In this document: in pieces, positions 1-64,000 of the stretch
Position numbering within the stretch: the stretch's first letter is position 1
Layout of the letters: every line of letters begins with the position of its first letter
Source: Dehalococcoidia bacterium
GTDB lineage: Bacteria > Chloroflexota > Dehalococcoidia > GIF9 > AB-539-J10
Length of the DNA stretch: 64,000 nucleotides
Direction: 5' to 3'
NCBI GenBank assembly: GCA_009619075.1
Contig: WJOY01000012.1
Span: forward strand, 8,507-72,506
Translations under genes and position numbers: made by a program
The notes under the pieces: model-generated
What the model was told of the DNA's origin: nothing
The model's database searches: none
Seen by the model: the letters and a program-made list of their open reading frames with translations, nothing else

Positions 1-503
1 TAGATGCCGGGGATTTGATTGCCTCTCTGGAAGGCTGGACAACCATTGGCCTCGGGAGAACTGAACTCCCCTCCCTTCGCTTTCCCTGGGAGATAAGAAA
101 GAAACATTTCCGCGAGAAGGCTGTGGAAGGCTTCAGAGGGTCGCAGGCCCTGGATGCCACTATATCTGACCTTTCCATTACCTGCAACCCTAAGGATGCC
201 GCCAAAGCTTTGTATATTATGTCTGGCCCAGCTAAAGAAATGAATATGGACATGATCAAGAGCGTGGGCGATTACATCAAGGAAATTGCCCCCAATGCCG
301 TAATCAGAGGTGGCGATTTCCCCGGAGAAAAGCATTTCATTGACGTCACCTTGATATTGTCCCAATTGTCTTTCGTGCCCAAGATAAAAGACTTTTACGA
401 GACGGCCGTCCAATACGGACAGGAACACAAAGGACAGATAGAGGAAACACGGAAGAGAATTCAAGCCTTAGGTGACCTAGGCAAGGAATTGCCTAACTTG
501 TAG
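1..503 (+). CDS. CetZ-like tubulin/FtsZ-superfamily GTPase, C-terminal part of a paralog (5' end lies before the window start)
   Basis: Frame is open from nt 1 (DAGDLIASLEGWTTIG...). It aligns with the T7-loop-to-C-terminus of the 58512..59684 protein (DAGDIIQTLAGWTIIG...LTCDPKNAG...GDYP). The reported Met at nt 15 is a TTG. Confidence 0.6.
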   Translation, partial: DAGDLIASLEGWTTIGLGRTELPSLRFPWEIRKKHFREKAVEGFRGSQALDATISDLSITCNPKDAAKALYIMSGPAKEMNMDMIKSVGDYIKEIAPNAVIRGGDFPGEKHFIDVTLILSQLSFVPKIKDFYETAVQYGQEHKGQIEETRKRIQALGDLGKELPNL

Positions 504-516
504 TAAGCAAGCCTTT
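474..516. repeat. 43-bp direct repeat, copy 1 (overlaps the last 9 codons of the CetZ-like paralog); copy 2 at 894..937
   Basis: gacctaggcaaggaattgcctaacttgtagtaagcaagccttt versus gacttgggcaaggaattgcctagcttgtagtaagcaagccttt, 40 of 43 identical. The two copies flank the hicB cassette. Confidence 0.7.
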
Positions 517-531
517 GGCGTTTCCGTTGCT

Positions 532-750
532 TTAAATAGCCACTTTTACCCGATCCTCAACGGGAATATCCCGTCCTAACTCGTGTAGTGCTTCTATATG
601 ACCTCGAATGGCTTCTCGCACATTAGCTACAGCCTCTTCTCGAGTTTTGCCCTGACTGGTGCATCCGGGTAAACTAGGAACAAGAGCCGCATATTCTCCA
701 ATTTCCTCGTCATATTCTATAACTATTGTATATTCATATTCCTTAGCCAT
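532..750 (-). CDS. hicB: HicB-family antitoxin (UPF0150)
   Basis: 72 aa. ...YAALVPSLPGCTSQGKTREEAVANVREAIRGHIEAL is the typical HicB N-terminal domain. Confidence 0.7.
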   Translation of the reverse strand: MAKEYEYTIVIEYDEEIGEYAALVPSLPGCTSQGKTREEAVANVREAIRGHIEALHELGRDIPVEDRVKVAI

Positions 751-755
751 CTTTA

Positions 756-833
756 ATCCCCCTCTTTGCGAAGTAACCTAATAAATTGCTCATTGCTTAG
801 CTTTGCTTGCTTCAAAATGCTCTTAAGCAGGGG
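756..833 (-). pseudogene. hicA: hicA toxin remnant (C-terminal 25 codons only, no start codon)
   Basis: The minus-strand frame reads (stop)PLLKSILKQAKLSNEQFIRLLRKEGD(stop) and ends 3 nt before the hicB ATG. LKSILKQAgLS is the canonical HicA C-terminus. An upstream in-frame stop means no intact ORF. Confidence 0.4.
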
Positions 834-893
834 CTAGGAAGTATATCATCCTGTTGCCTCATCCACAATATAAAAAACATCTGATACCTCGGC

Positions 894-937
894 TGACTTG
901 GGCAAGGAATTGCCTAGCTTGTAGTAAGCAAGCCTTT
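894..937. repeat. 43-bp direct repeat, copy 2 (duplicate of the CetZ-paralog 3' end)
   Basis: See the feature at 474..516. Confidence 0.7.
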
Positions 938-948
938 AGCTGTTCATT

Positions 949-1260
949 TTGTCACCCTGAGCGCAGCGAAGGGTTTAGATTCTTCGGTCGCGGAGTTTAC
1001 CCTGAGATGTATTAGATTCTTCGCGGAGTTTATACTGAGCGAAGCCGAAGTGCTCAGAATAACAAGGGGAAGCCATGGTCGGGGACAAGCCCCGACCCTA
1101 CACAAGATTGCTTCGGGGCTATACGCCCCTCGCAATGACATGGGAAACGGACGAGGCTTCTCTGTCATTGTCATTGCGAACGAAGTGAAGCAATCTCGTA
1201 GCGCTCAGGACAGGCTCCGCGTGGCAATCTCACTTCGTAGTGGCGGGGTTTATCCCCGCC
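949..1260. repeat. Mosaic hairpin-repeat cluster (dispersed family)
   Basis: Contains the modules TGTCACCCTGAGCG..CGAAGGG, GATTCTTCG, GGTCGGGGACAAGCCCCGACCCTAC, GTCATTGCGA..CGAAGTGAAGCAATCTC and GTAGTGGCGGGGTTTATCCCCGCC. The same modules recur at 4356, 5532, 11002, 14445, 35791, 51715 and 54575. Confidence 0.65.
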
Positions 1261-2253
1261 TTAAAAGGCGAGCTTTAAGATAGAGGCTATAATCCAGCCG
1301 AGGATAGCACAGGCGGGAAAGGTCAAAATCCAGGTTAAGACAATATTTCTGGCTATCCCCCACCGCACTGCGGAAAGACGTCTTGTGGCCCCTACCCCCA
1401 TGATCGCCGTGGTGATACAGTGTGTGGTGCTTACTGGAATACCGAAGTGTGAGGCAACCTCAATCACAGTAGCCGCCGAGGCCTCGGCGGCAAATCCATG
1501 GACAGGACGCAAGGTGGTCACCTTTAATCCCAGTGTTTTGATAACTCGCCACCCACCAATAAGAGTGCCAAAGCTAATTGAAGCTGCGGAAACTACCACA
1601 GCCCAGAAGGGGATATAGAATTCGCCGTATCCATGATAGACCATTAAAGCCATGGCGATTAAGCCAATAGGCATCTGCCCATCATTCTTGCCGTGACTAT
1701 AAGCCAGGAAGGCTGCCGAAAGGATCTGCAGGTTGCTGAAAACACCGCGCATCTTTTCCGGCGCGGCTCTTCGGAAAAGCCACATTATAGCCACCATGAC
1801 CAAAAAACCACCGCTAAGGCCTAAGAGAGGGGCGATGCCGACGGCAGAAAGCACTTTCCCCAGAACCCCCCAAACGATGATTTTACTACCCGAAGTAGCA
1901 ATGCCAGCCCCTACCAATCCCGCCACCAACCCATGGGTCAAACTTATGGGCATGCCATAGCGTGTGGCAACAACAGCCCAGATAATAATTGCCCCACTTC
2001 CAGCAAGCACAATACTCGTAGTCAAGGCTTCAGAGTAAACAATCCCTTTGCCAATGGTTATCGCCACGGCAGTGCCTGTGGCTGCCCCAGCGAAATTAAG
2101 AAAGGCAGCCATAATTATGGCTGCCCGAGGAGAGAGGCTACGAGTACCGATCACTGTAGCGATGGCATTAGCAGCATCATTAACCCCGTTCACAATGCCG
2201 AAGCCAATGGCCGCTGTAATCACCAGGATTAGCAGTGCCAAGGGATCAGGCAT
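1261..2253 (-). CDS. pit: Inorganic phosphate transporter, PiT family
   Basis: 330 aa, polytopic membrane protein with the PiT/PHO4 signature GVNDAANAIATVIGT. Paired with a DUF47 gene. Confidence 0.85.
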   Translation of the reverse strand: MPDPLALLILVITAAIGFGIVNGVNDAANAIATVIGTRSLSPRAAIIMAAFLNFAGAATGTAVAITIGKGIVYSEALTTSIVLAGSGAIIIWAVVATRYGMPISLTHGLVAGLVGAGIATSGSKIIVWGVLGKVLSAVGIAPLLGLSGGFLVMVAIMWLFRRAAPEKMRGVFSNLQILSAAFLAYSHGKNDGQMPIGLIAMALMVYHGYGEFYIPFWAVVVSAASISFGTLIGGWRVIKTLGLKVTTLRPVHGFAAEASAATVIEVASHFGIPVSTTHCITTAIMGVGATRRLSAVRWGIARNIVLTWILTFPACAILGWIIASILKLAF

Positions 2254-2875
2254 GCTTCAATACTATACCTTCGAGAACATTGGCTACATCTTCGCCTCGA
2301 TCGGTAGCGTCTTCCAAATGTTGGTAGATTTCGCGCCATTTGAGTATCTCACATGCATCCGTGGCATCATCAAATAGCTCAGCTAAAGCAGCATGAAAGA
2401 CATCATCAGCCTCGTTTTCCAAACTGTTGATCTCCACACACTGCTCCAGAATCTTTTCGAACTGGTTACGGTGGCGTAAGCGAGGCATTACCTCGTTCAA
2501 CTGATAGGTTACCTTAGCCACGATTAAGGTTAGCTGTCGTGCCCTTTCCGTGGGTTGGGTAATGTGGTAAAGGAAGGCAGTTCTGCCAGCAGCCTCAATG
2601 AAATCCATGACATCGTCCAAGGTTTTGGCCAGGAGAGCAATATCCTCCCTATCAATAGGAGTCACGAAAGTGCGATGCAACCTCTGTATTATCTCGTGAG
2701 TGATGATGTCACCCTGGTGCTCCAAATCCTTGAGTTGATTTGCTTTCACTTCAACATCTTCGTAGTTCTCAAAGAAGTCAACTAGCTTTTCTGCCGCCGT
2801 GACTAGATTAGCAGTGTCCTGTTCGAACAAGTCATAAAACTTGGTATCTCTGGGCGTTATTAGGAACTTAGCCAA
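2246..2875 (-). CDS. PiT-associated DUF47 / PhoU-like phosphate transport regulator
   Basis: 209 aa helical protein that overlaps the pit start by 8 nt, the usual DUF47-PiT operon arrangement. Confidence 0.7.
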   Translation of the reverse strand: MAKFLITPRDTKFYDLFEQDTANLVTAAEKLVDFFENYEDVEVKANQLKDLEHQGDIITHEIIQRLHRTFVTPIDREDIALLAKTLDDVMDFIEAAGRTAFLYHITQPTERARQLTLIVAKVTYQLNEVMPRLRHRNQFEKILEQCVEINSLENEADDVFHAALAELFDDATDACEILKWREIYQHLEDATDRGEDVANVLEGIVLKHA

Positions 2876-3094
2876 AATATAACTCCACTCCCTCGCCAGA
2901 TAAGGGGATGAGCGGACGAGGGCGCTCTTTTATTTCTACCTCGCAGTATATCATAGCACATCTTATTATGAGAAGTCGTTTGTAGTCGTCCATATGATTA
3001 GTGACACATCACCTCCTTTGTTACTATCAGGCTGTTTAATTTTGATTCCCGGTTCAATTTCAGCCATCTCAGAGGTGTTTCACCCCCAAATTTT

Positions 3095-3149
3095 GTAGTA
3101 GTTGCCTGATTTATCAGGCACAGTCGCCCAATAAATTGGGCAACTACTA
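3095..3149. other. Nested inverted repeats (possible bidirectional terminator or structured RNA)
   Basis: GTAGTAGTTGCC...GGCAACTACTAG is a 12-bp stem that encloses GCCTGATttATCAGGC and CCCAATaaATTGGG. Confidence 0.3.
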
Positions 3150-3176
3150 GTCCTTCAAAAGAGGCACAGGAAAACC

Positions 3177-3446
3177 TTAGAATAGCCTATCAACTTTATT
3201 ATAAGTATCTTCGGAACGTCTAGCTATCTTACCGACAATCACCAGTCGATCCTTATCAAACACAGCGTAAATAATACGCCAATCGCCAACACGAATTCGA
3301 TAAATAGGTCCCCTGAGCTTTCTTACTCCTAAAGGGCGAGGATTAGCCTCCAGCGCACGAATAACGGCAACTATACGCTCAAACTCTACCCTGCCAAGCT
3401 TATCTAATTCATGCTGGGCCCTAAGAGTAAGCTCAACCTTGTGCAC
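3177..3446 (-). CDS. RelE/ParE-family type II toxin
   Basis: 89 aa. ...GDWRIIYAVFDKDRLVIVGKIARRSE is the RelE/ParE fold signature. Overlaps the upstream antitoxin gene by 14 nt. Confidence 0.7.
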   Translation of the reverse strand: MHKVELTLRAQHELDKLGRVEFERIVAVIRALEANPRPLGVRKLRGPIYRIRVGDWRIIYAVFDKDRLVIVGKIARRSEDTYNKVDRLF

Positions 3447-3672
3447 ATGCCTTCTTCCGGCTCAGATACTCTTCCAGCTCTATTGCCGAGCCAGGTTGGC
3501 TTTGATATCGAGCTAATTCCTCCTCCATATCTTTAATGTCTTCAATATCCTCTCCGTAGACGATATCAATAGCCCTCCGAATGAGCTCAGCAATAGAAAC
3601 ATTCTTCTCAAAAGCTAATTTCTTCAGCCCCTGGTGACTCTCCTCACTAATATAAACCATAGTTTTTTTCAT
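3433..3672 (-). CDS. Ribbon-helix-helix (CopG-like) antitoxin
   Basis: 79 aa. N-terminal VYISEESHQGLKKLAFEKNVSIAELIRRAI RHH motif, immediately upstream of the toxin gene. Confidence 0.6.
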   Translation of the reverse strand: MKKTMVYISEESHQGLKKLAFEKNVSIAELIRRAIDIVYGEDIEDIKDMEEELARYQSQPGSAIELEEYLSRKKACAQG

Positions 3673-3741
3673 GCTTAACTCCTATAGCTTAATTATCTTT
3701 GCTCACTATAACAGATATATGTCATAATGTCAACCAGCCGG

Positions 3742-4257
3742 CTATTTGAATCTCTTCACCTCAAAACGGTAGAGGCTAACAGGTTCGTCAAAGGATATCC
3801 CGGCCTTGAGTCGGCAAATCTCGATCTGCCTCTCAACTGTGTCCACACCCTCCAGGTCAGGCAGCAAAAGCCCTCGCCGGAAATCACTCTCCACAATCAC
3901 CCCATACTTTTTCGCATCCAGTTGACTTACATCCTTTACGGGCTCAGGCTTAGTAAGAATATCCACGCTATATTCCAGGTCACCCAGCTCGGAAGCCGCT
4001 ATTGGGGGGAAACGAGAGTCTCTGGTAGCCGAGCTAATAGCATTGGTCATAATCTCCTCAGCTACATTGGCTTTAGTCGGCTCAAAGGTCCCAATGCAGC
4101 CTCTTAACTCGCCTTGCTTGTGAATGGAAACAAAAACGCCCGCTCGTTCTCTCATCTCAGGAGTCAGTTCTCTCGGCTGAGGTATTTTACCCTCACGGAT
4201 ATAGCTTTCCACTGTTTCCTTAGCCAATTTCACTATGGGATGAAGTTTCTCTGCCAT
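3742..4257 (-). CDS. AMMECR1 domain protein
   Basis: 171 aa, with the RGCIGT motif characteristic of AMMECR1. Confidence 0.8.
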
Positions 4258-4355
4258 AAATACCTCCCTACTATTTTAACGGCCATTTAATTTTGCCTCA
4301 GGTTCAAAACTAGATTCACCCCGCCCGGTTTAATAACCTGCAGGCCTAAGATTTT

Positions 4356-4476
4356 TGTAGTGCGACCCTTTAGGGTCGTGCACGAGGCTACCCCGTGTAG
4401 TAATCTTCGCTCCCCTGTGTAGTAGGCTTTGCCACTGCATGGGGGCTACTACACAGGGCTAAAGCCTCGCACTACG
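4356..4476. repeat. Mosaic hairpin-repeat cluster
   Basis: Hairpin modules GTAGTGCGACCCTTTAGGGTCGTGCAC and GTAGTAGGC..GCTACTAC, then GGGCTAAAGCCTCGCACTAC. Confidence 0.6.
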
Positions 4477-4488
4477 TTTTTAAACACT

Positions 4489-5508
4489 CTACTTCAGCCT
4501 TACTCTGAAATTAAGCTCACTGCCACAAAACTTGCATTTAGAATCATCCAGTCCCACTACCTGAGTATCATAACCAATGCGGCGAACGACTGTCTTGCCA
4601 CAAGAATAGCAAACGGTATTCTCATACTCATGCCCGGGAACATTGCCCAGATAGACAAACTTTAACCCTGCTTTCTTGCCAATTTTGTAAGCCTTCTCCA
4701 GAGTGGATACCGGGGTGGGTGGCAGATAATTCAAATTATGCATGGGGCAAAAGCGAGTTATATGCCATGGAGTAAGCTCACCTAAGTTATCTCGAATCCA
4801 GGTAGCGATGCCACTGAGCTGCTCCTCATCATCATTCATAGTGGGAATGACATTGGTTACCACCTCAACCCACATACCCCATTTCTCCTTAGCGCGCTTG
4901 GCTACATCCAGAATGCCACGCCAGTGAGAGATTTTTGATAGCCGACGATAAAAACCATCGCTAAAGCCCTTGACATCAACCCTCCAGGCATCGAGGTAAG
5001 GACCGATAGTATCTAAAGCCTCAGTAGTGATATAGCCGTTGGTAACATAAACAGTATATAGACCATTTTCCTTAGCCAGCTTGGCGGAATCCAAAGTATA
5101 CTCAAACCATACCGTAGGTTCATTATAAGTCCAGGCAATGCCGGCACAATTATACCGTTTAGTTAGCTCTATTTCCCTCTCAGGCAATAGTTGCTGTGAA
5201 GCATCAGGAATATCAACACAGGAAATCTCCCAATTCTGACAATGCTGGCAGTGGAAGTTGCATCCCCAGGTGCCCAAGGAAAAGGCATAAGTCCCGGGGA
5301 AGAAGTGAAATAAGGGCTTCTTTTCAATATGATCGGCGGCTACTGAAGAGACTGCAGCATAATTCATGGTATATAAGGTGCCATCCCGGTTAAGGCGCAT
5401 GCGGCAGACGCCTATCTTGCCCGGGTTTATAATGCACCTCCATTGGCAAACGTGGCATCTCACCCTGCCACCCGAGAGTTTCTCATAAAGCATCGCTTCT
5501 CTTTCCAT
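4489..5508 (-). CDS. AmmeMemoRadiSam-system radical SAM enzyme
   Basis: 339 aa with a CNFHCQHC (CxxxCxxC) cluster motif, adjacent to the AMMECR1 gene. No MEMO1 partner is in the window. Confidence 0.75.
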   Translation of the reverse strand: MEREAMLYEKLSGGRVRCHVCQWRCIINPGKIGVCRMRLNRDGTLYTMNYAAVSSVAADHIEKKPLFHFFPGTYAFSLGTWGCNFHCQHCQNWEISCVDIPDASQQLLPEREIELTKRYNCAGIAWTYNEPTVWFEYTLDSAKLAKENGLYTVYVTNGYITTEALDTIGPYLDAWRVDVKGFSDGFYRRLSKISHWRGILDVAKRAKEKWGMWVEVVTNVIPTMNDDEEQLSGIATWIRDNLGELTPWHITRFCPMHNLNYLPPTPVSTLEKAYKIGKKAGLKFVYLGNVPGHEYENTVCYSCGKTVVRRIGYDTQVVGLDDSKCKFCGSELNFRVRLK

Positions 5509-5531
5509 TATGGGCTATTATATCACCATGA

Positions 5532-5910
5532 TGGTCGGGGACAAGCCCCGACCCTACGTCCACAATTGTAGTGGCGGGGGTTTATCCCCGCCTTGGTCGG
5601 GGACAAGCCCCGACCCTACAAGAATACTTCCCCCTGTCATTGCGAGGAGCATCAGCGGTTGCGAGGCGTAGCCGAAGCAATCTCGGAGTGGGGATTCCTC
5701 GCTTACGCTCGGAACAAGCTCCGCAATCTCCAAGAATATTCTACCACTGAGATTGCCACACTGCCCCTTCGTTACACTCAAGGCTTCGGCTCACCGCAGC
5801 TAACAAGCGCCACTTGTAGTGCGAGGCTTCCCTTTTACTCCGTAGTGCGAGGCTTTAGCCTCGCGCCAGATAAGCACGACCCTGAAGGGTCGCACCACAG
5901 GAATATCCTG
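5532..5910. repeat. Mosaic hairpin-repeat cluster (largest copy)
   Basis: GGTCGGGGACAAGCCCCGACCCTAC occurs twice, then GTAGTGGCGGGGGTTTATCCCCGCC, GTCATTGCGAGGAGC..GCCGAAGCAATCTC, GTAGTGCGAGGCTTTAGCCTCGC and GACCCTGAAGGGTCGCAC. Confidence 0.65.
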
Positions 5911-5953
5911 GCACCGTGCACTAATTCACGCCACATACTATAATTCAGGAGAA

Positions 5954-6550
5954 ATGACTGTCATTGGCGTGACTGGCAATATAGGCAGTGGCAAAAGCAC
6001 GGTATGCCGAATTTTAGCCAAGCTTGGTGTCACCATTATTGATGCTGATGAACTGGCACACGAGACTTACAAGCCACGTAGCCAAACCTGGCAAGAGCTA
6101 ATCAACACCTTTGGTAAAAATATAGTTAAGGCTAACGAAGAAATTGACCGCCAAAAATTAGGGCAAATAGTTTTTGCCAATCCTGCCGCTTTGGCTTTGC
6201 TGAACCAGATAGTGCACCCTAGGGCATATCGTATGGCTCAAGAAAAAATCGAAGATTATCATCGCCAGGGGGCTAAAGCCATTGTGGTAGAAGCTACTTT
6301 GCTCATTGAGGCAGGATGGACAGATTTGGTGGATAAGGTCTGGTTAGTAGTAACTCCAGAGGATGTAGCAATCCGAAGACTCACTCAGCACAAAGGAATC
6401 GCCAAAGCTCAGATTTTGACTCGCCTCAAGGCACAGATGCCAGCAGAGGAAAAAATGAAATATGCCGATGAAGTAATTTACAACGCTGGCAGCCTAGGTC
6501 AGCTTGAAGCCAAAGTAACTGAGCTCTGGCATAAGCTGGGCCTGGCTTAA
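5954..6550 (+). CDS. coaE: Dephospho-CoA kinase
   Basis: 198 aa. GVTGNIGSGKST P-loop and overall CoaE architecture. Confidence 0.85.
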   Translation: MTVIGVTGNIGSGKSTVCRILAKLGVTIIDADELAHETYKPRSQTWQELINTFGKNIVKANEEIDRQKLGQIVFANPAALALLNQIVHPRAYRMAQEKIEDYHRQGAKAIVVEATLLIEAGWTDLVDKVWLVVTPEDVAIRRLTQHKGIAKAQILTRLKAQMPAEEKMKYADEVIYNAGSLGQLEAKVTELWHKLGLA

Positions 6551-6565
6551 GCCTACAGTGTGGGA

Positions 6566-8173
6566 CTAGCGCCGCTCCAGATATACTTGGCTCAAGTCAG
6601 GAATGCCTAAAGCGTTAAGCTGATAACCTTTGACGTAAGGTTTAACCAAGATATGATTGATACCAAACCATAAGGGCAAGCAGGGAGCTTCGCCCACTAT
6701 CTTCTGCTCAGCTTGCTGATACATAGATAGGCGAGTAGATCCTTCGCTATCGCTCAGGACTGTGTCTGGCTCAATGGCAGCTTGGTTAAGTAAGCTATCT
6801 ATCCCAGGATTGCTGTAGCCAGAGATATTGTTCTCACTTCCAGTATAGAAAAGGTTGTCCAGGAAATTGTGGGGGTCTGGGTAATCAGCCACCCAGCCAA
6901 GCATGAACATCTCATCCCTTTCCTGCTTCAAATGATAAAGAAAGTTTTCTGGCTCCAGTTGCCTCACCTGCACCTCAACTCCAAGATTCTCCCGCCATTC
7001 CTCGATGATGGTTCCCAGGTAATCTGGAATATTATTGCCATAACCGGAAACGGTGAGAGCAATCGGTGGTAAATTTGAGACATCTCCATACTTTGAGGCG
7101 GCAATAAGCTCTTTTGCTTTCCCCACATCGTATTCAAGCCCCTCAAGTCTTTGGCTATAGCCAGGCATACCCGGAGGTAGAATCCCCTTCGCTTCAGCCA
7201 ACATACCCCTCAATATCAACCTAGCAATGCGCTCCTTATCCACAGCGTGGCAAAAGGCGCGGCGGATGTTGACATCGTCGAAGGGAGGCTTGGTGGTGTC
7301 AAAGCCAATATAATAAAGGCTGAGCTCAGGCGTTACGGCTAATTCCCGATGGAATGGGCTAGCCTCATCCGCTGCCAGGTCAATATAATTCCGGAAAAGG
7401 GGAGTGACATCAATCTCGCCCTTTTCATACATAGCCATAGGATTGCCAGCCAGGATGTGGAAGACAACCTGCTTCAATTTAGCTAGCTCGCCATAATAAA
7501 ACTCATTTCGCTCCAAAATCAAAAGTTGACCTTGTTCCCATTTCTTTAACTTGAAAGGACCTGTTCCATTTGGCTGACGCCACCAGTTCTTCCCAAATTC
7601 CACATTAATGCGGTCAACCATAAAGGCAGTAGGGTAAGTCAGCTTGCACAGGAAATAAGCCTTGGGCGCATCGATAGTGACTTCGAGTGTGTAATCATCA
7701 AGAACTCTGATTCCTGAAATTTCCTTCGCTCTGCCTGCCAGCATGTCCTTAGCGCCAACGATGTCGCCCAGATAAGTGGCTGCTGTCTGAGAACTGGTGG
7801 CCGGGTCACAGGCTCGCTCCCAGGAGTATTTGAAATCGTCAGCCTTAACCTCCTCGCCATCATGAAACTTTACCCCGTGGCGAAGGTAGAAGGTGTATGT
7901 TCTGCCATCCTGGCTTTTCTGCCACCGCTCAGCGATGTCAGGCACTACCTCTAATTCAGCATCAAGACGAACTAACCCACTAAAGATCTGCATCACATAG
8001 GTATGAGAGGTCATTTCGCTGGAGATCGCTGGGTCAAGTGTTATGGGACCAATATCCCAAAGGTTAAGAATATCTTGGCCGGAAGACAACCCCCAGGGCT
8101 GGCAGCCAACTGAAGGAATTAATAATGCACAAACGAGGAGAAGTAATACTATAAACCGCCAGATTTTTCTCAT
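6566..8173 (-). CDS. ABC transporter substrate-binding protein, family 5 (peptide/nickel type); no adjacent permease or ATPase genes
   Basis: 535 aa with a lipoprotein-like signal (LLLVCALLIPSVGCQ) and an SBP_bac_5-like length and composition. Confidence 0.75.
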   Translation of the reverse strand: MRKIWRFIVLLLLVCALLIPSVGCQPWGLSSGQDILNLWDIGPITLDPAISSEMTSHTYVMQIFSGLVRLDAELEVVPDIAERWQKSQDGRTYTFYLRHGVKFHDGEEVKADDFKYSWERACDPATSSQTAATYLGDIVGAKDMLAGRAKEISGIRVLDDYTLEVTIDAPKAYFLCKLTYPTAFMVDRINVEFGKNWWRQPNGTGPFKLKKWEQGQLLILERNEFYYGELAKLKQVVFHILAGNPMAMYEKGEIDVTPLFRNYIDLAADEASPFHRELAVTPELSLYYIGFDTTKPPFDDVNIRRAFCHAVDKERIARLILRGMLAEAKGILPPGMPGYSQRLEGLEYDVGKAKELIAASKYGDVSNLPPIALTVSGYGNNIPDYLGTIIEEWRENLGVEVQVRQLEPENFLYHLKQERDEMFMLGWVADYPDPHNFLDNLFYTGSENNISGYSNPGIDSLLNQAAIEPDTVLSDSEGSTRLSMYQQAEQKIVGEAPCLPLWFGINHILVKPYVKGYQLNALGIPDLSQVYLERR

Positions 8174-8180
8174 TAACTAT

Positions 8181-8837
8181 TTACCAAATAACAAGGATTT
8201 CCTCTATGGTATCGTCATAGTCTGGCTTTTCACGGGAAGAGCCAGGTTTAGGTATCACGCATTGGTAGTAGCTTTCACCTATCTCGGGTTCAACCAACTC
8301 GTCACTTTGCGGTTCAATATAAATTAACCCTTCGTCAATGGTATTGAAAGCTATGATTGCGTGTCCGCCCTCAGCATAAAGAATGATTGTAAAAGCACAA
8401 CGAAAACCCTCTTCTTCCGCATTGTTGCATACGTCCATGGCAAAATGCGAACACGTATATTTACCCTCGACATACCGCTTTTTATCTGTTTTATCTTCCC
8501 CTATAAAACTCATCATTCGGTTATATGTAGGGTCTTTAATTGTGTAGCCGTGCCCGGCTACTAGTCCATCATAACTTATTTTCAAGTGAGCAAGCTCCTC
8601 TTTTGTAGTTTCCAGCCCCTCTCTTGTAGTTTTCAGCTCCTCCTCTGCAATTTCAAGCTCACTTTCTGTAATTGTAAGTCCCTCTTGTGCAGAGGCTAAT
8701 TCTGGCTCTATTCGGCTCAATTCAGCCCGCATCAAATTCAGTTCCGCTTTTGCTGAGTATAATTTGCCGTCGAGGCCCACTATGCTGATGAATAGGACAA
8801 GCCATAAACTTGCCAAGATAATTAACCGCCTTTTCAC
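8181..8837 (-). CDS. Membrane-anchored coiled-coil protein with a C-terminal Cys-His-Asp domain (possible transglutaminase/papain-like fold)
   Basis: 218 aa. N-terminal TM helix, then an E-rich coiled coil, then YTCSHF...GGHAII...NTIDEG in Cys-His-Asp order. Confidence 0.4.
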   Translation of the reverse strand: MKRRLIILASLWLVLFISIVGLDGKLYSAKAELNLMRAELSRIEPELASAQEGLTITESELEIAEEELKTTREGLETTKEELAHLKISYDGLVAGHGYTIKDPTYNRMMSFIGEDKTDKKRYVEGKYTCSHFAMDVCNNAEEEGFRCAFTIILYAEGGHAIIAFNTIDEGLIYIEPQSDELVEPEIGESYYQCVIPKPGSSREKPDYDDTIEEILVIW

Positions 8838-8924
8838 ACTCCCACCTTTATCTAGAATAAATTCTGAGCTTTCAGGCTTAAGTAATCCCTATCGCAAACA
8901 ATAATGTGCCCAAGGATGTCCTCA

Positions 8925-9041
8925 GCCCAAGATTAAGGCTAAAATCTCCTGAGCCGAAAGAACTTCACTACCCAGCTTAAGCAGCCTCTCCCGGGGACGC
9001 TCACTAAGAGGCAAGTCATGAACGGTAAAGGAATCTCTCAT
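8925..9041 (-). pseudogene. radC: radC (JAB/UPF0758) N-terminal remnant
   Basis: The 39-codon ORF MRDSFTVHDLPLSERPRERLLKLGSEVLSAQEILALILG matches the RadC N-terminal HhH region (PxxERPRERLLxxG...LSDxELLAILL) and is then stopped. No JAB domain follows in any frame. Confidence 0.45.
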
Positions 9042-9156
9042 AAGCCTATTCTAGCAAAGCATCCCCCTACAATCCATCACTATCTTCAAGACTTAAGAAA
9101 GGAACTTGCCCTGTTTCGGATAATGGAAATCGGCCCTTCTTCGTTAGCTATGTAAT

Positions 9157-9495
9157 CTATGATTGCCCGCTGGCATGACTTTCATTCGCCTCTTCAGCCC
9201 TATATAGCTCTTCTATCAGCTTTATTAGAGCTTTCTTCGCTTTAAGACTGAGCTTCTGATCAGCCTTGATTGCTGGTATGGCACCTATAACCAGCCCCAC
9301 TTTGCCAGTGGCCAGGTATCCAACGGTTACCCCCAGTTCCTCAGCTAATTTTACTAGCGAGAGCAAAGATGGAATTCGTTTATCTTGCTCTATCAGTGAG
9401 ATGTGTTGTGGAGTCAAACCAAGGGCATCCGCCAAGTCTTGCTGAGTAAGATTTAGTTCTTGACGCCTTTTTCTGATCCTTTGGCCTATGCTCAT
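9157..9495 (-). CDS. XRE-family helix-turn-helix transcriptional regulator
   Basis: RIRKRRQELNLTQQDLADALGLTPQHISLIEQDKRIPSL is a canonical HTH_XRE. The start is taken at the internal ATG (MSIGQRI...). Confidence 0.7.
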   Translation of the reverse strand: MSIGQRIRKRRQELNLTQQDLADALGLTPQHISLIEQDKRIPSLLSLVKLAEELGVTVGYLATGKVGLVIGAIPAIKADQKLSLKAKKALIKLIEELYRAEEANESHASGQS

Positions 9496-9565
9496 CAAAT
9501 CATCTCGGCTAAAAAACAAGAATTTTAGCAACATTAATCATTATGAGCAAAGGCTCAACTAATAG

Positions 9566-9594
9566 TTGACAAAAAAACCTTTTTAAATTAAAAT
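9566..9594 (+). promoter_or_regulatory. Sigma-70-like promoter (TTGACA, 17 nt spacer, TAAAAT)
   Basis: TTGACA at 9566-9571 and TAAAAT at 9589-9594, about 30 nt upstream of the small zinc-ribbon ORF and divergent from the XRE regulator. Confidence 0.4.
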
Positions 9595-9623
9595 CTTGGC
9601 TGACACCCATTGGAAGGTGAACC

Positions 9624-9791
9624 TTGCTAGAAGCAAAATGTCCCAAGTGTGGCTATCACTGTTACGGCTGGGCCTTAGTCAAATCAGAGGAGCGCGTCTG
9701 CCCGAAATGCGGTAGCAAACTAGAGCTCATTCACGAGCTCAAGCCGCAGAAAGAAAAGAAACGGGCAAACGAGAACAGCAATCTACGCTAG
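9624..9791 (+). CDS. Small zinc-ribbon protein (55 aa, TTG start)
   Basis: LLEAKCPKCGYHCYGWALVKSEERVCPKCGSKLELIHELKPQKEKKRANENSNLR has two CPKCG motifs. It was missed by the 60-aa ORF cut-off. Confidence 0.4.
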   Translation: MLEAKCPKCGYHCYGWALVKSEERVCPKCGSKLELIHELKPQKEKKRANENSNLR

Positions 9792-9822
9792 GGTATTAAC
9801 TGAAGACCAAGAAAGGAACAAG

Positions 9823-11250
9823 CTAACCTTTCCCAGACGACCGCCGCCAAGTCCATTCTTCTAGAGCTAAAGCACCCCATAAAGCCAGTGATGCGGCCAA
9901 AGCTGATAACACGGCAATTAAGGCAGGATGTAGCCATACCCTTTCAGCTTGGACTGTAGGGGCTATCAGTGTTTCTCGCCAGCGGCTATCAAGCCCGTCT
10001 ATATCAAAACCATAAACCTGGGTTAAAGCTCCATCGTAGGTGTCACCTTCCTTGAAGAGGGTTAATAGATTGAGCATTTTATTTTCGCCATAATTGCGGA
10101 GAAGGTATTCCACCAGGCTATAACTCTGAGCATAGGAAAGATAAGCTTTTTCTGGTTCAGCGGAAAACGGACTGCACAAGCTGCGGACAGAAATTAGCTT
10201 ACCCTCAGAGATAGCCTGGCCCAAGTAGGCTCGGAAATAAGGGTCGAGTTCCCCCTCGTTATACATAGCTAAGCCCTCATCAAGCCAGGTGGGCAGTTCG
10301 CCATAGGGACTGAAAGTTGCCTGGTGAACGACTAAATGCGTCAGCTCGTGAACTAAAGCTTTTTTGCCCCAATCAAGCTGGTCTGGCGAAATGCCGATGG
10401 CAATTGTGCCAAACTCAGTAAAAGCGACACCTCCGGTCCACTCCCGGGGGAAAATCATGGCTCCTTGCAGGTCTCCAGCTGAAGCATAGATATATATCCT
10501 AATAGGCTTCGAGATTGCTTCGTCACTGTGCGCCTCACAATGACTGATGGGCTTCAATCTAGCAAGCCCTTGCTCACAAGCATCTATTAATTCCCGAGCA
10601 AAGGAATCATCTCCTTCATACCAGAAAAGGGTTAAATCACTCTTATTTAGGCTTTGCCAATTATAGCGGCCATCATCAAAATGCACTTCAGCTGGAGGAG
10701 TTTCAAGCTTATTTCCAGCAGCATCTCGTATCGTCCACCAATATGATATAGCCGCCCCAGGAGGCAAGCTCGATTTTCTCATATCCCAAACCCAACTAGT
10801 TTCCACTCTGGTTGCCGGAGCAAAGTCAGGCCAACCCTCGCTGGTAACCAGGGCATAATTCATCTTATCCACCTGATAATGAAGGTGCGCATCAACAATA
10901 TCAGTCTCACTCTCAGCTTCGATAGTGAAGACAAGCGCAATGGGAAAATGCACCTCCACGCTGCTATCCAAGACCGCGATGCCGCTATCAGCCTGTTTAT
11001 CTGTCACCCTGAGCCGAAGCTCTGACTCTGAACGCAGTGAAGAGGAAGAGTCCAGCGAAGGGTCTTCAGACGCCGCCCTGAGCATGACGAAGGGTTCTTC
11101 GCGGAGCCTGTCCTGAGCTAGATTCTTCGGTCGCTCCGCTCCCTCAGAATGACAGATAAGATTGCCCAGAATGTCGTTATCAGCTTGGACAAGGGAGGGG
11201 CTCAGTAGTAAGAAAAGAAGTAGAGTTACTAAGCCAATACGCTTAATCAT
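9823..11250 (-). CDS. Secreted/membrane-anchored putative zinc metallopeptidase (HExxH...E) with a repeat-derived in-frame insert
   Basis: 475 aa. Signal peptide (LLLFLLLSPSLVQA), HELTH plus a downstream EGLAMY gluzincin-like motif, and a C-terminal TM helix. Residues about 30-85 are encoded by the dispersed repeat (CHSEGAERPKNLAQDRLREEP...). Confidence 0.55.
   Translation of the reverse strand: MIKRIGLVTLLLFLLLSPSLVQADNDILGNLICHSEGAERPKNLAQDRLREEPFVMLRAASEDPSLDSSSSLRSESELRLRVTDKQADSGIAVLDSSVEVHFPIALVFTIEAESETDIVDAHLHYQVDKMNYALVTSEGWPDFAPATRVETSWVWDMRKSSLPPGAAISYWWTIRDAAGNKLETPPAEVHFDDGRYNWQSLNKSDLTLFWYEGDDSFARELIDACEQGLARLKPISHCEAHSDEAISKPIRIYIYASAGDLQGAMIFPREWTGGVAFTEFGTIAIGISPDQLDWGKKALVHELTHLVVHQATFSPYGELPTWLDEGLAMYNEGELDPYFRAYLGQAISEGKLISVRSLCSPFSAEPEKAYLSYAQSYSLVEYLLRNYGENKMLNLLTLFKEGDTYDGALTQVYGFDIDGLDSRWRETLIAPTVQAERVWLHPALIAVLSALAASLALWGALALEEWTWRRSSGKG
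11002..11155. repeat. Dispersed-repeat copy embedded in-frame within the metallopeptidase CDS
   Basis: TGTCACCCTGAGCCGAAGC...CGAAGGGTCTTC...GATTCTTCGGTCGCTCCGCTCCCTCAGAATGACAG is the same module set as the intergenic copies at 14445, 35791, 52050 and 54575. Confidence 0.6.
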
Positions 11251-12351
11251 TTCTCTTCGCCTACTTTGGAACGAAGATAGGCAGTGATAAATCCATCCAA
11301 ATCTCCATCTAATACAGCCTCAGCATTGGCTACCTCATAGTTAGTGCGATGGTCTTTTACCATTTTATAGGGATGAAGGACATAGCTTCTAATCTGACTC
11401 CCCCACTCAGCCTCGATACGCTTACCCTTAAGTTTGGCCTTTTCTTCCTCTTTCTTCACGCGCTCTAGCTCGAGGAGGCGAGTATAAAGGATTCTCAAGG
11501 CAGTCTCCTTATTCTGATGTTGAGACCTCTGACTCTGACAGGCAGCTACTAACCCAGTAGGCAAGTGAGTTATCCTAACAGCGCTACTTGTCTTCTGCAT
11601 ATGTTGCCCACCAGGGCCACTGGACCTAAAGGTATCTATTCTTAAATCTTCTGGGCTGATTTGGATATCCAGTTCCTTCTTTGCTTCAGGAAGAACTTCT
11701 ACTAAGGCAAAAGAGGTATGCCGAGCATGGTCAGCATCAAAGGGGGAAAGGCGAACTAACCGATGAACTCCATGCTCACATTTAAGATAGCCATAGGCGT
11801 AATCCCCTTTAACTTCCACGATGGCACTTTTGATGCCAGCCTCCTCACCAGGAGAGACATCCAATATTTCAGCTTGATAATCATGCCGCTCTGCCCACTT
11901 GAGGTACATCCGGAGTAACATATTTACCCAATCCTGAGACTCCGTGCCACCAGCGCCACTATGAAGGGCAAGCATGGCATTTCTGGCATCGTAATCACCA
12001 CTGAAAATCAACTGGCTCTCCAATCGCTCAAACTGAGAGGTCATTTTCTTCAGCTCCCGCTGTATCTCCGCCTTAAGGGAATAATCACCTTCCTCGACAG
12101 CTAGAGTTGCCATATCATAAAGGTCAGCGACTTCCCTCTCCAGCTGGCGCCAATTATGGACTAAATTTTTCTTCACCCCGAGCTGACGCATAATGGCTTG
12201 AGCTTTAGCCGAGTAGCGCCAAAAATCAGGACTAGCTGATTCGGCCTCTACTCTGGCAATTTCCTTCTCTTTACCAGGGATGTCAAAGATGCACCATTAT
12301 CTCTGAGACTCGGCGGCGTAAAGCTTCTAAATTTTCCCTTTCTTCCTCCAT
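11247..12351 (-). CDS. prfB: Peptide chain release factor 2, with programmed +1 ribosomal frameshift
   Basis: GGQ motif (SGPGGQHMQKTSSAVRITHLPTG). The upstream 22-codon ORF MEEERENLEALRRRVSEIMVHL ends at CTT TGA C (plus-strand 12282-12288), and the +1 frame continues as DIPGKEKEIARVE...MRQLG into the long ORF. A GGAGG Shine-Dalgarno sits upstream. Confidence 0.85.
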
Positions 12352-12365
12352 TTATCCTCCTTATA

Positions 12366-13067
12366 TCAAGTAAATAGCTTCCCTTGATAACTTGGCTCAA
12401 AGACTAGGTTGCCACCAGCAGCGAGGTGAGCTAAACGAGTAGGCTCAGGAAGACGATAGCTACGACAACACTTCATCACCCAGCATAGAGCCGAGGCAAG
12501 GTCAATCTTGTGACCCACAGAGACGTATATCGGTTTCGTTCCAATTTTAGTTCTTAATGCTGCTCCAACAGTCTCTCCATTATCAACCAGCTCAGCATGA
12601 GAACCAACTTCCTCCCCTACAGGCTCATGCCTGCCGCAAAGGATAGATTTAGCACAACCTATGGTGGGCACATCGAGAAAAAGTCCCAAATGTGAGGCAA
12701 GCCCTAACCGCCTGGGATGAGCTATCCCTTGACCATCAACTAGAACAAAGTCAGGGGTATTACATAGCTTTTCACAAGCAGCCAGTATTAAAGGGCACTC
12801 CCGGAAGGATAATAGGCCTGGTATGTAGGGGAAAGTAATCTTGCTTTCAGCAGTTTTAATTTCCACTACACTAAACTCAGGATAGCTAAGGACCACCACT
12901 GCTCCTCGAGCTATGCCTTGAGAGTTGGGAGAGGATATATCAACGCCGGCAACAAGATGTGGATTAATGCCCTGGTTCTTAGTCACTACTTTTCTTGCCA
13001 AGCTCAATTGTATCTCCTTAGCTTGAGCAAAGTTCATATCCCACCCATGCAATTTGTTTACTTTCAT
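12366..13067 (-). CDS. nfi: Endonuclease V (deoxyinosine 3' endonuclease)
   Basis: Close motif match to E. coli Nfi: VAGVDIS, YIPGLLSFRE, DGQGIAHPRRLGLASHLG, VPTIGCAK, YRLPEPTR. The start is taken at the internal ATG (MKVNKL...). Confidence 0.85.
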   Translation of the reverse strand: MKVNKLHGWDMNFAQAKEIQLSLARKVVTKNQGINPHLVAGVDISSPNSQGIARGAVVVLSYPEFSVVEIKTAESKITFPYIPGLLSFRECPLILAACEKLCNTPDFVLVDGQGIAHPRRLGLASHLGLFLDVPTIGCAKSILCGRHEPVGEEVGSHAELVDNGETVGAALRTKIGTKPIYVSVGHKIDLASALCWVMKCCRSYRLPEPTRLAHLAAGGNLVFEPSYQGKLFT

Positions 13068-13169
13068 AATCTTAGTCAAATTATAAAGCATTCTTCCCCA
13101 ATGGCAAACCTTAAAGCCACAAAACACAAAACCATTGACAATTACAATTGCTTAAGGGATAATAGTTAA

Positions 13170-13445
13170 GTGGTTAAAATCAGATTACGCCGGGTAGGAA
13201 GGAAACATAAACCAATCTACCGAGTGGTAGTAGCTAATAGCCGGTCACCTCGTGATGGCAAATTTATCGAGACCATCGGACATTACAATCCTTTAACCGA
13301 CCCTGCTACTGTTGATATTAACGAGGAAAAAGCATTAAAATGGCTTAACTGTGGGGCTCAGCCCACAGATACTGTTTATAGCTTATTGCGCAAATTAGGT
13401 ATTATGGATAAATTTAAGCAACAGCAAACCTCAAACCAAAATTAG
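13170..13445 (+). CDS. rpsP: 30S ribosomal protein S16
   Basis: [41 protein letters not shown]. Confidence 0.9.
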
Positions 13446-13461
13446 CTGTTAAGGAGACAAA

Positions 13462-13689
13462 ATGAAGGAGTTAGTAGAATACATTGTTAAATCCATCGTG
13501 GCAGAGCCAGACAAGGTAAACATTACTGAAGAAAATAGTGATATAGGCTTATTGATCAAATTGGAAGTCGCTCCGGAGGATAAAGGCAGGGTTATCGGTA
13601 GACAAGGTCGGGTAGCCGAAGCGATACGCACTTTACTCCGAGTAAAGGCAGCCAGGGCTGATACTAGAGTCAGATTAGAAATATTGTAA
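13462..13689 (+). CDS. KH-domain RNA-binding protein (YlqC/UPF0109 family)
   Basis: 75 aa with a GRVIGRQGRVAEAIRTL KH motif, in the conserved position after rpsP. Confidence 0.8.
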   Translation: MKELVEYIVKSIVAEPDKVNITEENSDIGLLIKLEVAPEDKGRVIGRQGRVAEAIRTLLRVKAARADTRVRLEIL

Positions 13690-13774
13690 CAAAACTGGCT
13701 TTCTGTGCTTTCCTCCACCTGTGGCTCCTTCTCTCAGCTATCTTTAACCTGACTAAGGAGCTGCTCATGAATCT

Positions 13775-14296
13775 TCAAGATTTGCGCTTCTTAAAATCTT
13801 CTAGATCAAGTGTACTTATGAAGTCTTTATACGCCGACAACTTCTTCAGTTCCTCCTCGCTGACCTTGCCTTTAGAAATAGGCTTACCTGTTTCCTCTTC
13901 AAGTGTAATGCCAGCTTTATCCAGTACCGATTCTTCAGCATATATCGGCGCCCCGGTTCTTACCGCTAAAGCTAAAGCATCGCTAGGCCGAGAATCAATC
14001 TCGACCTCCGTGCCATCAACGCTAAGAAAAAGCTTGGCATAAAAGGTATCGTTTTTAAGCTCATTAACCACAATAAAATTAACCGAAGCTCCTAAAGCAC
14101 TAATGACAGATTGTAACAAATCGTGTGTCAGGGGGCGGGACAGCTCGATATTCGCCAGTTTTACCGCAATAGCATCTGCCACGTCAGGACCAATCCAGAT
14201 AGGCAAATACCGGTTAGCCACTTTCTCCTTCAAAATGACCACGCACTGATTCCTCATTGCCGTGGCCCGGAGTTGATTAATTTCCATCTCTATCAT
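13775..14296 (-). CDS. Bifunctional nuclease (BFN/DUF151) family protein
   Basis: RPSDALALAVRTGAPIY and LPIWIGPDVADAIAVKL motifs. The start is taken at the ATG preceded by an AAAGGGGG ribosome-binding site. Confidence 0.65.
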   Translation of the reverse strand: MIEMEINQLRATAMRNQCVVILKEKVANRYLPIWIGPDVADAIAVKLANIELSRPLTHDLLQSVISALGASVNFIVVNELKNDTFYAKLFLSVDGTEVEIDSRPSDALALAVRTGAPIYAEESVLDKAGITLEEETGKPISKGKVSEEELKKLSAYKDFISTLDLEDFKKRKS

Positions 14297-14444
14297 GGTA
14301 ACACCCCCTTTAGCCAAGCTTTTATTTTACCCCTATAAATCCTACTGAATAAATAAACTTAAGTCAACTATTTTAGCCGATTGAGCCAAAATTGGCTCCT
14401 TTTCAATTACTACGATTTGGAATTGTTTAGAAACAACTATTACC

Positions 14445-14545
14445 TGTCATTCTGAGTCCTTCATTCCTTGTCATTCTGAGGGATTAGCCGAAGCCCTGAG
14501 CAAAGCGAAGGGACAGCGACCGAAGAGTCTCATATCGCTCAGTGT
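14445..14545. repeat. Dispersed-repeat copy
   Basis: TGTCATTCTGAG occurs twice, then GCCGAAGCCCTGAGCAAAGCGAAGGGACAGCGACCGAAGAGTCTC. Confidence 0.55.
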
Positions 14546-14555
14546 AAGCATTTGT

Positions 14556-15641
14556 TTGACCCCACCCCACATGATACAATTCAACCATCACGGCAAAGGG
14601 AGACGTAGAAGCAAAACTAAGGCTTTGATGGTTCACGAATTGGGCATACGGCAGCAAATAGAGGAGCGGGAGGAAAGCCTTTCCCCTTATGCCGTTAAGA
14701 GCAAATTCAGCCGGGGCAGGCTGAGATGGGAGGAGCCATGTCCTATAAGAACTTGCTTTCAGCGCGATCGTGATCGTATCATCCACTCCAAAGCTTTTCG
14801 CCGCCTCAAGCATAAGACACAGGTCTTTATTGCCCCTTTAGGTGACCATTATGTCACCAGGCTTACTCATACCTTGGAGGTCTCCCAAATTGCCAGAACT
14901 ATATCACGAGCCTTGAATCTTAACGAGGATTTAAGCGAAGCTATCGCCTTAGGACATGACTTGGGGCATACCCCTTTTGGTCATATAGGTGAAGAGGTTT
15001 TAAACGAACTTTACCCCGGTGGCTTCAGACATAATGAGCAAAGCTTGCGAGTAGTTGACCTGCTGGAGAAAGATGGGCAGGGACTTAATCTTACCTGGGA
15101 AGTGCGAGACGGCATCCTTAAACATTCCAAAGGGGAAGCAGCTATCTTAGGAGAAGAATGGGAAGATATGAGCACCCTAGAAGGTCAAGTATGCAAATTA
15201 GCAGATATAATTGCTTATGTTAACCACGATATTGGTGACGCTATAAGGGCTGGCATCATTAGCGAAAACGACTTGCCTGAGCAAGCAGTGAAAATCCTAG
15301 GCCATACACATTCCCAACGAATTAATACCCTGGTCTGCGATGTTGTGAACTGCTCTTGGGCAAAACCAATTATCTCTATGAGCCCGGAAGTTATCAGGGC
15401 AACTAATGGCCTCCGCCAGTTCCTATTTGAAAAAGTATATAAACCCAGCCTAGCCACCAAAGAAGCAGCCAAGGCAAGAAAAACGCTGCACCTCCTCTAC
15501 TCCTATTTCCTGAAACATGAAGATAAATTACCCCCAGAATTTGCCTCTCTGGACGATACCGGGGAACGCAAAGTTGCCGATTACATTGCTGGAATGACTG
15601 ACCAATATGCGCTACGATTAGCCGAGGAGATATTTAAATGA
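14556..15641 (+). CDS. dgt: dGTP triphosphohydrolase-like HD-domain protein
   Basis: [24 protein letters not shown] and the HD motif ([11 protein letters not shown]). First gene of the dgt-dnaG-rpoD operon. The true start may be the internal ATG at 14628. Confidence 0.75.
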
Positions 15642-17491
15642 GCGTCATCAGCGAAGTAAAACAAAAAATGGACATTGTAGAAGTCATCTCTGATTACGTT
15701 CCTTTACAAAAAGCAGGGCGTAATTTTAAAGCTTTATGTCCCTTTCACAGCGAGAAACACCCCTCCTTTTTTGTCTTCCCAGAACAACAGACCTGGCACT
15801 GCTTTGGCGCCTGTGGCACCGGAGGCGATGTCTTCTCCTTCGTCATGAAGAAGGAAGGAATTGATTTTGGTCAAGCTCTCCGCCTCTTAGCTCAAAGAGC
15901 AGGTATAACTCTAAGTTCACCCGAGATATCAAAAAGCGCTGAAGATAAAAAGAGGGAGAGATTATTCCAGATTAATGAGGCAGCAGCCGAATACTACCGC
16001 CACTTACTTTTCAATACTAAAGCCGGTGAGCCAGCTAGAGCTTATCTCAGCAAAAGAAAAATCACACCCGAAACTATGGAGAAATTCCGATTAGGTTTTA
16101 GCCCCGATAGTTGGGAAGCACTAAAGAAATTCTTAATGAGCAAAGGATATGAAGAAAGGGAACTATTTGAGGCTGGCTTGATAATAGAGAAGGAGGGGGG
16201 AGGTAATTATGATAGGTTTCGCAACCGATTGATGTTCCCCATATGTGATATTCAAGGCCGGGTCACTGGCTTTGGAGCAAGGGTATTAGATGAATCTTTA
16301 CCTAAATACATTAACTCGCCTCAGACACCAATTTTTGATAAGAGCGGCAACCTTTACGGCATTGACCAGGCTAAGCTCGCTGCTAGACAAAAAAACTTGG
16401 TAATAATCGTCGAGGGTTATATGGATGTCCTTAGAGCCCATCAACATGGCTGGCAAAATGTAGTTGCCTCAATGGGAACCTCCGTGACTGAAAAACAAGT
16501 AGCCATTGTTAAGAGGTCAAGCAAAAATATAGCTCTATCTCTTGATGCCGATGCTGCTGGGGAGGAAGCTACTTTGCGAAGTGCCGAGGTATTAATTGAT
16601 TCCCTGGAAAAAAAGGTAACGCCAATCCCTACCTGGTCTGGATTAGTAAAATACGAAAATATTCTTAATGCTGAGATAAAGGTTATTCCTTTGCCTCAGG
16701 GCAAAGACCCCGATAAAGTGATAGATGAGAGTCCCGACCTTTGGCAAAACCTGGTGGAACAAGCCCTACCTATGCTGGATTTTGCCTTTGAGACTATAAT
16801 AAGTAAGATTGATTTCAATAAAGCCAAGGATAAGTCTCTAGCGATACAGAAATTGCTGCCCTTAGTTTATGAAATAAAAGACCCCGTACGGCAAGCTCAC
16901 TATGTGCAAAAATTAGCCCGCCGACTAACCATTAGCGAATCTATACTGGCAACCACTTTGAGAAAATCACCCGCCGCTAAGAAAAGACAACGATTAAGCG
17001 AGGCAATAGAACAATCTCGCTTCACTCAGCAACTCGTGTCCAATCCTATTGAGGAATATTGCTTGGCTCTGCTGCTCCAATATCCAGAACTTCGCCAGGA
17101 GGCTCGAGGGTTGTCAACAGAGCATTTTGAAAGCACCGAGAATCGCGAGATTTTCATCAAGTGGCAACGCACCGAAGACATTGCTAAGCTTAAAGAGAAA
17201 CTTGACGCCAATCTATTAGAACACCTAAACTACTTAATGAATAAGCCAATTCTGGATGAAAATGACTGGGAGCGGCAACACGCTCTGAACGATTGCATTC
17301 TTAGTTTGCAAGAGAGATTCTCAAGAAGGTTGGAGGCTGGTAGAGAACTAATGTTCAATCTTACCCGGGAGAAAGAGGGCCTGAATGCCGAGCTAGCTAA
17401 ACTGGATGAAGAGGGAATAAGTTCCAGTGAGCAACTCAAGGAGATCTTCATTAAACGAGGGAAACCAGCGAGAACAAAAGAGGTTAGATGA
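15638..17491 (+). CDS. dnaG: DNA primase
   Basis: Zinc-finger [13 protein letters not shown]...WHCFGCG, TOPRIM (IVEGYMDV), 617 aa. ATGA overlap with dgt. Confidence 0.9.
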
Positions 17492-18951
17492 TGGATTTAA
17501 TTAAAGGCAGAACTCCTGGCATAAATGAGGATGAGGAATCACCTCTAGAAGAGACTCCCGCCGACGATGGTGAAGCTGAGGTTAGTGGTGCCGCACTTGA
17601 GGAAGAGACTGCGGAGGAAGTGACCACCAAAGAAGCTAAGCCACTAGTAGTAGCGGCGGAGGAACAGGAGATAATTGATGACTTAGCTCGCATGTACCTT
17701 CGCGACATCGGCAGGGTGCCACTTCTCACAGCTGCTGAAGAGAAGGAACTATCCAGCAAAATAGAGCAAAGAAACCACTTGAGGAAAATTGAAGACGCAC
17801 ACTTCAAGAAGCACAGGAAATTTCCTTCAGCAGTTGACATAGTAGTTGATCTAATTTCTCAACTATCCCGGGCTTACCCTATCATGGAAGTCGTCAAAGA
17901 GCACTGTGGCATCGAGATCTCTTGTAGTCTAGCAGAGACAAGCACAAATCCTAAATTTCGCGCTGCTATCGATAATGAGCTAGCCTTAGAATTGGTAACA
18001 GCCATTGCCCAAAAGACAGGCAAAGAAGCTGCCGCAGCAGAGGAAGCCATAATAAACCTTTCTTTGAACAGCCGCCTCTTGCCACCACAATCGTTGGTCC
18101 TTATTGGAGATAAAACTTCAGGGCAAGAGATAAAGGCTCTCCTGGCTAGCAACAAATTCCTCTCCCAGCTTCACTCCTATAACGAGCAGTTTAAAACCCA
18201 CTTTGAAGAGGTAAGGGCTGAGGCAAAAAGGGCAGAAGAACACCTCACTGAGGCAAACCTGCGCCTAGTGGTTAGCATAGCCAGGAAATACATCGGACAT
18301 GGTATGTCCCTCCTCGACCTTATCCAAGAGGGGAATATTGGCCTTATGCGAGCGGTAGACAAGTTTCGGCATAGAAAAGGTTACAAGTTCAGCACTTACG
18401 CCACTTGGTGGATCAGACAAGGCACCACTCGATCCATAGCTGACCAATCTCGCACTATTCGCATCCCAGTGCATATGGTAGAAACAATCAATAAGTTACT
18501 GCGGACGATGCGACAGCTAACTCAGGAACTTGGGCGCGAACCAAGCTATAAAGAAATTGGCGACCAATTAAATATGACTCCCGAAAGGGTAGAGGAAATT
18601 ATAGACCTATTTCACCATGAGCCGATATCGCTGGAGACACCTATCGGCGCAGAGGAGAACAGTCGCTTGGGGGACTTTGTCGAAGACCGTACTAGCCTGG
18701 CGCCAATCGAAGCTGCTTCACAGCAGTTACTCAAAGAACAGATAGATAGGGTGCTTGATGAGCTTACCCCAAGGGAGAAAAGGGTGCTACAGCTCAGATT
18801 CGGCCTCAAGGATGGGCATACCCGAACCTTGGAAGAAGTGGGGCACGAATTCAATGTAACTCGAGAGAGGATTCGCCAGATTGAAGCTAAAGCTTTGCGC
18901 AAGTTGCGCCACCCTAGCAAGAGTCGAAAACTCAGGGATTATTTAGAGTAA
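17488..18951 (+). CDS. rpoD: RNA polymerase sigma factor RpoD (sigma-70), with an acidic N-terminal extension
   Basis: [18 protein letters not shown] (region 1.2), regions 2-4 ([30 protein letters not shown]...YATWWIRQ), 487 aa. Confidence 0.9.
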
Positions 18952-18993
18952 GCGCTACCAAATTGGTTAGCTCTTGTATCTGATAAATCGATT

Positions 18994-19470
18994 ATGGAAC
19001 AGCTTTGGGCACCATGGCGAATGCAATATGTTACTAGGCCGAAAGAGACTGGCTGCATCCTGTGCCAAAAATCTAAAGAAAATAAGGACGAGACGAACTT
19101 CATCCTTCACCGCAGCCAAAATAACTTCATAATCTTGAATGCCTTCCCCTATAACCCGGGACACCTAATGATAGCCCCTTATCGCCATATAGCAAATCTG
19201 CAGGACTTATCAGATGCCGAGATAACAGACCACTTCAATCTTGTGAAGAAAAGCTTGGCTCTTTTAAAAGAGATGCTTAATCCCGATGGCTTCAACATAG
19301 GTTTAAACATAGGCAAGGTCGCTGGAGCTGGAATAGAAGAACATCTCCATACTCATATAGTGCCCCGATGGCAAGGTGATGTTAACTTTATGCCCGTATT
19401 GTCCAATACCAGGGTAATATCAGAGGAGTTAGCTGCCACTTATAAAAAGCTAAGGGTCGCTATTGAGTAA
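18994..19470 (+). CDS. HIT-family hydrolase
   Basis: Histidine triad HLHTHIVPRW, 158 aa. Confidence 0.8.
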   Translation: MEQLWAPWRMQYVTRPKETGCILCQKSKENKDETNFILHRSQNNFIILNAFPYNPGHLMIAPYRHIANLQDLSDAEITDHFNLVKKSLALLKEMLNPDGFNIGLNIGKVAGAGIEEHLHTHIVPRWQGDVNFMPVLSNTRVISEELAATYKKLRVAIE

Positions 19471-19474
19471 ATTG

Positions 19475-20290
19475 CTACTCAGCTTGAGGATAAGAGCCTA
19501 GAACTTTGACAAAGGTGGTTACCTGTTCAAGCTCTTTTATAGCCTCTTGATAAACTTCACTATCTATGTGCCCTTCAAAATCGGTATAAAAAACATACTC
19601 CCATGGTTTGCTTTTACTTGGCCTGGACTCTAATTTCGTCAGATTTATATTCCTAATGGCGAATATGCCCAGGACTTTATATAGGGCACCAGGCACATTT
19701 TCCGTGGCAACGACGAGAGAGGTCTTGTTTTTTAATGCTGGCTTAGTTTTCTCCCTTGAGATAGCAAAAAACCTGGTGTAATTATTAACATTAGTTTCAA
19801 TTTCGGGTGCCAAGATCTCTAAAACATAAATATTAGCCGCTCTCTTACTAGCTATAGCAGCACATCCCTTCAGTTCTCTCTCCTTTATCATTTTGGCGCT
19901 GCCGGCAGTATCATAACTAGGCACAACTTCGACCTTCAATTTGGTTAGAAATTCCCCACATTGAGCCAAAGCTTGGGGATGAGAGTAAATCGTTCTTATA
20001 CTAGTCAGATTTTCCCCAGGCAAAGCCATTAGGCAGTGGCTTACTCTGAGAATGACCTCAGCAAATATATTAAGAGGATATGCTAGTAACAAATCATAGG
20101 TCTCAGCTAATGTACCAGCTTGAGAGTTCTCCACAGGGACTACGCCAAAATCAACGCTGACTTCCAACACAGCCTGGAAAACGTCTCGGAGGTGGATACA
20201 AGGCAAAAAATCGATGCCCTCACCAAAAAGCTTCACCGCAGCATCCTCACTAAAAGCACCCCTTTCTCCCTGAAAAGCAACCTTAATCAT
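19475..20290 (-). CDS. pheA: Prephenate dehydratase (PDT domain plus C-terminal ACT domain)
   Basis: 271 aa with PDT motifs (FQGERGAFSE...TRF) and an ACT-like C-terminus. Confidence 0.8.
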   Translation of the reverse strand: MIKVAFQGERGAFSEDAAVKLFGEGIDFLPCIHLRDVFQAVLEVSVDFGVVPVENSQAGTLAETYDLLLAYPLNIFAEVILRVSHCLMALPGENLTSIRTIYSHPQALAQCGEFLTKLKVEVVPSYDTAGSAKMIKERELKGCAAIASKRAANIYVLEILAPEIETNVNNYTRFFAISREKTKPALKNKTSLVVATENVPGALYKVLGIFAIRNINLTKLESRPSKSKPWEYVFYTDFEGHIDSEVYQEAIKELEQVTTFVKVLGSYPQAE

Positions 20291-20336
20291 TGTTCCACTA
20301 AGTATAGCTTGGTTGTTTCCGCTTTTCCATTATAAA

Positions 20337-21758
20337 TTATCTTTGCCAGAAGCGGGGCAAAAATATCATCAAAACTGTAAATAACTCCAACCTCCCCAAC
20401 CACATACAGATAATTAAAAGGATCTTCCCCGCCCCAGGAAGCCAAGCATAATTTAAAGCTGGACCCACCCCACCCAAGCCAGGTCCTACATTCCCTAAAG
20501 TAGCTGCCACCGCTGAGAGCGATGTCTCCAAATCAAGCCCTAAGAAACCAAGCGTTATGGAAGCGACAACTGCCACAAGGAGGTAGAGAAAAAAGAAGGA
20601 GATTATATCTCGGATTATTCCCTCTGAGAGAGGTTTTTGGTTATATTTCACCGGAATCACAGCTTTGGGAGAAATAGCCTTTCTCATCATCACCCAGCTA
20701 TGTTTCAGCAAGGTCAAAGTTCGCACCACCTTTATTGCTCCACCGGTAGAACCACCACAGCCTCCAATGAACATCAAAGCTAAAAGCACCATTCTGGCGC
20801 CAAAGTGCCAGGAGCCAAAATCGCAGGTGACAAAGCCGGTAGTAGTCATGATCGAGATTGCCTGAAAGAGACTGTCCCGATATGAGCCAAGTCCTTGAGA
20901 GAGGATTAACAGTAGCGCAGCTACCATCAAAAGAATTAAGTAAAGCCTGAATTCCTCATTTTTAAATATTTTGAGGTTTCCCCTTAAAACGTGGTAATGG
21001 ACAAGAAAATTTGCGCCAGCTAGGAACATAAAGACCATGATGATATATTCAGCTGAGGGATTAGCATAAGCTCCAATGCTTCCAGTAGTGGGGGTAAATC
21101 CACCAGTAGGGAGAGTGCAGAGAGAGACACAAATTGAGTCAAAGAGGTGAAGCTTAGCCAGGAAATAGAGTAGCGCTATCTCAGCAGCGGTGAAAGCGAC
21201 ATAAATCGTCCAAAGAATCCTTGCCGTGGTTTTAATTCTGGGACGGAGCCTTTCAGGCAAAGGACCAGGAAATTCTCGTTCAAAGAGCTGAGAGCCTCCT
21301 ACTCCTAGTCTGGGTAAAATAGCAATAAAAAGAGCTATTACCCCCATCCCACCCAACCATTGAGTAAGGCTACGCCATAAGAGCATACTTCTAGGTAGTT
21401 CTTCTATCTCCTCAAGGATAGTAGCACCGGTGGTAGTAAAGCCTGACATGGCTTCAAAAAAGGCATTGAGGAAATTCCATCCCAGAAAGATATACGGGAC
21501 GGCGCCAAGGAGGGGCATAAGAAGCCAGGTGAAAGCCACTATGGTAAAACCATCGGCACGCTCTATTTCCTTGTCGGTTTTAAGTCCAAATTCAAGAAAT
21601 AGCCCGATAGCTAAAGTAAGCGATAGCGAATATAAAAAAATCCGCCAATCCTCGCCATAATAAACAGCGACTAATAAGGGAAAAACTTGGATTAAAGCGA
21701 GGTATTTTAGAAATGAACCAAGGATATGGAGGGTTAACCTTAGCCTTTGGTGAACCAT
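20337..21758 (-). CDS. trkH: TrkH-family potassium uptake protein
   Basis: 473 aa polytopic membrane protein with TrkH/KtrB-like repeats (GFTTTGATIL, TTTGF). Confidence 0.8.
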   Translation of the reverse strand: MVHQRLRLTLHILGSFLKYLALIQVFPLLVAVYYGEDWRIFLYSLSLTLAIGLFLEFGLKTDKEIERADGFTIVAFTWLLMPLLGAVPYIFLGWNFLNAFFEAMSGFTTTGATILEEIEELPRSMLLWRSLTQWLGGMGVIALFIAILPRLGVGGSQLFEREFPGPLPERLRPRIKTTARILWTIYVAFTAAEIALLYFLAKLHLFDSICVSLCTLPTGGFTPTTGSIGAYANPSAEYIIMVFMFLAGANFLVHYHVLRGNLKIFKNEEFRLYLILLMVAALLLILSQGLGSYRDSLFQAISIMTTTGFVTCDFGSWHFGARMVLLALMFIGGCGGSTGGAIKVVRTLTLLKHSWVMMRKAISPKAVIPVKYNQKPLSEGIIRDIISFFFLYLLVAVVASITLGFLGLDLETSLSAVAATLGNVGPGLGGVGPALNYAWLPGAGKILLIICMWLGRLELFTVLMIFLPRFWQR

Positions 21759-22396
21759 CTATTCATAAAATCGACTCCCTTTTTGGTAGATTTCCAATCT
21801 ACAATGAGAGTCAGCCAATCTTTGGGCTCCATCTTAGTATCTTCATCCAAATATTTTCCCGCTCGCTCCAGCACAAGTATTTTCATACCATTTGGAGTCC
21901 CTGTTTCGGAGGCTTTCTTGCCCACACACTTCATGCCTTCCTCAACCTCTATTTCGAAGATCTCAGCCCTTTCAAAAGAGAGAAAATCCTTCACATAGGG
22001 CTGCAAAATCGTGCGATAAATATGCTTGGCTACCACAGCATGGGGCTTAACCTGGAAGCCAATCCCAGCTTGCTTAAAAGTTTCTACATGCACTGCGTCA
22101 TTCACTAGAGAAATCACTTTCCTTGCTCCCATTTCTTTGGCTAACATACAAATCATTAAATTATCTGAGTCATCATTAGTTAAGGCAACCAAAGCGTCTG
22201 CTCTCTTGACCCTCGCCTCCTCCAGAACTGACTTGTTAGTAGCATCCCCGGTTATCACCATCACGTCAGAGGATGTTGCCATTTCAGTGCACCTTGCCTC
22301 ATCTGAGTCTACAACCACCACCTCATTCCCTTCTTTAACAAGAAGCTCAGCAAGGCTTTTCCCTATGCCGCTTAAGCCGGCTATTATAAGATACAT
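21740..22396 (-). CDS. trkA: TrkA potassium uptake protein, NAD-binding (RCK_N plus RCK_C)
   Basis: MYLIIAGLSGIGKSLAELL Rossmann motif. The start is taken at the internal ATG with a GGAGG ribosome-binding site. Overlaps the trkH start. Confidence 0.8.
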   Translation of the reverse strand: MYLIIAGLSGIGKSLAELLVKEGNEVVVVDSDEARCTEMATSSDVMVITGDATNKSVLEEARVKRADALVALTNDDSDNLMICMLAKEMGARKVISLVNDAVHVETFKQAGIGFQVKPHAVVAKHIYRTILQPYVKDFLSFERAEIFEIEVEEGMKCVGKKASETGTPNGMKILVLERAGKYLDEDTKMEPKDWLTLIVDWKSTKKGVDFMNRWFTKG

Positions 22397-22546
22397 TTCG
22401 TTACCTCCGTCACAAAATTTTGGCTCATCCCTTCGAAGGATGAGCTTTAGCTCGAGGACGGCGAGCAAATTTATCGCCAGGTTTGGAATGCCAATTCGTA
22501 TCCAAAATTAATCCATCCCATAATTAATTTCACTTGCTGGGCGATT

Positions 22547-23335
22547 TTAATTCCTCCCACAATTGTTGTCAACTATTGACTCTTTCCTTAACTCCCGTAG
22601 CCAAGCTATCGATTTAACTTCTCGCTGCAAAAGATATTTTATATACCCCGGCATCACTTGTTCTAACTCTGACCTCAACTCTGATCTTACTTTCACCCGC
22701 CTTGCCGTGGCATAATCAAAACTTTGCCACAAACGAAGAATTTTCAAAGCACCAACCGATAGAGGACGTGAATCAGGCTCTTTTTGACCACAATGGGAAC
22801 ACAGAATGCCACCCTGGCTAGAACTGAAAAAGTTAACCACTGGTTTGATAGGTGAATTACAACCAACGCATCGGTGCAACTGAGGACGATAGCCAAGATA
22901 ATCAAGAAGATGAAGTTCAAAATAACGTAACACAGTTTCACTATCGTCTCCTTGACACAGTCGCTGTAAGGTATCAAGTAGTAAATCAAACAAGGGGTGA
23001 TTCCCACTATTCTCTAAAGTAAAGGAATCAATGAGTTCTAAGACGTAAAGGCCACAAGCCATGCGCCATAAATCACTTTTCAAAACTAGAAAACCATCAA
23101 TGGTTTGGCTTTGGGTAACGATGTCTAGGTTACGTCCCCGGGCTAACATCAGCAAGCTGTGAGTCAAAAGTTCCACATTGCCACCCAACTTGCTTCCCGG
23201 GCGGCAAACCCCCTTAGCTACCGCCTTCAGCTTGCCAAACTCGGGGGTATAAATAGTAAGAATTTTGTCAACTTCTCCAAGCTTGGTTTGTTTGATAATG
23301 ATAGCTTGAGTTTGATAACTTCGAGGTGCTCCCAT
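22547..23335 (-). CDS. recO: DNA repair protein RecO
   Basis: 262 aa with an N-terminal OB-fold region and a C4 zinc motif (CVGCN...CSHCG). Confidence 0.8.
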   Translation of the reverse strand: MGAPRSYQTQAIIIKQTKLGEVDKILTIYTPEFGKLKAVAKGVCRPGSKLGGNVELLTHSLLMLARGRNLDIVTQSQTIDGFLVLKSDLWRMACGLYVLELIDSFTLENSGNHPLFDLLLDTLQRLCQGDDSETVLRYFELHLLDYLGYRPQLHRCVGCNSPIKPVVNFFSSSQGGILCSHCGQKEPDSRPLSVGALKILRLWQSFDYATARRVKVRSELRSELEQVMPGYIKYLLQREVKSIAWLRELRKESIVDNNCGRN

Positions 23336-23345
23336 CCATACCCTT

Positions 23346-23945
23346 TTAGAATTCCTGTCTGTCTTCCAAGGCTTGACTCAGGGTCATGTCATCAGCGTAT
23401 TCTAGATCAGCACCAAATGGCAAGCCACGAGCTAAACGGGTAATGCGAATGCCTAAAGGCAGGATCATGCGCCGAAGATACATAGCAGTGGTTTCACCCT
23501 CTAGATTAGGATTGGTTGCCAAGATCACTTCAGTTACCGAACCATCCTGAAGACGGGATAAAAACTCTTTTGCCTTTAGCTCCCCAGGTCCTATTCCCTG
23601 CGCTGGGCTAATGGGCCCATGGAGCACGTGGTAAACACCATTATACTTCCCAGTTCGCTCCAAAGGAGGAATATCTGAAGGTCTCTCAACAACACAAATT
23701 TTAGAATGGTCACGCTCTCTATCCTGGCAAATGCGGCAAGGGTCACAATCAGTGATATAAAAACAAACTGAACACAGCCTTGTCTTTTCCTTCAGAGCCA
23801 AAATAGCTTCAGCTAAAGCTTTGGCTTCTTCCCCTGGCCGGCTCAATAAATAATAAGTTAATCTCTGTGCACTCTTGGGCCCAATCCCAGGTAGTTTATT
23901 AAATGCCTCAACTAGCTTAGTTACAGGCTCAGCAGTGGTTACCAT
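23346..23945 (-). CDS. recR: Recombination protein RecR
   Basis: 199 aa with an HhH (PGIGPKSAQRL), a C4 zinc finger (CSVC...CDPC) and a Toprim domain. Confidence 0.9.
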   Translation of the reverse strand: MVTTAEPVTKLVEAFNKLPGIGPKSAQRLTYYLLSRPGEEAKALAEAILALKEKTRLCSVCFYITDCDPCRICQDRERDHSKICVVERPSDIPPLERTGKYNGVYHVLHGPISPAQGIGPGELKAKEFLSRLQDGSVTEVILATNPNLEGETTAMYLRRMILPLGIRITRLARGLPFGADLEYADDMTLSQALEDRQEF

Positions 23946-23947
23946 TT

Positions 23948-25531
23948 TTATTCCTCTCTTATTTCAGCTCCCATTTCCAGCGCAGCCTTAATCAAAGGAT
24001 TTTGCTCCTTCTCTTGAGGTGGGATTTTCCTTTTGTAGTCAACTAAGATACACTTCAGCTTGTAAGGCTGACCAAAAACCTCTTTAAGCTTTCTCTCCAC
24101 CAGATGTTGATATTTGGGGTCTTCGATCTTCTCTTTATGGAAAGAATAGTAAAACCCTAATACTAAAGTATCATCCTCCAGAGCTACTGGCTCACAGGCA
24201 CTACGCAAAAAGGCATCCAAATTGCCGCTGGAGCCCTCCCCCCGCAAAGACTGAATGAATTCCTTCCACCGACTACGCAAGTAGTCAATATCTTGAGAAA
24301 CCTCTGTGCTTGCCCCGTGAGATAGTAAATATCTCACGGGGCTTGAAGTCTCAATATTGTTTGCCACTACAGGAAATTCAGCTTCTTGAGTGGGCTGGAT
24401 TGACTCCCGAGACGTCTCTGGAAGTTCCGTCATTGTTGACTCATCTCGTCCAGTCACCAGAGATAAGGCACAGTCCATTAAAGCTAACTCTAAAGGCAAA
24501 GTGGAATAATTATCACTGCGAAAATCTACACTGGAGAAAAGTTTGACCGCCTTGAGTAGATATTCAAAAGTGGCATTAGCCGCAAGCCCATTCATCTCAG
24601 CTAAATCTTCCGCAGTAACATCCAAAGCCTCATTACATTGGGACTTAGCCAGCAACAACCCTCGGAGATATTCCACTAGCCCCAGATTAAACTGGCGAAG
24701 GTCAACGCCATCGCTATTGACGCTATTTATAACTTGAAGACCAGCAGAAACATCCTTATTGACAATATGCTTTGCCAGTTGCCTAACCCGAGGGTCACTG
24801 CTGACACCAAGCGCTGTCTGAACTTGTTCCAAATCAATTTGATTGCCATGGTAAGCAATTAGCTGCTGCAATATATTTTCCGCGTCTCGGAGACTTCCTG
24901 TAGCTGCCCGAGCAATAAGCTTCAAGGATTCAACTCCAATATGAATACCCTCTTTTTGACATATTAACTCCAGCTTACCGATTATCGCTGTTTGGGACAG
25001 GCGACGAAAGTTAAAGCGCTGACACCTCGACATAATAGTAGGTATCACCTTGTGAGGTTCTGTAGTAGCCAAGACGAAAATGACATGAGGAGGTGGTTCC
25101 TCTAAAGTCTTAAGCAAGGCATTGGAAGCCGCCTCAGTAAGCATATGGACTTCATCTATAATATATACCTTATAGCGAGCACGGCTGGGGGCATAGTTAA
25201 CCTTTTCCCTGAGGCTACGAACTTCATCAATACCACGATTACTAGCAGCATCTATCTCTATTACGTCTAAAGCTTTGCCTTCAGTGATTGAGTGACATAT
25301 ATCGCAAGCATCACATGGCTCACCATCTACCTGATTAAGGCAGTTAACCGCTTTAGCTAGGATACGCCCGGTGCTAGTCTTCCCCGTGCCTCGAGGACCA
25401 CAAAAAAGATAAGCATGAGCTACTTTCCCATTCTCCACAGCATGGCGTAAAGTTTGAGTCACCGGCTCCTGCCCCACCACCTCAGCTAAGGTTTGCGGAC
25501 GCCACTTACGATAAAAAACCTCCGAGCCCAT
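23948..25531 (-). CDS. dnaX: DNA polymerase III subunit gamma/tau
   Basis: Walker A GPRGTGKTS, a zinc module (CNQVDGEPCDACDIC) and an SRC motif, 527 aa. No ybaB lies between dnaX and recR. Confidence 0.9.
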   Translation of the reverse strand: MGSEVFYRKWRPQTLAEVVGQEPVTQTLRHAVENGKVAHAYLFCGPRGTGKTSTGRILAKAVNCLNQVDGEPCDACDICHSITEGKALDVIEIDAASNRGIDEVRSLREKVNYAPSRARYKVYIIDEVHMLTEAASNALLKTLEEPPPHVIFVLATTEPHKVIPTIMSRCQRFNFRRLSQTAIIGKLELICQKEGIHIGVESLKLIARAATGSLRDAENILQQLIAYHGNQIDLEQVQTALGVSSDPRVRQLAKHIVNKDVSAGLQVINSVNSDGVDLRQFNLGLVEYLRGLLLAKSQCNEALDVTAEDLAEMNGLAANATFEYLLKAVKLFSSVDFRSDNYSTLPLELALMDCALSLVTGRDESTMTELPETSRESIQPTQEAEFPVVANNIETSSPVRYLLSHGASTEVSQDIDYLRSRWKEFIQSLRGEGSSGNLDAFLRSACEPVALEDDTLVLGFYYSFHKEKIEDPKYQHLVERKLKEVFGQPYKLKCILVDYKRKIPPQEKEQNPLIKAALEMGAEIREE

Positions 25532-25585
25532 ATGCTAACCTTATTATACTCCTCACCGCCTAATGAAGGAAGATTTTTAACAAAA

Positions 25586-26428
25586 TTACTGACTTGAGCC
25601 ACTTTCTATGATGGAAATTGTTTTATTGTAATCCTCTTCCATGTCCTCAATAGCCTGCTGTAAAACTGGTTTTAGCTCTTCAGGGGCTTTGTCTAAGGCA
25701 TTCCTTAATGCAGCTAAGCTCTTTGCCCGGCTTTGGCTTAGCACTATCTCCAGTTCCTCAGCATCTTTTCCTTTACTATAAGCTTCAGCTCCACCGGGTA
25801 GGGCTGGAGTCAGAGTGGGAGCCGATGCTCTTGGCCCTTTTTCCTCGACTTCGACTTCCGGCGTTTTCTCCATCACATACACCTTGTCCAAATGATTGGC
25901 AACTTGCTCGGTTAGCATAAAAATCTCATCGGATTTGCCCTGGCACGCCATCTCAACCATCTCACCTGCTCTACACTCAGCAAATTGGATATGAAGCTTT
26001 GCCTTGTCTATATCAGAAAAAGCTAATGCCACCTTCACCTGCTCCCCAGCTAACTTGACAGGATAAAGAGACCCATCGGGCAAAGCATATGCTGAAGCAG
26101 CAAGTGTTCCCACACCAATAAGCAGAAACCCTAGAATAGCAGCCATAGCCAAAGCCCACCTCCTCTGCCAAATAGGAATCCTTGCTCTCCTTTCCTCTTT
26201 CTTCTGTTTGGCATAAAGCATTGCTTGAAGCTGAGAATGAACTCTTGCCTTAAACTCAGGGTCGGGTTGAATAGCAGAGGACCGTTGCATAAAAACAAGG
26301 CTAACTTTGAGTAAAGGCTCTAGTTCAGGGGCTTGCTTAGGATAAGCCTTGAGGCAATCCTCAATGCTTTCACTCTTAAATATGCGCTCCAAACAATTGT
26401 CAAGAATATCTTCTATCTTTCGAGTCAT
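25586..26428 (-). CDS. Putative anti-sigma factor (single-pass membrane protein) cognate to the upstream ECF sigma
   Basis: 280 aa with one TM helix ([24 protein letters not shown]). Lies immediately downstream of the ECF sigma gene in the same orientation. Confidence 0.45.
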
Positions 26429-26430
26429 CT

Positions 26431-26970
26431 CTACCTATCACCCAACATTAATTTCCTTAATGCCACTATGCCATTATATTGCAAAGCCTTTACCGTGCCT
26501 TCGTTTTTCCCCAAAACTTTAGCTGCCTCTGCGACTGAAAGCTCACTTCCAAAACGGAGTGAGATTACCTCCCGCTGCGCCGGAGATAATTTCTTTACAT
26601 TGTTAATCAATTCCTCAATTTCAAGCTCCCGTTCAGCCATAAGCGCTGGATTTGACCCACTAACTAAGGTTATATCGTCCTCCAAAGCTACCTTTCCCAC
26701 TCTACCTTGCTTTCTTAAATAATCTATTACCTGATTATGGGCAATGCGAAATAGCCAAGCCACGAAAGGTAAATTCCGCCACTTGTAAGAGCCAATCGCC
26801 TCCAAAGCTTTAACAAATACCTCCTGAGTTAAATCCTCAGCTTCGGCTTGATTCCCCACTTTGAGGTAAACATAGCGATAAATCCTATCGAAATGTTCCT
26901 CGTAAAGTTGAGCAAAGGCTCCTCCATCGCCCTTTACTGCTCGGGAAACTACATCCTTCTCAATAGACAT
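26431..26970 (-). CDS. ECF-type RNA polymerase sigma factor (sigma-70 family, regions 2 and 4)
   Basis: 179 aa. Region 2 ([26 protein letters not shown]) and region 4 HTH ([35 protein letters not shown]). Confidence 0.8.
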
Positions 26971-27300
26971 CAGATTGATGTCTATTATATATGAAAACGA
27001 AAAGAGAGAGAAAAAGTTTATAGTGGGCGCAGAAACCTTAAGCCATCGACTTCACACTAAAGAAAGTTCAAAATTTAGATAAAGCAGGGAAGGTCTGCCA
27101 ATGAGCAAAGTAAAGCAGATCTTCAATAATGCAGCTTGATTCGTAAAGAAGCGCTGGCAGAGCTTGAGCTCCTCTATGGCGACTACTTCTATTCCGGAAC
27201 TCTAGAGCCCAGAGACCAAACAGAACGAAAGATTAGAGAAACAAGCCTCTATATTAACGACGCTAAGAAGCTGGCTGGAGTTCAAAAAGGGCAACGAAGC

Positions 27301-27723
27301 CTAAGAAGCTTTGCTAGCCTGCCTCTCAGCCCAGTTACCCACCCAGGGCAGTTTCCACATCTTGCCAGTCCCCGCTTGAATCATCAAGACAATCCATAAA
27401 ACAAGGCCCAGAATTCCAATAATCCAGTCAAAAACCAAACCAATGATGGGAATCCAGCCCAAGACCAAGCTTGCTACGGTCAATACGCCAAAGGTCATGA
27501 TGGATTGCCAGGCGTGGAATTTGACGAACTTGTTCCTTTTTTCAATCACCAGGAAAACTATTCCTGAAATCCAACCGAGAACATAACACAGAAGCCCTGC
27601 TACGTTAGCTGACAGCCCTACGCTGGTTTCCGAGGGCTTAGCAGAAACACCAAGCTCGGCACCACACTTAGAGCAAAACTTAGCCCCCTCGGGATTTTCA
27701 GCGCCACATTTGGGACAAAACAT
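27301..27723 (-). CDS. Zinc-ribbon plus DUF4870-like membrane protein
   Basis: N-terminal CPKCG...CSKCG zinc ribbon followed by three TM helices, 140 aa. Confidence 0.5.
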   Translation of the reverse strand: MFCPKCGAENPEGAKFCSKCGAELGVSAKPSETSVGLSANVAGLLCYVLGWISGIVFLVIEKRNKFVKFHAWQSIMTFGVLTVASLVLGWIPIIGLVFDWIIGILGLVLWIVLMIQAGTGKMWKLPWVGNWAERQASKAS

Positions 27724-27773
27724 ATCTCACCTCCTATATCCAATTTAGTCCATATCACAGTTTTGCCAATACA

Positions 27774-31643
<3,870 letters not shown>

Positions 31644-31691
31644 TTTTCAACTCACAAATTATACCATACTATCAACTAGAGCCTTGATTCG

Positions 31692-32276
31692 CTAATTGAA
31701 CCTGCTCATCGCCACTTCCATCCCTTGATTAAGGAAACAATCAATAGCTTCAGCTACACTAGCAATTACTGACTTGATTAGTTCTTCCTCTTGAGGAGTA
31801 AAGTCGCTGAGCACATAACTGACTATAACATCTTCACCAGTATTAGATAATCCCCCTACTTGAGGACGTCCAATACCAACTCTGATTCGAGGAAAATCCT
31901 CGTTTTTCAGGACAGAAATGATAGATTCCATCCCCTTATGCCCACCCGAACCACCACCGGGACGCAGACGAATCTTGCCCAGAGGCAAATCGAGGTCATC
32001 ATGAATTACTAAAAGGTCACCTAGAGGAACATTATGCTTACTCACCAAGCGACTTACTGCTTTGCCGCTGAGGTTAACGAATGTTCTTGGCTTGGCAAGC
32101 AGTAGTTTCTCGCCTCCTAATTCGCCGGTGCCTACCCTAGCCTGGCACTGCCTGCGGTCAAAACGAATAGAATGAAGCTTGGCAAAATAATTCAAGCAGC
32201 GAAAGCCAACGTTATGACGATTACGCGCATAAGCCTTACCAGGATTGCCCAAGCCAACAACGAGTTTCATTAGCAC
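31692..32276 (-). CDS. pth: Peptidyl-tRNA hydrolase
   Basis: MKLVVGLGNPGKAYARNRHNVGF and HDDLDLPLGKIRLR. Confidence 0.9.
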   Translation of the reverse strand: MLMKLVVGLGNPGKAYARNRHNVGFRCLNYFAKLHSIRFDRRQCQARVGTGELGGEKLLLAKPRTFVNLSGKAVSRLVSKHNVPLGDLLVIHDDLDLPLGKIRLRPGGGSGGHKGMESIISVLKNEDFPRIRVGIGRPQVGGLSNTGEDVIVSYVLSDFTPQEEELIKSVIASVAEAIDCFLNQGMEVAMSRFN

Positions 32277-32341
32277 CGGTCTTACTTCATGATATATTAT
32301 AGACTAAAAGAAGATATGTTTTACTCTTATTGGGAAAATAG

Positions 32342-34884
<2,543 letters not shown>

Positions 34885-34966
34885 CTAAAATAGGCAGACA
34901 GAAATGCCGTTTACCGAACGCAGACCTGAAAAGCAAACTACAGGCATTGCCAAGGAAAGTTTTTAG

Positions 34967-35689
34967 TTAATTCTTTTGCCCGAACGGGCAGATATAAATA
35001 CACATACCACAGGCGCGTGCACCAATGGTCTGCTCTTGGTCACTAACATAGCGGTCGCATGCTTCAGCAGCAAATATCTCGCTCCTTGGTCGGGGCCTAT
35101 CAAAAGCCTGTCCAGTAAAAGCATGCACGGGACAAGCTTCCACGCATACGCGGCAGTCTTGGCACATCTCATCCATAGGCATTCCAGCTTCCAACGGAGC
35201 ATCCGTGAGCACGGTACCCCACCTCACGCGGGGACCATGTTTTGGCGTAATGAGCAAAGCGCTCTTGCCAATCCATCCCAGTCCGGCTAAATGAGCTGCT
35301 AATTTGTGGGAGAACACACCAGCAAGTCTAGTTTTACCCACCCTTTGAGAAGATGGGACAATGAAAGCTTGAAAACCGGCTTTATCCAGGGATTGGGCTA
35401 ACATCAAAGAAATCGAGTCTATGCGGGGATTTACAATTTGATGCGCGTGATACCAATAGGTATGTATGGCAGCAGCATCGCTATGATATCTCAGCGCATT
35501 TACAATGCTATCCATAAGAACGAAACCATGAGAAACAGCTCGCGGAAACTGAGCTAGAAATTCTCCGCCTTGCTCTGAAATACACTGCCTGGCAGGAGTA
35601 AGGTCAGCTATGCCGAAGTAAGTTGCCCCCACATTCTTGGCCAAAGATTCTAGCTTGCCTCCAAGATTTACCTTATCCCTATCTTTCAT
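34967..35689 (-). CDS. QueG-like (epoxyqueuosine reductase family) 4Fe-4S protein, short form
   Basis: GLGWIGKSALLITPKHGPRVRWGTVLTD core, plus two Cys clusters (CQDCRVCVEACP, CGMCIYICP). About 240 aa, shorter than canonical QueG. Confidence 0.5.
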   Translation of the reverse strand: MKDRDKVNLGGKLESLAKNVGATYFGIADLTPARQCISEQGGEFLAQFPRAVSHGFVLMDSIVNALRYHSDAAAIHTYWYHAHQIVNPRIDSISLMLAQSLDKAGFQAFIVPSSQRVGKTRLAGVFSHKLAAHLAGLGWIGKSALLITPKHGPRVRWGTVLTDAPLEAGMPMDEMCQDCRVCVEACPVHAFTGQAFDRPRPRSEIFAAEACDRYVSDQEQTIGARACGMCIYICPFGQKN

Positions 35690-35790
35690 AGCTAACTCCT
35701 ATCTATCTATAAGTATAGCACAGCAAAGCTTCCCAACCTCAATTTTACTCTCAACCGATACCGAAACTACTAACTCTGAGAGCGTTTCTT

Positions 35791-35855
35791 TTGTCACCCT
35801 GAGCGATAGCGAAGGGTCTAGATTCTTCGCTTTGCTCAGAATGACAGGAGGGGGG
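35791..35855. repeat. Dispersed-repeat copy
   Basis: TGTCACCCTGAGCGATAGCGAAGGGTCTAGATTCTTCGCTTTGCTCAGAATGACAGG. Confidence 0.55.
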
Positions 35856-35971
35856 TGCTAAACGACCTCCTAACTCCACGATATTTGCTATAATCAGAGC
35901 AGGTACATAGAAATGGCTTTCCTCTACTTCATCTAATCAGATGTTAGCCGCAATATGCAGGAGGTTTTAAA

Positions 35972-36640
35972 ATGAAATTCCTTCTATTCTCAAAAATACC
36001 ATTCGAAGTTTTTGACCCCGTTGCTTTAATTGAGTCCTACTGTTTCCAAAGCGATTTTTATGAGAACTACGACCTTCTGCTTTTGAAAGGTAAAAGGAAA
36101 GTTGAGGATGCAAATAAAATAGGCGCACGTATAGGGGAAGAGGTACTTCCAGAATGCAAGATTGTAACTGAAGGCGCAACGGATTTGCGCATATTTCAAT
36201 ATGATAATAAATATGGCCTCGATAGTTTTTTGGAACTGGATGATGAAGCTATTAATGATTATGTTAATGAACTCAATGAGAGGGTTATTAAGAAACTGTT
36301 GAAAATCAAAACAATCGGGTTGTCAAAAGCTACGAAGGTTCTACATACACTTTATCCAGAGATCATTCCAATACTTGATAATGCACTTCAGGAAGAATAT
36401 TGTAAGGAAATCAATCCTCACTGGACGGAAGAGCAATCCAATCGAATCTTCATTGATTATTATAAGAATCTAGGCGAGGGCGATAATATGCAAAATCTAA
36501 CTCTGATTTTGAAAACCATTTCTGGAAATAACCTTGTATGCCTAACAAAGGTGATGATTTTTGACATTCTCTGGTGGTCATATCTAAAAGCTAAGAAACT
36601 AAGCCAAGAAAAGAAGATTAATTGGTCTACGATAAAATAA
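35972..36640 (+). CDS. Hypothetical protein in an AT-rich islet; paralog of the 62989..63606 protein (shared G-[LV]-S-x-[AT]-TK-[VF]-LH-x-x-[YF]-P-x-I-[IF]-P-[IM]-[IL]-D motif)
   Basis: 222 aa in an AT-rich ORF. LSKATKVLHTLYPEIIPILD versus VSVTKFLHFSFPHIFPMIDL in the second copy. Confidence 0.4.
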   Translation: MKFLLFSKIPFEVFDPVALIESYCFQSDFYENYDLLLLKGKRKVEDANKIGARIGEEVLPECKIVTEGATDLRIFQYDNKYGLDSFLELDDEAINDYVNELNERVIKKLLKIKTIGLSKATKVLHTLYPEIIPILDNALQEEYCKEINPHWTEEQSNRIFIDYYKNLGEGDNMQNLTLILKTISGNNLVCLTKVMIFDILWWSYLKAKKLSQEKKINWSTIK

Positions 36641-36647
36641 TGAAACT

Positions 36648-37136
36648 ATGAATGAGATAAAGTACAAGCCAATCGGAGTCATCCATTCTCCGTTCAAAGA
36701 ACCCAAAGGAACACCTATACAACCTGCGGGTGGCAAGGGTATCGATGGAATGGTTGAGGTATTCCCAGAATATGCCGAAGGCTTAAAAGATGTTGAAGGC
36801 TTTTCTCACATTATTTTGATATACCACTTCCATTTATCCAAAGAATCGCTCTTAAAAGTAAAACCGTATATGGATAACGAAGCGCATGGAGTCTTTGCCA
36901 TGCGAGGTCCAAGTAGACCGAACTCGATTGGCATCTCGGTAGTGCGTCTTATCAAGATTAGAGAGAATATACTCCATATTCAAGATATAGACATCGTAGA
37001 TGGAACTCCCCTTCTGGATATCAAGCCTTATGTGCCAGAATTCGACATTAGAAAAGTAGAGAAAATAGGATGGCTGGAGAAAAAGGTGCATAAACTTTCA
37101 ACCTCAAAAGATGATGGGAGGTTCACCATATGTTAA
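36648..37136 (+). CDS. trmO: tRNA (adenine37-N6)-methyltransferase TrmO/TsaA (YaeB family)
   Basis: PIGVIHSPF...RPNSIGIS...DGTPLLDIKPY are canonical TsaA motifs. Confidence 0.8.
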   Translation: MNEIKYKPIGVIHSPFKEPKGTPIQPAGGKGIDGMVEVFPEYAEGLKDVEGFSHIILIYHFHLSKESLLKVKPYMDNEAHGVFAMRGPSRPNSIGISVVRLIKIRENILHIQDIDIVDGTPLLDIKPYVPEFDIRKVEKIGWLEKKVHKLSTSKDDGRFTIC

Positions 37137-37170
37137 ACAACATCAGCGTTATTTTAAGGAGGAGACAAAC

Positions 37171-37743
37171 ATGGCTACGAAACTAGTGGTAATTAAGTTC
37201 TTCGCCCCTGTCATAGATGCTACAGTCAACGCTCTTATGAATGCTATTGACCAGAAAATGAAGCAGGGAGTAAGGGATTTTATCATCCTTATCTCCTCAC
37301 CTGGCGGCTCTGTTATTCACGGTTTGAGCACGTATAATTACCTGAAAGGGGTGCCCGCCACGATAACTACGCACAACTTCGGTAGCGTGGATTCAATAGG
37401 CATCGTCCTATATTGTGCTGGCTCAAGGAGGCTGTCAGTGCCCCAAGCGAGATTCTTGCTTCACGGTGTTAACGCCCAATTTAAGGGAAACCAGAATTTA
37501 GAAGAAAAACAGCTAGAAGAAAGGTTAAAAGGATTAAGAATTGACATCGAGAACATCGCAAAAGTAATTGCGGCAAACACGGGCAAAAGTGTAAAGGATG
37601 TAACGAATGCCATGCTTGAAAGGACGACATTGAACCCAGAGGAGGCACAATCCTGGGGTTTAGTGCATGAAATCAAGTCACAGTTATTTGAAGCGGGAAG
37701 CGAAGTGATCTCCATACAATTTCAGCAACCGCAAAAACCATGA
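37171..37743 (+). CDS. ClpP/S14-like Clp-fold serine peptidase family protein
   Basis: ILISSPGGSV, then GSVDSIGIVLYCAG (candidate catalytic Ser) and LHGV (candidate His). Start has an AAGGAGGAG ribosome-binding site. Confidence 0.5.
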   Translation: MATKLVVIKFFAPVIDATVNALMNAIDQKMKQGVRDFIILISSPGGSVIHGLSTYNYLKGVPATITTHNFGSVDSIGIVLYCAGSRRLSVPQARFLLHGVNAQFKGNQNLEEKQLEERLKGLRIDIENIAKVIAANTGKSVKDVTNAMLERTTLNPEEAQSWGLVHEIKSQLFEAGSEVISIQFQQPQKP

Positions 37744-37794
37744 CATTGCCTATAAGCATGGTTAACCAAATATGGGGCTCATAAGGAGGAGAGT

Positions 37795-38970
37795 ATGGTA
37801 AAACATATTTTTAAAGGGCTGGCTGCCATTCTTATAGTCACGCTACTGATGATATTCACTGCAGAGCCAGTTTTAGCATTTGATACTCGCAGTGGAGCAA
37901 CTGTCACCATAGTTAGTGGAGAGGTAGTTGACGATGACCTTTATGTGGCTGCTGAGACCATTACCATTAGTGGCACTATTAATGGCGACCTCTGGGCTGC
38001 TGGTAGCACAATCACCGTCACTGGCGTAGTTAACGGCAGCATTATGGCTGCTGGCAGGACAGTCAACATCGATGGTGATATTAGCCATGCTGTGCGGGCA
38101 GCAGGCGAAACTATCAACATTAACGGCGATGTTAGCGGTGATGTGATGGTTGGTTGTAGCGAGGTGAATATAGCCAGTACAGCTAAAATTGGTGGTGACC
38201 TCCTTTTCGGCGCTGGAATTGCACGCATTGCTGGACTTATTGAGGGTGACATCAAGGGTGGAGGAAGCAAGGTCACCATAAGCAACGGGGTAAAGGGAAA
38301 CGTTGCTCTCAAAGTTGAGAGCCTGACAATATTGCCTACGGCAAATATTCAAGGCGACCTAACCTACACCTGTGAGGAAGAAGCTGATATCCAATCCGGT
38401 GCCCAAATTGGTGGCATGACCACTCATAACCTGCCTGAAGTAAAGGAAAAACGAGCTAAACCCTTCCCCTTCGTCCTTTTCTCTGGCATAGGAGGTAAGG
38501 TAACAGGCTTCATAATGGCTTTGATAGCAGGGCTAGTTATCATTCTCCTTGCCCCAAGACGATTGACATCTATCGCTGAGTCTATACGAAGTAGACCTGG
38601 GGCCAGCGCTGGCTGGGGAACTCTTATCCTGTTTGTTACTCCTATCGCCGCTATAATAGTGTGCATCACTATTATCGGTATCCCCGTGGGATTAATTGCC
38701 TTGGCTCTCTGGGGGATAGCTATTTACCTGGCCCAAATCCCTGTGGGCTTATTTATCGGGCGGTGGATTATTGGCCGCTTCAGAAGGGTGGAGAGTAAAG
38801 CCATCATGGTCGGAGCCCTAGCTTTGGGACTTGTCATCCTTAGGCTCTTGAGGCTAATCCCCTACTTAGGCTTCTTCATTGGACTGGCTGCCATCCTCTT
38901 TGGCTTGGGAGCAGTAGTAGTCTCAGAAAGGGGGCGACGAGCCAGGGCCCGGGAGGCAGAGTCAACCTAG
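37795..38970 (+). CDS. Membrane protein with a beta-helical (bactofilin/DUF4097-like) repeat domain and a C-terminal polytopic anchor
   Basis: Signal/TM helix, then at least 8 repeats of I-x-[IV]-x-G-x-[IV]-x-GD[LV], then 4 TM helices. 391 aa. Confidence 0.45.
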   Translation: MVKHIFKGLAAILIVTLLMIFTAEPVLAFDTRSGATVTIVSGEVVDDDLYVAAETITISGTINGDLWAAGSTITVTGVVNGSIMAAGRTVNIDGDISHAVRAAGETININGDVSGDVMVGCSEVNIASTAKIGGDLLFGAGIARIAGLIEGDIKGGGSKVTISNGVKGNVALKVESLTILPTANIQGDLTYTCEEEADIQSGAQIGGMTTHNLPEVKEKRAKPFPFVLFSGIGGKVTGFIMALIAGLVIILLAPRRLTSIAESIRSRPGASAGWGTLILFVTPIAAIIVCITIIGIPVGLIALALWGIAIYLAQIPVGLFIGRWIIGRFRRVESKAIMVGALALGLVILRLLRLIPYLGFFIGLAAILFGLGAVVVSERGRRARAREAEST

Positions 38971-39071
38971 TTACAATGGAAACTGAATGAAGAAATCGAA
39001 ACTGGCAGTAGCTTATTCGGCTAGATAGAAGGTGACCACTTGGTTAGGGTGGCCAGAATCCACACATCGCA

Positions 39072-39542
39072 ATGACCAAAAAGCTAAATAAACATTCACC
39101 ACCAAACATGACTAACTTAATAGTTAAGAAGGTTGAGACTTCACAAGAATTAAAAGACGCCCAGGAAGTAAGACGCCAAGTCTTTACCGAAGAACAAGGA
39201 ATAAAACGAGAGGTGGACATTAATGGGCTGGACCAGAATTCAGACCATGTTATTGCCTATGATAACGACATTCCAATTGGAACTGCGAGAATTAGGTACA
39301 AAATTGGTATCCAAGCGAAGCTTGAGAGGATTGCTGTGTTAAAACCCTATCGAGGCCAAGGAATCGGTAAAAGAATAATCGCAGCATCCTTAGGATTGGC
39401 TAAGACAAAAGGGGCATTAGAAGTAATATTGGATTCGCAGCAGTCCGCTGCAGGGTTTTATGAAAAGCTCGGCTTCCGACAAGAAGGAGCGCCATTTGAA
39501 GAAGTGGGAATCCCACATATAGCAATGACCAAAAAACTGTAA
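39072..39542 (+). CDS. GNAT-family N-acetyltransferase
   Basis: Acetyl-CoA pocket RGQGIGKRII, 156 aa. Confidence 0.75.
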   Translation: MTKKLNKHSPPNMTNLIVKKVETSQELKDAQEVRRQVFTEEQGIKREVDINGLDQNSDHVIAYDNDIPIGTARIRYKIGIQAKLERIAVLKPYRGQGIGKRIIAASLGLAKTKGALEVILDSQQSAAGFYEKLGFRQEGAPFEEVGIPHIAMTKKL

Positions 39543-39544
39543 AA

Positions 39545-40030
39545 ATGATTCGCAGTCTATCGCCCTCAGACTTTGACGCTATCCTAAAGGTCATAAATGA
39601 TGCTGCACAGGCTTACAAAGGTGTAATTCCGAGTGATAGGTGGAAGGAACCTTATATGTCAGCCAAGGAACTAAAAGAGGAAATTGAAGCTGGTGTTAGA
39701 TTCTTCGGATGGATAGAAGATGACCATTTACTTGGAGTAGCAGGAATCCAACCTGTCAAAGATACTACGTTGATCAGGCATACCTATGTAGCTACAAAAT
39801 GCCAGGGAAGAGGAATCGGCAGTAAGTTACTTGAACACCTAATAAGCTTAGCCGAAACTCCCGAAACCCTGGTGGGAACCTGGGCCGATGCCACCTGGGC
39901 CACCCGATTTTATGAGAAACACAGCTTCAAGCTAGTACCACTCGAGGAAAAGGATAGACTCCTGCGAACATATTGGAACATCCCTGAGAGGCAGATTGAA
40001 ACCTCAGTTGTGCTAAAGTTTACCAAGTAA
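39545..40030 (+). CDS. GNAT-family N-acetyltransferase
   Basis: QGRGIGSKLL, 161 aa, in tandem with the previous GNAT. Confidence 0.75.
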   Translation: MIRSLSPSDFDAILKVINDAAQAYKGVIPSDRWKEPYMSAKELKEEIEAGVRFFGWIEDDHLLGVAGIQPVKDTTLIRHTYVATKCQGRGIGSKLLEHLISLAETPETLVGTWADATWATRFYEKHSFKLVPLEEKDRLLRTYWNIPERQIETSVVLKFTK

Positions 40031-40183
40031 ATTTGGGCCTTAAGCCGATGTTACCCAAGGGCGGCTGAGGTCAACACCCGCTCCATAAGCGATAGAAAAC
40101 TCCACTTGAATACGCAAAATCAGAGCTAAAATGCAGATAGTGCAAACAAAACGCTATACTTATATAAGAAAGGAGGTATTCAC

Positions 40184-40702
40184 ATGGTGCCAAAGAAATC
40201 GATTTCCACAAAGGAGCCACAAATCCTTGAAACGCCATCGCGGAAGATGGCCGTGGTCTATATGAAGGGTGACCCAAACAAGGTAATGCCAGAATTCCTG
40301 CCAGCGCTCTATGGTTCAGTCTACAAACTGAAGTTCGAACTCAAAAAGAAAGGCATCGAATTTAAAATAGACAAGCTGCGAGCAAGGTGGCCCAATGCCC
40401 ACCTTGTCCCTAAGGATGAATGGCTTGGAATCTGTGGTCTGCCTATTCCCGAAGATACGACTTCTCTGCCACAAAAAGTCCTCGACATCGAAGTCAAGAT
40501 TGAAAAATGGGACTACGGCACAGTGGCACAGATTCTCCACATCGGGCCTTATAGTGAAGAGGGAGCCACGGTTGAGCGCCTGCATAAATTCATCGAGGAA
40601 AACGGTTACGAGATAGCCGGCGTTCATGAGGAGGAATACCTCACGAGCCCTGATGCAAAAGTCCAGAAGACCATCATCCGCTACCCCATTAAGAAGAAAT
40701 AG
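40184..40702 (+). CDS. GyrI-like small-molecule-binding domain protein
   Basis: C-terminal GPYSEEGATVERLHKFIEENGYEIAGVHEEEYLTSP is typical of the GyrI-like effector-binding fold. Confidence 0.6.
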   Translation: MVPKKSISTKEPQILETPSRKMAVVYMKGDPNKVMPEFLPALYGSVYKLKFELKKKGIEFKIDKLRARWPNAHLVPKDEWLGICGLPIPEDTTSLPQKVLDIEVKIEKWDYGTVAQILHIGPYSEEGATVERLHKFIEENGYEIAGVHEEEYLTSPDAKVQKTIIRYPIKKK

Positions 40703-40814
40703 GCGAACTTGTTATAATCATAGAGAGTGGGCAGTTACCGAGATACCTTTACCACACGGCTTTTCAGCCAACGAATCCTGTAGACAACTGGTGTGGCTTT
40801 TGCCCTAAGCTAAA

Positions 40815-41378
40815 ATGAGCGTAATGGAAGAACTTAATCTCGCAGGTTGCTGCGGAATATTTTGTGGTTTGTGTAGCAAATATCAGTCGAAAGCGCCAAG
40901 CAGGTGTATCGGCTGTCGATTAGGTGAGCAGCATTCATGGTGTAGCATCTACCGATGCTGCGTGATGAAGAAAGGATTCACTACCTGCGCTGAGTGTCAG
41001 GAATATCCTTGTGAAAGGTATTCTCGAAGGGGTTGGGGAGCAGACCAATGGAGCCAAACTGCCGTGCAGAACCTGGAAAGGATTAAGGGAACTGGGATGA
41101 AGGATTGGCTGAAAGAGCAAAGAAAGCGGCGACTACTACTGGAGAATCTGCTCACCAACTACAATGAAGGCAGGTCAATGAGCTTCTATTGCCTGGCTGT
41201 GGCACTTATGCCTTCTGGACTGATTGATAAAGCGATAAGTGAGTTAAAGGAAAAGCTGGCTATCAATCAGATCGATAACTCGGACATAAAAGCCAAGGCA
41301 ACCACACTCAGGGGAATTATTCAAGGCTTGGCTCGAGAAGCGGGCATCGAACTAAAACTTAGAAAGAAGGGAGGATAA
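40815..41378 (+). CDS. DUF3795-like Cys-rich protein
   Basis: CCGIFCGLCSKY...CIGCR...CAECQEYPC cysteine pattern, 187 aa. Confidence 0.55.
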   Translation: MSVMEELNLAGCCGIFCGLCSKYQSKAPSRCIGCRLGEQHSWCSIYRCCVMKKGFTTCAECQEYPCERYSRRGWGADQWSQTAVQNLERIKGTGMKDWLKEQRKRRLLLENLLTNYNEGRSMSFYCLAVALMPSGLIDKAISELKEKLAINQIDNSDIKAKATTLRGIIQGLAREAGIELKLRKKGG

Positions 41379-41380
41379 AA

Positions 41381-41878
41381 GTGGTTACTAAAGTAGAAGA
41401 GGTCAAAAATCTGGTTGAGCTGGGAATTAAACAACCCCAAGAAGCATTTCCTAGAATTAAGCAGTTGGCCCAAAGTGATGACTGGAAAGTGCGGGAGGTA
41501 GCCGCCACTTGCTTGGTTGAAATTAGTAAGAAGAAAACCGATGAAATGATTCAAGAGATGTTACACTGGGCCAATGATAGTAACCCGAATGTTAGAAGAA
41601 CTTCAAGTGAGGGCTTAAGAGAGGCTGCTAGAAGAAATCCTGACAAAGTGCTCCCTGTTATTGAGAAATTAAAGAAGGATGATAACCTTTATGTCAAGAA
41701 ATCCGTGGCCAATGTGCTCAGAAATGCCTCAAGATACAATCCAAACCTAGTATTTGAGCTATGCCAGAAATGGGCACTCCTTGGAAATCCCAATACCAAC
41801 TGGATAATCAAAGACGGCATTAAAAAGTTATCCTCTGAGCAACAAAAGGAGATTCTATCTCTTATCAAAAGAGCATAA
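41381..41878 (+). CDS. DNA alkylation repair (AlkD-like HEAT-repeat) protein, C-terminal two-thirds only (GTG start)
   Basis: WKVREVAATCL...VKKSVANVLRNASRYNP matches the PF08713-type family but lacks the N-terminal ~55 aa. The complementary N-terminal fragment is at 63739..63912. Confidence 0.55.
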   Translation: MVTKVEEVKNLVELGIKQPQEAFPRIKQLAQSDDWKVREVAATCLVEISKKKTDEMIQEMLHWANDSNPNVRRTSSEGLREAARRNPDKVLPVIEKLKKDDNLYVKKSVANVLRNASRYNPNLVFELCQKWALLGNPNTNWIIKDGIKKLSSEQQKEILSLIKRA

Positions 41879-41996
41879 CTAAATGAAGTGCTCGATCAAA
41901 TCCCGATCAAATCAATCCTAAATAAGCACGGAATCAAACATAGCATTATTTAGCCGCAGCTTGGGGCGGGATACTTTACATTTATCGCCTATTTGC

Positions 41997-42141
41997 CATC
42001 TCCTCTCAAACTGAAAACCACCCAACTAGCATAAAATTGGCTTTGTTATAATTGTGATATATTAAAAGATATGGCATGAGATAATGCAGGCTAGGCCGAG
42101 ACACGCACAGAGTTCGTATATTTCGATGTTAAACGAAATCG
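41997..42141 (+). promoter_or_regulatory. Conserved ~140-nt noncoding element, copy A (extended -10 TGATATATT plus conserved leader and hairpin)
   Basis: ATCTCCTCTCAAA...TTGTGATATATTAAA..CAGGCTAGgCCgAGACACGCACAGAGTTCGTATATTTCGATG, about 80% identical to copy B at 44440..44580. Terminal hairpin ATTTCGatgttaaaCGAAAT. Confidence 0.5.
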
Positions 42142-42204
42142 AAAGACCTAAAAACCAGAATATCCATATCTTAATTTATTAATCCACCAAATAGAGGAAA
42201 TATT

Positions 42205-42411
42205 ATGAAAGAAGAAGCAAAAATATCTCTTTCCCGCAATGCTGTAATAATATTTTTTGCCATTGTAATTATCACAGTGATTCTGATTGAAGATATAGCT
42301 AAAACCTCCTTATCAAAGCTATATATAATGCTACCGGCATTATTTATCTTGGGTGAATGCATTAAGGCAGGTGATACAAAAAAGATAGTTCCAACAACAA
42401 TTAATGCTTAA
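42205..42411 (+). CDS. Small membrane protein (hypothetical)
   Basis: 68-aa AT-rich ORF with one hydrophobic helix. Sits downstream of element A. Confidence 0.25.
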   Translation: MKEEAKISLSRNAVIIFFAIVIITVILIEDIAKTSLSKLYIMLPALFILGECIKAGDTKKIVPTTINA

Positions 42412-42538
42412 TGTTTTTGCCAGTGCACGAACTTCCCTTATCTGCAAAACGTGATATGAAATCATGGACATTGGGCCTGGAAAATGATAAAACATTAAGA
42501 AGGGTCGAATTTATAACAAACAAGTAGGAGGTGGGAAA

Positions 42539-42820
42539 ATGCTATCAACAATACCGATAAATCTTGACAAGGTAAGAAAAGAGGATTTGGATAGAGAGAC
42601 ACTGAGAGTCGGAATAATAGCTGAATTAGATGCTGTAAATCTCTACGAGCAATTGGCAGTCATGACTGAAAATAGAAATATTAAGAAGCTTCTTTTGGAT
42701 ATAGCAAAAGAGGAAAAGACCCATGTAGGAGAATTTCAAGCTCTGTTGCTAAAACAAGATGAAGAGCAAAAAAGGGAATTAGAAGAGGGCAAGAAAGAGA
42801 TTGATGAGTTAATAAAATAA
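42539..42820 (+). CDS. Small ferritin-like / rubrerythrin-family protein
   Basis: ELDAVNLYEQLA...EEKTHVGEFQALL (E...ExxH diiron-type motif), GGAGG ribosome-binding site, 93 aa. Confidence 0.5.
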   Translation: MLSTIPINLDKVRKEDLDRETLRVGIIAELDAVNLYEQLAVMTENRNIKKLLLDIAKEEKTHVGEFQALLLKQDEEQKRELEEGKKEIDELIK

Positions 42821-42832
42821 AGGGGGGGAAAT

Positions 42833-43447
42833 ATGGAAACAACCAAGTTTTACTCTTTGCCAAAACTGCCCTATGAATACAAGGACCTAGAGCCATATAT
42901 ATCTGAAGAGCAATTGAAGATTCACCACAGTAAACATCATCAAGCATACGTTAATGGCGCGAATGCAATACTTGAGAAGCTCGACAAAGCACGAAAAGAG
43001 GATACCACCCTAGATATTAGAGCCACTTTAAAGGAACTGTCCTTCAACATAGGAGGGCATTTACTTCACTCATTGTTCTGGGGCAACTTAGCGCCAACTG
43101 GCAAAGGCGGTGGAAAACCAGGCGGGGTTTTCGGCGAGATGGTAGAGAAAGAGTTTGGTAGCTTTGAGAGATTCAAAAAGGAATTCACTCAAGCCGCTAT
43201 TGGCGTAGAAGGCTCCGGATGGGCAGCACTAACTTTCTGCAAGCAAACCAATAGACCGATAATAATGCAGATAGAGAAGCACAACACTAACATCTACCCT
43301 ATGTTTCGAATTCTAATGGTTCTCGATGTCTTTGAACATGCATACTACCTTGATTACAAGAATGAAAGAGCCAAATTTATCGATGCATTCTGGAATATCG
43401 TTAACTGGGGTGAGGTAAACAAAAGGCTTGAAGGATTATTGAAGTAG
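42833..43447 (+). CDS. sodA: Fe/Mn superoxide dismutase
   Basis: [29 protein letters not shown] and [13 protein letters not shown]. Confidence 0.9.
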
Positions 43448-43653
43448 TATATTGCAACGTTGATGCCTTGTGGTAAACTGGTTAGAAATTAGAGCGCACC
43501 GTTGGCCTATAACTTCATGGTTGCTTCGCTCTACTGTTTTTGCGCCTATAACTCAGGCTTTGCCACCACTTCGTTCGCCCAGGTGCTTCGCAAAGCTTGG
43601 GGATGTTGTGCGGCAATGATTACTGCATCACATAAAGGAAGGGATGATGCCAC

Positions 43654-44394
43654 ATGAAACGCTTAAGTTGGCAGATTCGCTTGGGTTTATTGCTGCTTGC
43701 ATTATCTGCGATTGTTTATCTCATCCATTACGCAATCTTTAGAGATCCCCACCATATCTTCCTTTGGAGTATAACGAGCTTTGCATTTCTCCCTATTTCG
43801 GTTCTGTTTGTTACTCTGATAATAAATCAGTTGTTGAGTGGGAGGGAAAAGCGAGTCCGGCTAGAAAAGCTAGAGATGGTCATAGGAACCTTCTTTAGTG
43901 AAGTTGGAACAAGACTGCTAGCTTTCCTTTCCGACTCTGACCCTAAATTGGATGAGATTAGAAAAGAACTTATTGTAACCAACGATTGGTCTGAGCAAGA
44001 ATTTTCTGGTGTTAGCAACCGCCTCAAGAATTACGATTACGGGGTTGAGATGGAGAAGATCGACTTAGAAGATTTACGAAGTTTCCTTGGAGGAAAAAAC
44101 AACTTCTTACTGAGGCTACTGGAAAACCCGACTTTATTGGAGCACGAGGCCTTTGCAGAGCTACTTCGAGCGGTGTTTCATTTGACTGAGGAATTATCCG
44201 CCCGGAAAGATACAAGGCGGTTGCCCACTTCCGATCGTGAGCATCTCGCTGGTGACATAAAAAGAGTATATGTCTTGCTTGTCCGTCAGTGGTTGGATTA
44301 TATGAGATATTTGAAGGATAACTATCCCTATCTCTTTTCTCTTGTCGTGAGAACCAATCCTTTTGATCAAAATGCATCACCGATAGTGAAATGA
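43654..44394 (+). CDS. Hypothetical membrane protein (two N-terminal TM helices plus a cytoplasmic helical domain)
   Basis: 246 aa with no recognised motif. Confidence 0.35.
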   Translation: MKRLSWQIRLGLLLLALSAIVYLIHYAIFRDPHHIFLWSITSFAFLPISVLFVTLIINQLLSGREKRVRLEKLEMVIGTFFSEVGTRLLAFLSDSDPKLDEIRKELIVTNDWSEQEFSGVSNRLKNYDYGVEMEKIDLEDLRSFLGGKNNFLLRLLENPTLLEHEAFAELLRAVFHLTEELSARKDTRRLPTSDREHLAGDIKRVYVLLVRQWLDYMRYLKDNYPYLFSLVVRTNPFDQNASPIVK

Positions 44395-44439
44395 ATGGCT
44401 TTAGCCCTTCTTGTATTTGCAAGTCATCGTCTCTGTTGA

Positions 44440-44580
44440 TATCTCCTCTCAAAGTGAACCCCCCAACAAAGGAAAATTAACTCTTATGATTGTGATATAT
44501 TAAAGATGTGGCCTGAAACAAAACAGGCTAGACCAAGACACGCACAGAGTTCGTATATTTCGATGGTGAGGAAATGGTGG
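44440..44580 (+). promoter_or_regulatory. Conserved ~140-nt noncoding element, copy B
   Basis: See copy A. Terminal hairpin ATTTCgatggtgagGAAAT. Upstream of the glutamine-synthetase-like gene. Confidence 0.5.
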
Positions 44581-44633
44581 GCGGCGCACACAAATGAATC
44601 GTATGTGGTAAGCAACAGAATCAGGTTAACAGG

Positions 44634-45797
44634 ATGATAAAGATTAAAAAAGTTGGACTTGGAATAATAGCGGTAATAGTGGTGCTTGTTGGCTTATGGA
44701 TGTACCATGCTCACGGACTCTATGAGAAAAGTTATAGAAGCGAATATCACTACGGAATTAGGATACAACCTGATTCAGTCCTGCACAACATTACATTATT
44801 CGTGCCGTTGCCTGTATTTGAGGAAGAATCGAAAATAGGTGATGAGATTATAGTCGGAAACTATTTTATCATGGGTGGAAAGTTCTCAAAACCAGATGAT
44901 TGGGATTGCCGCATTGTCGAAACAGAGCACGGAAAGATGCTTAAAATCAATGCAGAGAAGATAGCCCCAGAGTTTCATTCTCTTCCTGTGCCTATAGAAG
45001 ATGCCGCCGAGCAAATTGTTATTGCCAAATGGATGTTAAGGATGATGGGATATAAGTATGGGGTAACCATCAGCTTTGCCCCCAAGATTTTGGTTGGACA
45101 TGCCGGTAGTGGTCTTCATATTCACACAAGATTGGTCAGAAATGGGAAGAATATGATGATTGAAGGAAGTGGGTTAAGTAGTATAGCCAAAAAGGCTATT
45201 GCTGGCTATTTAGCGCTGGCTCCCTCTCTGACTGCCTTCGGTAATACTATCCCTACCTCTTATCTGAGATTAGTCTCCCATCAGGAAGCACCAACAAATA
45301 TATGCTGGGGTGATAGAAACCGATCTGTGTTAGTAAGGGTTCCTTTAGGATGGATAAATGTTAAGAATATGGCCAGAGATGCCAATCCACAGGAGAGGAC
45401 AGAATCTTCAGGATTTATTGATAGGCAGACGGTAGAATTTCGCTGTCCTGATGGTTCGGCTAACATTTATCTTCTACTAGCTGGACTAGCTGTGGCCGCT
45501 CGACATGGATTGGAGATGCGAGGTGCGTTGGAAGTGGCTAATAAATTCTATGTGGATATAAACATCTTTTCCTCTGAACATAAGGGGATTCAGGAGAAAC
45601 TGCCTCAGCTACCTGCCTCATGCTGGGAATCAGCCAAAAGTCTTTTGAGAGATCGTGAAATATACCAGAGGAACGGTGTCTTTTCTTCTACGGTAATTGA
45701 TGGGATAGTGAAAAAGCTTAAGAGCTACAACGATAAAGACCTGAGTGAGAAATTATATGGTAGGGAAGATGAGATTAAAAAGTTGCTCGATGAATAG
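44634..45797 (+). CDS. Glutamine synthetase catalytic-domain protein with an N-terminal transmembrane anchor
   Basis: TM helix (LGIIAVIVVLVGLWMY), then GS motifs GSGLHIHTRL, CWGDRNRSVLVRVP and ANIYLLLAGLAVAARHGL. 387 aa. Confidence 0.6.
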   Translation: MIKIKKVGLGIIAVIVVLVGLWMYHAHGLYEKSYRSEYHYGIRIQPDSVLHNITLFVPLPVFEEESKIGDEIIVGNYFIMGGKFSKPDDWDCRIVETEHGKMLKINAEKIAPEFHSLPVPIEDAAEQIVIAKWMLRMMGYKYGVTISFAPKILVGHAGSGLHIHTRLVRNGKNMMIEGSGLSSIAKKAIAGYLALAPSLTAFGNTIPTSYLRLVSHQEAPTNICWGDRNRSVLVRVPLGWINVKNMARDANPQERTESSGFIDRQTVEFRCPDGSANIYLLLAGLAVAARHGLEMRGALEVANKFYVDINIFSSEHKGIQEKLPQLPASCWESAKSLLRDREIYQRNGVFSSTVIDGIVKKLKSYNDKDLSEKLYGREDEIKKLLDE

Positions 45798-45951
45798 CTC
45801 CATTGTTCGTAACATTGAAAGCCATCGCCGTGCAGTATTGAGAGCTACCACAGCGGATGGTAGAATTCCACAAGTCGAAGCGGATTAGACGAACTCTGAG
45901 CTCGTCTATATACCTGTTATCGGCTATTTGTGCGGCTCGTATTAAGGGAAT

Positions 45952-46554
45952 GTGCTCATGTTGGAACACGAACCTGGATATCTGAGGGAAGAAGATCTTG
46001 GATATCTGAGGGAAGAAGATTTTAGATATCTAACGAAACTATTGCTGTATCCTGTAGAATCAAAAGAGGTGGATTATAAGTCTGCCATGAAATTTGAGGA
46101 AGGAAAAGATTTTGCTGACAAGTTGGTAAAGCATATTTTAGCATTTGCAAATTCGGGTGGGGGACACCTGGTTATTGGCTATAAAGAGCAGGCTGATGGT
46201 AGCCTTGCTCCTGACCCAGGTATTACAGATGAAATTGTAGCCTCATATGAAGTTACCAGGTTGTGTCAGTATGTTGAAAAATACTTGGACGGGCAGGATA
46301 GAATTAAAATTATAATTTTTAAGGTAGAATTTGCAGGAATTAAGTATCCTGTAATACGTATCTATCGATTTCAAGAGTGTCCGTTTGTTTGCACTAAAGA
46401 TTGTGCTTCTACAGGAGCTAGGGGAGCTATTCTTAAAGCAGGTCGGGTATATATAAGGACTGAGGGTGCAAGGACACTTGAGGTTGCGATAGTCAAAGCA
46501 TCTCCTGAATGGAGACAATTAATAAGTGAATGTAGAAAGCGTGGTAAGGAGTAG
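45952..46554 (+). CDS. AlbA_2 / Schlafen-like (divergent AAA) domain protein, first gene of the nuclease island
   Basis: LVKHILAFANSGGGHLVIGYKEQADGS matches the AlbA_2 core. The N-terminus contains a 24-bp tandem duplication (GYLREEDL twice). Confidence 0.55.
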   Translation: MLMLEHEPGYLREEDLGYLREEDFRYLTKLLLYPVESKEVDYKSAMKFEEGKDFADKLVKHILAFANSGGGHLVIGYKEQADGSLAPDPGITDEIVASYEVTRLCQYVEKYLDGQDRIKIIIFKVEFAGIKYPVIRIYRFQECPFVCTKDCASTGARGAILKAGRVYIRTEGARTLEVAIVKASPEWRQLISECRKRGKE

Positions 46555-46559
46555 AGGTC

Positions 46560-48017
46560 ATGAAGAGTGTATCAAAGCAAATATTCTTGAATGCTCTCGT
46601 ATGCCCCACATTGGGATGGCTATTGAGGTCTGGGGAAGTTGCTAAGCAAATTACCAAGACAGAACTGACCCTGGGCGAGAGGTTTCGGATAGAGCAGGGA
46701 ATTGAGATTGGAAGGAGGGCAAGAGAACTCTACCCAGGTGGCTTATTAATAGATGACACGGATTTGGTGTCTGCTTCAAGGAAGACAGAAAGGTTGATGA
46801 ATGACCAAAATGTTTCGATAATCTTGGAGGGAGCCTTCCTTATTGACGGGTTTGTAGCTAGAGCAGATATATTGAGACGAAAAGGTAAAGGCTGGCATCT
46901 TGTTGAAGTAAAATCCAGCGTGAACGACAGAGAGGAATTCATAGATGACATGGCGTATACAGCTATGGTTGTTGACCGCTGTGGTTTTAATATCTCTAGT
47001 GTCTCGCTGTTATTAGTCTCCAAAGATTTTCGGTTAGGAATGGAAAACGAAGAACTTTTCGCGCAAATAGACCATACAGATAAAGTTCTGGTTCGAGTTG
47101 AGGAATTCAAACCTTTTTGGCAGCAAATCGAGGAAATAACCAGGACACCGGTAAAGCCAGAGCCCCGACTTCTATTTGAGTGCCGCAAATGCGAACTTTT
47201 CAAAGAGTGTCTAGGTAAAGATATTGATAATCATATATTCGACATTCCACGACTAAGTCAATCCAAATTCGACCAATTAGCAGAATTGGGAATAGTTTGT
47301 ATTAAGGCTATCCCAGATGGCTTTCCCTTGACCGAAAATCAAGCCAGGGTGAGGGAGTGTGTACAAACAAAGAATCCATTCGTTGGAGATAGACTTAAAA
47401 GTGAATTGACATCTATTTCATGGCCTGCTTATTATCTGGATTTCGAAACAGTTATGACAGCAATACCGTTATATCCCGATATCGCGCCTTATACTCAGAT
47501 ACCAACACAATACTCTATACATAAATGTTCTGATGTTGACCTTATCATTGATAACTTAGAATATTTAGCTGACCCAAGTAAGGACTGCAGAAGGGAACTT
47601 ACTGAGAATTTGATCAACAACCTTGGAGAAAATGGTAGTATAATTATTTATTCTAATTTTGAAAAGGCTGTTGTTAACAGCCTCGGGAGATTATATCCTG
47701 ACCTTTCAGAAAGACTGAATTCCTTGGTAGGACGGATGATAGACCTTGGAGCAATCATTGGAAGGAATTATTATCACCCGGATTTTCACGGAAGCACATC
47801 AATAAAGGTAACCCTTCCTGTTCTAGTGCCTGAGATGTCATATGATAATTTGGAAATTGCAGATGGCGATTCGGCTATGGCAGCTTTCGCCTATTTGGCA
47901 CTTGGCAAATATGAAGATGAGAAAGTCGAAGCAATAAAAAGGAACCTTTTGGAATATTGCAAACAAGATACACTAGCTATGGTTAAGTTACATCAACGAT
48001 TGACTGACTATGTATGA
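46560..48017 (+). CDS. DUF2779-like dual nuclease: N-terminal PD-(D/E)xK (Cas4/RecB-like) plus C-terminal DEDD 3'-5' exonuclease-like domain
   Basis: IDGFVARADIL...WHLVEVKSS (D...E-V-K), a Cys cluster (CRKCELFKEC), YYLDFET (Exo I) and YCKQDTLAMVKL (Exo III). 485 aa. Starts 6 nt after the previous gene. Confidence 0.55.
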   Translation: MKSVSKQIFLNALVCPTLGWLLRSGEVAKQITKTELTLGERFRIEQGIEIGRRARELYPGGLLIDDTDLVSASRKTERLMNDQNVSIILEGAFLIDGFVARADILRRKGKGWHLVEVKSSVNDREEFIDDMAYTAMVVDRCGFNISSVSLLLVSKDFRLGMENEELFAQIDHTDKVLVRVEEFKPFWQQIEEITRTPVKPEPRLLFECRKCELFKECLGKDIDNHIFDIPRLSQSKFDQLAELGIVCIKAIPDGFPLTENQARVRECVQTKNPFVGDRLKSELTSISWPAYYLDFETVMTAIPLYPDIAPYTQIPTQYSIHKCSDVDLIIDNLEYLADPSKDCRRELTENLINNLGENGSIIIYSNFEKAVVNSLGRLYPDLSERLNSLVGRMIDLGAIIGRNYYHPDFHGSTSIKVTLPVLVPEMSYDNLEIADGDSAMAAFAYLALGKYEDEKVEAIKRNLLEYCKQDTLAMVKLHQRLTDYV

Positions 48018-48102
48018 TCCTGCAAGTGATAGCAAAATTTATTTGGCTGCTTGCCTTCGGCACTCCGCAAGCATACAAAACAGTGATTAAGGAGAGTAAA
48101 CC

Positions 48103-49383
48103 ATGTCCAGAATAGCCATCCTTAGCGATGCACATCTTTTAATCCAAGCTGAGCGCTTTAGGGACGAGAACTACCGGTCTCCACGGGGAGAAATCTCGCT
48201 CAAAAATTTTAGCCAAGTTATCCGGCAAGTAATAGCGGAGGAACCTGAAGCGGTCATCCTTGCCGGTGATATGTTTGACGAGAGGGAAAAAGGAGGAGAG
48301 TGGATAGCGGATTCAGAAGCAGCCAAATACTGGCCCACTATTCGCAATGAACTAAAGCGCTTAACGGAATGCACTAAATATGGCATTTACGCCCTGAGAG
48401 GAAATCATGACTCTGCACCAGTGTTGAAAGAGCTTCAAGATTACCTGGGAGACAGATTCTGCTTTGTTAGAGATGAAGACAAGGAAATCGGCGACCAGCA
48501 CCTGTATTTCATGGAAACCCGCTATCGGCAGGGCACTTATAGAATCCCCGAGGAAGACCTTCCCAGGGAAGGGGAGTTGCTCATCATGCATGAAACCATA
48601 CCCTGGGGTATGCCTGGACTGGAGGAGAAGGTGTTTCAGGAGTTGGGCAAAAGGTTCTCTCTTCTATTTAACGGTCACATGCATCATTATGCCCAGGGTC
48701 CACTCGATATACCCCATCTTTATTCCCTGCCAGCCTTGATCCCATCGCAGGAGCTGAAAAATAATTTCACCATCAAATACCAATGGCCCGGCGATTTAGA
48801 CCACCCCGAAGTCAAAAACTCCCCCTTTGGCTATCTAATACTGGACGGTCATGAGATTTCATTCCAAAGATATACCCCTATACAGAACATAGTTAATGTT
48901 CGCATCGAAGGGAAAACTCCTCGCGATGTCGTCGCTGGAATCAACGAGGTCTATTCCAGACTGATGGAGCGGGAGGACAGGGATAATCTCTGGATATGGG
49001 TTTCCGCTCAAGGGGTCACTTTCAAGGACACTGTTCAAAAGGAAACCAATAAGTATTCCGAAATAAACACCATGAACATAGAGATCAAAGCGAGGAAAGA
49101 GCCTACCACGCATGCCGAATTAAAGGGACTGGAGAAGATGATAAGCCTGTCCGACCTGGAGGCAAAGGTGTTAACTTCCCTGCCCTGGCCCGATAGAGAT
49201 TTAGCCCAGAAGCTATTCGAGGAAATCTTCACCGCCGACAATTTATCCAGGAGAGCAGATAGCAACCTGGGAAGGTCTCTCTTTCAAAGGCTTCTGGAAT
49301 TATCCGCTCCTCATTACGGCGTGTCACCAGAACATGTAATTGACTTTCTTAAGACAGTAGACCCGCTGTGGAAGAGAAGGTAA
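48103..49383 (+). CDS. Mre11/SbcD-like metallophosphoesterase nuclease
   Basis: Calcineurin-fold motifs ILSDAHL, LAGDMFD, GNHD and NGHMHH. 426 aa. Confidence 0.75.
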   Translation: MSRIAILSDAHLLIQAERFRDENYRSPRGEISLKNFSQVIRQVIAEEPEAVILAGDMFDEREKGGEWIADSEAAKYWPTIRNELKRLTECTKYGIYALRGNHDSAPVLKELQDYLGDRFCFVRDEDKEIGDQHLYFMETRYRQGTYRIPEEDLPREGELLIMHETIPWGMPGLEEKVFQELGKRFSLLFNGHMHHYAQGPLDIPHLYSLPALIPSQELKNNFTIKYQWPGDLDHPEVKNSPFGYLILDGHEISFQRYTPIQNIVNVRIEGKTPRDVVAGINEVYSRLMEREDRDNLWIWVSAQGVTFKDTVQKETNKYSEINTMNIEIKARKEPTTHAELKGLEKMISLSDLEAKVLTSLPWPDRDLAQKLFEEIFTADNLSRRADSNLGRSLFQRLLELSAPHYGVSPEHVIDFLKTVDPLWKRR

Positions 49384-49389
49384 GGGAAA

Positions 49390-51714
49390 ATGAAACTGGC
49401 TAAGGTTGCTTTTGAAAACGTGATGGAACTGGAAGGCTCCATCGCCTTTCCCGAGGGGAGAGCTGTCGTTATCTATGGCGAAAACAAAGCCGGGAAGTCC
49501 AATATAATCCATGCTCTTAGGTATGCTTTCCTCAGCAAAGTAATAAGGCCCAGGAAAAGCCCGGGATACGATGAATTGAAGCTGGTGACAGGAAAAGAGA
49601 TAGCTCCTGCTGAGGGTGTGGGAAGGATACTGATAGAGTTCGAGCATAATGGTGAGCAATTTGAAATCCGCCGAGAAATCGACCGGTATAAGGATAACAA
49701 TAGAATTCTGAAAAAAGAGGCTGGAGGACTTCGAGAGCTTGATTTCAATAAGACCATAGGTAAGGAACTGAAGGCGGGATTGCTTGATGCTCTTTTCGCT
49801 CCGGATAGTGCTATGGGTTTCAATCACCTTAACGAGAAAAATATTGATGCCGTTATTCGGGAGTTATTCAAAGAGATTGGGAATGCCAAGGTGCTGGTTA
49901 AAGATTTCAAGCAGCGCGTGGAGAGACTGACGGAAGAGGCACAGGCAAAAGTCACCGGCATAGAAAGAGATTATAGCTCCTTCATAGGCGAATTGAAGGG
50001 AAATCTGAGAGAGTTACCCCTTGATTTGAGCAGCTTTGAAAGATATCAGCCTGGCAAGACAGCAGAGAAAATAAGCTGTGTCGGCGAGGAGTTGAAAAGG
50101 TACATTGATAGCATCGAGAAAGGCGAGCTCAAGGAATGGCTAAACGAAATGAGAAACCGGGCTAAGGTAGCAGAGGATGTGGAAGGGCTGCTTACTGATA
50201 GCTATCAGCTGACAGCTGACGGCTTTCGTAAGATGAAGGAGATTTCACAGGATGAGGAACGCTTGAGTCTGCTGTTGGCTGAACTTGGGGCGGTGAAGCT
50301 CGGTAGTCCTATGCCACAAGAACCGGGCAGGTTCTATGATGGCGAGTTAGATAATCGTGCCAGAATTTTTTATCAAAAACTTAGAGAGGCACAAACTCGT
50401 TATTCTAACGCCCTGTCTCTGGCTCAAGAGGAGAGAATTGACTTCAAGATTGATAATCCGGCGAGGGTTAGAAGCGACAAGGAGAAAGTGCTGCGGCTGT
50501 TGACCATGGACGTTGCCATCCCGGATGCACCCAGAGTCAAAGTTGACCTGGTCAAAATTGGTTCTGAGAGTGGTGAAGAATCTGTGCATGGACTTGTTCC
50601 CCTAAAACTCATGGACGAGGACCCTGCTTTCACCAAGCTGAGCTCAGAGCCAATTCCCGATGCACCCGAAGAGCACAAGAGGCAATATGCCGAAGCCCTC
50701 GGGAAAAGAATAGAGAAGTTAAGAATCATATGCGAGGATAAGGATAGGGCTGAGAGCTTCTTTAACAATGAGTTTACGCCCAGGCTTACTGACCTCAGCA
50801 GTTATGGCACTACCTTGATGGAAAGGGAAAAGGAGGAGAGAGAAAGGATTTCAAACCTGGCTAAGGACATATATAACAGACTGCTTCTATTCGCCCGGGA
50901 GGAAATTACAGTGCCTGCGTTGGAGTACGAGGGAGATGTAGAGCCATTCACGCTGGCCGTAAGACAAATTCTATCCCGTAAGAAGTCAGACTACACAGGG
51001 GATGTCAATGCCAAGGTGAAGTCTCTGGGCATACAGACAGAGGAGTTTAATACCCATGAGATGGATAGTCTTTTATGTCAACTTGCCGAGATGGAAAAAG
51101 GCATACCGCAATATAGCAGCACCTGGACTGACCTCACGAGGCAGAAAAGAAACGAGTGGGAAAACAACGATGCTGAATATGCCGATTTAGCCTATGTGCC
51201 TGCAGTGGTAGAGGGACTTAATAGAACCCTCGATACCATCTTACTTAACGCTTTTGATGAGCAGGAGGTAATACAGGGAATAAAAGAGATCATAGCTGAG
51301 ATAAATGACAAACTCATAGAAGAAGGGTTAGTAAATTCCTGTATTGAAATGGGCGAAGATAGCCTGCAGCTCAGCAGGACGACTTATAAAGATAGAGAGA
51401 TAACCCACCCCTGCGGAGCAGAAAGGTCCTTCTTTAGCCTGGCGGCACTGACTGCCCTGGCAATATATTTCAGGCTTCCTGTTATCATAGATGAAGCGGC
51501 GAATAACCTTGATAAGAAGCGCTTGCGAGACTTCATCTCGCTGATAAAGGAGTTTGCCGCTAGTTACGATGTTCAGTATATTCTCTCAATAAAAGAAACC
51601 GATGACTTTCCCCTTGATGGCTGGGTTCAGGAATTTGCCGATGACCTGCAAATATACCGCGTAGATTACGACGGCCACAAGAAACATATCAAGCCCATTG
51701 AGCTATATGTCTAG
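49390..51714 (+). CDS. Rad50/SbcC-like SMC-type ATPase lacking a zinc hook
   Basis: Walker A GENKAGKSN, a long coiled coil, signature-like CGAERSFFSLAALTAL, and Walker B PVIIDEAANNLD. No CxxC hook. 774 aa. Starts 7 nt after the SbcD-like gene. Confidence 0.7.
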   Translation: MKLAKVAFENVMELEGSIAFPEGRAVVIYGENKAGKSNIIHALRYAFLSKVIRPRKSPGYDELKLVTGKEIAPAEGVGRILIEFEHNGEQFEIRREIDRYKDNNRILKKEAGGLRELDFNKTIGKELKAGLLDALFAPDSAMGFNHLNEKNIDAVIRELFKEIGNAKVLVKDFKQRVERLTEEAQAKVTGIERDYSSFIGELKGNLRELPLDLSSFERYQPGKTAEKISCVGEELKRYIDSIEKGELKEWLNEMRNRAKVAEDVEGLLTDSYQLTADGFRKMKEISQDEERLSLLLAELGAVKLGSPMPQEPGRFYDGELDNRARIFYQKLREAQTRYSNALSLAQEERIDFKIDNPARVRSDKEKVLRLLTMDVAIPDAPRVKVDLVKIGSESGEESVHGLVPLKLMDEDPAFTKLSSEPIPDAPEEHKRQYAEALGKRIEKLRIICEDKDRAESFFNNEFTPRLTDLSSYGTTLMEREKEERERISNLAKDIYNRLLLFAREEITVPALEYEGDVEPFTLAVRQILSRKKSDYTGDVNAKVKSLGIQTEEFNTHEMDSLLCQLAEMEKGIPQYSSTWTDLTRQKRNEWENNDAEYADLAYVPAVVEGLNRTLDTILLNAFDEQEVIQGIKEIIAEINDKLIEEGLVNSCIEMGEDSLQLSRTTYKDREITHPCGAERSFFSLAALTALAIYFRLPVIIDEAANNLDKKRLRDFISLIKEFAASYDVQYILSIKETDDFPLDGWVQEFADDLQIYRVDYDGHKKHIKPIELYV

Positions 51715-52215
51715 TGTCATCTTGTCGTTGCGAGGCATAGCCGAAGCAATCCCCTCTCCCTTGACCCCATAATGTCACTACGAGCCCCCTTTTCTGTCAT
51801 TGCGAGCCGCAGGCGAAGCAATCCCCCTCTCCCTTGACGGGAGAGGAATAAGGTGAGGGTGAAAAATAGTGAGGCGTCTCCCACCATCATTACGAGCCCC
51901 CTCTCGTCATTGCGAGCCAAAGCGAAGCAATCTCTTTTACAATTAAAAATGTAGTGCGAGGCTTTAGCCTCGTGCACGACCCTAAAGGGTCGCACTACGA
52001 AAATCTTGGAGGCGAAGATTATTAAAACAGGAGAGGAGTCCTTCCAAATTTGTGCCAACTGTCATTCTGAGCGCGGCGAAGAATCTCCCCGTCCCAAGCC
52101 CTTCACTCTCTGTCATTCTGAGGGAGAGAAGCGACCGAAGAATCTCGCTCAGGACAGGCTCCGCGAGGGAACTCGACAAAACAATCTCAAAACTGAACCC
52201 CACCCCACAAATGAA
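51715..52215. repeat. Large mosaic hairpin-repeat cluster (island boundary)
   Basis: GTCATTGCGAG..CGAAGCAATC occurs three times, then GTAGTGCGAGGCTTTAGCCTCGTGCACGACCCTAAAGGGTCGCACTAC, TGTCATTCTGAG twice, and CGAAGAATCTC. Confidence 0.65.
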
Positions 52216-52233
52216 AACTGGCTTCGCTGTAAC

Positions 52234-52312
52234 GGTGATATAATAGATATATTAAAGATACAGGATGATACAAAGCAGGCCAGACCAAGCAAGCACGGAG
52301 TTCCTATATTTC
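52234..52312 (+). promoter_or_regulatory. Conserved noncoding element, copy C (3' 80 nt only)
   Basis: GATATATTAAAGATA...CAGGCCAGACCAAGCAAGCACGGAGTTCCTATATTTCAGCG. Upstream of the flavodoxin-like gene. Confidence 0.4.
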
Positions 52313-52456
52313 AGCGTCAGGTGATCTCTTTTTGAGCAGTTTGAAGGGGGGTGATGAGGATGAGACGCTGCTAGATGTAGGACGAGGATAAGTTCTTGTA
52401 TCCTTTGGCAGAAAACGGCTATGGCGGAGGAAAAGTTAGCATAAGGAGGTGCGGAT

Positions 52457-52921
52457 ATGTCGGCGAAAGTTATCGTTGTTTATGACTCAAAGTATGGTAA
52501 CACTAAACTCGTAGCAGAAACAATCGCAGCAGGTACGAGACAAGTTGAAGGAATGGAAACTGTCGTCAGTGGAGTCAAAGAGGTTGACCTTAACAGAATC
52601 CCCGATTATGACGTGATTTTAGTAGGCTCTCCGAATCATATAGGTGGGCCAACCAGGGGTATCAAGAAGTTTATTGACAAACTTGGCAAGCTTCCCTTAG
52701 AGGGGAAAATGTTTGCTGTTTTTGACACATACCTTGGAAAAGACTTCGAAAAGGTAGTGAAGAAAATGGAGAGGAGGATAAGCGAGAAGATCCCTGGACT
52801 GAAACCAGTGGCTCCCGGCTTATCAATAAGAGTTGAGGGGATGAAGGGTCCGATTTCAGAGGGCGAGCTTCCCAAGTGCAGGGAGTTTGGAAAGAAAATA
52901 GCAACTCAAATAAAAGCTTGA
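52457..52921 (+). CDS. Flavodoxin-like fold protein
   Basis: VIVVYDSKYGNTKLVAE flavodoxin signature, 154 aa. AAGGAGG ribosome-binding site. Confidence 0.7.
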   Translation: MSAKVIVVYDSKYGNTKLVAETIAAGTRQVEGMETVVSGVKEVDLNRIPDYDVILVGSPNHIGGPTRGIKKFIDKLGKLPLEGKMFAVFDTYLGKDFEKVVKKMERRISEKIPGLKPVAPGLSIRVEGMKGPISEGELPKCREFGKKIATQIKA

Positions 52922-53053
52922 CTTATTTCCATAGGTGGCTAACACTGAATAAAAGAGAAATGGAAACATTCCCCCAACTCTCGACAATTCAGGACCTCTT
53001 TTATCCTCAAAATGGTTAGTAAGATGGACAACACTCCATCGGGGGGCAGAAAA

Positions 53054-54550
53054 ATGGGACAGAAGTCAATAATTATCGTTGGTGCTGGTGTCGCCGGCCT
53101 ATCAGCGGGGTGCTATGGCCAGATGAACGGCTACCACACCCAGATCTTCGAGCTACAGAATAAACCAGGCGGCCTGTGCACCTCCTGGCAGCGCAAGGGA
53201 TACACCATTGATGGCTGCCTGCACTGGCTAGTTGGCTCTAGCCCGGCAAACAACTTCTACCGCATTTGGGAAGAGTTGGGCGCGGTGCAGGGGCGGCGTA
53301 TGATTGACCATGATGAGTTTATGCGGATTGAGGGCGCTGGTGGCAAAGTCTTTATCCTCTATACAGACATTGACCGCTTAGAGCAGCACATGAAGGAGCT
53401 TGCTCCGACGGACAAGGAGGTGATCGAAGAGTTCATTGAAAGCATACGTGCCTGCACTCGCTTTGACCTACCAATCGGAAAAGCGCCTGAGTTATATGGT
53501 CCCCTTGATGGGCTTAAGCTGCTATCTAAAATGTTCCCTTCCCTGAAAGTTATGAGGAAATGGAAAAAGATTCCTGTCCAAGAATTTGCCCAGCGGTTCA
53601 GCGACCCCTTCCTGCGCGAAGCTTTCCCTCTTTCCTTTGACCTTCCTGATTTTCCCATGATGGGTATGCTGATGACTCTGGCCTGGATGCACAAGAAGTC
53701 GGCTGGCTATCCCATAGGCGGCTCACTGGAGTTTTCCCGTGCCATCGAACGGCGCTACCTCGACCTAGGAGGCGCGATTCACTACCGTTCACCGGTAAGC
53801 AAAATCCTGGTAGAAAAGGATCAAGCTGTAGGTGTGCGATTGGCTGATGGCACGGAGCACCGTGGTGATATCATTATCTCTGCCGCCGATGGTCACTCAA
53901 CTATTTTTGACATGCTGGAGGGAAAGTACATCAATGACAAAATTCGGGGGTACTACGATAAACTGCCCATCTTCCCTCCACTTGTTCACGTAGCGCTAGG
54001 TGTGGCGCGGTCTTTCGAGGGATTGCCACATTCTATAATCTACCCTCTTGAGGAACCAGTGACTATTGCCGGGCAGGAATACAAGTCGGTAGGTGTGGAG
54101 ATTCACAACTTTGACCCCACCCTAGCCCCGCCAGACAAGACGGTGCTCAAAGTCATGTTCCTTTCCGATTATGACTACTGGAAAGAGCTGAGACAGAACT
54201 CTGCTCGCTACCAGGCGGAGAAGGATAATATTGCTGATAAGGTGACTGCTATACTCGATCAGCGTTTCCCTGGGCTGGCTGGTCAGGTTGAGATGTGTGA
54301 TGTAGCTACGCCCATGACCTGGGAGCGCTATACCGGCAACTGGCGAGCCAGCTTTGAGGGCTGGCTAATCACCACGAAAACCTTTGGCATGCGCATGAGC
54401 AAAACTTTGCCCGGGCTCAAGAATTTCTACATGGCCGGGCAGTGGGTTATGCCAGGGGGTGGTGTGCCCACGGCAGCTATGTCAGGCCGCAATGTAGTTC
54501 AGATCATCTGCAGCCAAGATAAGAAGCCATTTGTGGTAAGCATTCCATAA
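53054..54550 (+). CDS. FAD-dependent oxidoreductase, phytoene-desaturase (CrtI)-like family
   Basis: IIVGAGVAGLSAG...GGLCTSW dinucleotide-binding motif, about 500 aa. Start at the ATG with a purine-rich ribosome-binding site. Confidence 0.75.
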   Translation: MGQKSIIIVGAGVAGLSAGCYGQMNGYHTQIFELQNKPGGLCTSWQRKGYTIDGCLHWLVGSSPANNFYRIWEELGAVQGRRMIDHDEFMRIEGAGGKVFILYTDIDRLEQHMKELAPTDKEVIEEFIESIRACTRFDLPIGKAPELYGPLDGLKLLSKMFPSLKVMRKWKKIPVQEFAQRFSDPFLREAFPLSFDLPDFPMMGMLMTLAWMHKKSAGYPIGGSLEFSRAIERRYLDLGGAIHYRSPVSKILVEKDQAVGVRLADGTEHRGDIIISAADGHSTIFDMLEGKYINDKIRGYYDKLPIFPPLVHVALGVARSFEGLPHSIIYPLEEPVTIAGQEYKSVGVEIHNFDPTLAPPDKTVLKVMFLSDYDYWKELRQNSARYQAEKDNIADKVTAILDQRFPGLAGQVEMCDVATPMTWERYTGNWRASFEGWLITTKTFGMRMSKTLPGLKNFYMAGQWVMPGGGVPTAAMSGRNVVQIICSQDKKPFVVSIP

Positions 54551-54574
54551 ATCTGATCCGAGATTTAGGGATAA

Positions 54575-54915
54575 AGGCTTGTCCCCCTCCGCAGAGTTTA
54601 TCTCGAGCGAGATTCTTCGGTCGCTCTGCTCCCTCAGAATGACAGGAGGCGAAGGGCTCAGGGCTTAGACTCACCCTTGCAATGACATAGTGATGGCAGT
54701 CCCGTGGTTATATTCCTGGCTTTTATGAGCTATAATTCAGTTTATGTAGGAGGTACCATAGTTCAAGGGTTAAGCTAAACCAATTTTCACGGAGGGTGTT
54801 TATTTGGTACTCTAAATTAAGTGGAGAGTGTTGAGATTCTTCCCCTTCATTTCGTTCAGGGCTCTGGCTCACACGCTCAGAATGACAGGGGGGCGAAGGA
54901 CTCACAATGACAAGT
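54575..54915. repeat. Dispersed-repeat copies (two clusters, 54575-54700 and 54860-54915)
   Basis: GATTCTTCGGTCGCTCTGCTCCCTCAGAATGACAGGAGGCGAAGGG, and CTCAGAATGACAGGGGGGCGAAGGACTCACAATGACA. Confidence 0.55.
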
Positions 54916-54951
54916 AGCATTAGTAAACGCTTTCCGTCATAGGAGGTAAAA

Positions 54952-56526
54952 ATGAAAGTAAGCACAGTGGCTCAGATGGGAAATTTGGACAAGTCTGCCA
55001 CAGAGGAATTTAGCATCTCACAAGATCTTTTGATGGAGAATGCTGGCCAAGCGGTATATTTCGTCATATTGAAGGAATTTGGAGTAAAGAATAAGAGGTT
55101 CGTCGTTTTTTGTGGCATAGGTAATAACGGTGGAGATGGGCTGGTTGTTGCCCGGAAGATTCACTCCAATGGCGGAGAGGCGAAGGTCCTTCTTTTAGAT
55201 GACGAAACTAAATTTAAAGGGATAGCAAAAAGGAACTTCGAGATAGTATCAAAGATGCCAATAGAGATTTCTAAGGTCAGTTCAAATGAATCCATAAGAG
55301 CCGCCATTCATAACTCCGATGCCATTGTGGATGCCATATTTGGCACAGGCCTTACCAAGAAGGTCAGCGGAACATACAAGGATGTCATTCAAATGATAAA
55401 CGAGAGCGAAAAAACAGTGTTCAGCGTTGACATTCCTTCAGGAATAAATGGCGATACAGGAGAAGCGATGGGTATAGCCGTTAAGGCGAATTACACCATA
55501 ACATTTGGGCTTCCCAAGATAGGAAACATGCTTTATCCCGGCTATGAGTACTGTGGGAAATTGTATCTCTCACACATCTCTTTCCCACCTTCGCTCTATA
55601 ATGCTGACTCCATAAAAGTAGAAATAAACAATCCCGTAGAGCTTCCTAAAAGAGATAAGAATGCTCATAAAGGAGATTTTGGTGAGGTTCTCTTCATTGC
55701 CGGTGCTTCAAGTTACTTTGGGGCACCGTATTTCTCCGCTTTGTCTTTTCTTAAAGCAGGAGGAGGATATTCCCGCCTGGCTACGCCTATATCCATCTCG
55801 TCATTCCTGGCAAATAAAGGGAGTGAAATCGTCTTCATTCCTCAAAGGGAGACACCATCAGGAAGCATAGCATTAAAAAATAAGGATGAATTGCTCAAAC
55901 TTTCGGAGAAGGTAGATATGGTGGTTATGGGCCCAGGCATTTCCCTAAATAAGGAGACTCAGGAATTGGTAAGGCAATTGGCACAAGAGATAAAGAGGCC
56001 TTTGCTTATAGACGGCGACGGAATTACCGCTATCTCAAAAGATATAGAAATAATTAAGAACAGGAAGGCAGAAACGATTCTTACACCTCATATGGGCGAG
56101 ATGTCGAGAATTACAAAAATGGAGATAAGTGAGGTAAATAAAAACAAGATAGGCTTTTTGCAGCGCACAGCAAAGGAACTCAATGCCATGATTGTCTTAA
56201 AGGGGGCTCATTCGCTTATAGGCTATCCAGACGAGACTGTTTTTATCAATATGAGCGGGAATCCTGGTATGGCGACAGCTGGGAGCGGCGATGTCTTGAC
56301 AGGAACGATCGCTGCTATGTTTGGTCTGGGGTTATCCCTTAGAGATGCGGTAAGAATGGGTGTGTTTCTCCACGGATTTTCTGGAGACCTGGCCGCAGCG
56401 GATAAAGGTGAGGATGGAATAACTGCCCAGGATATACTGGATTATCTCCCTGCCACGCTAAAGCGTTATAGACAGGATTTCGATGAAATCTCCGGAAATT
56501 TCTACGAGAGCATCTTTCTAGTATGA
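54952..56526 (+). CDS. nnr: Bifunctional NAD(P)H-hydrate repair enzyme Nnr (YjeF-N epimerase plus YjeF-C dehydratase)
   Basis: VFCGIGNNGGDGLVVAR (YjeF_N) and GSGDVLTGTIAAM (YjeF_C). 524 aa. Confidence 0.85.
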   Translation: MKVSTVAQMGNLDKSATEEFSISQDLLMENAGQAVYFVILKEFGVKNKRFVVFCGIGNNGGDGLVVARKIHSNGGEAKVLLLDDETKFKGIAKRNFEIVSKMPIEISKVSSNESIRAAIHNSDAIVDAIFGTGLTKKVSGTYKDVIQMINESEKTVFSVDIPSGINGDTGEAMGIAVKANYTITFGLPKIGNMLYPGYEYCGKLYLSHISFPPSLYNADSIKVEINNPVELPKRDKNAHKGDFGEVLFIAGASSYFGAPYFSALSFLKAGGGYSRLATPISISSFLANKGSEIVFIPQRETPSGSIALKNKDELLKLSEKVDMVVMGPGISLNKETQELVRQLAQEIKRPLLIDGDGITAISKDIEIIKNRKAETILTPHMGEMSRITKMEISEVNKNKIGFLQRTAKELNAMIVLKGAHSLIGYPDETVFINMSGNPGMATAGSGDVLTGTIAAMFGLGLSLRDAVRMGVFLHGFSGDLAAADKGEDGITAQDILDYLPATLKRYRQDFDEISGNFYESIFLV

Positions 56527-56542
56527 AAAGGGGGCTGAAAAA

Positions 56543-57562
56543 ATGAAGGCGATGGTACTTAAGAAAATCTCCTTGGTTGAGGAAAAGCCTTTAGAGTTAG
56601 TAGATTTACCAAATCCTGCTCCCAACTCTAAGCAAATCTCAGTCAAGGTTTCCGCCTGCGGGGTCTGTCACACTGAGCTAGATGAAATTGAAGGCAGGGT
56701 CCCTCCCTCAAAGTTTCCCATGGTTCTGGGGCATGAAATCGTTGGCAGGGTAGAAAGTTTAGGGCCAGGGGTAACTAAATTTAAGGAAAGAGACAGAGTG
56801 GGGATTGCCTGGATTAACTGGGCCTGTGGAGAGTGTTCCTTTTGTCTTAAAGGTGAGGAAAATTTGTGTGATAAAGCGAAATGGACAGGGAAGGATGTCA
56901 ATGGAGGCTATGGCCAATATACTGTGGTTTCGGAGGACTTCGCTTACCCCATTCCGGAAAGATTTACCGACCTACAAGCAGCTCCACTTTTATGTGCTGG
57001 GGTGATCGGCTATAGAGCCTTAAGGCTCTCAGGAATGGAAGATGGCAAAGTTCTTGGCCTTTATGGATTTGGAGCCTCGGCCCATATTGTCATTCAAATT
57101 GCTAAATATAAATACCCCAGTAGTAAGGTCTTCGTCTTTACTCGACCAAACCAGAAGGAGCATCAAGATCTAGCCCGAAAATTGGGGGCTAATTGGGTTG
57201 GAGCCACAGGAGATACTCCACCAGAAAAGCTTAACTGCGCCATTGACTTTACTCCGGTGGGGGTACCGGTGCGTGAAGCTCTAAGGAACTTAGAAAAAGG
57301 GGGGAGAGTGGTTATAAACGCAATTCGCAAGATAACACCCATTCCGGAGTTAGATTATGCCGAACATCTCTGGCATGAAAAGGAAGTAAAAAGTGTGGCC
57401 AATGTAACCAGAAGGGATGCCCAGGAATTTCTACCTTTGGCCGCTGAAATTCCCATCGTGCCTGAAGTTCGAGAATTCAGGTTAGAAGAGGCAAACGAAG
57501 CTTTAATTCTGCTTAAAGAGGGAAAAATCCGTGGTGCCGGGGTCTTGAGCATCCCAGAATAG
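56543..57562 (+). CDS. Zinc-dependent alcohol dehydrogenase (MDR family)
   Basis: CGVCHTELDEIEG, GHEIVGRVESLGPGV and a structural-zinc Cys cluster (CGECSFC..C). Confidence 0.8.
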   Translation: MKAMVLKKISLVEEKPLELVDLPNPAPNSKQISVKVSACGVCHTELDEIEGRVPPSKFPMVLGHEIVGRVESLGPGVTKFKERDRVGIAWINWACGECSFCLKGEENLCDKAKWTGKDVNGGYGQYTVVSEDFAYPIPERFTDLQAAPLLCAGVIGYRALRLSGMEDGKVLGLYGFGASAHIVIQIAKYKYPSSKVFVFTRPNQKEHQDLARKLGANWVGATGDTPPEKLNCAIDFTPVGVPVREALRNLEKGGRVVINAIRKITPIPELDYAEHLWHEKEVKSVANVTRRDAQEFLPLAAEIPIVPEVREFRLEEANEALILLKEGKIRGAGVLSIPE

Positions 57563-57576
57563 AAGGTTAGTAAACT

Positions 57577-58455
57577 ATGATAACTCAGATTTTGCTGGCA
57601 GTTGTTGTAATACTCCTGGTCATATTGATTTTCCTTGTTATCAAAGGGAGGAGTGTCAAGCCAAGAGATATTGAAAATGCCGTATCAAGCACCTGGACGA
57701 AGCTGGGCCTGGATGAAAAGATAGGTAAGCTGGCAATTCACGCCCAGGATATTAGAGATAGCCACAGGTCAATTGAACAAATGCTCCGAGTGCCTATGGA
57801 GCGAGCGGCGCTCGGTGAAATGAGTTTGGAAACAATCCTTTCAGACCAGCTCCCTCCAGATATGTTTGGTATCAGGAAGATGATTCTCGACGGGAAAATT
57901 CCCGATGCACATATTAGGTCAACCGTGGGGCTTATTTGCATAGATTCTAAATTCCCCTTAGATAACTATAGAAAAATGGCAGAGGTTGAAGATTCCAAAG
58001 AAAAGGAGGACTTCAAAAACGATTTCCGCAAAGATGTCCGAAGTCACCTTAACAAAATAGCTGAAGATTACGTGTGTCCAGAGAAGGGCTCAGCAGAGTT
58101 TGCTTTCGCTTACATCCCCTCTGAGGCTGTTTATTATTTCTTAGTAAACGAGGAATTCGAAATGTTGCGGGACTACACTAAAAGGGGAATTCAGGTTGTA
58201 TCCCCGTTGACGCTTTCCCACAAGATTGAGCTTATCAAAGCTGGCGTTCATGCCAAAAAGCTTTCCGAAGAGGCGGAAAGTGTGAGAAAAGACCTTAATG
58301 TAATTTCCCAAAGGTTTAACGAAATTGACGAGCTATGGCGGGTATTTTACAACACACATTTAAGAAATGCCGGGGATAGGGCAGAGGAATTGGATACAGC
58401 CTATAGGAAACTAAGGGAAGAATTTGATAAGATTTCAAGAATGTCGAAGGAATAA
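57577..58455 (+). CDS. rmuC: DNA recombination protein RmuC-family
   Basis: N-terminal TM helix, then LICIDSKFPLDNYRKM and FAFAYIPSEAVYY, which match RmuC core blocks. Confidence 0.65.
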   Translation: MITQILLAVVVILLVILIFLVIKGRSVKPRDIENAVSSTWTKLGLDEKIGKLAIHAQDIRDSHRSIEQMLRVPMERAALGEMSLETILSDQLPPDMFGIRKMILDGKIPDAHIRSTVGLICIDSKFPLDNYRKMAEVEDSKEKEDFKNDFRKDVRSHLNKIAEDYVCPEKGSAEFAFAYIPSEAVYYFLVNEEFEMLRDYTKRGIQVVSPLTLSHKIELIKAGVHAKKLSEEAESVRKDLNVISQRFNEIDELWRVFYNTHLRNAGDRAEELDTAYRKLREEFDKISRMSKE

Positions 58456-58511
58456 CAACTCTAAAACAAGGCTATTGACATTGCTGTATCGGGCTGTTTA
58501 CAATAAGCCAT

Positions 58512-59684
58512 ATGAAATTATTAGTTATAGGTCTAGGTCAATGTGGCGGCAGAATTGCCGATAGGTTCGCTCGGCTAAATAAGAGGGCGCGTGCTCTGCG
58601 GAAAATCAATATCATTGCCGATGCCTTTGCTGTTAACACAGATGTTGCTGATTTAAGTGGATTACGCACTATCAAATCTGATTACAAACACAGAATTCTT
58701 ATCGGGGGGCAACGGACCAATGGTCATGGAGTAGGTAAGGTAAGTGAACTTGGCGCCGAGATAGCGAGGGAAGATACTGATAAGATCATAGATGCTATAA
58801 GAAGGTCAGAGCAGTTCTATGAGACAGACGCCTTCTTGTTGGTTGCTGCTGCTGCCGGTGGCACTGGTTCTGGATCAATAGCAGTGCTAACGCAGTATTT
58901 GAAACAGCGCTATATAGGAAAGCCGGTCTACAATGTTATCGTTTTGCCATTTAGGCAAGAAGAAACAACAGAATCAAGAGCTGTTTACAACACGGCTATG
59001 TGCCTCAAGTCTACCTACTTAGTGGCTGATGCGATAATTCTTATTGACAACCAAAGGTATGTCAAAAAAGATTCTCCGGCCGGAAACAACCTGGCGGTGA
59101 TTAATGCCCGAGTAGTTGAACCATTTTACAATTTGCTTTGCGCTGGTGAAGAGAGGAACAAAAAATACATTGGGGCAAGAACGCTTGACGCTGGAGACAT
59201 AATACAGACTCTGGCAGGATGGACAATAATTGGCGAAGGTAAATCGCCAATCCCACGAAGGATACCCCTATTTGGACCAAAACGTGATTTCAGAGCCAAG
59301 ATGGATGAAACCAGCAAAGCAGCTCACGCTATGGATCAAGCCCTAGGTGAGTTATCGCTCACATGCGATCCTAAAAATGCTGGGAGGGCTTTATACCTTG
59401 TCACCGCACCGCCCAAAGAAATGCATATGGAGATAATCAAGGAACTTGGGGACAATTTAAGCACTGTGGCTCCAGATGCTTTAATACGGAGCGGTGATTA
59501 CCCTAGACAGAAAGGTTCGCTGTATGTCACTGTAATCCTATCTGAAATTAGCAGTGTCAGGAAAATCACGAACTACTTTACCAGAGCAATTGACTTAATT
59601 TCTGTTATCAAAGCTAAGCGTGGAGTAGAGTACTCAAACAGAAAACTCGCAGAAACCTTCGCTGATATCCCTCTATTACTATAA
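58512..59684 (+). CDS. CetZ-like tubulin/FtsZ-superfamily GTPase (full length)
   Basis: IGLGQCGGRIADRF (tubulin/CetZ-type G-box), AAAGGTGSGS (tubulin-type GGGTGSG, not FtsZ GGGTGTG), T7-loop TLDAGDI, C-terminal GDYP. 390 aa. The blocks NGHGVGKVSELGAEIAREDTDKI and DAFLLVA...PVYNVIVLP resemble haloarchaeal CetZ. Confidence 0.75.
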   Translation: MKLLVIGLGQCGGRIADRFARLNKRARALRKINIIADAFAVNTDVADLSGLRTIKSDYKHRILIGGQRTNGHGVGKVSELGAEIAREDTDKIIDAIRRSEQFYETDAFLLVAAAAGGTGSGSIAVLTQYLKQRYIGKPVYNVIVLPFRQEETTESRAVYNTAMCLKSTYLVADAIILIDNQRYVKKDSPAGNNLAVINARVVEPFYNLLCAGEERNKKYIGARTLDAGDIIQTLAGWTIIGEGKSPIPRRIPLFGPKRDFRAKMDETSKAAHAMDQALGELSLTCDPKNAGRALYLVTAPPKEMHMEIIKELGDNLSTVAPDALIRSGDYPRQKGSLYVTVILSEISSVRKITNYFTRAIDLISVIKAKRGVEYSNRKLAETFADIPLLL

Positions 59685-59787
59685 TTAGTTCACTGAGCTG
59701 GCGCAAAAGAATTGGTATTTCTACTCTTCGGCAAAAGCCAGGCCATCAAGAAATATAGCTAGAGAGGCAGTTTGACTTGTTTCTCCC

Positions 59788-60171
59788 TTACTTTCTAGCT
59801 TTAGTAAAGACTGCCCATGTCCGCTCAATGGTCTCATTGCGGGCTTCCCTGGCTTTTCGTTCAGCCTCATCACGGGTTCTTAATATCTGAGCCACTCTTC
59901 CTTCATAAGCCTTTCTAGCCTGGGCTATGTTTTCCTCACAAGCCTTTCTAGCTTGCTCTACAGCCTCATTATAGGCCTTATCTGCCTGTCGTTCCTGCCC
60001 CTTATAGGCTCCTTCTAGTTGGCGTTCAGCTTCTATGTAGGCTGCATAAGCTGCCGCAGCTCGCTGTTGAGTTTCATCAAGGAAGCCAACAACTTGCTCC
60101 GCTTTCTTAGGGACCTTCTTGGCTTCCTCTTCTTCCTTCCCCGCAACAAAGACTTTCTCTGCATCTGGCAT
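59788..60171 (-). CDS. Small charged alpha-helical/coiled-coil protein (A/E/K/R-rich)
   Basis: 127 aa with a repetitive AYxxAxEQARKAxEE composition. Lies downstream of, and co-oriented with, the 550-aa repeat protein. Confidence 0.4.
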   Translation of the reverse strand: MPDAEKVFVAGKEEEEAKKVPKKAEQVVGFLDETQQRAAAAYAAYIEAERQLEGAYKGQERQADKAYNEAVEQARKACEENIAQARKAYEGRVAQILRTRDEAERKAREARNETIERTWAVFTKARK

Positions 60172-60275
60172 GGTATACCTCCTTTGCTCCTTAGATTTTT
60201 ATTTTACTCTTTTATTTACATTCATACAAGGGTGAGATAAGCAAAAAAGAATTACACCTTCATCTTTGCCTCCTT

Positions 60276-61928
60276 CTAGCCTTGCTCCACTTCATCATTC
60301 TCGGTAGCTTCTTCCTCAGCATGTTCAGCTTTATGAGCGGCATACATTTGAGCCAGGAAATCCAACCTTGCTTGAATTTCCCTTCTAGACTCTTTTGGCT
60401 CCCTCTTTTCTTCTGCAACAGCTTCAGCCTTACTTAAAGGCTCCTCAATCCCCTTGCTTACCTTTTCAGCTCCACCCATCGCTTGCTCAAATACTCGTAT
60501 TGATGCCTTTGCCGCCTTTCTAGCTGATTTAGTTGTTTCCTCAGTCCTATTGATCGCCTCTTCGAACGCCCTTACCGCTGTTATAACGGCCTCCTTGGCT
60601 TCCCTTACCGCTCTCTCAGTAACTTCCCTGGCTACTTGTGTTGCTTCCTCAGCGGCCTTCATGGCCGCCTGGCCTATCTCCTCAGCTCTGGCTATGGCCT
60701 CTTGGGAGGCTTTCTTTGCCTCCTCGGCAGTTTCCTTAGCCGCTTGATCTGTCTCCTCAAGCCTACCTACAGCTTCCTGGGATGCTTTTCTTGATCCCTC
60801 GGCATCCCCCATGACTGCCTGGCCTATCTCCTCAGCTCTGGCTATGGCCTCTTGAGAGGCTTTCTTTGCCTCCTCGGCAGCCTCCTTAGCCGCTTGACCT
60901 ATCCCTTCAACCCTGCTTATAGCTTCTTGGGATGAGTTTCTTGATTCCTCAGCAGCCTCCACGGCCACCTGGTTCATCTCCTCAGCTCTGGCTATAGCCT
61001 CTTGGGAAGCCTTCATTGATGCTTCAGCAGATTCCTTGACCCATCTGACCGATGCCTCAGTTCTGCTTATAGCTTTCTGAGATGCTTTTATCACTGTTTT
61101 AGCCTCTTTCTTGGTTGTTTTGCTTATTTCACTGGCCCTGCTTATTACTTCCTCAAATGCCCTTGCGGACTCTTCGGTAGACTCCTTAGCCGATATGCTC
61201 ACTTTATTGGCTCTGCTTATTGCCTCCTCGAATGCCCTGGCAGACTCCTCGGCAGACTTCGTGGCTGCTTGGCTTGTCCTTTCAGCTTTGCTTACTGCTT
61301 CCTGTGATGCTTTCTGCGCTTCCTTGGCAGCTTTGGCGGCTGCCTTGCCTCCCTCCTCAGCTCTGGTTATAGCTTCTCGGGAGGCCCACATCGCTTCCTG
61401 AGCGGTTCCCATGACCGCCTGGCCTACTTCCTTAGCTCTGGTTATAGCCTCTTGGGAGACTTTCGTCGCCTCCTGAGCGGTTTCCATGGCCGCCTGGCCT
61501 ATCTCCTCAGTTCTGGCTATAGCCTCTTGGGAGGCTTTCATCGATGCTTCAGCAGCCTCCCTGGCCCATTTGACCAATGCCTCAGTTCTGCTCACCGCTT
61601 CCTTAAATTCCTTTGCTGATGACTCAGCAGAGTCCGTGACTGATTTGATCGATGCCTCAGCCTTGCTTATCGCCTCCTGTGATGCTTTTATCGATGCTTC
61701 AGTAACCTCCTTGGATGCTTGGCTTATCCTTTCAGCTCTGCTTACTGCTTCCTGTGATGCTCTCTTTGCCTCCTCAGCAGCCTTCATGGCTGCCAGGCTT
61801 ATCTCCTCAACCCTGCTTATAGCTTCTTGAGATGCCCTCTTTGATTCCTCAGCAGCCTGCCTGGCCGCTTGACTTAGCTTCTCAGCTCTTGCTACTGCCT
61901 GCTCAAATGTCGCAACACTACTTTTCAT
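60276..61928 (-). CDS. Tandem-repeat alpha-helical protein (~22 copies of a 22-residue, 2x11-mer amphipathic repeat)
   Basis: The consensus ASQEAIaRaEEIGQAAMkAAEEAKk is repeated along 550 aa. The DNA contains near-identical internal duplications (for example 60650-60730 versus 60800-60880, and 61380-61460 versus 61470-61540). Convergent with the CetZ-like gene. Confidence 0.6.
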   Translation of the reverse strand: MKSSVATFEQAVARAEKLSQAARQAAEESKRASQEAISRVEEISLAAMKAAEEAKRASQEAVSRAERISQASKEVTEASIKASQEAISKAEASIKSVTDSAESSAKEFKEAVSRTEALVKWAREAAEASMKASQEAIARTEEIGQAAMETAQEATKVSQEAITRAKEVGQAVMGTAQEAMWASREAITRAEEGGKAAAKAAKEAQKASQEAVSKAERTSQAATKSAEESARAFEEAISRANKVSISAKESTEESARAFEEVISRASEISKTTKKEAKTVIKASQKAISRTEASVRWVKESAEASMKASQEAIARAEEMNQVAVEAAEESRNSSQEAISRVEGIGQAAKEAAEEAKKASQEAIARAEEIGQAVMGDAEGSRKASQEAVGRLEETDQAAKETAEEAKKASQEAIARAEEIGQAAMKAAEEATQVAREVTERAVREAKEAVITAVRAFEEAINRTEETTKSARKAAKASIRVFEQAMGGAEKVSKGIEEPLSKAEAVAEEKREPKESRREIQARLDFLAQMYAAHKAEHAEEEATENDEVEQG

Positions 61929-62388
61929 ATTCCCTGAGGACTTTTGGAAAACCTCGCTTGGCTCCGCAAAGTCCAGCGGTTTTCCTTACCCCTTATATTT
62001 CTTATTTTAATAGGAGTTACTAAAATTTTCAATGCCTAGCCCGTCAGGGGCAGGGTTATTAAATCTCCCTTGGCAACTTCCCGTAGGTGTTCTAGCGCTA
62101 GAATGTCCACGTTATCGAACCAGGCAAAGGCAAAAAGCCACCTCAAGTAAAGGACTTCAAAAAATCTTCACAGAGGCGGTGAGTATGAAGGGCCAACAGC
62201 CCTTAAGCAGCAAGGTTGATAGCTACCATAGTAAATGTTAGAGTTTGCTAGACCAAAGCGGATTAGATGAACTGTGGGTTCGTATACACTGCTGTTGTCT
62301 GCCATTTTCAATGAGATGTGAGTTAGATGGATATTGATCGTAGTATAAAGATGAGGTTGGTGTTTGAGGATCAAAAGAAGCCATATTT

Positions 62389-62880
62389 TTGGATGTTTCA
62401 TCATTGTTTTATGACTTTGAGTTGCTGTACGATCTCTCTTTCCTCCTATATGCAAAGGATTATTATGATTATCGATTTTCACAGTATTTTTGGTACAGAC
62501 GGGGGCGGCCATTAAAAGATGAACATAGACTTCGTGCATTCCGGATAATCAAGGAATCTCCACTTACAGTGGAGCTGATATTAAGTATTGTTGCCGTTTC
62601 TTCTGGAGCCATTTGGCTAATAGCACAAGCAATCAAGAAAATAGGCAATTGGAAATTAAATAGAGAGAAACTAAAATTAGAAATTGAAAAGCTTAGACGA
62701 GAAAGTAATCTTCTATCTTACGATGAGAAACGGGCAAGAATTGAGATGGAAAGGAAATTACAAGAAAGGGAATGTTTAATGATTTTTAATTCATTACTTA
62801 GAAGACTTGAAAGGAATTCAATTAAGCTTAAAGATATAGATTTAACTTTGGAAGAATTTAATGATCAAAACAGCAGATAA
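62389..62880 (+). CDS. Hypothetical protein (one TM helix plus coiled coil) in an AT-rich islet
   Basis: 163-aa ORF preceded by a D/E-type motif (62252-62300). The true start is uncertain. Confidence 0.3.
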   Translation: MDVSSLFYDFELLYDLSFLLYAKDYYDYRFSQYFWYRRGRPLKDEHRLRAFRIIKESPLTVELILSIVAVSSGAIWLIAQAIKKIGNWKLNREKLKLEIEKLRRESNLLSYDEKRARIEMERKLQERECLMIFNSLLRRLERNSIKLKDIDLTLEEFNDQNSR

Positions 62881-62988
62881 CAGAGCGTACCTGGCTTCGT
62901 GCCTTCGGCGCTCCGCCAAAATTCCCCTTCGGGGAACTTCAGAGACACTCGAAACGTTAGCTGAAATACTTATTCAAGAGGGACACAG

Positions 62989-63606
62989 ATGTTTAGAACT
63001 AATCTCCAAAATGTTGTAGATAAATATTTGCCCGTTCCTGCTTTCCAAGATAAATGGAAAAAGGACCAGCAAATAGGAGGTGGTTACTACTATGCATTGA
63101 CATACCCTTCTATCCTCTCTTTTTTCAAAGAACATCAGCCCTTATCCGATGCCTTAAATCTAAAGGTGGCCTTAATCTTCTCATGGAACCCAACAATTTG
63201 TAAGGTAACCTCAACCCGATTCGAACAAGCGGAACGTGAATTGGCCGCCTTAGAATCTACCAGGGAAGAACTTGATACTAAAGGCATTTCAAATGTTGAT
63301 ATAAATGAGGTCATTCGTGAACTTTGGGGCCCGGTAAAAAAGGCTACTTCTTCCTGGGACTCGACTCCCGGGGTGAGCGTCACAAAATTCTTACATTTTA
63401 GTTTCCCCCATATCTTTCCAATGATTGATTTGAATACGATGAAGAATCTTGGAGGTACAACTGTCAACCTGAAGTGGTACTCCATTTTCCTTTCAGAATG
63501 GAAAGACCTGTATAAGCATTTGAAAGCATCTTTCGACCAAATCTCCAATGCTGTCGATATGCCAGTGACACGGGTACTAGATATAATGATTTTTACCCCA
63601 CGGTAG
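62989..63606 (+). CDS. Hypothetical protein, paralog of 35972..36640
   Basis: Shares the VSVTKFLHFSFPHIFPMIDL motif block. 205 aa. Confidence 0.4.
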   Translation: MFRTNLQNVVDKYLPVPAFQDKWKKDQQIGGGYYYALTYPSILSFFKEHQPLSDALNLKVALIFSWNPTICKVTSTRFEQAERELAALESTREELDTKGISNVDINEVIRELWGPVKKATSSWDSTPGVSVTKFLHFSFPHIFPMIDLNTMKNLGGTTVNLKWYSIFLSEWKDLYKHLKASFDQISNAVDMPVTRVLDIMIFTPR

Positions 63607-63666
63607 GATGTTTAGTATGAGTACTTCAGCTAACAGCGTGTTCGCGGTTCGCTTCGCTCGCCCAAA

Positions 63667-63912
63667 TTGCCTTCGGCAACTTCTTCTATCAGCGGAACCG
63701 TTAAGCGGAGGCATGTGTTACCGTTATGGGGCGCAAAAATGCAATACAGCCATATTCTTAAGAGGCTGAAATCCCTATCTAATCCCAAAGCAGTAGAGGG
63801 CATGGCAAAATATGGAATTACACCAGAGAAGACCTACGGTGTGTCAATCCCAAACTTAAGAAAGATTGCTGAAGAAATAAGAACAGACCACGAGCTTGCT
63901 CAACAACATTGA
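63667..63912 (+). pseudogene. DNA alkylation repair (AlkD-like) N-terminal fragment (probable start at 63739)
   Basis: MQYSHILKRLKSLSNPKAVEGMAKYGI..GVSIPNLRKIAEEIRTDHELA matches the family N-terminus, then stops (..AQQH). The missing C-terminal portion is the part encoded at 41381..41878. Confidence 0.45.
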
Positions 63913-63936
63913 AAACCTAAACCTCTGAAGGTTTTT
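63911..63936 (+). terminator. Weak Rho-independent terminator-like hairpin
   Basis: GAAAACC-taaacctctgaa-GGTTTTC followed by TCGTTT. Confidence 0.3.
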
Positions 63937-64000
63937 CTCGTTTATAGTGTTAAAATGAAGGAAAATGCTCAAAATTTGCAAAGGACCGAGATTGCTATTA

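Follow-up and report, generated by a model that had tools for sequence, protein, structure and literature searches.

A putative mobile promoter with a shared 5′ leader recurs ahead of accessory genes in a Dehalococcoidia lineage

Why would three dissimilar operons of one Dehalococcoidia genome share some 140 nt of noncoding DNA upstream of their coding sequences? Sediment Dehalococcoidia are uncultured and, to our knowledge, almost nothing is known of their gene control. A sequence-only reading of a 64,000-nt stretch of Dehalococcoidia DNA (hereafter the window) had noticed the element in front of redox- and stress-type genes and offered several explanations for it: a shared promoter plus 5′ leader, a cis-regulatory RNA, or a binding site through which one regulator coordinates oxidative-stress genes. 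Here, we follow the element through the window and through related genomes and ask which of these explanations its copies support.

Three plus-strand copies (A, B and C) were indeed present where that reading had placed them. The 20-nt core pattern GCACRGAGTTCSTATATTTC was found three times as opposed to 0.03 expected, and none of 100 shuffles of the window reached three matches. Copies A and B, claimed to be about 80% alike, were identical at 110 of 139 aligned positions (79.1%), with 70.1% for A/C and 68.2% for B/C; random 140-nt pairs drawn from the window, serving as a control, had a mean identity of 29.4% (sd 8.1, max 41.3). As proposed, A, B and C alike carried an extended -10 box (TGATATATT or TGATATAAT), and each stood 5′ of a different set of plus-strand genes. 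The extent proposed for copy A also agreed with the conservation profile of 26 dereplicated copies (see below), which lay above background from ~42003 to ~42135. Copy C had been described as keeping the 3′ 80 nt only, but proved to be full length (~52184-52325) and to have its -10 box duplicated by a 9-nt insertion. An nhmmer profile gave no additional copy in the window’s other 54 kb. The features of the three copies are as follows.

41961..42002, + strand: far-upstream extension of copy A, from the extended alignment (..AGCGGCAGTTTGGGGCG.AACGCTTC..ATCGTCTAT..)
41997..42141, + strand: copy A, whole module (nhmmer, 146.8 bits), 5′ of a 68-aa membrane ORF, a rubrerythrin/EncFtn-like gene and an Fe/Mn-SOD gene (Pfam)
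42044-42052 and 42055-42063, + strand: promoter boxes of copy A, TGTTATAAT and TGATATATT, respectively (TGNTATAWT scan)
42064..42136, + strand: leader and core of copy A, AAAGATATGGCATGAGATAATGCAGGCTAGGCCGAGACACGCACAGAGTTCGTATATTTCGATG.. (core HMM, 42073-42136, 63.6 bits)
44440..44580, + strand: copy B, whole module, with the -10 box TGATATATT at 44493-44501 and the core at 44509-44572
44634-45797: gene behind copy B, encoding a Gln-synt_C protein with an N-terminal membrane anchor (Pfam)
52184..52325, + strand: copy C, whole module, with TGATATAAT at 52236-52244, the duplicated GATATATT at 52246-52253 and the core at 52263-52324
52457-52921 and 53012-54550: genes behind copy C, encoding a flavodoxin and an amine-oxidase/CrtI-like flavoprotein (Pfam)

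The search for relatives of the element combined several routes. An exact-pattern scan of species genomes returned two Dehalococcoidia metagenome-assembled contigs that share synteny with the window and are 91-94% identical to it in nucleotide sequence, and a degenerate-pattern scan of metagenomes, whose pattern forced TATA to be present, yielded 14 further loci (loci are numbered with the prefix L; L008 from the metagenome scan and L001 from the genome scan were discarded as chance matches). An nhmmer profile built from aligned copies reached diverged copies beyond the pattern, and loci fetched via flavodoxin homologues contributed extra copies. Together, the window and 21 related loci held 38 copies, 26 after dereplication at 90%. 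A same-strand ORF followed 37 of the 38 copies at a distance of 18-397 nt, the remaining copy being cut by a contig end. In these contigs, fetched through either the element or flavodoxin, the random placement and orientation that had been named as the mark of a MITE are thus not seen.

The two halves of the module also occur apart. The promoter half alone sits directly 5′ of genes at L013_2285 (acyl-CoA dehydrogenase) and L016_2556, and the core alone is found at L006_3400 / L013_4812 and at L006_2174 / L013_3734. The first of these lone cores lies 15 nt past a stop codon and 29 nt ahead of an SRPBCC gene, and is 98.8% identical between L006 and L013, the flanking coding sequences being 82% and 87% identical. 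This comparison provides modest evidence that the core may be kept for its own sake.

The 5′ half of the module ends in an invariant extended -10 box, TRTGnTATAWT. Across the 26 distinct copies, GTGATATA(T/A)T formed the best-conserved block (0.87), and conservation peaked at GTGATATAT (0.87) and AATGCAGGCT (0.85) over a background of ~0.4-0.5. In diverged copies, the -10 hexamer changes to TATACT, TATAAT, TATGAT or CATAAT only, with the A at position 2 and the T at position 6 kept. A further conserved region precedes the box (CAAAACTGAA..CCCAAC..AAACTGGCTT), the -35 region, CTGGCT-like and separated by a 15-nt spacer, is poor, and a generic promoter scan of the window did not call the module sites. 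The window has 13 TGNTATAWT sites, a number that none of 100 shuffles reached (5.3 expected), and 9 or 10 of these sites lie 8-96 nt 5′ of co-oriented start codons. We read the extended -10 motif TGNTATAWT as this organism’s ordinary promoter type, as predicted from its enrichment and gene-proximal position; a literature search for transcription start site or promoter data from Dehalococcoides returned nothing usable. Copy A would then start transcription at ~42068-42071, and module-bearing 5′ UTRs in the window would be long, ~126-195 nt as compared to 8-96 nt at the other TGnTATAWT sites. At the short end, on the minus strand, TGATATAAT at window 5517-5525 ends 8 nt ahead of the start codon of ORF 4489-5508, the mRNA of which may be leaderless.

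Beyond the -10 box, the conserved block runs on for ~65 nt. This leader is C/A/G-rich with little structure (..GAGAYAAAGCAGGCTAGRCCRAG(A)CAMGCACRGAGTTCSTATATTTCG), and the core follows the -10 box at a distance of 16 to 34 nt, a range due in part to duplication of GATA-containing units of 9-12 nt. Inspection spoke against an upstream ORF or leader peptide, as start codons and frames vary and a 1-nt indel shifts the frame. The far-upstream extension (41961..42002 in A), common to many but not all copies, was likewise discounted as a coding remnant: no frame is kept on either strand, and the similarity is what 75% DNA identity alone would give. A separate leader module is shared by several loci 3′ of the core (L005/L004, L003 3598-3680 and L017 7250-7300); it consists of a GC-rich hairpin, TTGCCCGCCCC..(16 nt)..GGGGNCGGCAA, and occurs in three gene contexts (a 107-aa ORF, DUF3795 and SOD).

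The sequence-only reading had further related two short motifs, at 45877-45922 and 62252-62300, to the core of A, B and C. Both turned out to sit inside a separate two-copy family of 92 nt (D4), whose members are 71% identical.

45838..45929, + strand: D4 copy a, TTGAGA-N17-TGgTAGAAT followed by a leader dyad, TAGACGA-N9-TCGTCTA; 5′ of the AlbA_2 gene
62216..62307, + strand: D4 copy b, TTGATA-N17-TGtTAGAGT followed by ..GCTAGACCAAAGCGGATTAGATGAAC-TGTGG-GTTCGTATA; 5′ of the 62389 ORF

The promoter scan showed the promoter-like site TTGAGA-N17-TG.TAGAAT to be this family’s own, and the dyad follows the consensus TAGAYGA(AC)...(GT)TCGTMTA. The link to the core was not significant by HMM: the core HMM did not find the D4 copies on the plus strand, and the D4 HMM reached the A, B and C cores at E = 0.11-0.97 only. 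By eye, GCTAGACCAA.GC ... GTTCGTATA of the 62252 copy resembles the A/B/C core, and some diverged copies of the A/B/C type contain GCGGATTAAG, bridging to D4. A relationship between D4 and the core is possible on such resemblance, though not statistically supported.

Comparing genomes revealed how the modules and the genes behind them have been exchanged. Collinearity between L003 and the window extends to 44565, the final base of the B core, where L003 switches to a different cassette, and resumes at 48102; the replaced segment (44566-48101) comprises the B leader, the GS-like gene and the genes for AlbA_2 and a DUF2779/Cas4-like nuclease. At ~41961, the 5′ edge of the A module with its extension, identity between the window and L002, L003 and L007 rises in a sharp step. 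Upstream of it (DUF3795 and HEAT genes), third codon positions are 75-86% identical; downstream (module, 68-aa gene and rubrerythrin-like gene), identity is 98-100%. This step implies a recent exchange of the SOD cassette among populations. In L009, a patch in the A leader is only 79.5% identical and B-type-like, with flanks of ~96%. Breakpoints, step and patch, as read from these alignments, bear the mark of homologous exchange and of gene conversion between repeat copies. Given such exchange, high identity alone is no proof of selection, and recent duplication and gene conversion could account for some or all of the leader conservation. Among several genomes, the A cassette is 98-100% identical throughout, so comparing its orthologues is uninformative in this respect.

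Several other features of the window deserve mention. AlbA_2 and the DUF2779/Cas4-like nuclease form a four-gene block (45952-51714) with Metallophos and an SMC-like ATPase that matches PADLOC LmuB (3.5e-13); the block could represent SbcCD with partners or a Lamassu-like defence system. GC-rich palindromic intergenic repeats of several families (984-1101, 4357-4381, 5521-5866, 11095-11155, 51723-52170 and 54587-54645; motifs GTCATTCTGAG..CGAAGAATCTC, GTCATTGCGAGSC..GCCGAAGCAATCC, GTAGTGCGAGGCTTTAGCCTCGYGC and GGTCGGGGACAAGCCCCGACC) are REP/MITE-like in appearance and adjoin the 5′ edge of the module in C-type copies. ORF 60276-61928 on the minus strand (550 aa) consists largely of ~19 tandem 75-nt (25-aa) repeats at 60535-61959; it has no Pfam or PADLOC match and a strongly skewed local composition. 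Window 58512-59684 encodes a tubulin/FtsZ-family protein with a CetZ_C C-terminal domain (E = 1.5e-15), here on a Dehalococcoidia-like contig; CetZ is regarded as archaeal. Gene orientation flips from minus to plus at ~35.7-36.0 kb, where cumulative GC skew is at its minimum, yet no DnaA-box cluster was found at this ~36 kb strand switch and we do not propose a replication origin there.

With respect to the genes served by the module, the cargo in the window comprises SOD, rubrerythrin-like, flavodoxin, membrane-anchored Gln-synt_C (GS-like) and amine-oxidase-type flavoprotein genes and the 68-aa membrane ORF. SOD recurs as cargo in two architectures and flavodoxin at several loci. Relatives add DUF3795, SRPBCC, SnoaL, GNAT, HEAT-repeat, NAD-epimerase, TM2 and Abi_alpha genes, an AAA_15 operon and a 1204-aa MmeI-like restriction-modification gene. 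In the more distant relative L021 (flavodoxin 77% identical), the module lies 3′ of flavodoxin and 5′ of the next gene, and in L022 (flavodoxin 73% identical) the module is absent. The idea of one regulator for oxidative-stress genes hence fits the redox- and stress-related cargo of the window, but not the mixed cargo elsewhere or the L021 flavodoxin; a regulon specific to oxidative stress is weakly supported. The gene set is that of an accessory stress and defence island rather than a clean oxidative-stress regulon. The flavodoxin 5′ UTR (window 52380-52456) also harbors a conserved block of its own (..GTTCTTGTATCCTTTGGC..TAAGGAGGTG), which is seen at L013 ~6900-6990 and L021 9920-10000 and persists in L021, where the module is not 5′ of flavodoxin; it may be a gene-specific leader element. 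Window 52254-52265 is complementary to 52394-52405 at 83%. The membrane-anchored protein with a glutamine-synthetase catalytic domain (44634-45797) measures 387 aa here and 251-253 aa in L007, L009 and L011, suggesting truncated or frameshifted variants of an unusual GS-like protein.

Which function, then, do the copies best fit? Long predicted 5′ UTRs, an element that is conserved and always points the same way as the gene behind it, and a small terminal hairpin in A and B are what a structured cis-regulatory RNA (riboswitch, attenuator or thermometer) would lead one to expect. That hairpin, described earlier as a conserved ATTTCG/CGAAAT stem closing each copy, holds for A (6 bp) and in shortened form for B (5 bp), but C lacks it; among 22 copies, 56.8% of cells pair as compared to 61.1% in column shuffles, with no excess of covariation, and no terminator-like U tract follows. 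RNAalifold on 22 copies returned 0 pairs and 0 kcal/mol, and folding A, B and C as RNA or DNA on both strands gave z-scores of -0.8 to +1.1, equalled by shuffles. Rfam, the check suggested by the sequence-only reading, was negative as well: at gathering level the whole window yielded 0 matches, and around the copies no relevant one turned up even when E <= 5 was allowed. All these tests count against a structured RNA, which we regard as very improbable. A mobile or site-specific recombination element, be it a MITE whose promoter points outward or a cassette boundary resembling integron attC, would suit the arrangement of the copies as direct repeats between co-oriented small accessory genes, the variation of cassette content between genomes with breakpoints at the element edges, the strings of the RYYYAAC type (GCCCAAC) and the GTTRRRY type (GTTAGGC / GTTAAAC) close to the two ends, and the breakpoint of L003 between G and TT. 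Yet the three copies share no terminal inverted repeats, their ends do not pair, neither DNA strand forms a long imperfect hairpin (the same z-scores, -0.8 to +1.1), and orientation is never reversed. No integrase or transposase occurs among the genes examined, IntI in particular being absent from the Pfam-annotated genes of the window beyond its first 32 kb and of the examined loci. Viral and mobile-element contigs gave no true match, just one simple-repeat artefact, and homologous recombination between 130-nt repeats accounts for the breakpoints. A MITE (no terminal inverted repeats, fixed orientation), an attC site (no hairpin, no integrase among the genes examined) and a tRNA/tmRNA att site (no tRNA genes in the window) were accordingly rejected, and a mobile element is, to us, the most improbable of the readings considered here. 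The MITE/attC and structured-RNA readings fail because the defining features tested here are absent.

Since the core lacks RNA structure, its sequence-specific recognition is plausible, and it could be the DNA operator of one oxidative-stress or iron transcription factor (PerR/Fur/Rex/DtxR-like), acting as a repressor roadblock just past the promoter. All three cargo sets of the window are redox- or stress-related, other genomes again have SOD and flavodoxin among the cargo, and GATA(T/A) repeats run at ~11-12-nt spacing from the -10 box into the leader, with one extra 12-nt unit in L017. Such an operator would, on the other hand, have to serve Abi_alpha, an MmeI-like restriction enzyme, GNAT, HEAT, SnoaL and epimerase genes while sparing the L021 flavodoxin; lone-core copies have no recognisable promoter alongside, and no regulator gene was found in the annotated neighbourhood of the copies. 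A repeat finder detected no conserved palindrome except an AT-rich overlap at the -10 box, there is no fixed-spacing repeat (16 to 34 nt from -10 box to core), and by eye the consensus sequences of Rex, CRP, PerR, Fur and DtxR could each be fitted at one half-site only: TTGTGA is the Rex/CRP left half-site, with the right half absent and no 7-1-7 dyad. We deem the operator reading unlikely. The core might instead be a second promoter, P2 (-35 TAGACC, 18-19 nt spacer, -10 TATATT), in a tandem arrangement whose long spacer would imply MerR/SoxR-type or alternative-sigma control. Conservation among paralogues stops 6-10 nt past the core TATATT, where a start would fall; the lone cores L006_3400 / L013_4812, 15 nt past a stop codon, have no other promoter-like site; and pattern-found copies carry T.GAC-like and TATAYT hexamers. 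But TATA was imposed by the scan pattern, and profile-found copies lose it (TGTGTATCC, CGTTTAGCT, CGGATATCC, AGTCAAATT and CACACCGCT). L009_5751 has a 6-nt deletion in the putative spacer and still stands 5′ of an intact SOD operon leader; moreover, an 18-19 nt spacer is suboptimal and contains no MerR-type dyad. Because profile-found copies often lack TATATT and one has lost 6 nt of spacer, the core is not an obligatory second promoter, and P2 strikes us as quite unlikely.

Of the explanations first offered, a shared promoter plus 5′ leader is favoured, by the invariant -10 box, the enrichment and gene-proximal position of the motif, the ~65 nt of conservation beyond it and the co-orientation of 37 of 38 copies. 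Going by these sequence features, we think it probable that the element is a propagated promoter and 5′-leader module (a “putative mobile promoter”), the shared leader of which is kept for a common trans-acting factor. Each copy would be a portable expression module of ~135 nt, or ~180 nt with the optional upstream extension. Its 5′ half would be a sigma-70/sigma-A-type promoter of the extended -10 class with a weak -35, and its 3′ half the first 60-70 nt of the transcript, an unstructured leader, with transcription starting ~7 nt past TATATT. The module would have been copied ahead of unrelated accessory genes (stress, redox and phage defence) in one sediment/subsurface Dehalococcoidia lineage, where homologous recombination and gene conversion between copies would keep them alike, and the same recombination would exchange downstream gene cassettes between genomes. 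The leader would probably persist because a common trans-acting factor docks on it, either a repressor on DNA just past the start or a protein or small RNA on the mRNA; either option would co-regulate the cargo genes. Against this reading, the cargo genes are too varied to suggest one evident signal, and no typical operator architecture (dyad or regular direct repeat) is evident in the copies.

In a bolder version, which we put forward as doubtful, the leader would be the recognition sequence of a novel global Dehalococcoidia regulator (an RNA-binding protein, small RNA or DNA-binding repressor), and the module would plug acquired genes into one stress/defence regulon and anchor recombinase-independent cassette exchange in a plasticity island. 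If so, it would be a functional analogue of an integron, built from promoters. On present evidence, this is neither a new RNA class nor a new mobile-element class: it is a real, lineage-specific family that reflects fairly ordinary promoter reuse and not a structured RNA switch. Even so, a reusable promoter–leader module offers a handle to predict transcription units and promoters in sediment Dehalococcoidia genomes, and the candidate co-regulated set takes in their few oxygen-defence genes (SOD, rubrerythrin-like and flavodoxin). It also provides a concrete example of promoter reuse and homologous recombination assembling and reshuffling an accessory-gene island.

How does the module compare with known systems? 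As with the PerR, Fur and Rex boxes of anaerobes, a motif is common to the upstream regions of SOD, rubrerythrin-type and flavodoxin genes, but those boxes are dyads of 15-19 bp, whereas the module is conserved over ~135 nt, has no dyad and serves defence and miscellaneous cargo. Like Correia elements, ERIC and REPIN, it is a short intergenic repeat able to supply promoters; unlike them, it lacks terminal inverted repeats or hairpin potential and keeps a fixed orientation to the downstream gene. The attC or VCR arrays resemble it in their ~130-nt conserved direct repeats between co-oriented small accessory genes and in their strain-variable cassettes. By contrast, an attC site is an imperfect palindrome of R''/L''-L'/R' layout, folds in single-stranded form and depends on an integrase; the module has no foldable palindrome, no integrase was found among the genes examined, and its cassettes bring their own promoter.

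In form, the module parallels the putative mobile promoters (PMPs) of Matus-Garcia, Nijveen & van Passel (2012), of which PMC3575422 gives a summary. They are defined by at least 80% identity over at least 50 nt, a position -150 to -50 relative to start codons, and non-paralogous genes (PMC3575422). Between A and B, 42065-42128 and 44502-44565 are 88% identical over 64 nt and lie within -150 to -50 of the starts at 42205 and 44634, respectively, and the genes behind the copies (68-aa ORF with Rubrerythrin and Sod_Fe; Gln-synt_C; Flavodoxin_1) belong to different Pfam families. A and B thus fall within the operational definition of PMPs, promoter function itself being predicted from the motif. 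PMPs, like the module, are highly similar non-coding stretches 5′ of non-paralogous genes in one genome, do not match known IS elements or Rfam families, and are thought to rewire expression. They are mostly pairs, and their mechanism was left open; the module family, in contrast, is a large one, with no fewer than 26 distinct copies among the contigs sampled; it is bipartite in its promoter and leader and clustered in one island, with cassette exchange at its borders.

Follow-up and report, generated by a model that had tools for sequence, protein, structure and literature searches.

SbcCD and Mre11-Rad50 are encoded by two-gene operons in which the nuclease gene lies directly 5' of the ATPase gene. 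A capping domain and the complete set of phosphoesterase motifs accompany the Mre11/SbcD fold of the nuclease, and the ATPase has split ABC heads borne on an antiparallel coiled coil with a CxxC zinc hook at its apex. The Lamassu system (LmuA-LmuB-LmuC) contains a hookless, shortened SMC/Rad50-like ATPase (LmuB) next to the LmuA effector and a separate LmuC, and its lineage has been proposed to derive from SbcCD (PMC12663957). In Bacillus subtilis, SbcE/SbcF (YhaN/YhaO) form a second, non-canonical pair of an SbcC-like ATPase and a Mre11-like phosphoesterase; SbcE is reported to resemble SbcC most, although it has a unique central domain, and has been implicated in double-strand-break repair (PMC2811018). 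Among other nuclease families, DUF2779 proteins (PF11074), such as Mycoplasma MMSYN1_0389, associate a Cas4-like PD-(D/E)xK domain with a 3'-5' exonuclease domain, an architecture already described (PMC3985635, PMC13621843). Prokaryotic Schlafen nucleases (pSlfn) are established anti-phage effectors with the published catalytic motif Ex4(E/D)xK (PMC13056530).

The locus analysed here belongs to a Dehalococcoidia bacterium and comprises four co-directional ORFs (g1 to g4) on the + strand, between positions 45952 and 51714 of a 64,000-nucleotide stretch of DNA (the window). The intergenic gaps in the ORF list (5, 85 and 6 nt) agree with the short spacers of the original prediction, which had seen here a single operon acting as a novel nuclease/ATPase island. 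Its four domain assignments are upheld by profile searches, and the motifs that it had read by eye in g2 and g4 are invariant or conserved in the family alignments. The island itself does not withstand comparison with other genomes. Most probably, two independent modules of two genes each have come to lie side by side in this strain only, and g3-g4 would represent an SbcCD-type end-processing pair serving chromosome maintenance.

The product of g3 (48103..49383, + strand, 426 aa) is a Mre11/SbcD-fold nuclease with nuclease, capping and C-terminal helical domains, the last of which (residues 349-424) presumably binds the ATPase. It matches Metallophos at 3.7e-10 and retains all five metallophosphoesterase motifs, with residues D9-H11, G55-D56, G100-N101-H102, H163 and H192/H194 invariant in the family alignment. 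Its AF2 model reaches a pLDDT of 89.4. The top 50 Foldseek matches in the PDB are all Mre11/SbcD proteins (50/50), the best being P. furiosus Mre11 (3e-14), and hhalign relates g3 to E. coli SbcD with a probability of 96%.

The 6-nt gap is followed by g4 (49390..51714, + strand, 774 aa), a Rad50/SbcC-like ABC ATPase matching SMC_N/AAA_23. An N-terminal head (residues 1-130) and a C-terminal head (650-774) flank two coiled-coil arms (~152-372 and 427-644) joined by an apex (~374-426). Walker A (GENKAGKS), signature (CGAERS) and Walker B/D-loop (VIIDEAANNLD) are readily recognized, and Walker A, signature and Walker B are conserved in the family alignment. The same alignment holds no conserved Cys, and g4 therefore lacks a CxxC motif, which bears out the missing zinc hook of the original prediction. 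In place of the hook, a conserved proline-rich, non-zinc apex is found, modelled by AF2 with low confidence (pLDDT 40-55). The arms are also shorter than those of E. coli SbcC (1048 aa versus 774 aa in total). Further departures from Rad50 concern the Q-loop, where Asp replaces Gln (FAPDS opposite Rad50 FLPQG in the profile-to-PDB alignment), and the expected H-loop position, which carries Lys instead of His. These substitutions could give g4 an ATPase cycle substantially unlike that of Rad50.

Sequence similarity of the pair to E. coli SbcC and SbcD is limited to ~90 N-terminal residues, and none of the curated SbcC, SbcD, Mre11 and Rad50 models reaches its cut-off on the pair. The best sequence-profile match of g4 is not an SbcC or Rad50 model but the PADLOC LmuB model PDLC03859, which covers its full length (3.5e-13). 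Structural comparison, however, places Rad50 first (Foldseek, 7zr1, 1e-17), well ahead of solved LmuB structures (1e-8), and the family profile finds Rad50 and SMC heads, but not the solved LmuB sequences. The pair differs further from Lamassu in having neither an LmuA effector nor a separate LmuC, and in the partner of g4, which is predicted from its sequence to be a complete, catalytically intact SbcD/Mre11-like nuclease. The likeness to SbcE/SbcF is one of description and analogy only, the match of g4 to the YhaN-type Pfam family AAA_27 being insignificant (0.045).

In every locus with upstream sequence, g3 lies directly upstream of g4, and this linkage extends to Altiarchaeales (50-52% identity) and to a clade at ~40% identity. 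The family is small and isolated in sequence: a search of 1.84 billion representatives gave 25 clusters at E<=1e-30, and a pattern-limited scan of the genomes of 185,579 species gave 17 loci. In relatives of 66-96% identity, the pair is syntenic, with SOD and MJ1433 upstream and flavodoxin, amine oxidase, YjeF, ADH and a CetZ-like gene downstream. Purifying selection on it is strong (dN/dS 0.08-0.12 for both genes, 0.08-0.10 for g3), and its dS equals that of neighbouring housekeeping genes. No defence enrichment was detected by PADLOC in the 130 ORFs around the pair at the 17 loci, and no viral-contig relatives turned up. The g3-g4 pair is an obligate one, passed on vertically within a Dehalococcoidia clade at an unchanging place in the chromosome and transferred at least once to Altiarchaeota. 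Neither g1 nor g2 is present in any of ~30 g3-g4 loci, including the 91-96% relatives that carry the pair at the same position.

The two upstream genes have a history of their own. The first, g1 (45952..46554, + strand, 200 aa), encodes a stand-alone Schlafen/AlbA_2 domain protein that matches PF04326 (SLFN_AlbA_2) above the gathering score (E=2.8e-10). The catalytic motif is kept in the translation (E36...D41-x-K43), and g1 is a predicted nuclease; unlike the pSlfn defence proteins, it is a bare domain without fused sensor domains. Three metagenome contigs carry relatives of g1 (63-79% identity), with g2 directly after them in two cases. The second, g2 (46560..48017, + strand, 485 aa), matches PF11074 at E=7e-34 and belongs to a family of >3,000 members across phyla. 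Its N-terminal Cas4-like PD-(D/E)xK nuclease (PADLOC Cas4, 5.8e-8) harbors a four-Cys cluster of the Fe-S type, and its C-terminal domain is a DEDD/RNase H-like 3'-5' exonuclease (RNase_H_2, 0.005). D103/E116/K118, C15/C208/C211/C217, D294/E296 and Y466/D470 are invariant in the family alignment. All four Cas4-type cysteines are present, versus two in MMSYN1_0389 (PMC13621843). The dN/dS of g2 is ~0.16. As the original prediction had supposed, no named defence system is matched: PADLOC returned nothing for g3, Cas4 models only for g2 and a weak PDC-S50 match for g1 (5e-4).

In Chloroflexota, the usual home of g2 lies between AmmeMemoRadiSam genes and mgsA/rarA, sometimes with g1 before g2. Its close homologs (82-85%) are found in the order radical SAM, Memo, AMMECR1, (nitroreductase), DUF2779 and MgsA, without g1, g3 or g4, and in one metagenome contig (L035) a g1-g2 cassette fills the slot between AmmeMemoRadiSam genes and mgsA. 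Overall, 0/6 loci with g2 or g1-g2 carry g3 or g4. In the source strain, g2 is displaced from this context: the usual upstream neighbours were located with L035 flanking proteins (tblastn) and Pfam at 3742..5508 (- strand; AMMECR1 at 3742-4257, radical SAM at 4489-5508), but no DUF2779 or MgsA gene follows them in the ORF list of the window or in Pfam and tblastn searches, and the usual slot is therefore empty.

The junctions point to how the two modules met. Nucleotide homology (blastn) to the 96% relative (L008) and the 91% relative (L034) stops at 44565 and 44454, respectively, and restarts at 48102, one base before the g3 ATG and inside the proposed island. The strain-specific segment (44566..48101, + strand), located between the MJ1433-like gene and g3, contains orf387, g1 and g2. 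The slot upstream of g3 holds 1.8 kb in L008 (DUF3795 and an Asp/Glu racemase) and 7.3 kb in L034 (acyl-CoA dehydrogenase, AHSA1, DUF6326 and racemase). The chimeric orf387 (44634..45797, + strand) fuses the N-terminal ~122 aa of a conserved local gene to a fragment of a glutamine synthetase catalytic domain: the Pfam Gln-synt_C match is restricted to residues 123-360 and begins at position 112 of the 344-position profile, and window positions 44595-44999 align to the 5' part of a 262-aa gene of another relative (L010, 7193-7576; 68% nucleotide identity). It is a probable rearrangement scar at the left junction. From these alignments, a segment of ~3.5 kb with the glutamine-synthetase fragment, g1 and g2 has displaced native DNA up to one base before the g3 ATG.

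The borders initially assigned to the island do not coincide with these breakpoints. An upstream "D-type motif" could not be identified, the discontinuities with close relatives being those at ~44454-44565 and 48102. The downstream hairpin-repeat cluster (51720..52130; units GTCATTGCGAG...GCGAAGCAATC) is a dispersed REP-like cluster with repeat families D1-D5 and I1 and a 24-nt palindrome at 51951-51998. The cluster does not mark a module boundary: the window has further copies of its core motif at 1128, 1170, 5636 and 28836, and L008 and L018 have homologous sequence here, in an intergenic stretch common to relatives without g1/g2 (84.6% between window 51773-52926 and L008).

The spacer between g2 and g3 (48018..48102, + strand) carries a strong RBS, AAGGAGAG. 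In relatives, an unrelated 264-nt region takes its place 5' of g3, and the L008 upstream sequence likewise differs from it. Neither a + strand terminator-like site nor significant structure (RNA fold z-score 0.39) was detected in the spacer. A putative promoter (45838..45866, + strand, TTGAGA-17-TAGAAT with a TG extension) lies upstream of g1; as a consensus match only (10/12 positions), it is a candidate for driving g1-g2 and, by read-through, g3-g4. Since the native promoter region of g3 was replaced in the source strain, transcription of g3-g4 there probably comes from further upstream. With short gaps and no terminator, the four genes may be co-expressed there; such co-transcription, as we infer it, would probably be an accident of rearrangement and not design, and a secondarily acquired functional interaction among the four is possible in this strain.

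That transcriptional arrangement, together with co-directionality and the short gaps, is what favours a single four-gene system, in defence or end resection, where g1 and g2 would cooperate with the Mre11/Rad50-like pair. Such a system is nevertheless very improbable, given that none of the ~30 pair loci contains g1 or g2, that g1-g2 recurs elsewhere without g3/g4, and that the junction holds a gene-fragment chimera typical of accidental rearrangement. More improbable still is a version of the Mre11-Rad50-NurA alternative raised in the original prediction, in which the region would be the bacterial counterpart of the HerA-NurA-Mre11-Rad50 operon for end resection in archaea and g2 would stand in for NurA. 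It would account for an extra nuclease gene upstream of a Mre11-like and Rad50-like pair, but profile searches give no HerA or NurA family match for g1 or g2, g2 is a Cas4/DEDD fusion and not a member of the NurA fold family, and it never adjoins the pair in other genomes, archaeal ones included.

Two defensive readings of the separate modules deserve more weight, although both seem unlikely. The g3-g4 pair might be an SbcCD-derived immune nuclease, in which an SbcC-like ATPase, shortened and hookless, would sense ends or palindromes of foreign DNA and keep its SbcD nuclease, a stage between SbcCD and Lamassu. The LmuB profile match that beats any SbcC or Rad50 profile, the resemblance to the Lamassu lineage in hook and arm length, and the rare, patchy distribution with inter-domain transfer are consistent with it; stable synteny among housekeeping genes, dS and dN/dS like those of neighbours, surroundings without defence enrichment or an LmuA-type effector, and the Foldseek preference for Rad50 argue against it. 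Similarly, one may see in g1-g2 a small defence module, a Schlafen-type RNase effector with a Cas4/DEDD dual nuclease as partner or sensor, lying beside an unrelated repair pair, a doubtful proposition in its turn. The catalytic motif of g1, its fast evolution (dN/dS 0.56 versus L035), its matches to PDC-S50 and to phrog_38563 (7e-12), the recurrent g1-g2 adjacency and a DUF4917/SIR2-like gene nearby in L035 speak for it. However, g1 is devoid of the sensor domains typical of defensive Schlafens, and the large, highly conserved g2 family usually comes without g1, sits in Chloroflexota in a conserved housekeeping context, and has no support from viral or defence models apart from Cas4 similarity. 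Moreover, a DUF2779 gene is reported to be quasi-essential in the minimal Mycoplasma cell (PMC13621843).

Under the preferred reading of two independent modules, g1-g2 would consist of a minimal Schlafen-type nuclease domain protein and a DUF2779 dual nuclease that landed upstream of g3 with the glutamine-synthetase fragment. By analogy with the Mre11-Rad50/SbcCD paradigm, g3-g4 would most likely be an ATP-gated end/hairpin nuclease, in which g3 would act as a binuclear metallophosphoesterase nuclease of the Mre11/SbcD type and g4 as a Rad50/SbcC-type ABC ATPase with antiparallel coiled-coil arms of intermediate length (~220 residues each). Two g4 heads would close upon ATP binding, holding DNA ends or hairpins in a clamp, and a g3 dimer, held at the base of the coiled coils via its C-terminal helices, would then cleave. 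We infer complex formation and substrates from this paradigm, and a role in repair rather than defence from homology and context; rarity and domain crossing (Altiarchaeum), both typical of accessory or defence genes, weigh against a repair role. The complex would serve chromosome maintenance through the processing of double-strand breaks, hairpins or blocked ends. Of the two modules, g3-g4 is of greater interest than g1-g2, as a rare, uncharacterised and probably DNA-end-processing nuclease/ATPase related to Mre11-Rad50.

Four co-directional ORFs encode an AlbA_2/Schlafen protein (g1, 45952-46554, +, 200 aa), a DUF2779 protein combining Cas4-like and DEDD domains (g2, 46560-48017, +, 485 aa), an Mre11/SbcD-fold protein (g3, 48103-49383, +, 426 aa), and a Rad50/SbcC-like ATPase (g4, 49390-51714, +, 774 aa), separated by gaps of 5, 85, and 6 nt. 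They lie where the original prediction had placed them, profile searches uphold the domain assignments of all four, and the motifs that had been read by eye in g2, g3, and g4 are invariant in family alignments. Their grouping into a single island acting as one system, however, is not supported: loci with g3-g4 (the "pair") lack g1 and g2, and the closest homologs of g2 on long contigs lack g3 and g4. The neighbourhoods of g4 homologs were looked up from 96% down to 50% identity, and the window proteins were then searched with tblastn against 34 loci; neither g1 nor g2 is found in any locus with the pair, and the proximity of DUF2779 to SbcCD-like genes is not conserved in them.

The g3 protein matches the Pfam Metallophos model above its cut-off (3.7e-10) and the SbcD/Mre11 models weakly. 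Motifs I-V of calcineurin-fold binuclear metallophosphoesterases (DxH, GD, GNHD/E, H, GHxH) are all present, and D9, H11, G55, D56, G100, N101, H102, H163, H192, and H194 are invariant among 29 sequences. Using the AF2 model (pLDDT 89.4), the best 50 Foldseek matches in the PDB are all Mre11 or SbcD, with 370-390 aligned columns; P. furiosus Mre11 comes first (3e-14), followed by the SbcDs of S. aureus and E. coli. These matches span the nuclease and capping domains, an architecture specific to Mre11/SbcD. After a linker, residues 349-424 are modelled as a C-terminal helical domain, which appears to resemble the Rad50-binding domain of Mre11. The likeness to E. coli SbcD is confined to the ~90 N-terminal residues, and none of the curated models TIGR00619 (sbcd) and NF041029-31 (Mre11) is passed, the best being TIGR00619 with 25.3 bits for a cut-off of 77.65.

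The g4 protein displays a split ABC head, of which the Walker A (GxNxxGK[ST]), the signature-like HPxG[AS]E[RK], and the Walker B/D-loop PVIIDEAANNLD are conserved in the family alignment. In profile-to-PDB alignments, the signature and Walker B align with those of Rad50 and SMC heads, CGAERS facing SGGERA. The AF2 model (pLDDT 77) places the two head halves at residues 1-130 and 650-774, with a long antiparallel coiled coil between them made of two helical arms (~152-372 and 427-644). The central apex (374-426), though poorly modelled, holds the family-invariant K389, I390, D411, F414, and P421-I422-P423, with E427 following. Among SMC-like proteins, a zinc hook is taken to characterise the Rad50/SbcC branch. 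A CxxC hook is absent from the g4 family, in which no Cys column is conserved among 11 members, in agreement with what had been read from g4 itself. More distant relatives of 779-836 aa (the "second tier") also have no conserved CxxC, a single sequence carrying a CKSC away from the apex, and have the g4 signature, Walker B, and apex motif in common with the family. At the Q-loop, an invariant FAPDS faces FLPQG of T. maritima Rad50, an Asp replacing the Gln, and the second tier reads IAPSN at this position. Where the H-loop would be expected from the alignment, the family has an invariant Lys (K735).

In Pfam, g4 matches SMC_N and AAA_23, SMC_N remaining below its cut-off (34.4 bits vs. 40). 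None of the Rad50 NF041034, PRK01156, and SMC_N models is passed, Rad50_Sulf reaching 23.6 bits vs. 1000, and neither g3 nor g4 attains the cut-off of any curated SbcC, SbcD, Mre11, or Rad50 model. The likeness of g4 to E. coli SbcC is confined, as for its partner, to the ~90 N-terminal residues. The best structural match found by Foldseek is Rad50 (7zr1, 1e-17), followed by generic SMCs. The pair is likened to SbcCD/Mre11-Rad50 in how it works, but differs by having neither a zinc hook nor a Gln in the Q-loop. Since these two defining features fail and all curated thresholds are missed, it is considered a variant, and not a member, of Rad50/SbcC.

When 1.84 billion cluster representatives are searched exhaustively by HMMER with the g4 family, only 133 match at E<=1e-3 (25 of them at E<=1e-30), about a dozen being full-length clusters of 750-775 aa; beyond these and the second tier, only generic P-loop matches are retrieved. 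The family is real, small, and isolated in sequence. With one genome scanned per species, it is located in 17 loci, the closest being 96% identical; 16 belong to Dehalococcoidia/Chloroflexota MAGs and the last one to Candidatus Altarchaeum. JAGMBH01, CAYMVL01, JAYENW01, and JAGGVQ01 are examples of complete MAGs with the pair. Wherever upstream sequence exists, g3 directly precedes g4, including in Altiarchaeales (52%/50% identity) and in a clade of ~40% identity, and in the other loci the pair is not joined by any conserved third gene. Among relatives 66-96% identical, the chromosomal surroundings of the pair match those in the window, with SOD and an MJ1433-like gene upstream, and flavodoxin, amine oxidase, YjeF, ADH, and a CetZ-like gene downstream. 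Its dN/dS amounts to 0.08-0.12, and its dS equals that of its neighbours (YjeF, for instance).

Several genes near the pair deserve mention. An RmuC-family (DNA recombination) gene is found ~6 kb downstream of it (57577-58455, +), and also near the pair in two relatives of 66% identity (L005 and L024), a loose linkage that might be meaningful or fortuitous. A second strain-variable spot lies between amine oxidase and YjeF: a 1205-aa MmeI-type restriction-modification gene occupies it in 96%-identical relatives (16773-20390 in L008, and the equivalent position in L018), and is missing from the window between 54576 and 54941. In L038 (5770-6093, -, and 8937-11188, -), from the distant clade, another SMC/SbcC-like ATPase gene adjoins the Mre11-like/ATPase pair. 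This extra gene, considered as a candidate for a canonical Mre11-Rad50 beside the pair, shows a weak SbcC_Walker_B match and PADLOC mad3/LmuB matches, and its 434-aa partner is devoid of Pfam match; they may represent a second, different SMC-like system.

The g1 protein consists of a Schlafen/AlbA_2 domain alone and exceeds the gathering score of PF04326 (SLFN_AlbA_2; E=2.8e-10, 41.2 bits vs. 25.3). Its translation keeps, as E36-SKEV-D41-Y-K43, the Ex4(E/D)xK motif, reported to be catalytic in anti-phage prokaryotic Schlafens (PMC13056530). Among PDB sequences, it weakly matches the CRISPR-associated Schlafen CbCash (0.022) and otherwise nothing significantly, and g2 finds no significant match there. 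A defence role of g1, alone or with g2, is possible. The C-terminal half of g2 matches PF11074 (DUF2779) at residues 291-414 (7e-34, 117.2 bits vs. a cut-off of 23.3), with an RNase H-superfamily signal at the C-terminus, and its N-terminal half is a Cas4-like PD-(D/E)xK domain (PADLOC Cas4, 5.8e-8). In the family alignment, D103, E116, K118, and the four cysteines C15, C208, C211, and C217 are invariant or nearly so, and D294/E296 with Y466/D470 are invariant. This architecture has already been described for DUF2779, as a Cas4-like PD-(D/E)xK nuclease with similarity to DUF83 joined to an RNase H-like superfamily 3'-5' exonuclease. The protein has no characterised function, and one member is reportedly quasi-essential in the minimal Mycoplasma cell (PMC3985635, PMC13621843).

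The DUF2779 relatives of g2 number more than 3,000, at 60-89% identity and across phyla, and g2 is under purifying selection (dN/dS ~0.16), g1 evolving faster (0.56). On long contigs, the closest homologs of g2 (82-85% identity) have another setting, conserved in Chloroflexota, and are embedded among radical SAM, Memo, AMMECR1, (nitroreductase), and MgsA/RarA genes, with DUF2779 preceding the latter, and none of g1, g3, and g4 is found around them. This conserved position beside mgsA/rarA suggests that g2 fulfils a replication or repair function. Close relatives of g1 are limited to three in the metagenome collection, in two of which g2 directly follows. On a 550-kb contig (L035), g1-g2 (the "cassette") fills exactly the slot between AMMECR1 and MgsA; a DUF4917/SIR2-like gene (2245-3075, +) is present there just upstream of the AmmeMemoRadiSam genes and g1-g2. 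The AMMECR1 slot also exists in the window, on the minus strand (radical SAM 4489-5508, AMMECR1 3742-4257), with neither DUF2779 nor MgsA following. This AmmeMemoRadiSam cluster (3742-5508, -) has no Memo gene between radical SAM and AMMECR1, and it is followed by ~870 nt without sizeable ORF and then by a PhoU_div/PHO4 phosphate-transport pair; other Chloroflexota harbor Memo, DUF2779, and MgsA at those positions.

The juxtaposition of the cassette and the pair coincides with a strain-specific segment. Aligned at the nucleotide level with the relatives of 96% and 91% identity, the window loses homology at 44565 and 44454, respectively, and regains it at 48102, one base before the g3 ATG. The content of this slot, between the MJ1433-like gene and g3, varies among close strains: 1.8 kb with DUF3795 and an Asp/Glu racemase in the 96% relative, 7.3 kb of ordinary metabolic genes in the 91% relative, and 3.5 kb in the window with g1, g2, and the chimeric orf387 (44634-45797, +), which marks the left junction. 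The first ~122 residues of orf387 derive from the N-terminal part of a conserved 262-aa protein encoded locally, and the rest is a fragment of glutamine-synthetase catalytic domain starting at profile position 112. On the right side, the native 264-nt region upstream of g3 is replaced by the unrelated 85-nt spacer, which carries a strong RBS and in which no terminator or significant structure is found. As a consequence of this replacement, the four genes may be co-transcribed in this strain. Downstream of g4, the repeat cluster that had been taken as a border of the island belongs to a dispersed REP/MITE-like intergenic family, with the core GTCATTGCGAG..GCGAAGCAATC. Several tandem copies follow g4 (51720-52130, with a 24-nt palindrome at 51951-51998), and the family is also found at 1128-1181, 5636-5647, and 28836-28847, the core occurring at four other intergenic sites of the window (6 matches vs. 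0.26 expected by chance). The cluster is not a border, given that its repeats are scattered and that relatives have this region too. The window contains no Rfam family and no tRNA.

No named defence system is recognised by PADLOC across g1-g4, g3 having no match, g2 matching Cas4 models only, and g4 matching generic models of ABC/SMC ATPases. A defence-island context was likewise rejected, since PADLOC, applied to 130 neighbouring ORFs from the 17 loci, retrieves only a methyltransferase, an additional SMC-like gene, and radical-SAM matches of a generic kind. So was a phage origin: no relative of g4 or g2 exists among 2.9 million viral contigs, and PHROGs gives weak, N-terminal SbcC/SbcD-like matches. 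The alternative of a bacterial analogue of the archaeal Mre11-Rad50-NurA module falls as well: HerA and NurA are absent from g1 and g2 (Pfam, NCBIfam) and from the neighbours of the pair in archaeal loci, and the pair is not the archaeal HerA-NurA operon. With respect to Lamassu, one of several PADLOC LmuB models matches g4 over its full length (3.5e-13), the best sequence-profile match of this protein. The solved LmuB chains are weak structural matches (1e-8), far behind Rad50, and are undetected by sequence profile. PADLOC models of LmuA (effector domain and LmuA C-terminal domain) match none of g1, g2, and g3; having no LmuA, the pair is not Lamassu.

Within the overall explanation, we favour, with moderate confidence, a putative SbcCD-type ATP-gated end/hairpin nuclease devoted to chromosome maintenance, since no LmuA-type effector occurs anywhere with the pair and the partner of g4 is a complete, motif-intact SbcD-like nuclease. 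The fixed syntenic position, the low dN/dS, the metabolic and housekeeping neighbours, and the absence of viral relatives also support a housekeeping role. In favour of an accessory or defence role are the rarity of the family and its passage between domains, the best match of its ATPase to an LmuB profile, and the evolutionary route from SbcCD to Lamassu that has recently been proposed, the hookless, shortened Lamassu ATPases descending from SbcCD (PMC12663957); a stand-alone defence role is kept as a live, less likely rival. In a further reading, which we consider rather improbable, the pair would belong to an as yet unrecognised SbcCD-type branch that dimerises via a conserved Pro-rich apex devoid of zinc and relies on an altered ATPase site (Asp in the Q-loop, Lys in the H-loop), and would act on its own as a sensor-nuclease against foreign DNA. 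If true, the pair would be a living intermediate between the SbcCD repair complex and hookless Lamassu-type immunity, still endowed with its SbcD nuclease where Lamassu has a modular effector.

Other features of the window include a gene for DNA polymerase III delta-prime and the CetZ-like tubulin gene (58512-59684, +; Tubulin 3e-33, CetZ_C 1.5e-15), of which relatives have versions 79-82% identical; another ORF with CetZ_C lies at the window start (15-503, +). CetZ tubulins are regarded as archaeal, and their stable presence in a Dehalococcoidia lineage is unexpected. The CetZ-like gene could point to an archaeal host, but this origin is rejected in view of the DNA polymerase III delta-prime gene and of the 16 loci out of 17 that belong to Dehalococcoidia/Chloroflexota; the host is a Dehalococcoidia bacterium. 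A 550-aa, highly repetitive, Ala/Glu/Ser/Lys-rich protein (60276-61928, -), in which "...ASQEAI(S/A)RAEE..." recurs many times, probably forms an extended coiled coil and accounts for the strong AT and GC skew at 60-62 kb.

The four-gene "system" is an artefact of rearrangement, and recognising it averts a false lead for defence-system discovery; tight gene spacing by itself does not define a system. The g1-g2 cassette, a minimal Schlafen domain next to a very widespread, uncharacterised DUF2779 dual nuclease, offers a testable handle on DUF2779 function. The pair is a conserved, selected, putative Mre11-Rad50-type complex without hook and with an altered Q-loop, hence a natural experiment on alternative tethering and ATP gating. 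It lends itself reasonably well to structural and biochemical study, and bears on the SbcCD-to-Lamassu scenario. Dehalococcoidia are environmentally important organohalide-respiring and subsurface bacteria, of which the DNA-repair repertoire is poorly known, and the pair may be part of this repertoire.

Follow-up and report, generated by a model that had tools for sequence, protein, structure and literature searches.

The window examined here, a stretch of 64,000 nucleotides from a Dehalococcoidia bacterium, contains two cetZ-like genes, which we call paralogs A and B. Paralog A begins with an ATG codon and is encoded in full, followed by two convergent partner genes. Paralog B is represented by its 3′ portion at the left edge. 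The features considered are as follows.

3..503, + strand: cetZ-like gene, paralog B, C-terminal 166 amino acids from the T7 loop to the stop codon (CetZ_C match)
58475..58504, + strand: promoter-like site of the sigma-70 type, TTGACA-18-TACAAT (11/12; putative function, from a consensus match only)
58512..59684, + strand: cetZ-like gene, paralog A, 390 amino acids (open reading frame, Pfam and PDB matches)
58530..58550, + strand: T1 nucleotide-binding loop GLGQCGG, residues 7-13 (translation)
58854..58874, + strand: T4 tubulin signature AGGTGSG, residues 115-121 (translation)
59187..59198, + strand: T7 (synergy) loop with acidic residues D226...D229 (alignment to 4b46)
59664..59681, + strand: C-terminal peptide D385-IPLLL-390, a candidate docking motif similar to the FtsZ C-terminal peptide (homolog counts)
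59788..60171, - strand: small partner gene, 127 amino acids (ortholog in genome L004, family alignment, AF2 model)
60276..61928, - strand: large partner gene, 550 amino acids (repeat autocorrelation, ortholog in L004)
62004..62032, - strand: promoter-like site TTGAAA-17-TAAAAT, upstream of the large/small partner pair (consensus match only)

The protein encoded by paralog A is composed of a tubulin/FtsZ GTPase domain, a CetZ_C domain, a linker, and the terminal DIPLLL peptide. A first-pass annotation of this DNA had assigned it to the tubulin/FtsZ superfamily as a CetZ-type protein, as opposed to an FtsZ, and the comparisons that follow support this. The Pfam Tubulin model (PF00091) matches residues 3-183 with 116.1 bits (cut-off 33, E 3e-33) and CetZ_C (PF21011) scores 57.6 bits (cut-off 21.6), well above what chance would give. 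No Pfam match to FtsZ_C was found, and the curated FtsZ equivalog TIGR00065 gives 58.9 bits against a cut-off of 295.2. In a PDB sequence search, the best hit is CetZ1 (4b46, E 8.6e-44, full length), along with CetZ2 (4b45, E 1.2e-25) and another CetZ (3zid, E 1.3e-15); FtsZ chains appear at E 6e-10 or weaker and are matched in the N-terminal domain only. A fold search with the predicted structure likewise places 4b46, 4b45, and 3zid on top, with a TM score of 0.88 to first-ranked 4b46 and about 0.75-0.80 to FtsZ, the C-terminal domain of the model being of moderate confidence only (pLDDT 50-60). With more distant tubulins, the match is confined to a portion of the GTPase domain, at most residues 78-234; BtubA/B, gamma-tubulin, and Asgard tubulins score about 27-30 bits, and Odin-type tubulin-like proteins reach about 38 bits. 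Thousands of database entries for this family are named "cell division protein FtsZ", and some JGI records say CetZ. The former labels are automatic and, by the curated FtsZ model, wrong.

The active-site loops can be read directly from the translation, as the annotation had stated for GLGQCGG, GGTGSG, the T7 loop, and GDYP (residues 328-331). The longer blocks that it quoted, NGHGVGKVSELGAEIAREDTDKI and DAFLLVAAAAGGTGSGSIAVLTQYLKQRY..PVYNVIVLP, are also all present. Glycines G7, G9, and G12 of the T1 loop are at least 90% conserved within the A1 group of relatives, and G116, G119, and S120 of T4 are invariant throughout the bacterial clade. The AGGTGSG sequence fits the PROSITE tubulin signature [SAG]GGTG[SA]G, whereas the FtsZ counterpart is GGGTGTG. 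The T7 loop reads LDAGD (residues 225-229), and its D229, which is invariant in the A2 and A4 groups and at least 90% conserved in A1, aligns with E218 of CetZ1, where the E218A substitution creates a GTPase-dead dominant mutant (PMC13556191).

These features are shared with archaeal CetZ proteins, exemplified by CetZ1 and CetZ2 of Haloferax volcanii (4B46 and 4B45) and CetZ of Methanosaeta thermophila (3ZID), which have the same Tubulin plus CetZ_C architecture, a GQxGG-type T1, a GGTGSG T4, an acidic T7 residue at the position of CetZ1 E218, and GDYP. PMC9856176 (Fig. 2) singles out residues of the GTP pocket that are specific to CetZ, and our comparison of that pocket covered GQxGG in T1 and GGTGSG in T4. 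The likeness is nevertheless looser than the "strikingly close" resemblance to haloarchaeal CetZ1 that the first-pass annotation had proposed: paralog A shows 33% identity to CetZ1 and 28% to CetZ2, resides in a bacterial host, and falls in a separate bacterial clade. With bacterial FtsZ it shares the superfamily fold, the acidic T7 residues, and a flexible linker that leads into a short, conserved D-(I/V)-P-x-(F/L)-L peptide at the C-terminus, but it differs in T4 and in the curated models, and it is only 26% identical over 136 amino acids to the FtsZ of a Dehalococcoidales genome.

The C-terminal tail departs from the archaeal pattern. It had been proposed that the protein lacks the linker and tail of FtsZ, and this proved incorrect. 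In the model, the globular core extends to about residue 370; residues 371-390 form a linker predicted with low confidence (pLDDT <50), which finishes in a short helix at 385-389. A (D/E)-I-P-x-L-L peptide closes the protein in 226/226 close homologs, and it occurs in 16/23 bacterial-clade representatives versus 3/39 archaeal-clade representatives. Comparable FtsZ tails are DIPAFL in E. coli and DVPSFL in Dehalococcoidales. The tail resembles the FtsZ C-terminal peptide over six residues. By comparison with this hydrophobic ending, the tails of sampled archaeal relatives are mostly acidic and lack (D/E)IPxLL, and those of CetZ1 and CetZ2 have been described as negatively charged (PMC9856176).

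Downstream of paralog A lie the two partner genes, which both encode Ala/Glu-rich proteins built largely of long helices; such a convergent gene pair is conserved downstream of the cetZ-like gene in 54/72 loci. The small partner has a disordered N-terminus and then a single helix of about 104 residues (residues 23-126 in the AF2 model, pLDDT 96-98), with Ala-Tyr recurring every 11 residues and a conserved C-terminal W-x-(I/V)-F-T-K-A-R-K. Invariant positions in the family alignment are L31, A41, Y42, A44, A48, Y56, Y67, and W119. Its ortholog in L004 is 49% identical, and a homolog search returned 41 matches, among which the sole taxon label is Chloroflexota. The large partner repeats a 25-residue unit in tandem about 17-20 times (autocorrelation 0.41 at lag 25) and has an acidic tail, with a composition of 24% Ala and 18% Glu. 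It carries conserved FExAVARAE and RLDFLAxMY motifs at its N- and C-termini, respectively, has a 40% identical ortholog in L004 (E 3e-101), and is itself convergent with and downstream of a cetZ-like copy in the same 54 of 72 evaluable loci. With the partners as queries, PDB sequence, NCBIfam, and Pfam searches (the last with 25 family members at E<=1) gave noise only, and neither protein has a transmembrane anchor. The partner genes are found mostly with a single paralog group, and neither lies beside paralog B, so the family does not require them. One small-partner homolog is labeled "phage shock protein A", a reading that lacks support: PspA is missing from the Pfam and NCBIfam matches, and the model is one continuous helix, not a hairpin.

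The bacterial setting described in the first-pass annotation is confirmed by curated models. DnaG, RF2 (with a CTTTGAC frameshift motif), RecO, RecR, DnaX, LigA, Pth, and the C-terminal domain of RpoD are all encoded in the window, in which tRNA and Rfam scans for taxonomic markers found nothing. The G+C content at 58-60 kb is 0.44, within the 0.39-0.50 range of the window. When species-representative genomes were scanned with an alignment of 7 sequences, at least 509 stretches matched the family; nearly all of the best 80 come from Dehalococcoidia MAGs, one of them a complete 1.03-Mb chromosome. Upstream contexts vary among relatives and are all bacterial (FtsY, YjeF, GAPDH, and DnaX). Paralog A is therefore a CetZ-like GTPase of the tubulin/FtsZ superfamily that is native to a Dehalococcoidia bacterium, and neither an archaeal nor a chimeric origin of the contig holds.

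Paralog A lies outside FtsZ and FtsZl-1. In phylogenetic trees, which were neighbor-joining only, with sparse taxon labels and no labeled Thermococcales sequences, the bacterial proteins form their own clade, with a bootstrap of 71 in one tree and 84-88 when two FtsZ outgroups are used. The archaeal side is only weakly supported as monophyletic (36-45%), and the basal members of the non-bacterial clade are Nitrososphaerales archaea. Paralog A lies outside the clade of CetZ1 and CetZ2. The canonical CetZ node has been bounded by Thermococcales CetZ (PMC9856176) and described as a "supported node" (PMC9871819, Fig. 6), and paralog A appears to fall outside it. The bacterial clade is large and lineage-wide, and it appears to be either the sister group of archaeal CetZ-type proteins or a branch nested within them. 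The horizontal acquisition suggested earlier is plausible, but it must be ancient because the bacterial proteins form their own clade with several deep paralog groups and have native G+C content. One deep subclade that bears an insertion (P0147/P0303) sits in a context rich in IS elements and resolvases, and the P0303 region is also rich in group II introns.

The bacterial clade is duplicated into several paralog groups, and the window holds two retained types, as had been recognized. The paralog B fragment (frame 3, stop codon at 501-503) starts at its own T7 loop, DAGDL, and ends in KELPNL. It scores 46.1 bits against CetZ_C (cut-off 21.6). Its identity to paralog A is 44% over 136 amino acids (E 7e-40), close to the earlier estimate of about 40% over 165. 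Paralog B is 77% identical to P0121 and belongs to that paralog group, and its chromosomal position adjoining PHO4/PhoU is the same in genome L089.

CetZ, the third branch of the tubulin superfamily and one known for cell-shape control, has been described as "specific to the archaea" (PMC9856176). A large, ancient, multi-paralog bacterial branch suggests that CetZ crossed domains and was long kept. The existence of such proteins is not new, contrary to what the first-pass annotation had implied: Santana-Molina et al. 2023 include "Chloroflexota-Dehalococcoidia" in one sentence among "other CetZ-like proteins" (PMC9871819, section 7), Pfam CetZ_C matches them, and some JGI records name CetZ. 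What was not known is their anatomy. The tail, the partner genes, and the coexistence with FtsA and FtsZ are additions to the first-pass annotation. The same study reported that non-canonical CetZ-like groups are often flanked by uncharacterized coiled-coil genes (PMC9871819). These groups (Nitrososphaerales, Altiarchaeota, and "Halo.Tub") differ from ours in having archaeal hosts, mostly no (D/E)IPxLL tail, and neighbors with no detectable homology to the two partner families; the Nitrososphaerales protein P0159 is 33% identical to paralog A, a distance like that of CetZ1. Archaeal cetZ genes differ further in that purine, cofactor, and sugar metabolism genes have been reported around them.

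Coexistence with the canonical division proteins is evident in at least one relative, genome L081, where the gene order is mraZ-rsmH-ftsA-ftsZ-cetZ-like and where FtsA (391 bits) and FtsZ (413.9 bits) are both above cut-off. This cluster contains no peptidoglycan genes, and cultured Dehalococcoidia lack peptidoglycan. The lineage also includes Dehalococcoides, a workhorse of bioremediation.

Taken together, these observations make it likely that the Dehalococcoidia proteins form a CetZ-like GTPase filament that is tethered to the membrane through its tail, aided by the helical partners, accessory to FtsZ, and used to shape the envelope. We infer from sequence that bacterial members polymerize, hydrolyze GTP, and bind FtsA and the partner proteins. 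Specifically, the protein would bind GTP and polymerize head-to-tail into dynamic protofilaments, in which, as in CetZ1 and FtsZ, each GTPase site would be completed by the T7 loop of the neighboring subunit, here through Asp229. By way of its flexible linker and terminal peptide, the filament might dock to a membrane adaptor, which would most likely be FtsA because the peptide mimics that of FtsZ. The two partners beside paralog A could serve as filament-associated scaffolds or cross-linkers. We take ZapB and EzrA-type FtsZ-associated coiled coils to be a functional analogy only: in both cases a small all-helical coiled coil and a large helical-repeat protein are encoded with a tubulin-like filament on which they are presumed to act, but the hendecad Ala-Tyr core and the 25-residue repeats of the partners are unlike either, and a transmembrane anchor is missing. 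As members of no described family, the partner proteins are candidates for new filament-associated factors.

Such a system, anciently acquired and then duplicated in Dehalococcoidia, would be accessory to FtsZ and would most plausibly organize or shape the cell envelope. Shaping of peptidoglycan-free cells would parallel the shape role of CetZ1 in wall-less haloarchaea, and bacterial CetZ-like proteins bear on how shape arises in wall-less, S-layer-bounded cells of either domain. The combination of a CetZ core, an FtsZ-style peptide, and coexisting FtsA and FtsZ might also be viewed as a natural experiment on filament-membrane coupling.

Leads in D. mccartyi permit a bolder proposal. In addition to FtsZ (DET0343), this organism has two further "FtsZ" genes, DET0589 and DET0636 (PMC5102406). 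In strain BTF08, the "FtsZ/Tubulin GTPase" btf_0551 and the nearby hypothetical protein btf_0548 fall as cells change from discs to barrels (PMC8163811). A profile search of Dehalococcoidaceae returned MAG proteins only; btf_0551, which has been seen at the protein level, would probably be a homolog of this family. Perhaps, then, the bacterial CetZ-type protein is a shape cytoskeleton that was rewired to FtsA by an FtsZ-type peptide, uses the two helical partners, and sets the disc shape of peptidoglycan-free S-layer cells, with btf_0551/btf_0595 (DET0589/DET0636) and btf_0548, which change with the disc-to-barrel shift, constituting this system. This extended version is tentative, and we consider it possible rather than probable.

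A different role, as a dedicated division paralog, would make the protein a second (and third) FtsZ-like ring component that works alongside FtsA and FtsZ in the divisome of wall-less Dehalococcoidia, instead of a cytoskeleton for shape or envelope. The FtsZ-like tail, the position directly beside ftsA-ftsZ in L081, and the "cell division protein FtsZ" names would fit this role, as would the joint drop of the D. mccartyi tubulin-like protein and "FtsZ" in a morphologically altered co-culture (PMC8163811). However, a cetZ-like gene adjoins ftsZ in 1/86 loci, the names are automatic and fall below the curated cut-off, and division is not the role of CetZ1 and CetZ2, the closest characterized relatives (PMC9856176, PMC13556191). 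We therefore regard a division role as rather unlikely.

It is very improbable that the gene encodes a TubZ/PhuZ-like tubulin for segregating mobile-element DNA or a member of the membrane-remodeling FtsZl-1 family. Pfam Tubulin_2 (PF13809), which we take to be the FtsZl-1 family, scores 17.7 bits over 30 residues only, below its 27-bit cut-off, and there is no TubZ or PhuZ chain among the best 60 of 123 PDB sequence matches at E<=0.01. A TubR-like gene and centromere repeats are missing, the gene sits among housekeeping genes, and its chromosomal synteny is conserved, although Santana-Molina et al. put TubZ near CetZ-like sequences (PMC9871819) and the P0303 subclade occupies an element-rich region. 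Equally hard to credit is the view that the protein is a degenerate, non-polymerizing leftover from an old transfer and plays no cytoskeletal part. Function in bacteria is predicted from sequence, but all nucleotide-binding and T7 residues are kept across thousands of clusters, several paralogs persist, conservation extends to the tail and the partner genes, and the probable D. mccartyi homolog is detected as a protein. That the gene is archaeal and entered a bacterial bin through chimeric assembly or contamination, or was acquired very recently from a methanogen or haloarchaeon, might have been expected from a literature in which the family is overwhelmingly archaeal and from the strong CetZ1 similarity proposed earlier, but this reading is already refuted: the gene recurs in Dehalococcoidia genomes of at least 80 species-level units, with varied bacterial neighbors and on a closed chromosome. 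It also conflicts with the bacterial genes on both sides of paralog A, the G+C content, the 33% identity to CetZ1, and a clade with deep paralogs.

Two minor observations concern the region just upstream of paralog A. The RmuC-family membrane protein encoded there (57577-58455) was considered as a functional partner and set aside: it is conserved only in relatives of about 95% identity, is directly upstream in 0/80 loci, and is replaced elsewhere by FtsY, YjeF, or another cetZ copy; moreover, the cetZ-like gene has its own promoter-like site. Because this site ends 7 nucleotides ahead of the ATG and no Shine-Dalgarno sequence is present, the transcript of paralog A is possibly leaderless.

Two cetZ-like genes, paralogs A and B, two partner genes convergent with paralog A, and their immediate neighbors are located in the window as follows.

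3-503, + strand: paralog B fragment (C-terminal 166 aa) in frame 3, starting at its own T7 loop (DAGDL), stop at 501-503
532-750, - strand: HicB-like antitoxin gene (Pfam 49 bits), directly downstream of paralog B
57577-58455, + strand: RmuC-family gene immediately upstream of paralog A (Pfam 117 bits); its product has a hydrophobic N-terminal anchor
58475-58511 region, + strand: near-consensus promoter-like site TTGACA-18-TACAAT, ending 7 nt before the paralog A ATG
58512-59684, + strand: paralog A, an ATG-initiated ORF of 390 aa in the ORF listing, with translated blocks GLGQCGG (residues 7-13), AGGTGSG (115-121), LDAGD (225-229), and GDYP (328-331)
59788-60171, - strand: small partner, 127 aa
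60276-61928, - strand: large partner, 550 aa

Every sequence block quoted in the first-pass annotation is found in the 390-aa translation of paralog A, to which paralog B is 44% identical across 136 aa (E 7e-40). Paralog A matches the Pfam families Tubulin (PF00091; 116 bits) and CetZ_C (PF21011; 57.6 bits versus a cut-off of 21.6), and the paralog B fragment likewise matches CetZ_C (46.1 bits). The NCBI curated FtsZ equivalog is not reached by paralog A (58.9 versus 295.2 bits). Among all solved structures, its top sequence match is Haloferax volcanii CetZ1 (PDB 4b46; E 8.6e-44, full length), followed by CetZ2 (4b45; 1.2e-25) and Methanosaeta CetZ (3zid; 1.3e-15), and FtsZ and tubulin structures align with the N-terminal domain only, with E-values no better than 6e-10. 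In a fold search with an AlphaFold2 model of paralog A, the three CetZ structures again rank first, above all FtsZ entries (TM 0.88 to 4b46). This model has a mean pLDDT of 70.5, with values of 80-93 in the GTPase domain and only 50-60 in the C-terminal domain, which is modeled with moderate confidence only.

Sequence comparison indicates that the Dehalococcoidia proteins form an old, separate bacterial lineage of the CetZ-type group. When 1.8 billion representative proteins were searched exhaustively, only 268 clusters were recovered at E≤1e-10. We computed a neighbor-joining tree of 67 full-length representatives together with the paralogs of the window and of loci from related genomes, CetZ1, CetZ2, and FtsZ. 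One clade unites the paralog A protein with all Dehalococcoidia sequences (bootstrap 71% in a first analysis, and 84-88% when the alignment was changed and two FtsZ outgroups were used), and the other holds CetZ1 and CetZ2, with Nitrososphaerales archaea at its base. Monophyly of the archaeal side is weakly supported (36-45%), and therefore this tree, made by neighbor joining only and with few taxon-labeled sequences, does not separate a sister from a nested position of the bacterial clade. Paralog A shares 33% identity with CetZ1 and with a Nitrososphaerales protein and 28% with CetZ2; with the genuine FtsZ from a Dehalococcoidales genome it shares 26% over 136 aa. Because of the identities to CetZ1 and CetZ2, and with a separate bacterial clade, the "striking" closeness to haloarchaeal CetZ1 that had been noted earlier was overstated.

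That bacteria have CetZ-like proteins is already on record. CetZ has been described as "specific to the archaea", with confident identification only in Euryarchaeota (Brown & Duggin 2023, PMC9856176), and Chloroflexota-Dehalococcoidia have been listed among CetZ-like proteins, with no function, tail, or context given (Santana-Molina et al. 2023, PMC9871819). Furthermore, Pfam CetZ_C hits the bacterial proteins themselves, and CetZ is the name used in a few JGI entries. The first-pass observation is confirmed, and its interpretation as a CetZ-type protein in a bacterial host largely holds, but it was wrong about the tail and about how close the protein is to CetZ1, and it claimed more novelty than is warranted. 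In the searchable literature, we found no account of the scale of this clade, its FtsZ-type tail, its conserved partner genes, or its coexistence or adjacency with ftsA-ftsZ.

Paralog A had been described as lacking both the linker and the C-terminal tail of FtsZ. In the AlphaFold2 model, however, its globular core stops near residue 370, and beyond it come a linker modeled at low confidence and a short helix at the very end. The final six residues, DIPLLL, are an instance of a conserved [D/E/G/S]-I-P-x-L-L peptide that is present in 226/226 close homologs and in 16/23 representatives of the bacterial clade; in the archaeal clade, where tails are mostly acidic, only 3/39 representatives have it. 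The peptide resembles the C-terminal peptide of Escherichia coli FtsZ (DIPAFLRK, checked against the PDB) and the tail of a Dehalococcoidales FtsZ (DVPSFLRK).

Neither partner gene matches a Pfam or NCBIfam family, and neither protein has a transmembrane segment. An ortholog pair (49% identity for the small partner, 40% for the large) occupies the same position beside a 72%-identical CetZ-like protein in a different upstream context. Where the cetZ ortholog is at least 69% identical, the large partner is present at 25/25 loci and the small partner at 23/25. A similarity-independent test (a convergent gene within 1.5 kb, ≥350 aa, ≥30% Ala+Glu) places a large-partner-type gene next to a cetZ-like copy at 54 of 72 evaluable loci. 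The large partner has 25-residue repeats, conserved end motifs (FExAVARAE and RLDFLAxMY), and an acidic tail. The small partner is modeled as a single continuous helix of ~104 residues (pLDDT 96-98) with Ala-Tyr at 11-residue spacing, and Leu, Ala, Tyr, and Trp positions are invariant across its family alignment. A search recovered only 41 small-partner homologs, most of them unnamed, the sole taxon label being Chloroflexota. The Dehalococcoidia system joins a CetZ-type core to coupling features of bacterial style and to partner proteins of its own.

A related Dehalococcoidales locus (L081) has the gene order mraZ-rsmH-ftsA-ftsZ-cetZ-like-nrdR, with the division cluster at 1811-7986. Its FtsA (391 bits) and FtsZ (414 bits) both exceed curated cut-offs, and therefore the CetZ-like protein occurs alongside canonical FtsA/FtsZ and is not a replacement. 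This cluster contains no mur, ftsW, ftsI, or ftsQ gene, and the 86-bp gap between rsmH and ftsA holds no peptidoglycan gene, a reduction that is consistent with a peptidoglycan-free lineage.

The T1 and T4 loops of paralog A are intact, and its T7 residue Asp229 aligns with CetZ1 Glu218, whose mutation yields GTPase-dead, hyperstable filaments (PMC13556191); this conservation extends across the whole clade. As for every functional statement on this system, we infer that the CetZ-like protein would polymerize head-to-tail in a GTP-dependent manner. The terminal peptide would tether the filament to the membrane, most likely through FtsA, and the two long-helix partners would scaffold or cross-link filaments. 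The system as a whole would be accessory to FtsZ and shape or organize the envelope. The main rival explanation, less probable but still plausible, is that the CetZ-like protein has a role in division. In D. mccartyi 195, FtsZ DET0343 is paired with FtsA DET0342, and there are further "FtsZ" genes, DET0589 and DET0636 (PMC5102406). In strain BTF08, disc-shaped cells of the pure culture have abundant amounts of an "FtsZ/Tubulin GTPase" (btf_0551), an "FtsZ" (btf_0595), and a hypothetical protein encoded near the tubulin gene (btf_0548), and in the barrel-shaped cells of the co-culture these proteins are at lower levels or missing (PMC8163811). Locus-tag offsets suggest that btf_0551 and btf_0595 correspond to DET0589 and DET0636, respectively. 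These candidate family members provide a lead that fits either a shape or a division role. While the existence of bacterial CetZ-like proteins is unlikely to astonish a specialist, their anatomy offers testable hypotheses on cytoskeleton-membrane coupling and on shape control of wall-less cells in both domains.

The bacterial host is supported by curated models for DnaG (bacterial type, 436 bits), RF2, RecO, RecR, DnaX, LigA, Pth, enolase, and type I GAPDH in the window; RpoD passes a curated C-terminal domain model. The RF2 gene includes two features.

11247-12191, - strand: prfB, a 314-aa ORF without the RF2 N-terminus, covering model positions 53-353
12282-12288, - strand: frameshift motif CTTTGAC, just upstream of the prfB body, where the programmed +1 site is expected

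Homologs of paralog A number 5,744 clusters at E≤1e-10, and a Dehalococcoidaceae profile search gives at least 7,392 at E≤1e-20. All relatives listed have the Tubulin+CetZ_C architecture, and every organism-named one is Chloroflexota/Dehalococcoidia. When one genome per species was scanned, at least 509 related stretches were detected. Essentially all of the best 80 come from MAGs labeled Dehalococcoidia, Dehalococcoidales, or Dehalococcoidaceae, among them a closed chromosome of 1.03 Mb. Two "Deltaproteobacteria" loci are mislabeled, because they share 84-86% DNA identity with a Dehalococcoidales locus; one contig is labeled "Syntrophaceae". Genes upstream of the cetZ-like gene vary among genomes (RmuC, FtsY, YjeF, GAPDH) and are bacterial in every case. 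A chimeric or contaminant contig is excluded by these neighbors, by a G+C near paralog A (0.44) inside the window range, and by recurrence across Dehalococcoidia genomes, including the closed chromosome. Most public records name the protein "cell division protein FtsZ" or "cell division GTPase FtsZ" despite its failing the curated FtsZ model, a systematic misannotation over thousands of entries.

Other genomes carry two or three cetZ-like copies within 7 kb, typically as cetZ(p1)-cetZ(A)-[small, large, opposite strand]-cetZ(p3). At related locus L005 (8719-15806), three paralogs 38-66% identical to paralog A surround both partner genes, between GAPDH and dnaX-recR-recO. In the window, those housekeeping genes are found at 22.5-35 kb, and therefore the region has been rearranged. 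Paralog B represents a fourth group (77% identical to representative homolog P0121) in a conserved position adjoining PHO4-PhoU-AMMECR1-radical SAM, with no coiled-coil partner genes. The HicB-like gene marks a variable insertion site, because locus L089 has other genes there. In L089 (3-7491), genes upstream of the paralog B ortholog encode three large proteins of 1116, 526, and 527 aa, which have no more than faint TIG/Ig-like matches and may be cell-surface or S-layer proteins. At loci L087/L088 (10001-12305), a cetZ-like gene of a deep subclade with an insertion (418 aa, tail LLPDL) precedes a co-directional gene of 324-327 aa without a Pfam family. The surrounding region, on a 1.25-Mb contig, has many IS66/IS605 elements and resolvases as well as Uma2 and a group II intron RT.

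The promoter-like site, by consensus match only, suggests an independent and possibly leaderless paralog A transcript; no Shine-Dalgarno sequence precedes the ATG. RmuC is probably without a functional link to the cetZ-like gene, because their adjacency is kept only in relatives ~95% identical. Elsewhere in the window, a REP-like hairpin (GGTCGGGGACAAGCCCCGACC) occurs in three intergenic copies (1065-1101, 5521-5557, and 5583-5619) that produce spurious ORFs (translation "...VGDKPRPY..."). A 218-aa protein without a Pfam family (8181-8837, - strand) has an N-terminal hydrophobic segment and then a Glu/Leu-rich coiled-coil-like region. A low-G+C block at 44600-51714 (+ strand; G+C 0.39-0.43 across 42-48 kb) could be a defense or SbcCD-like island and includes two genes.

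46560-48017, + strand: Cas4-like PD-(D/E)xK nuclease
49390-51714, + strand: SMC-like ATPase of 774 aa with weak LmuB/PbeC/GajA similarity
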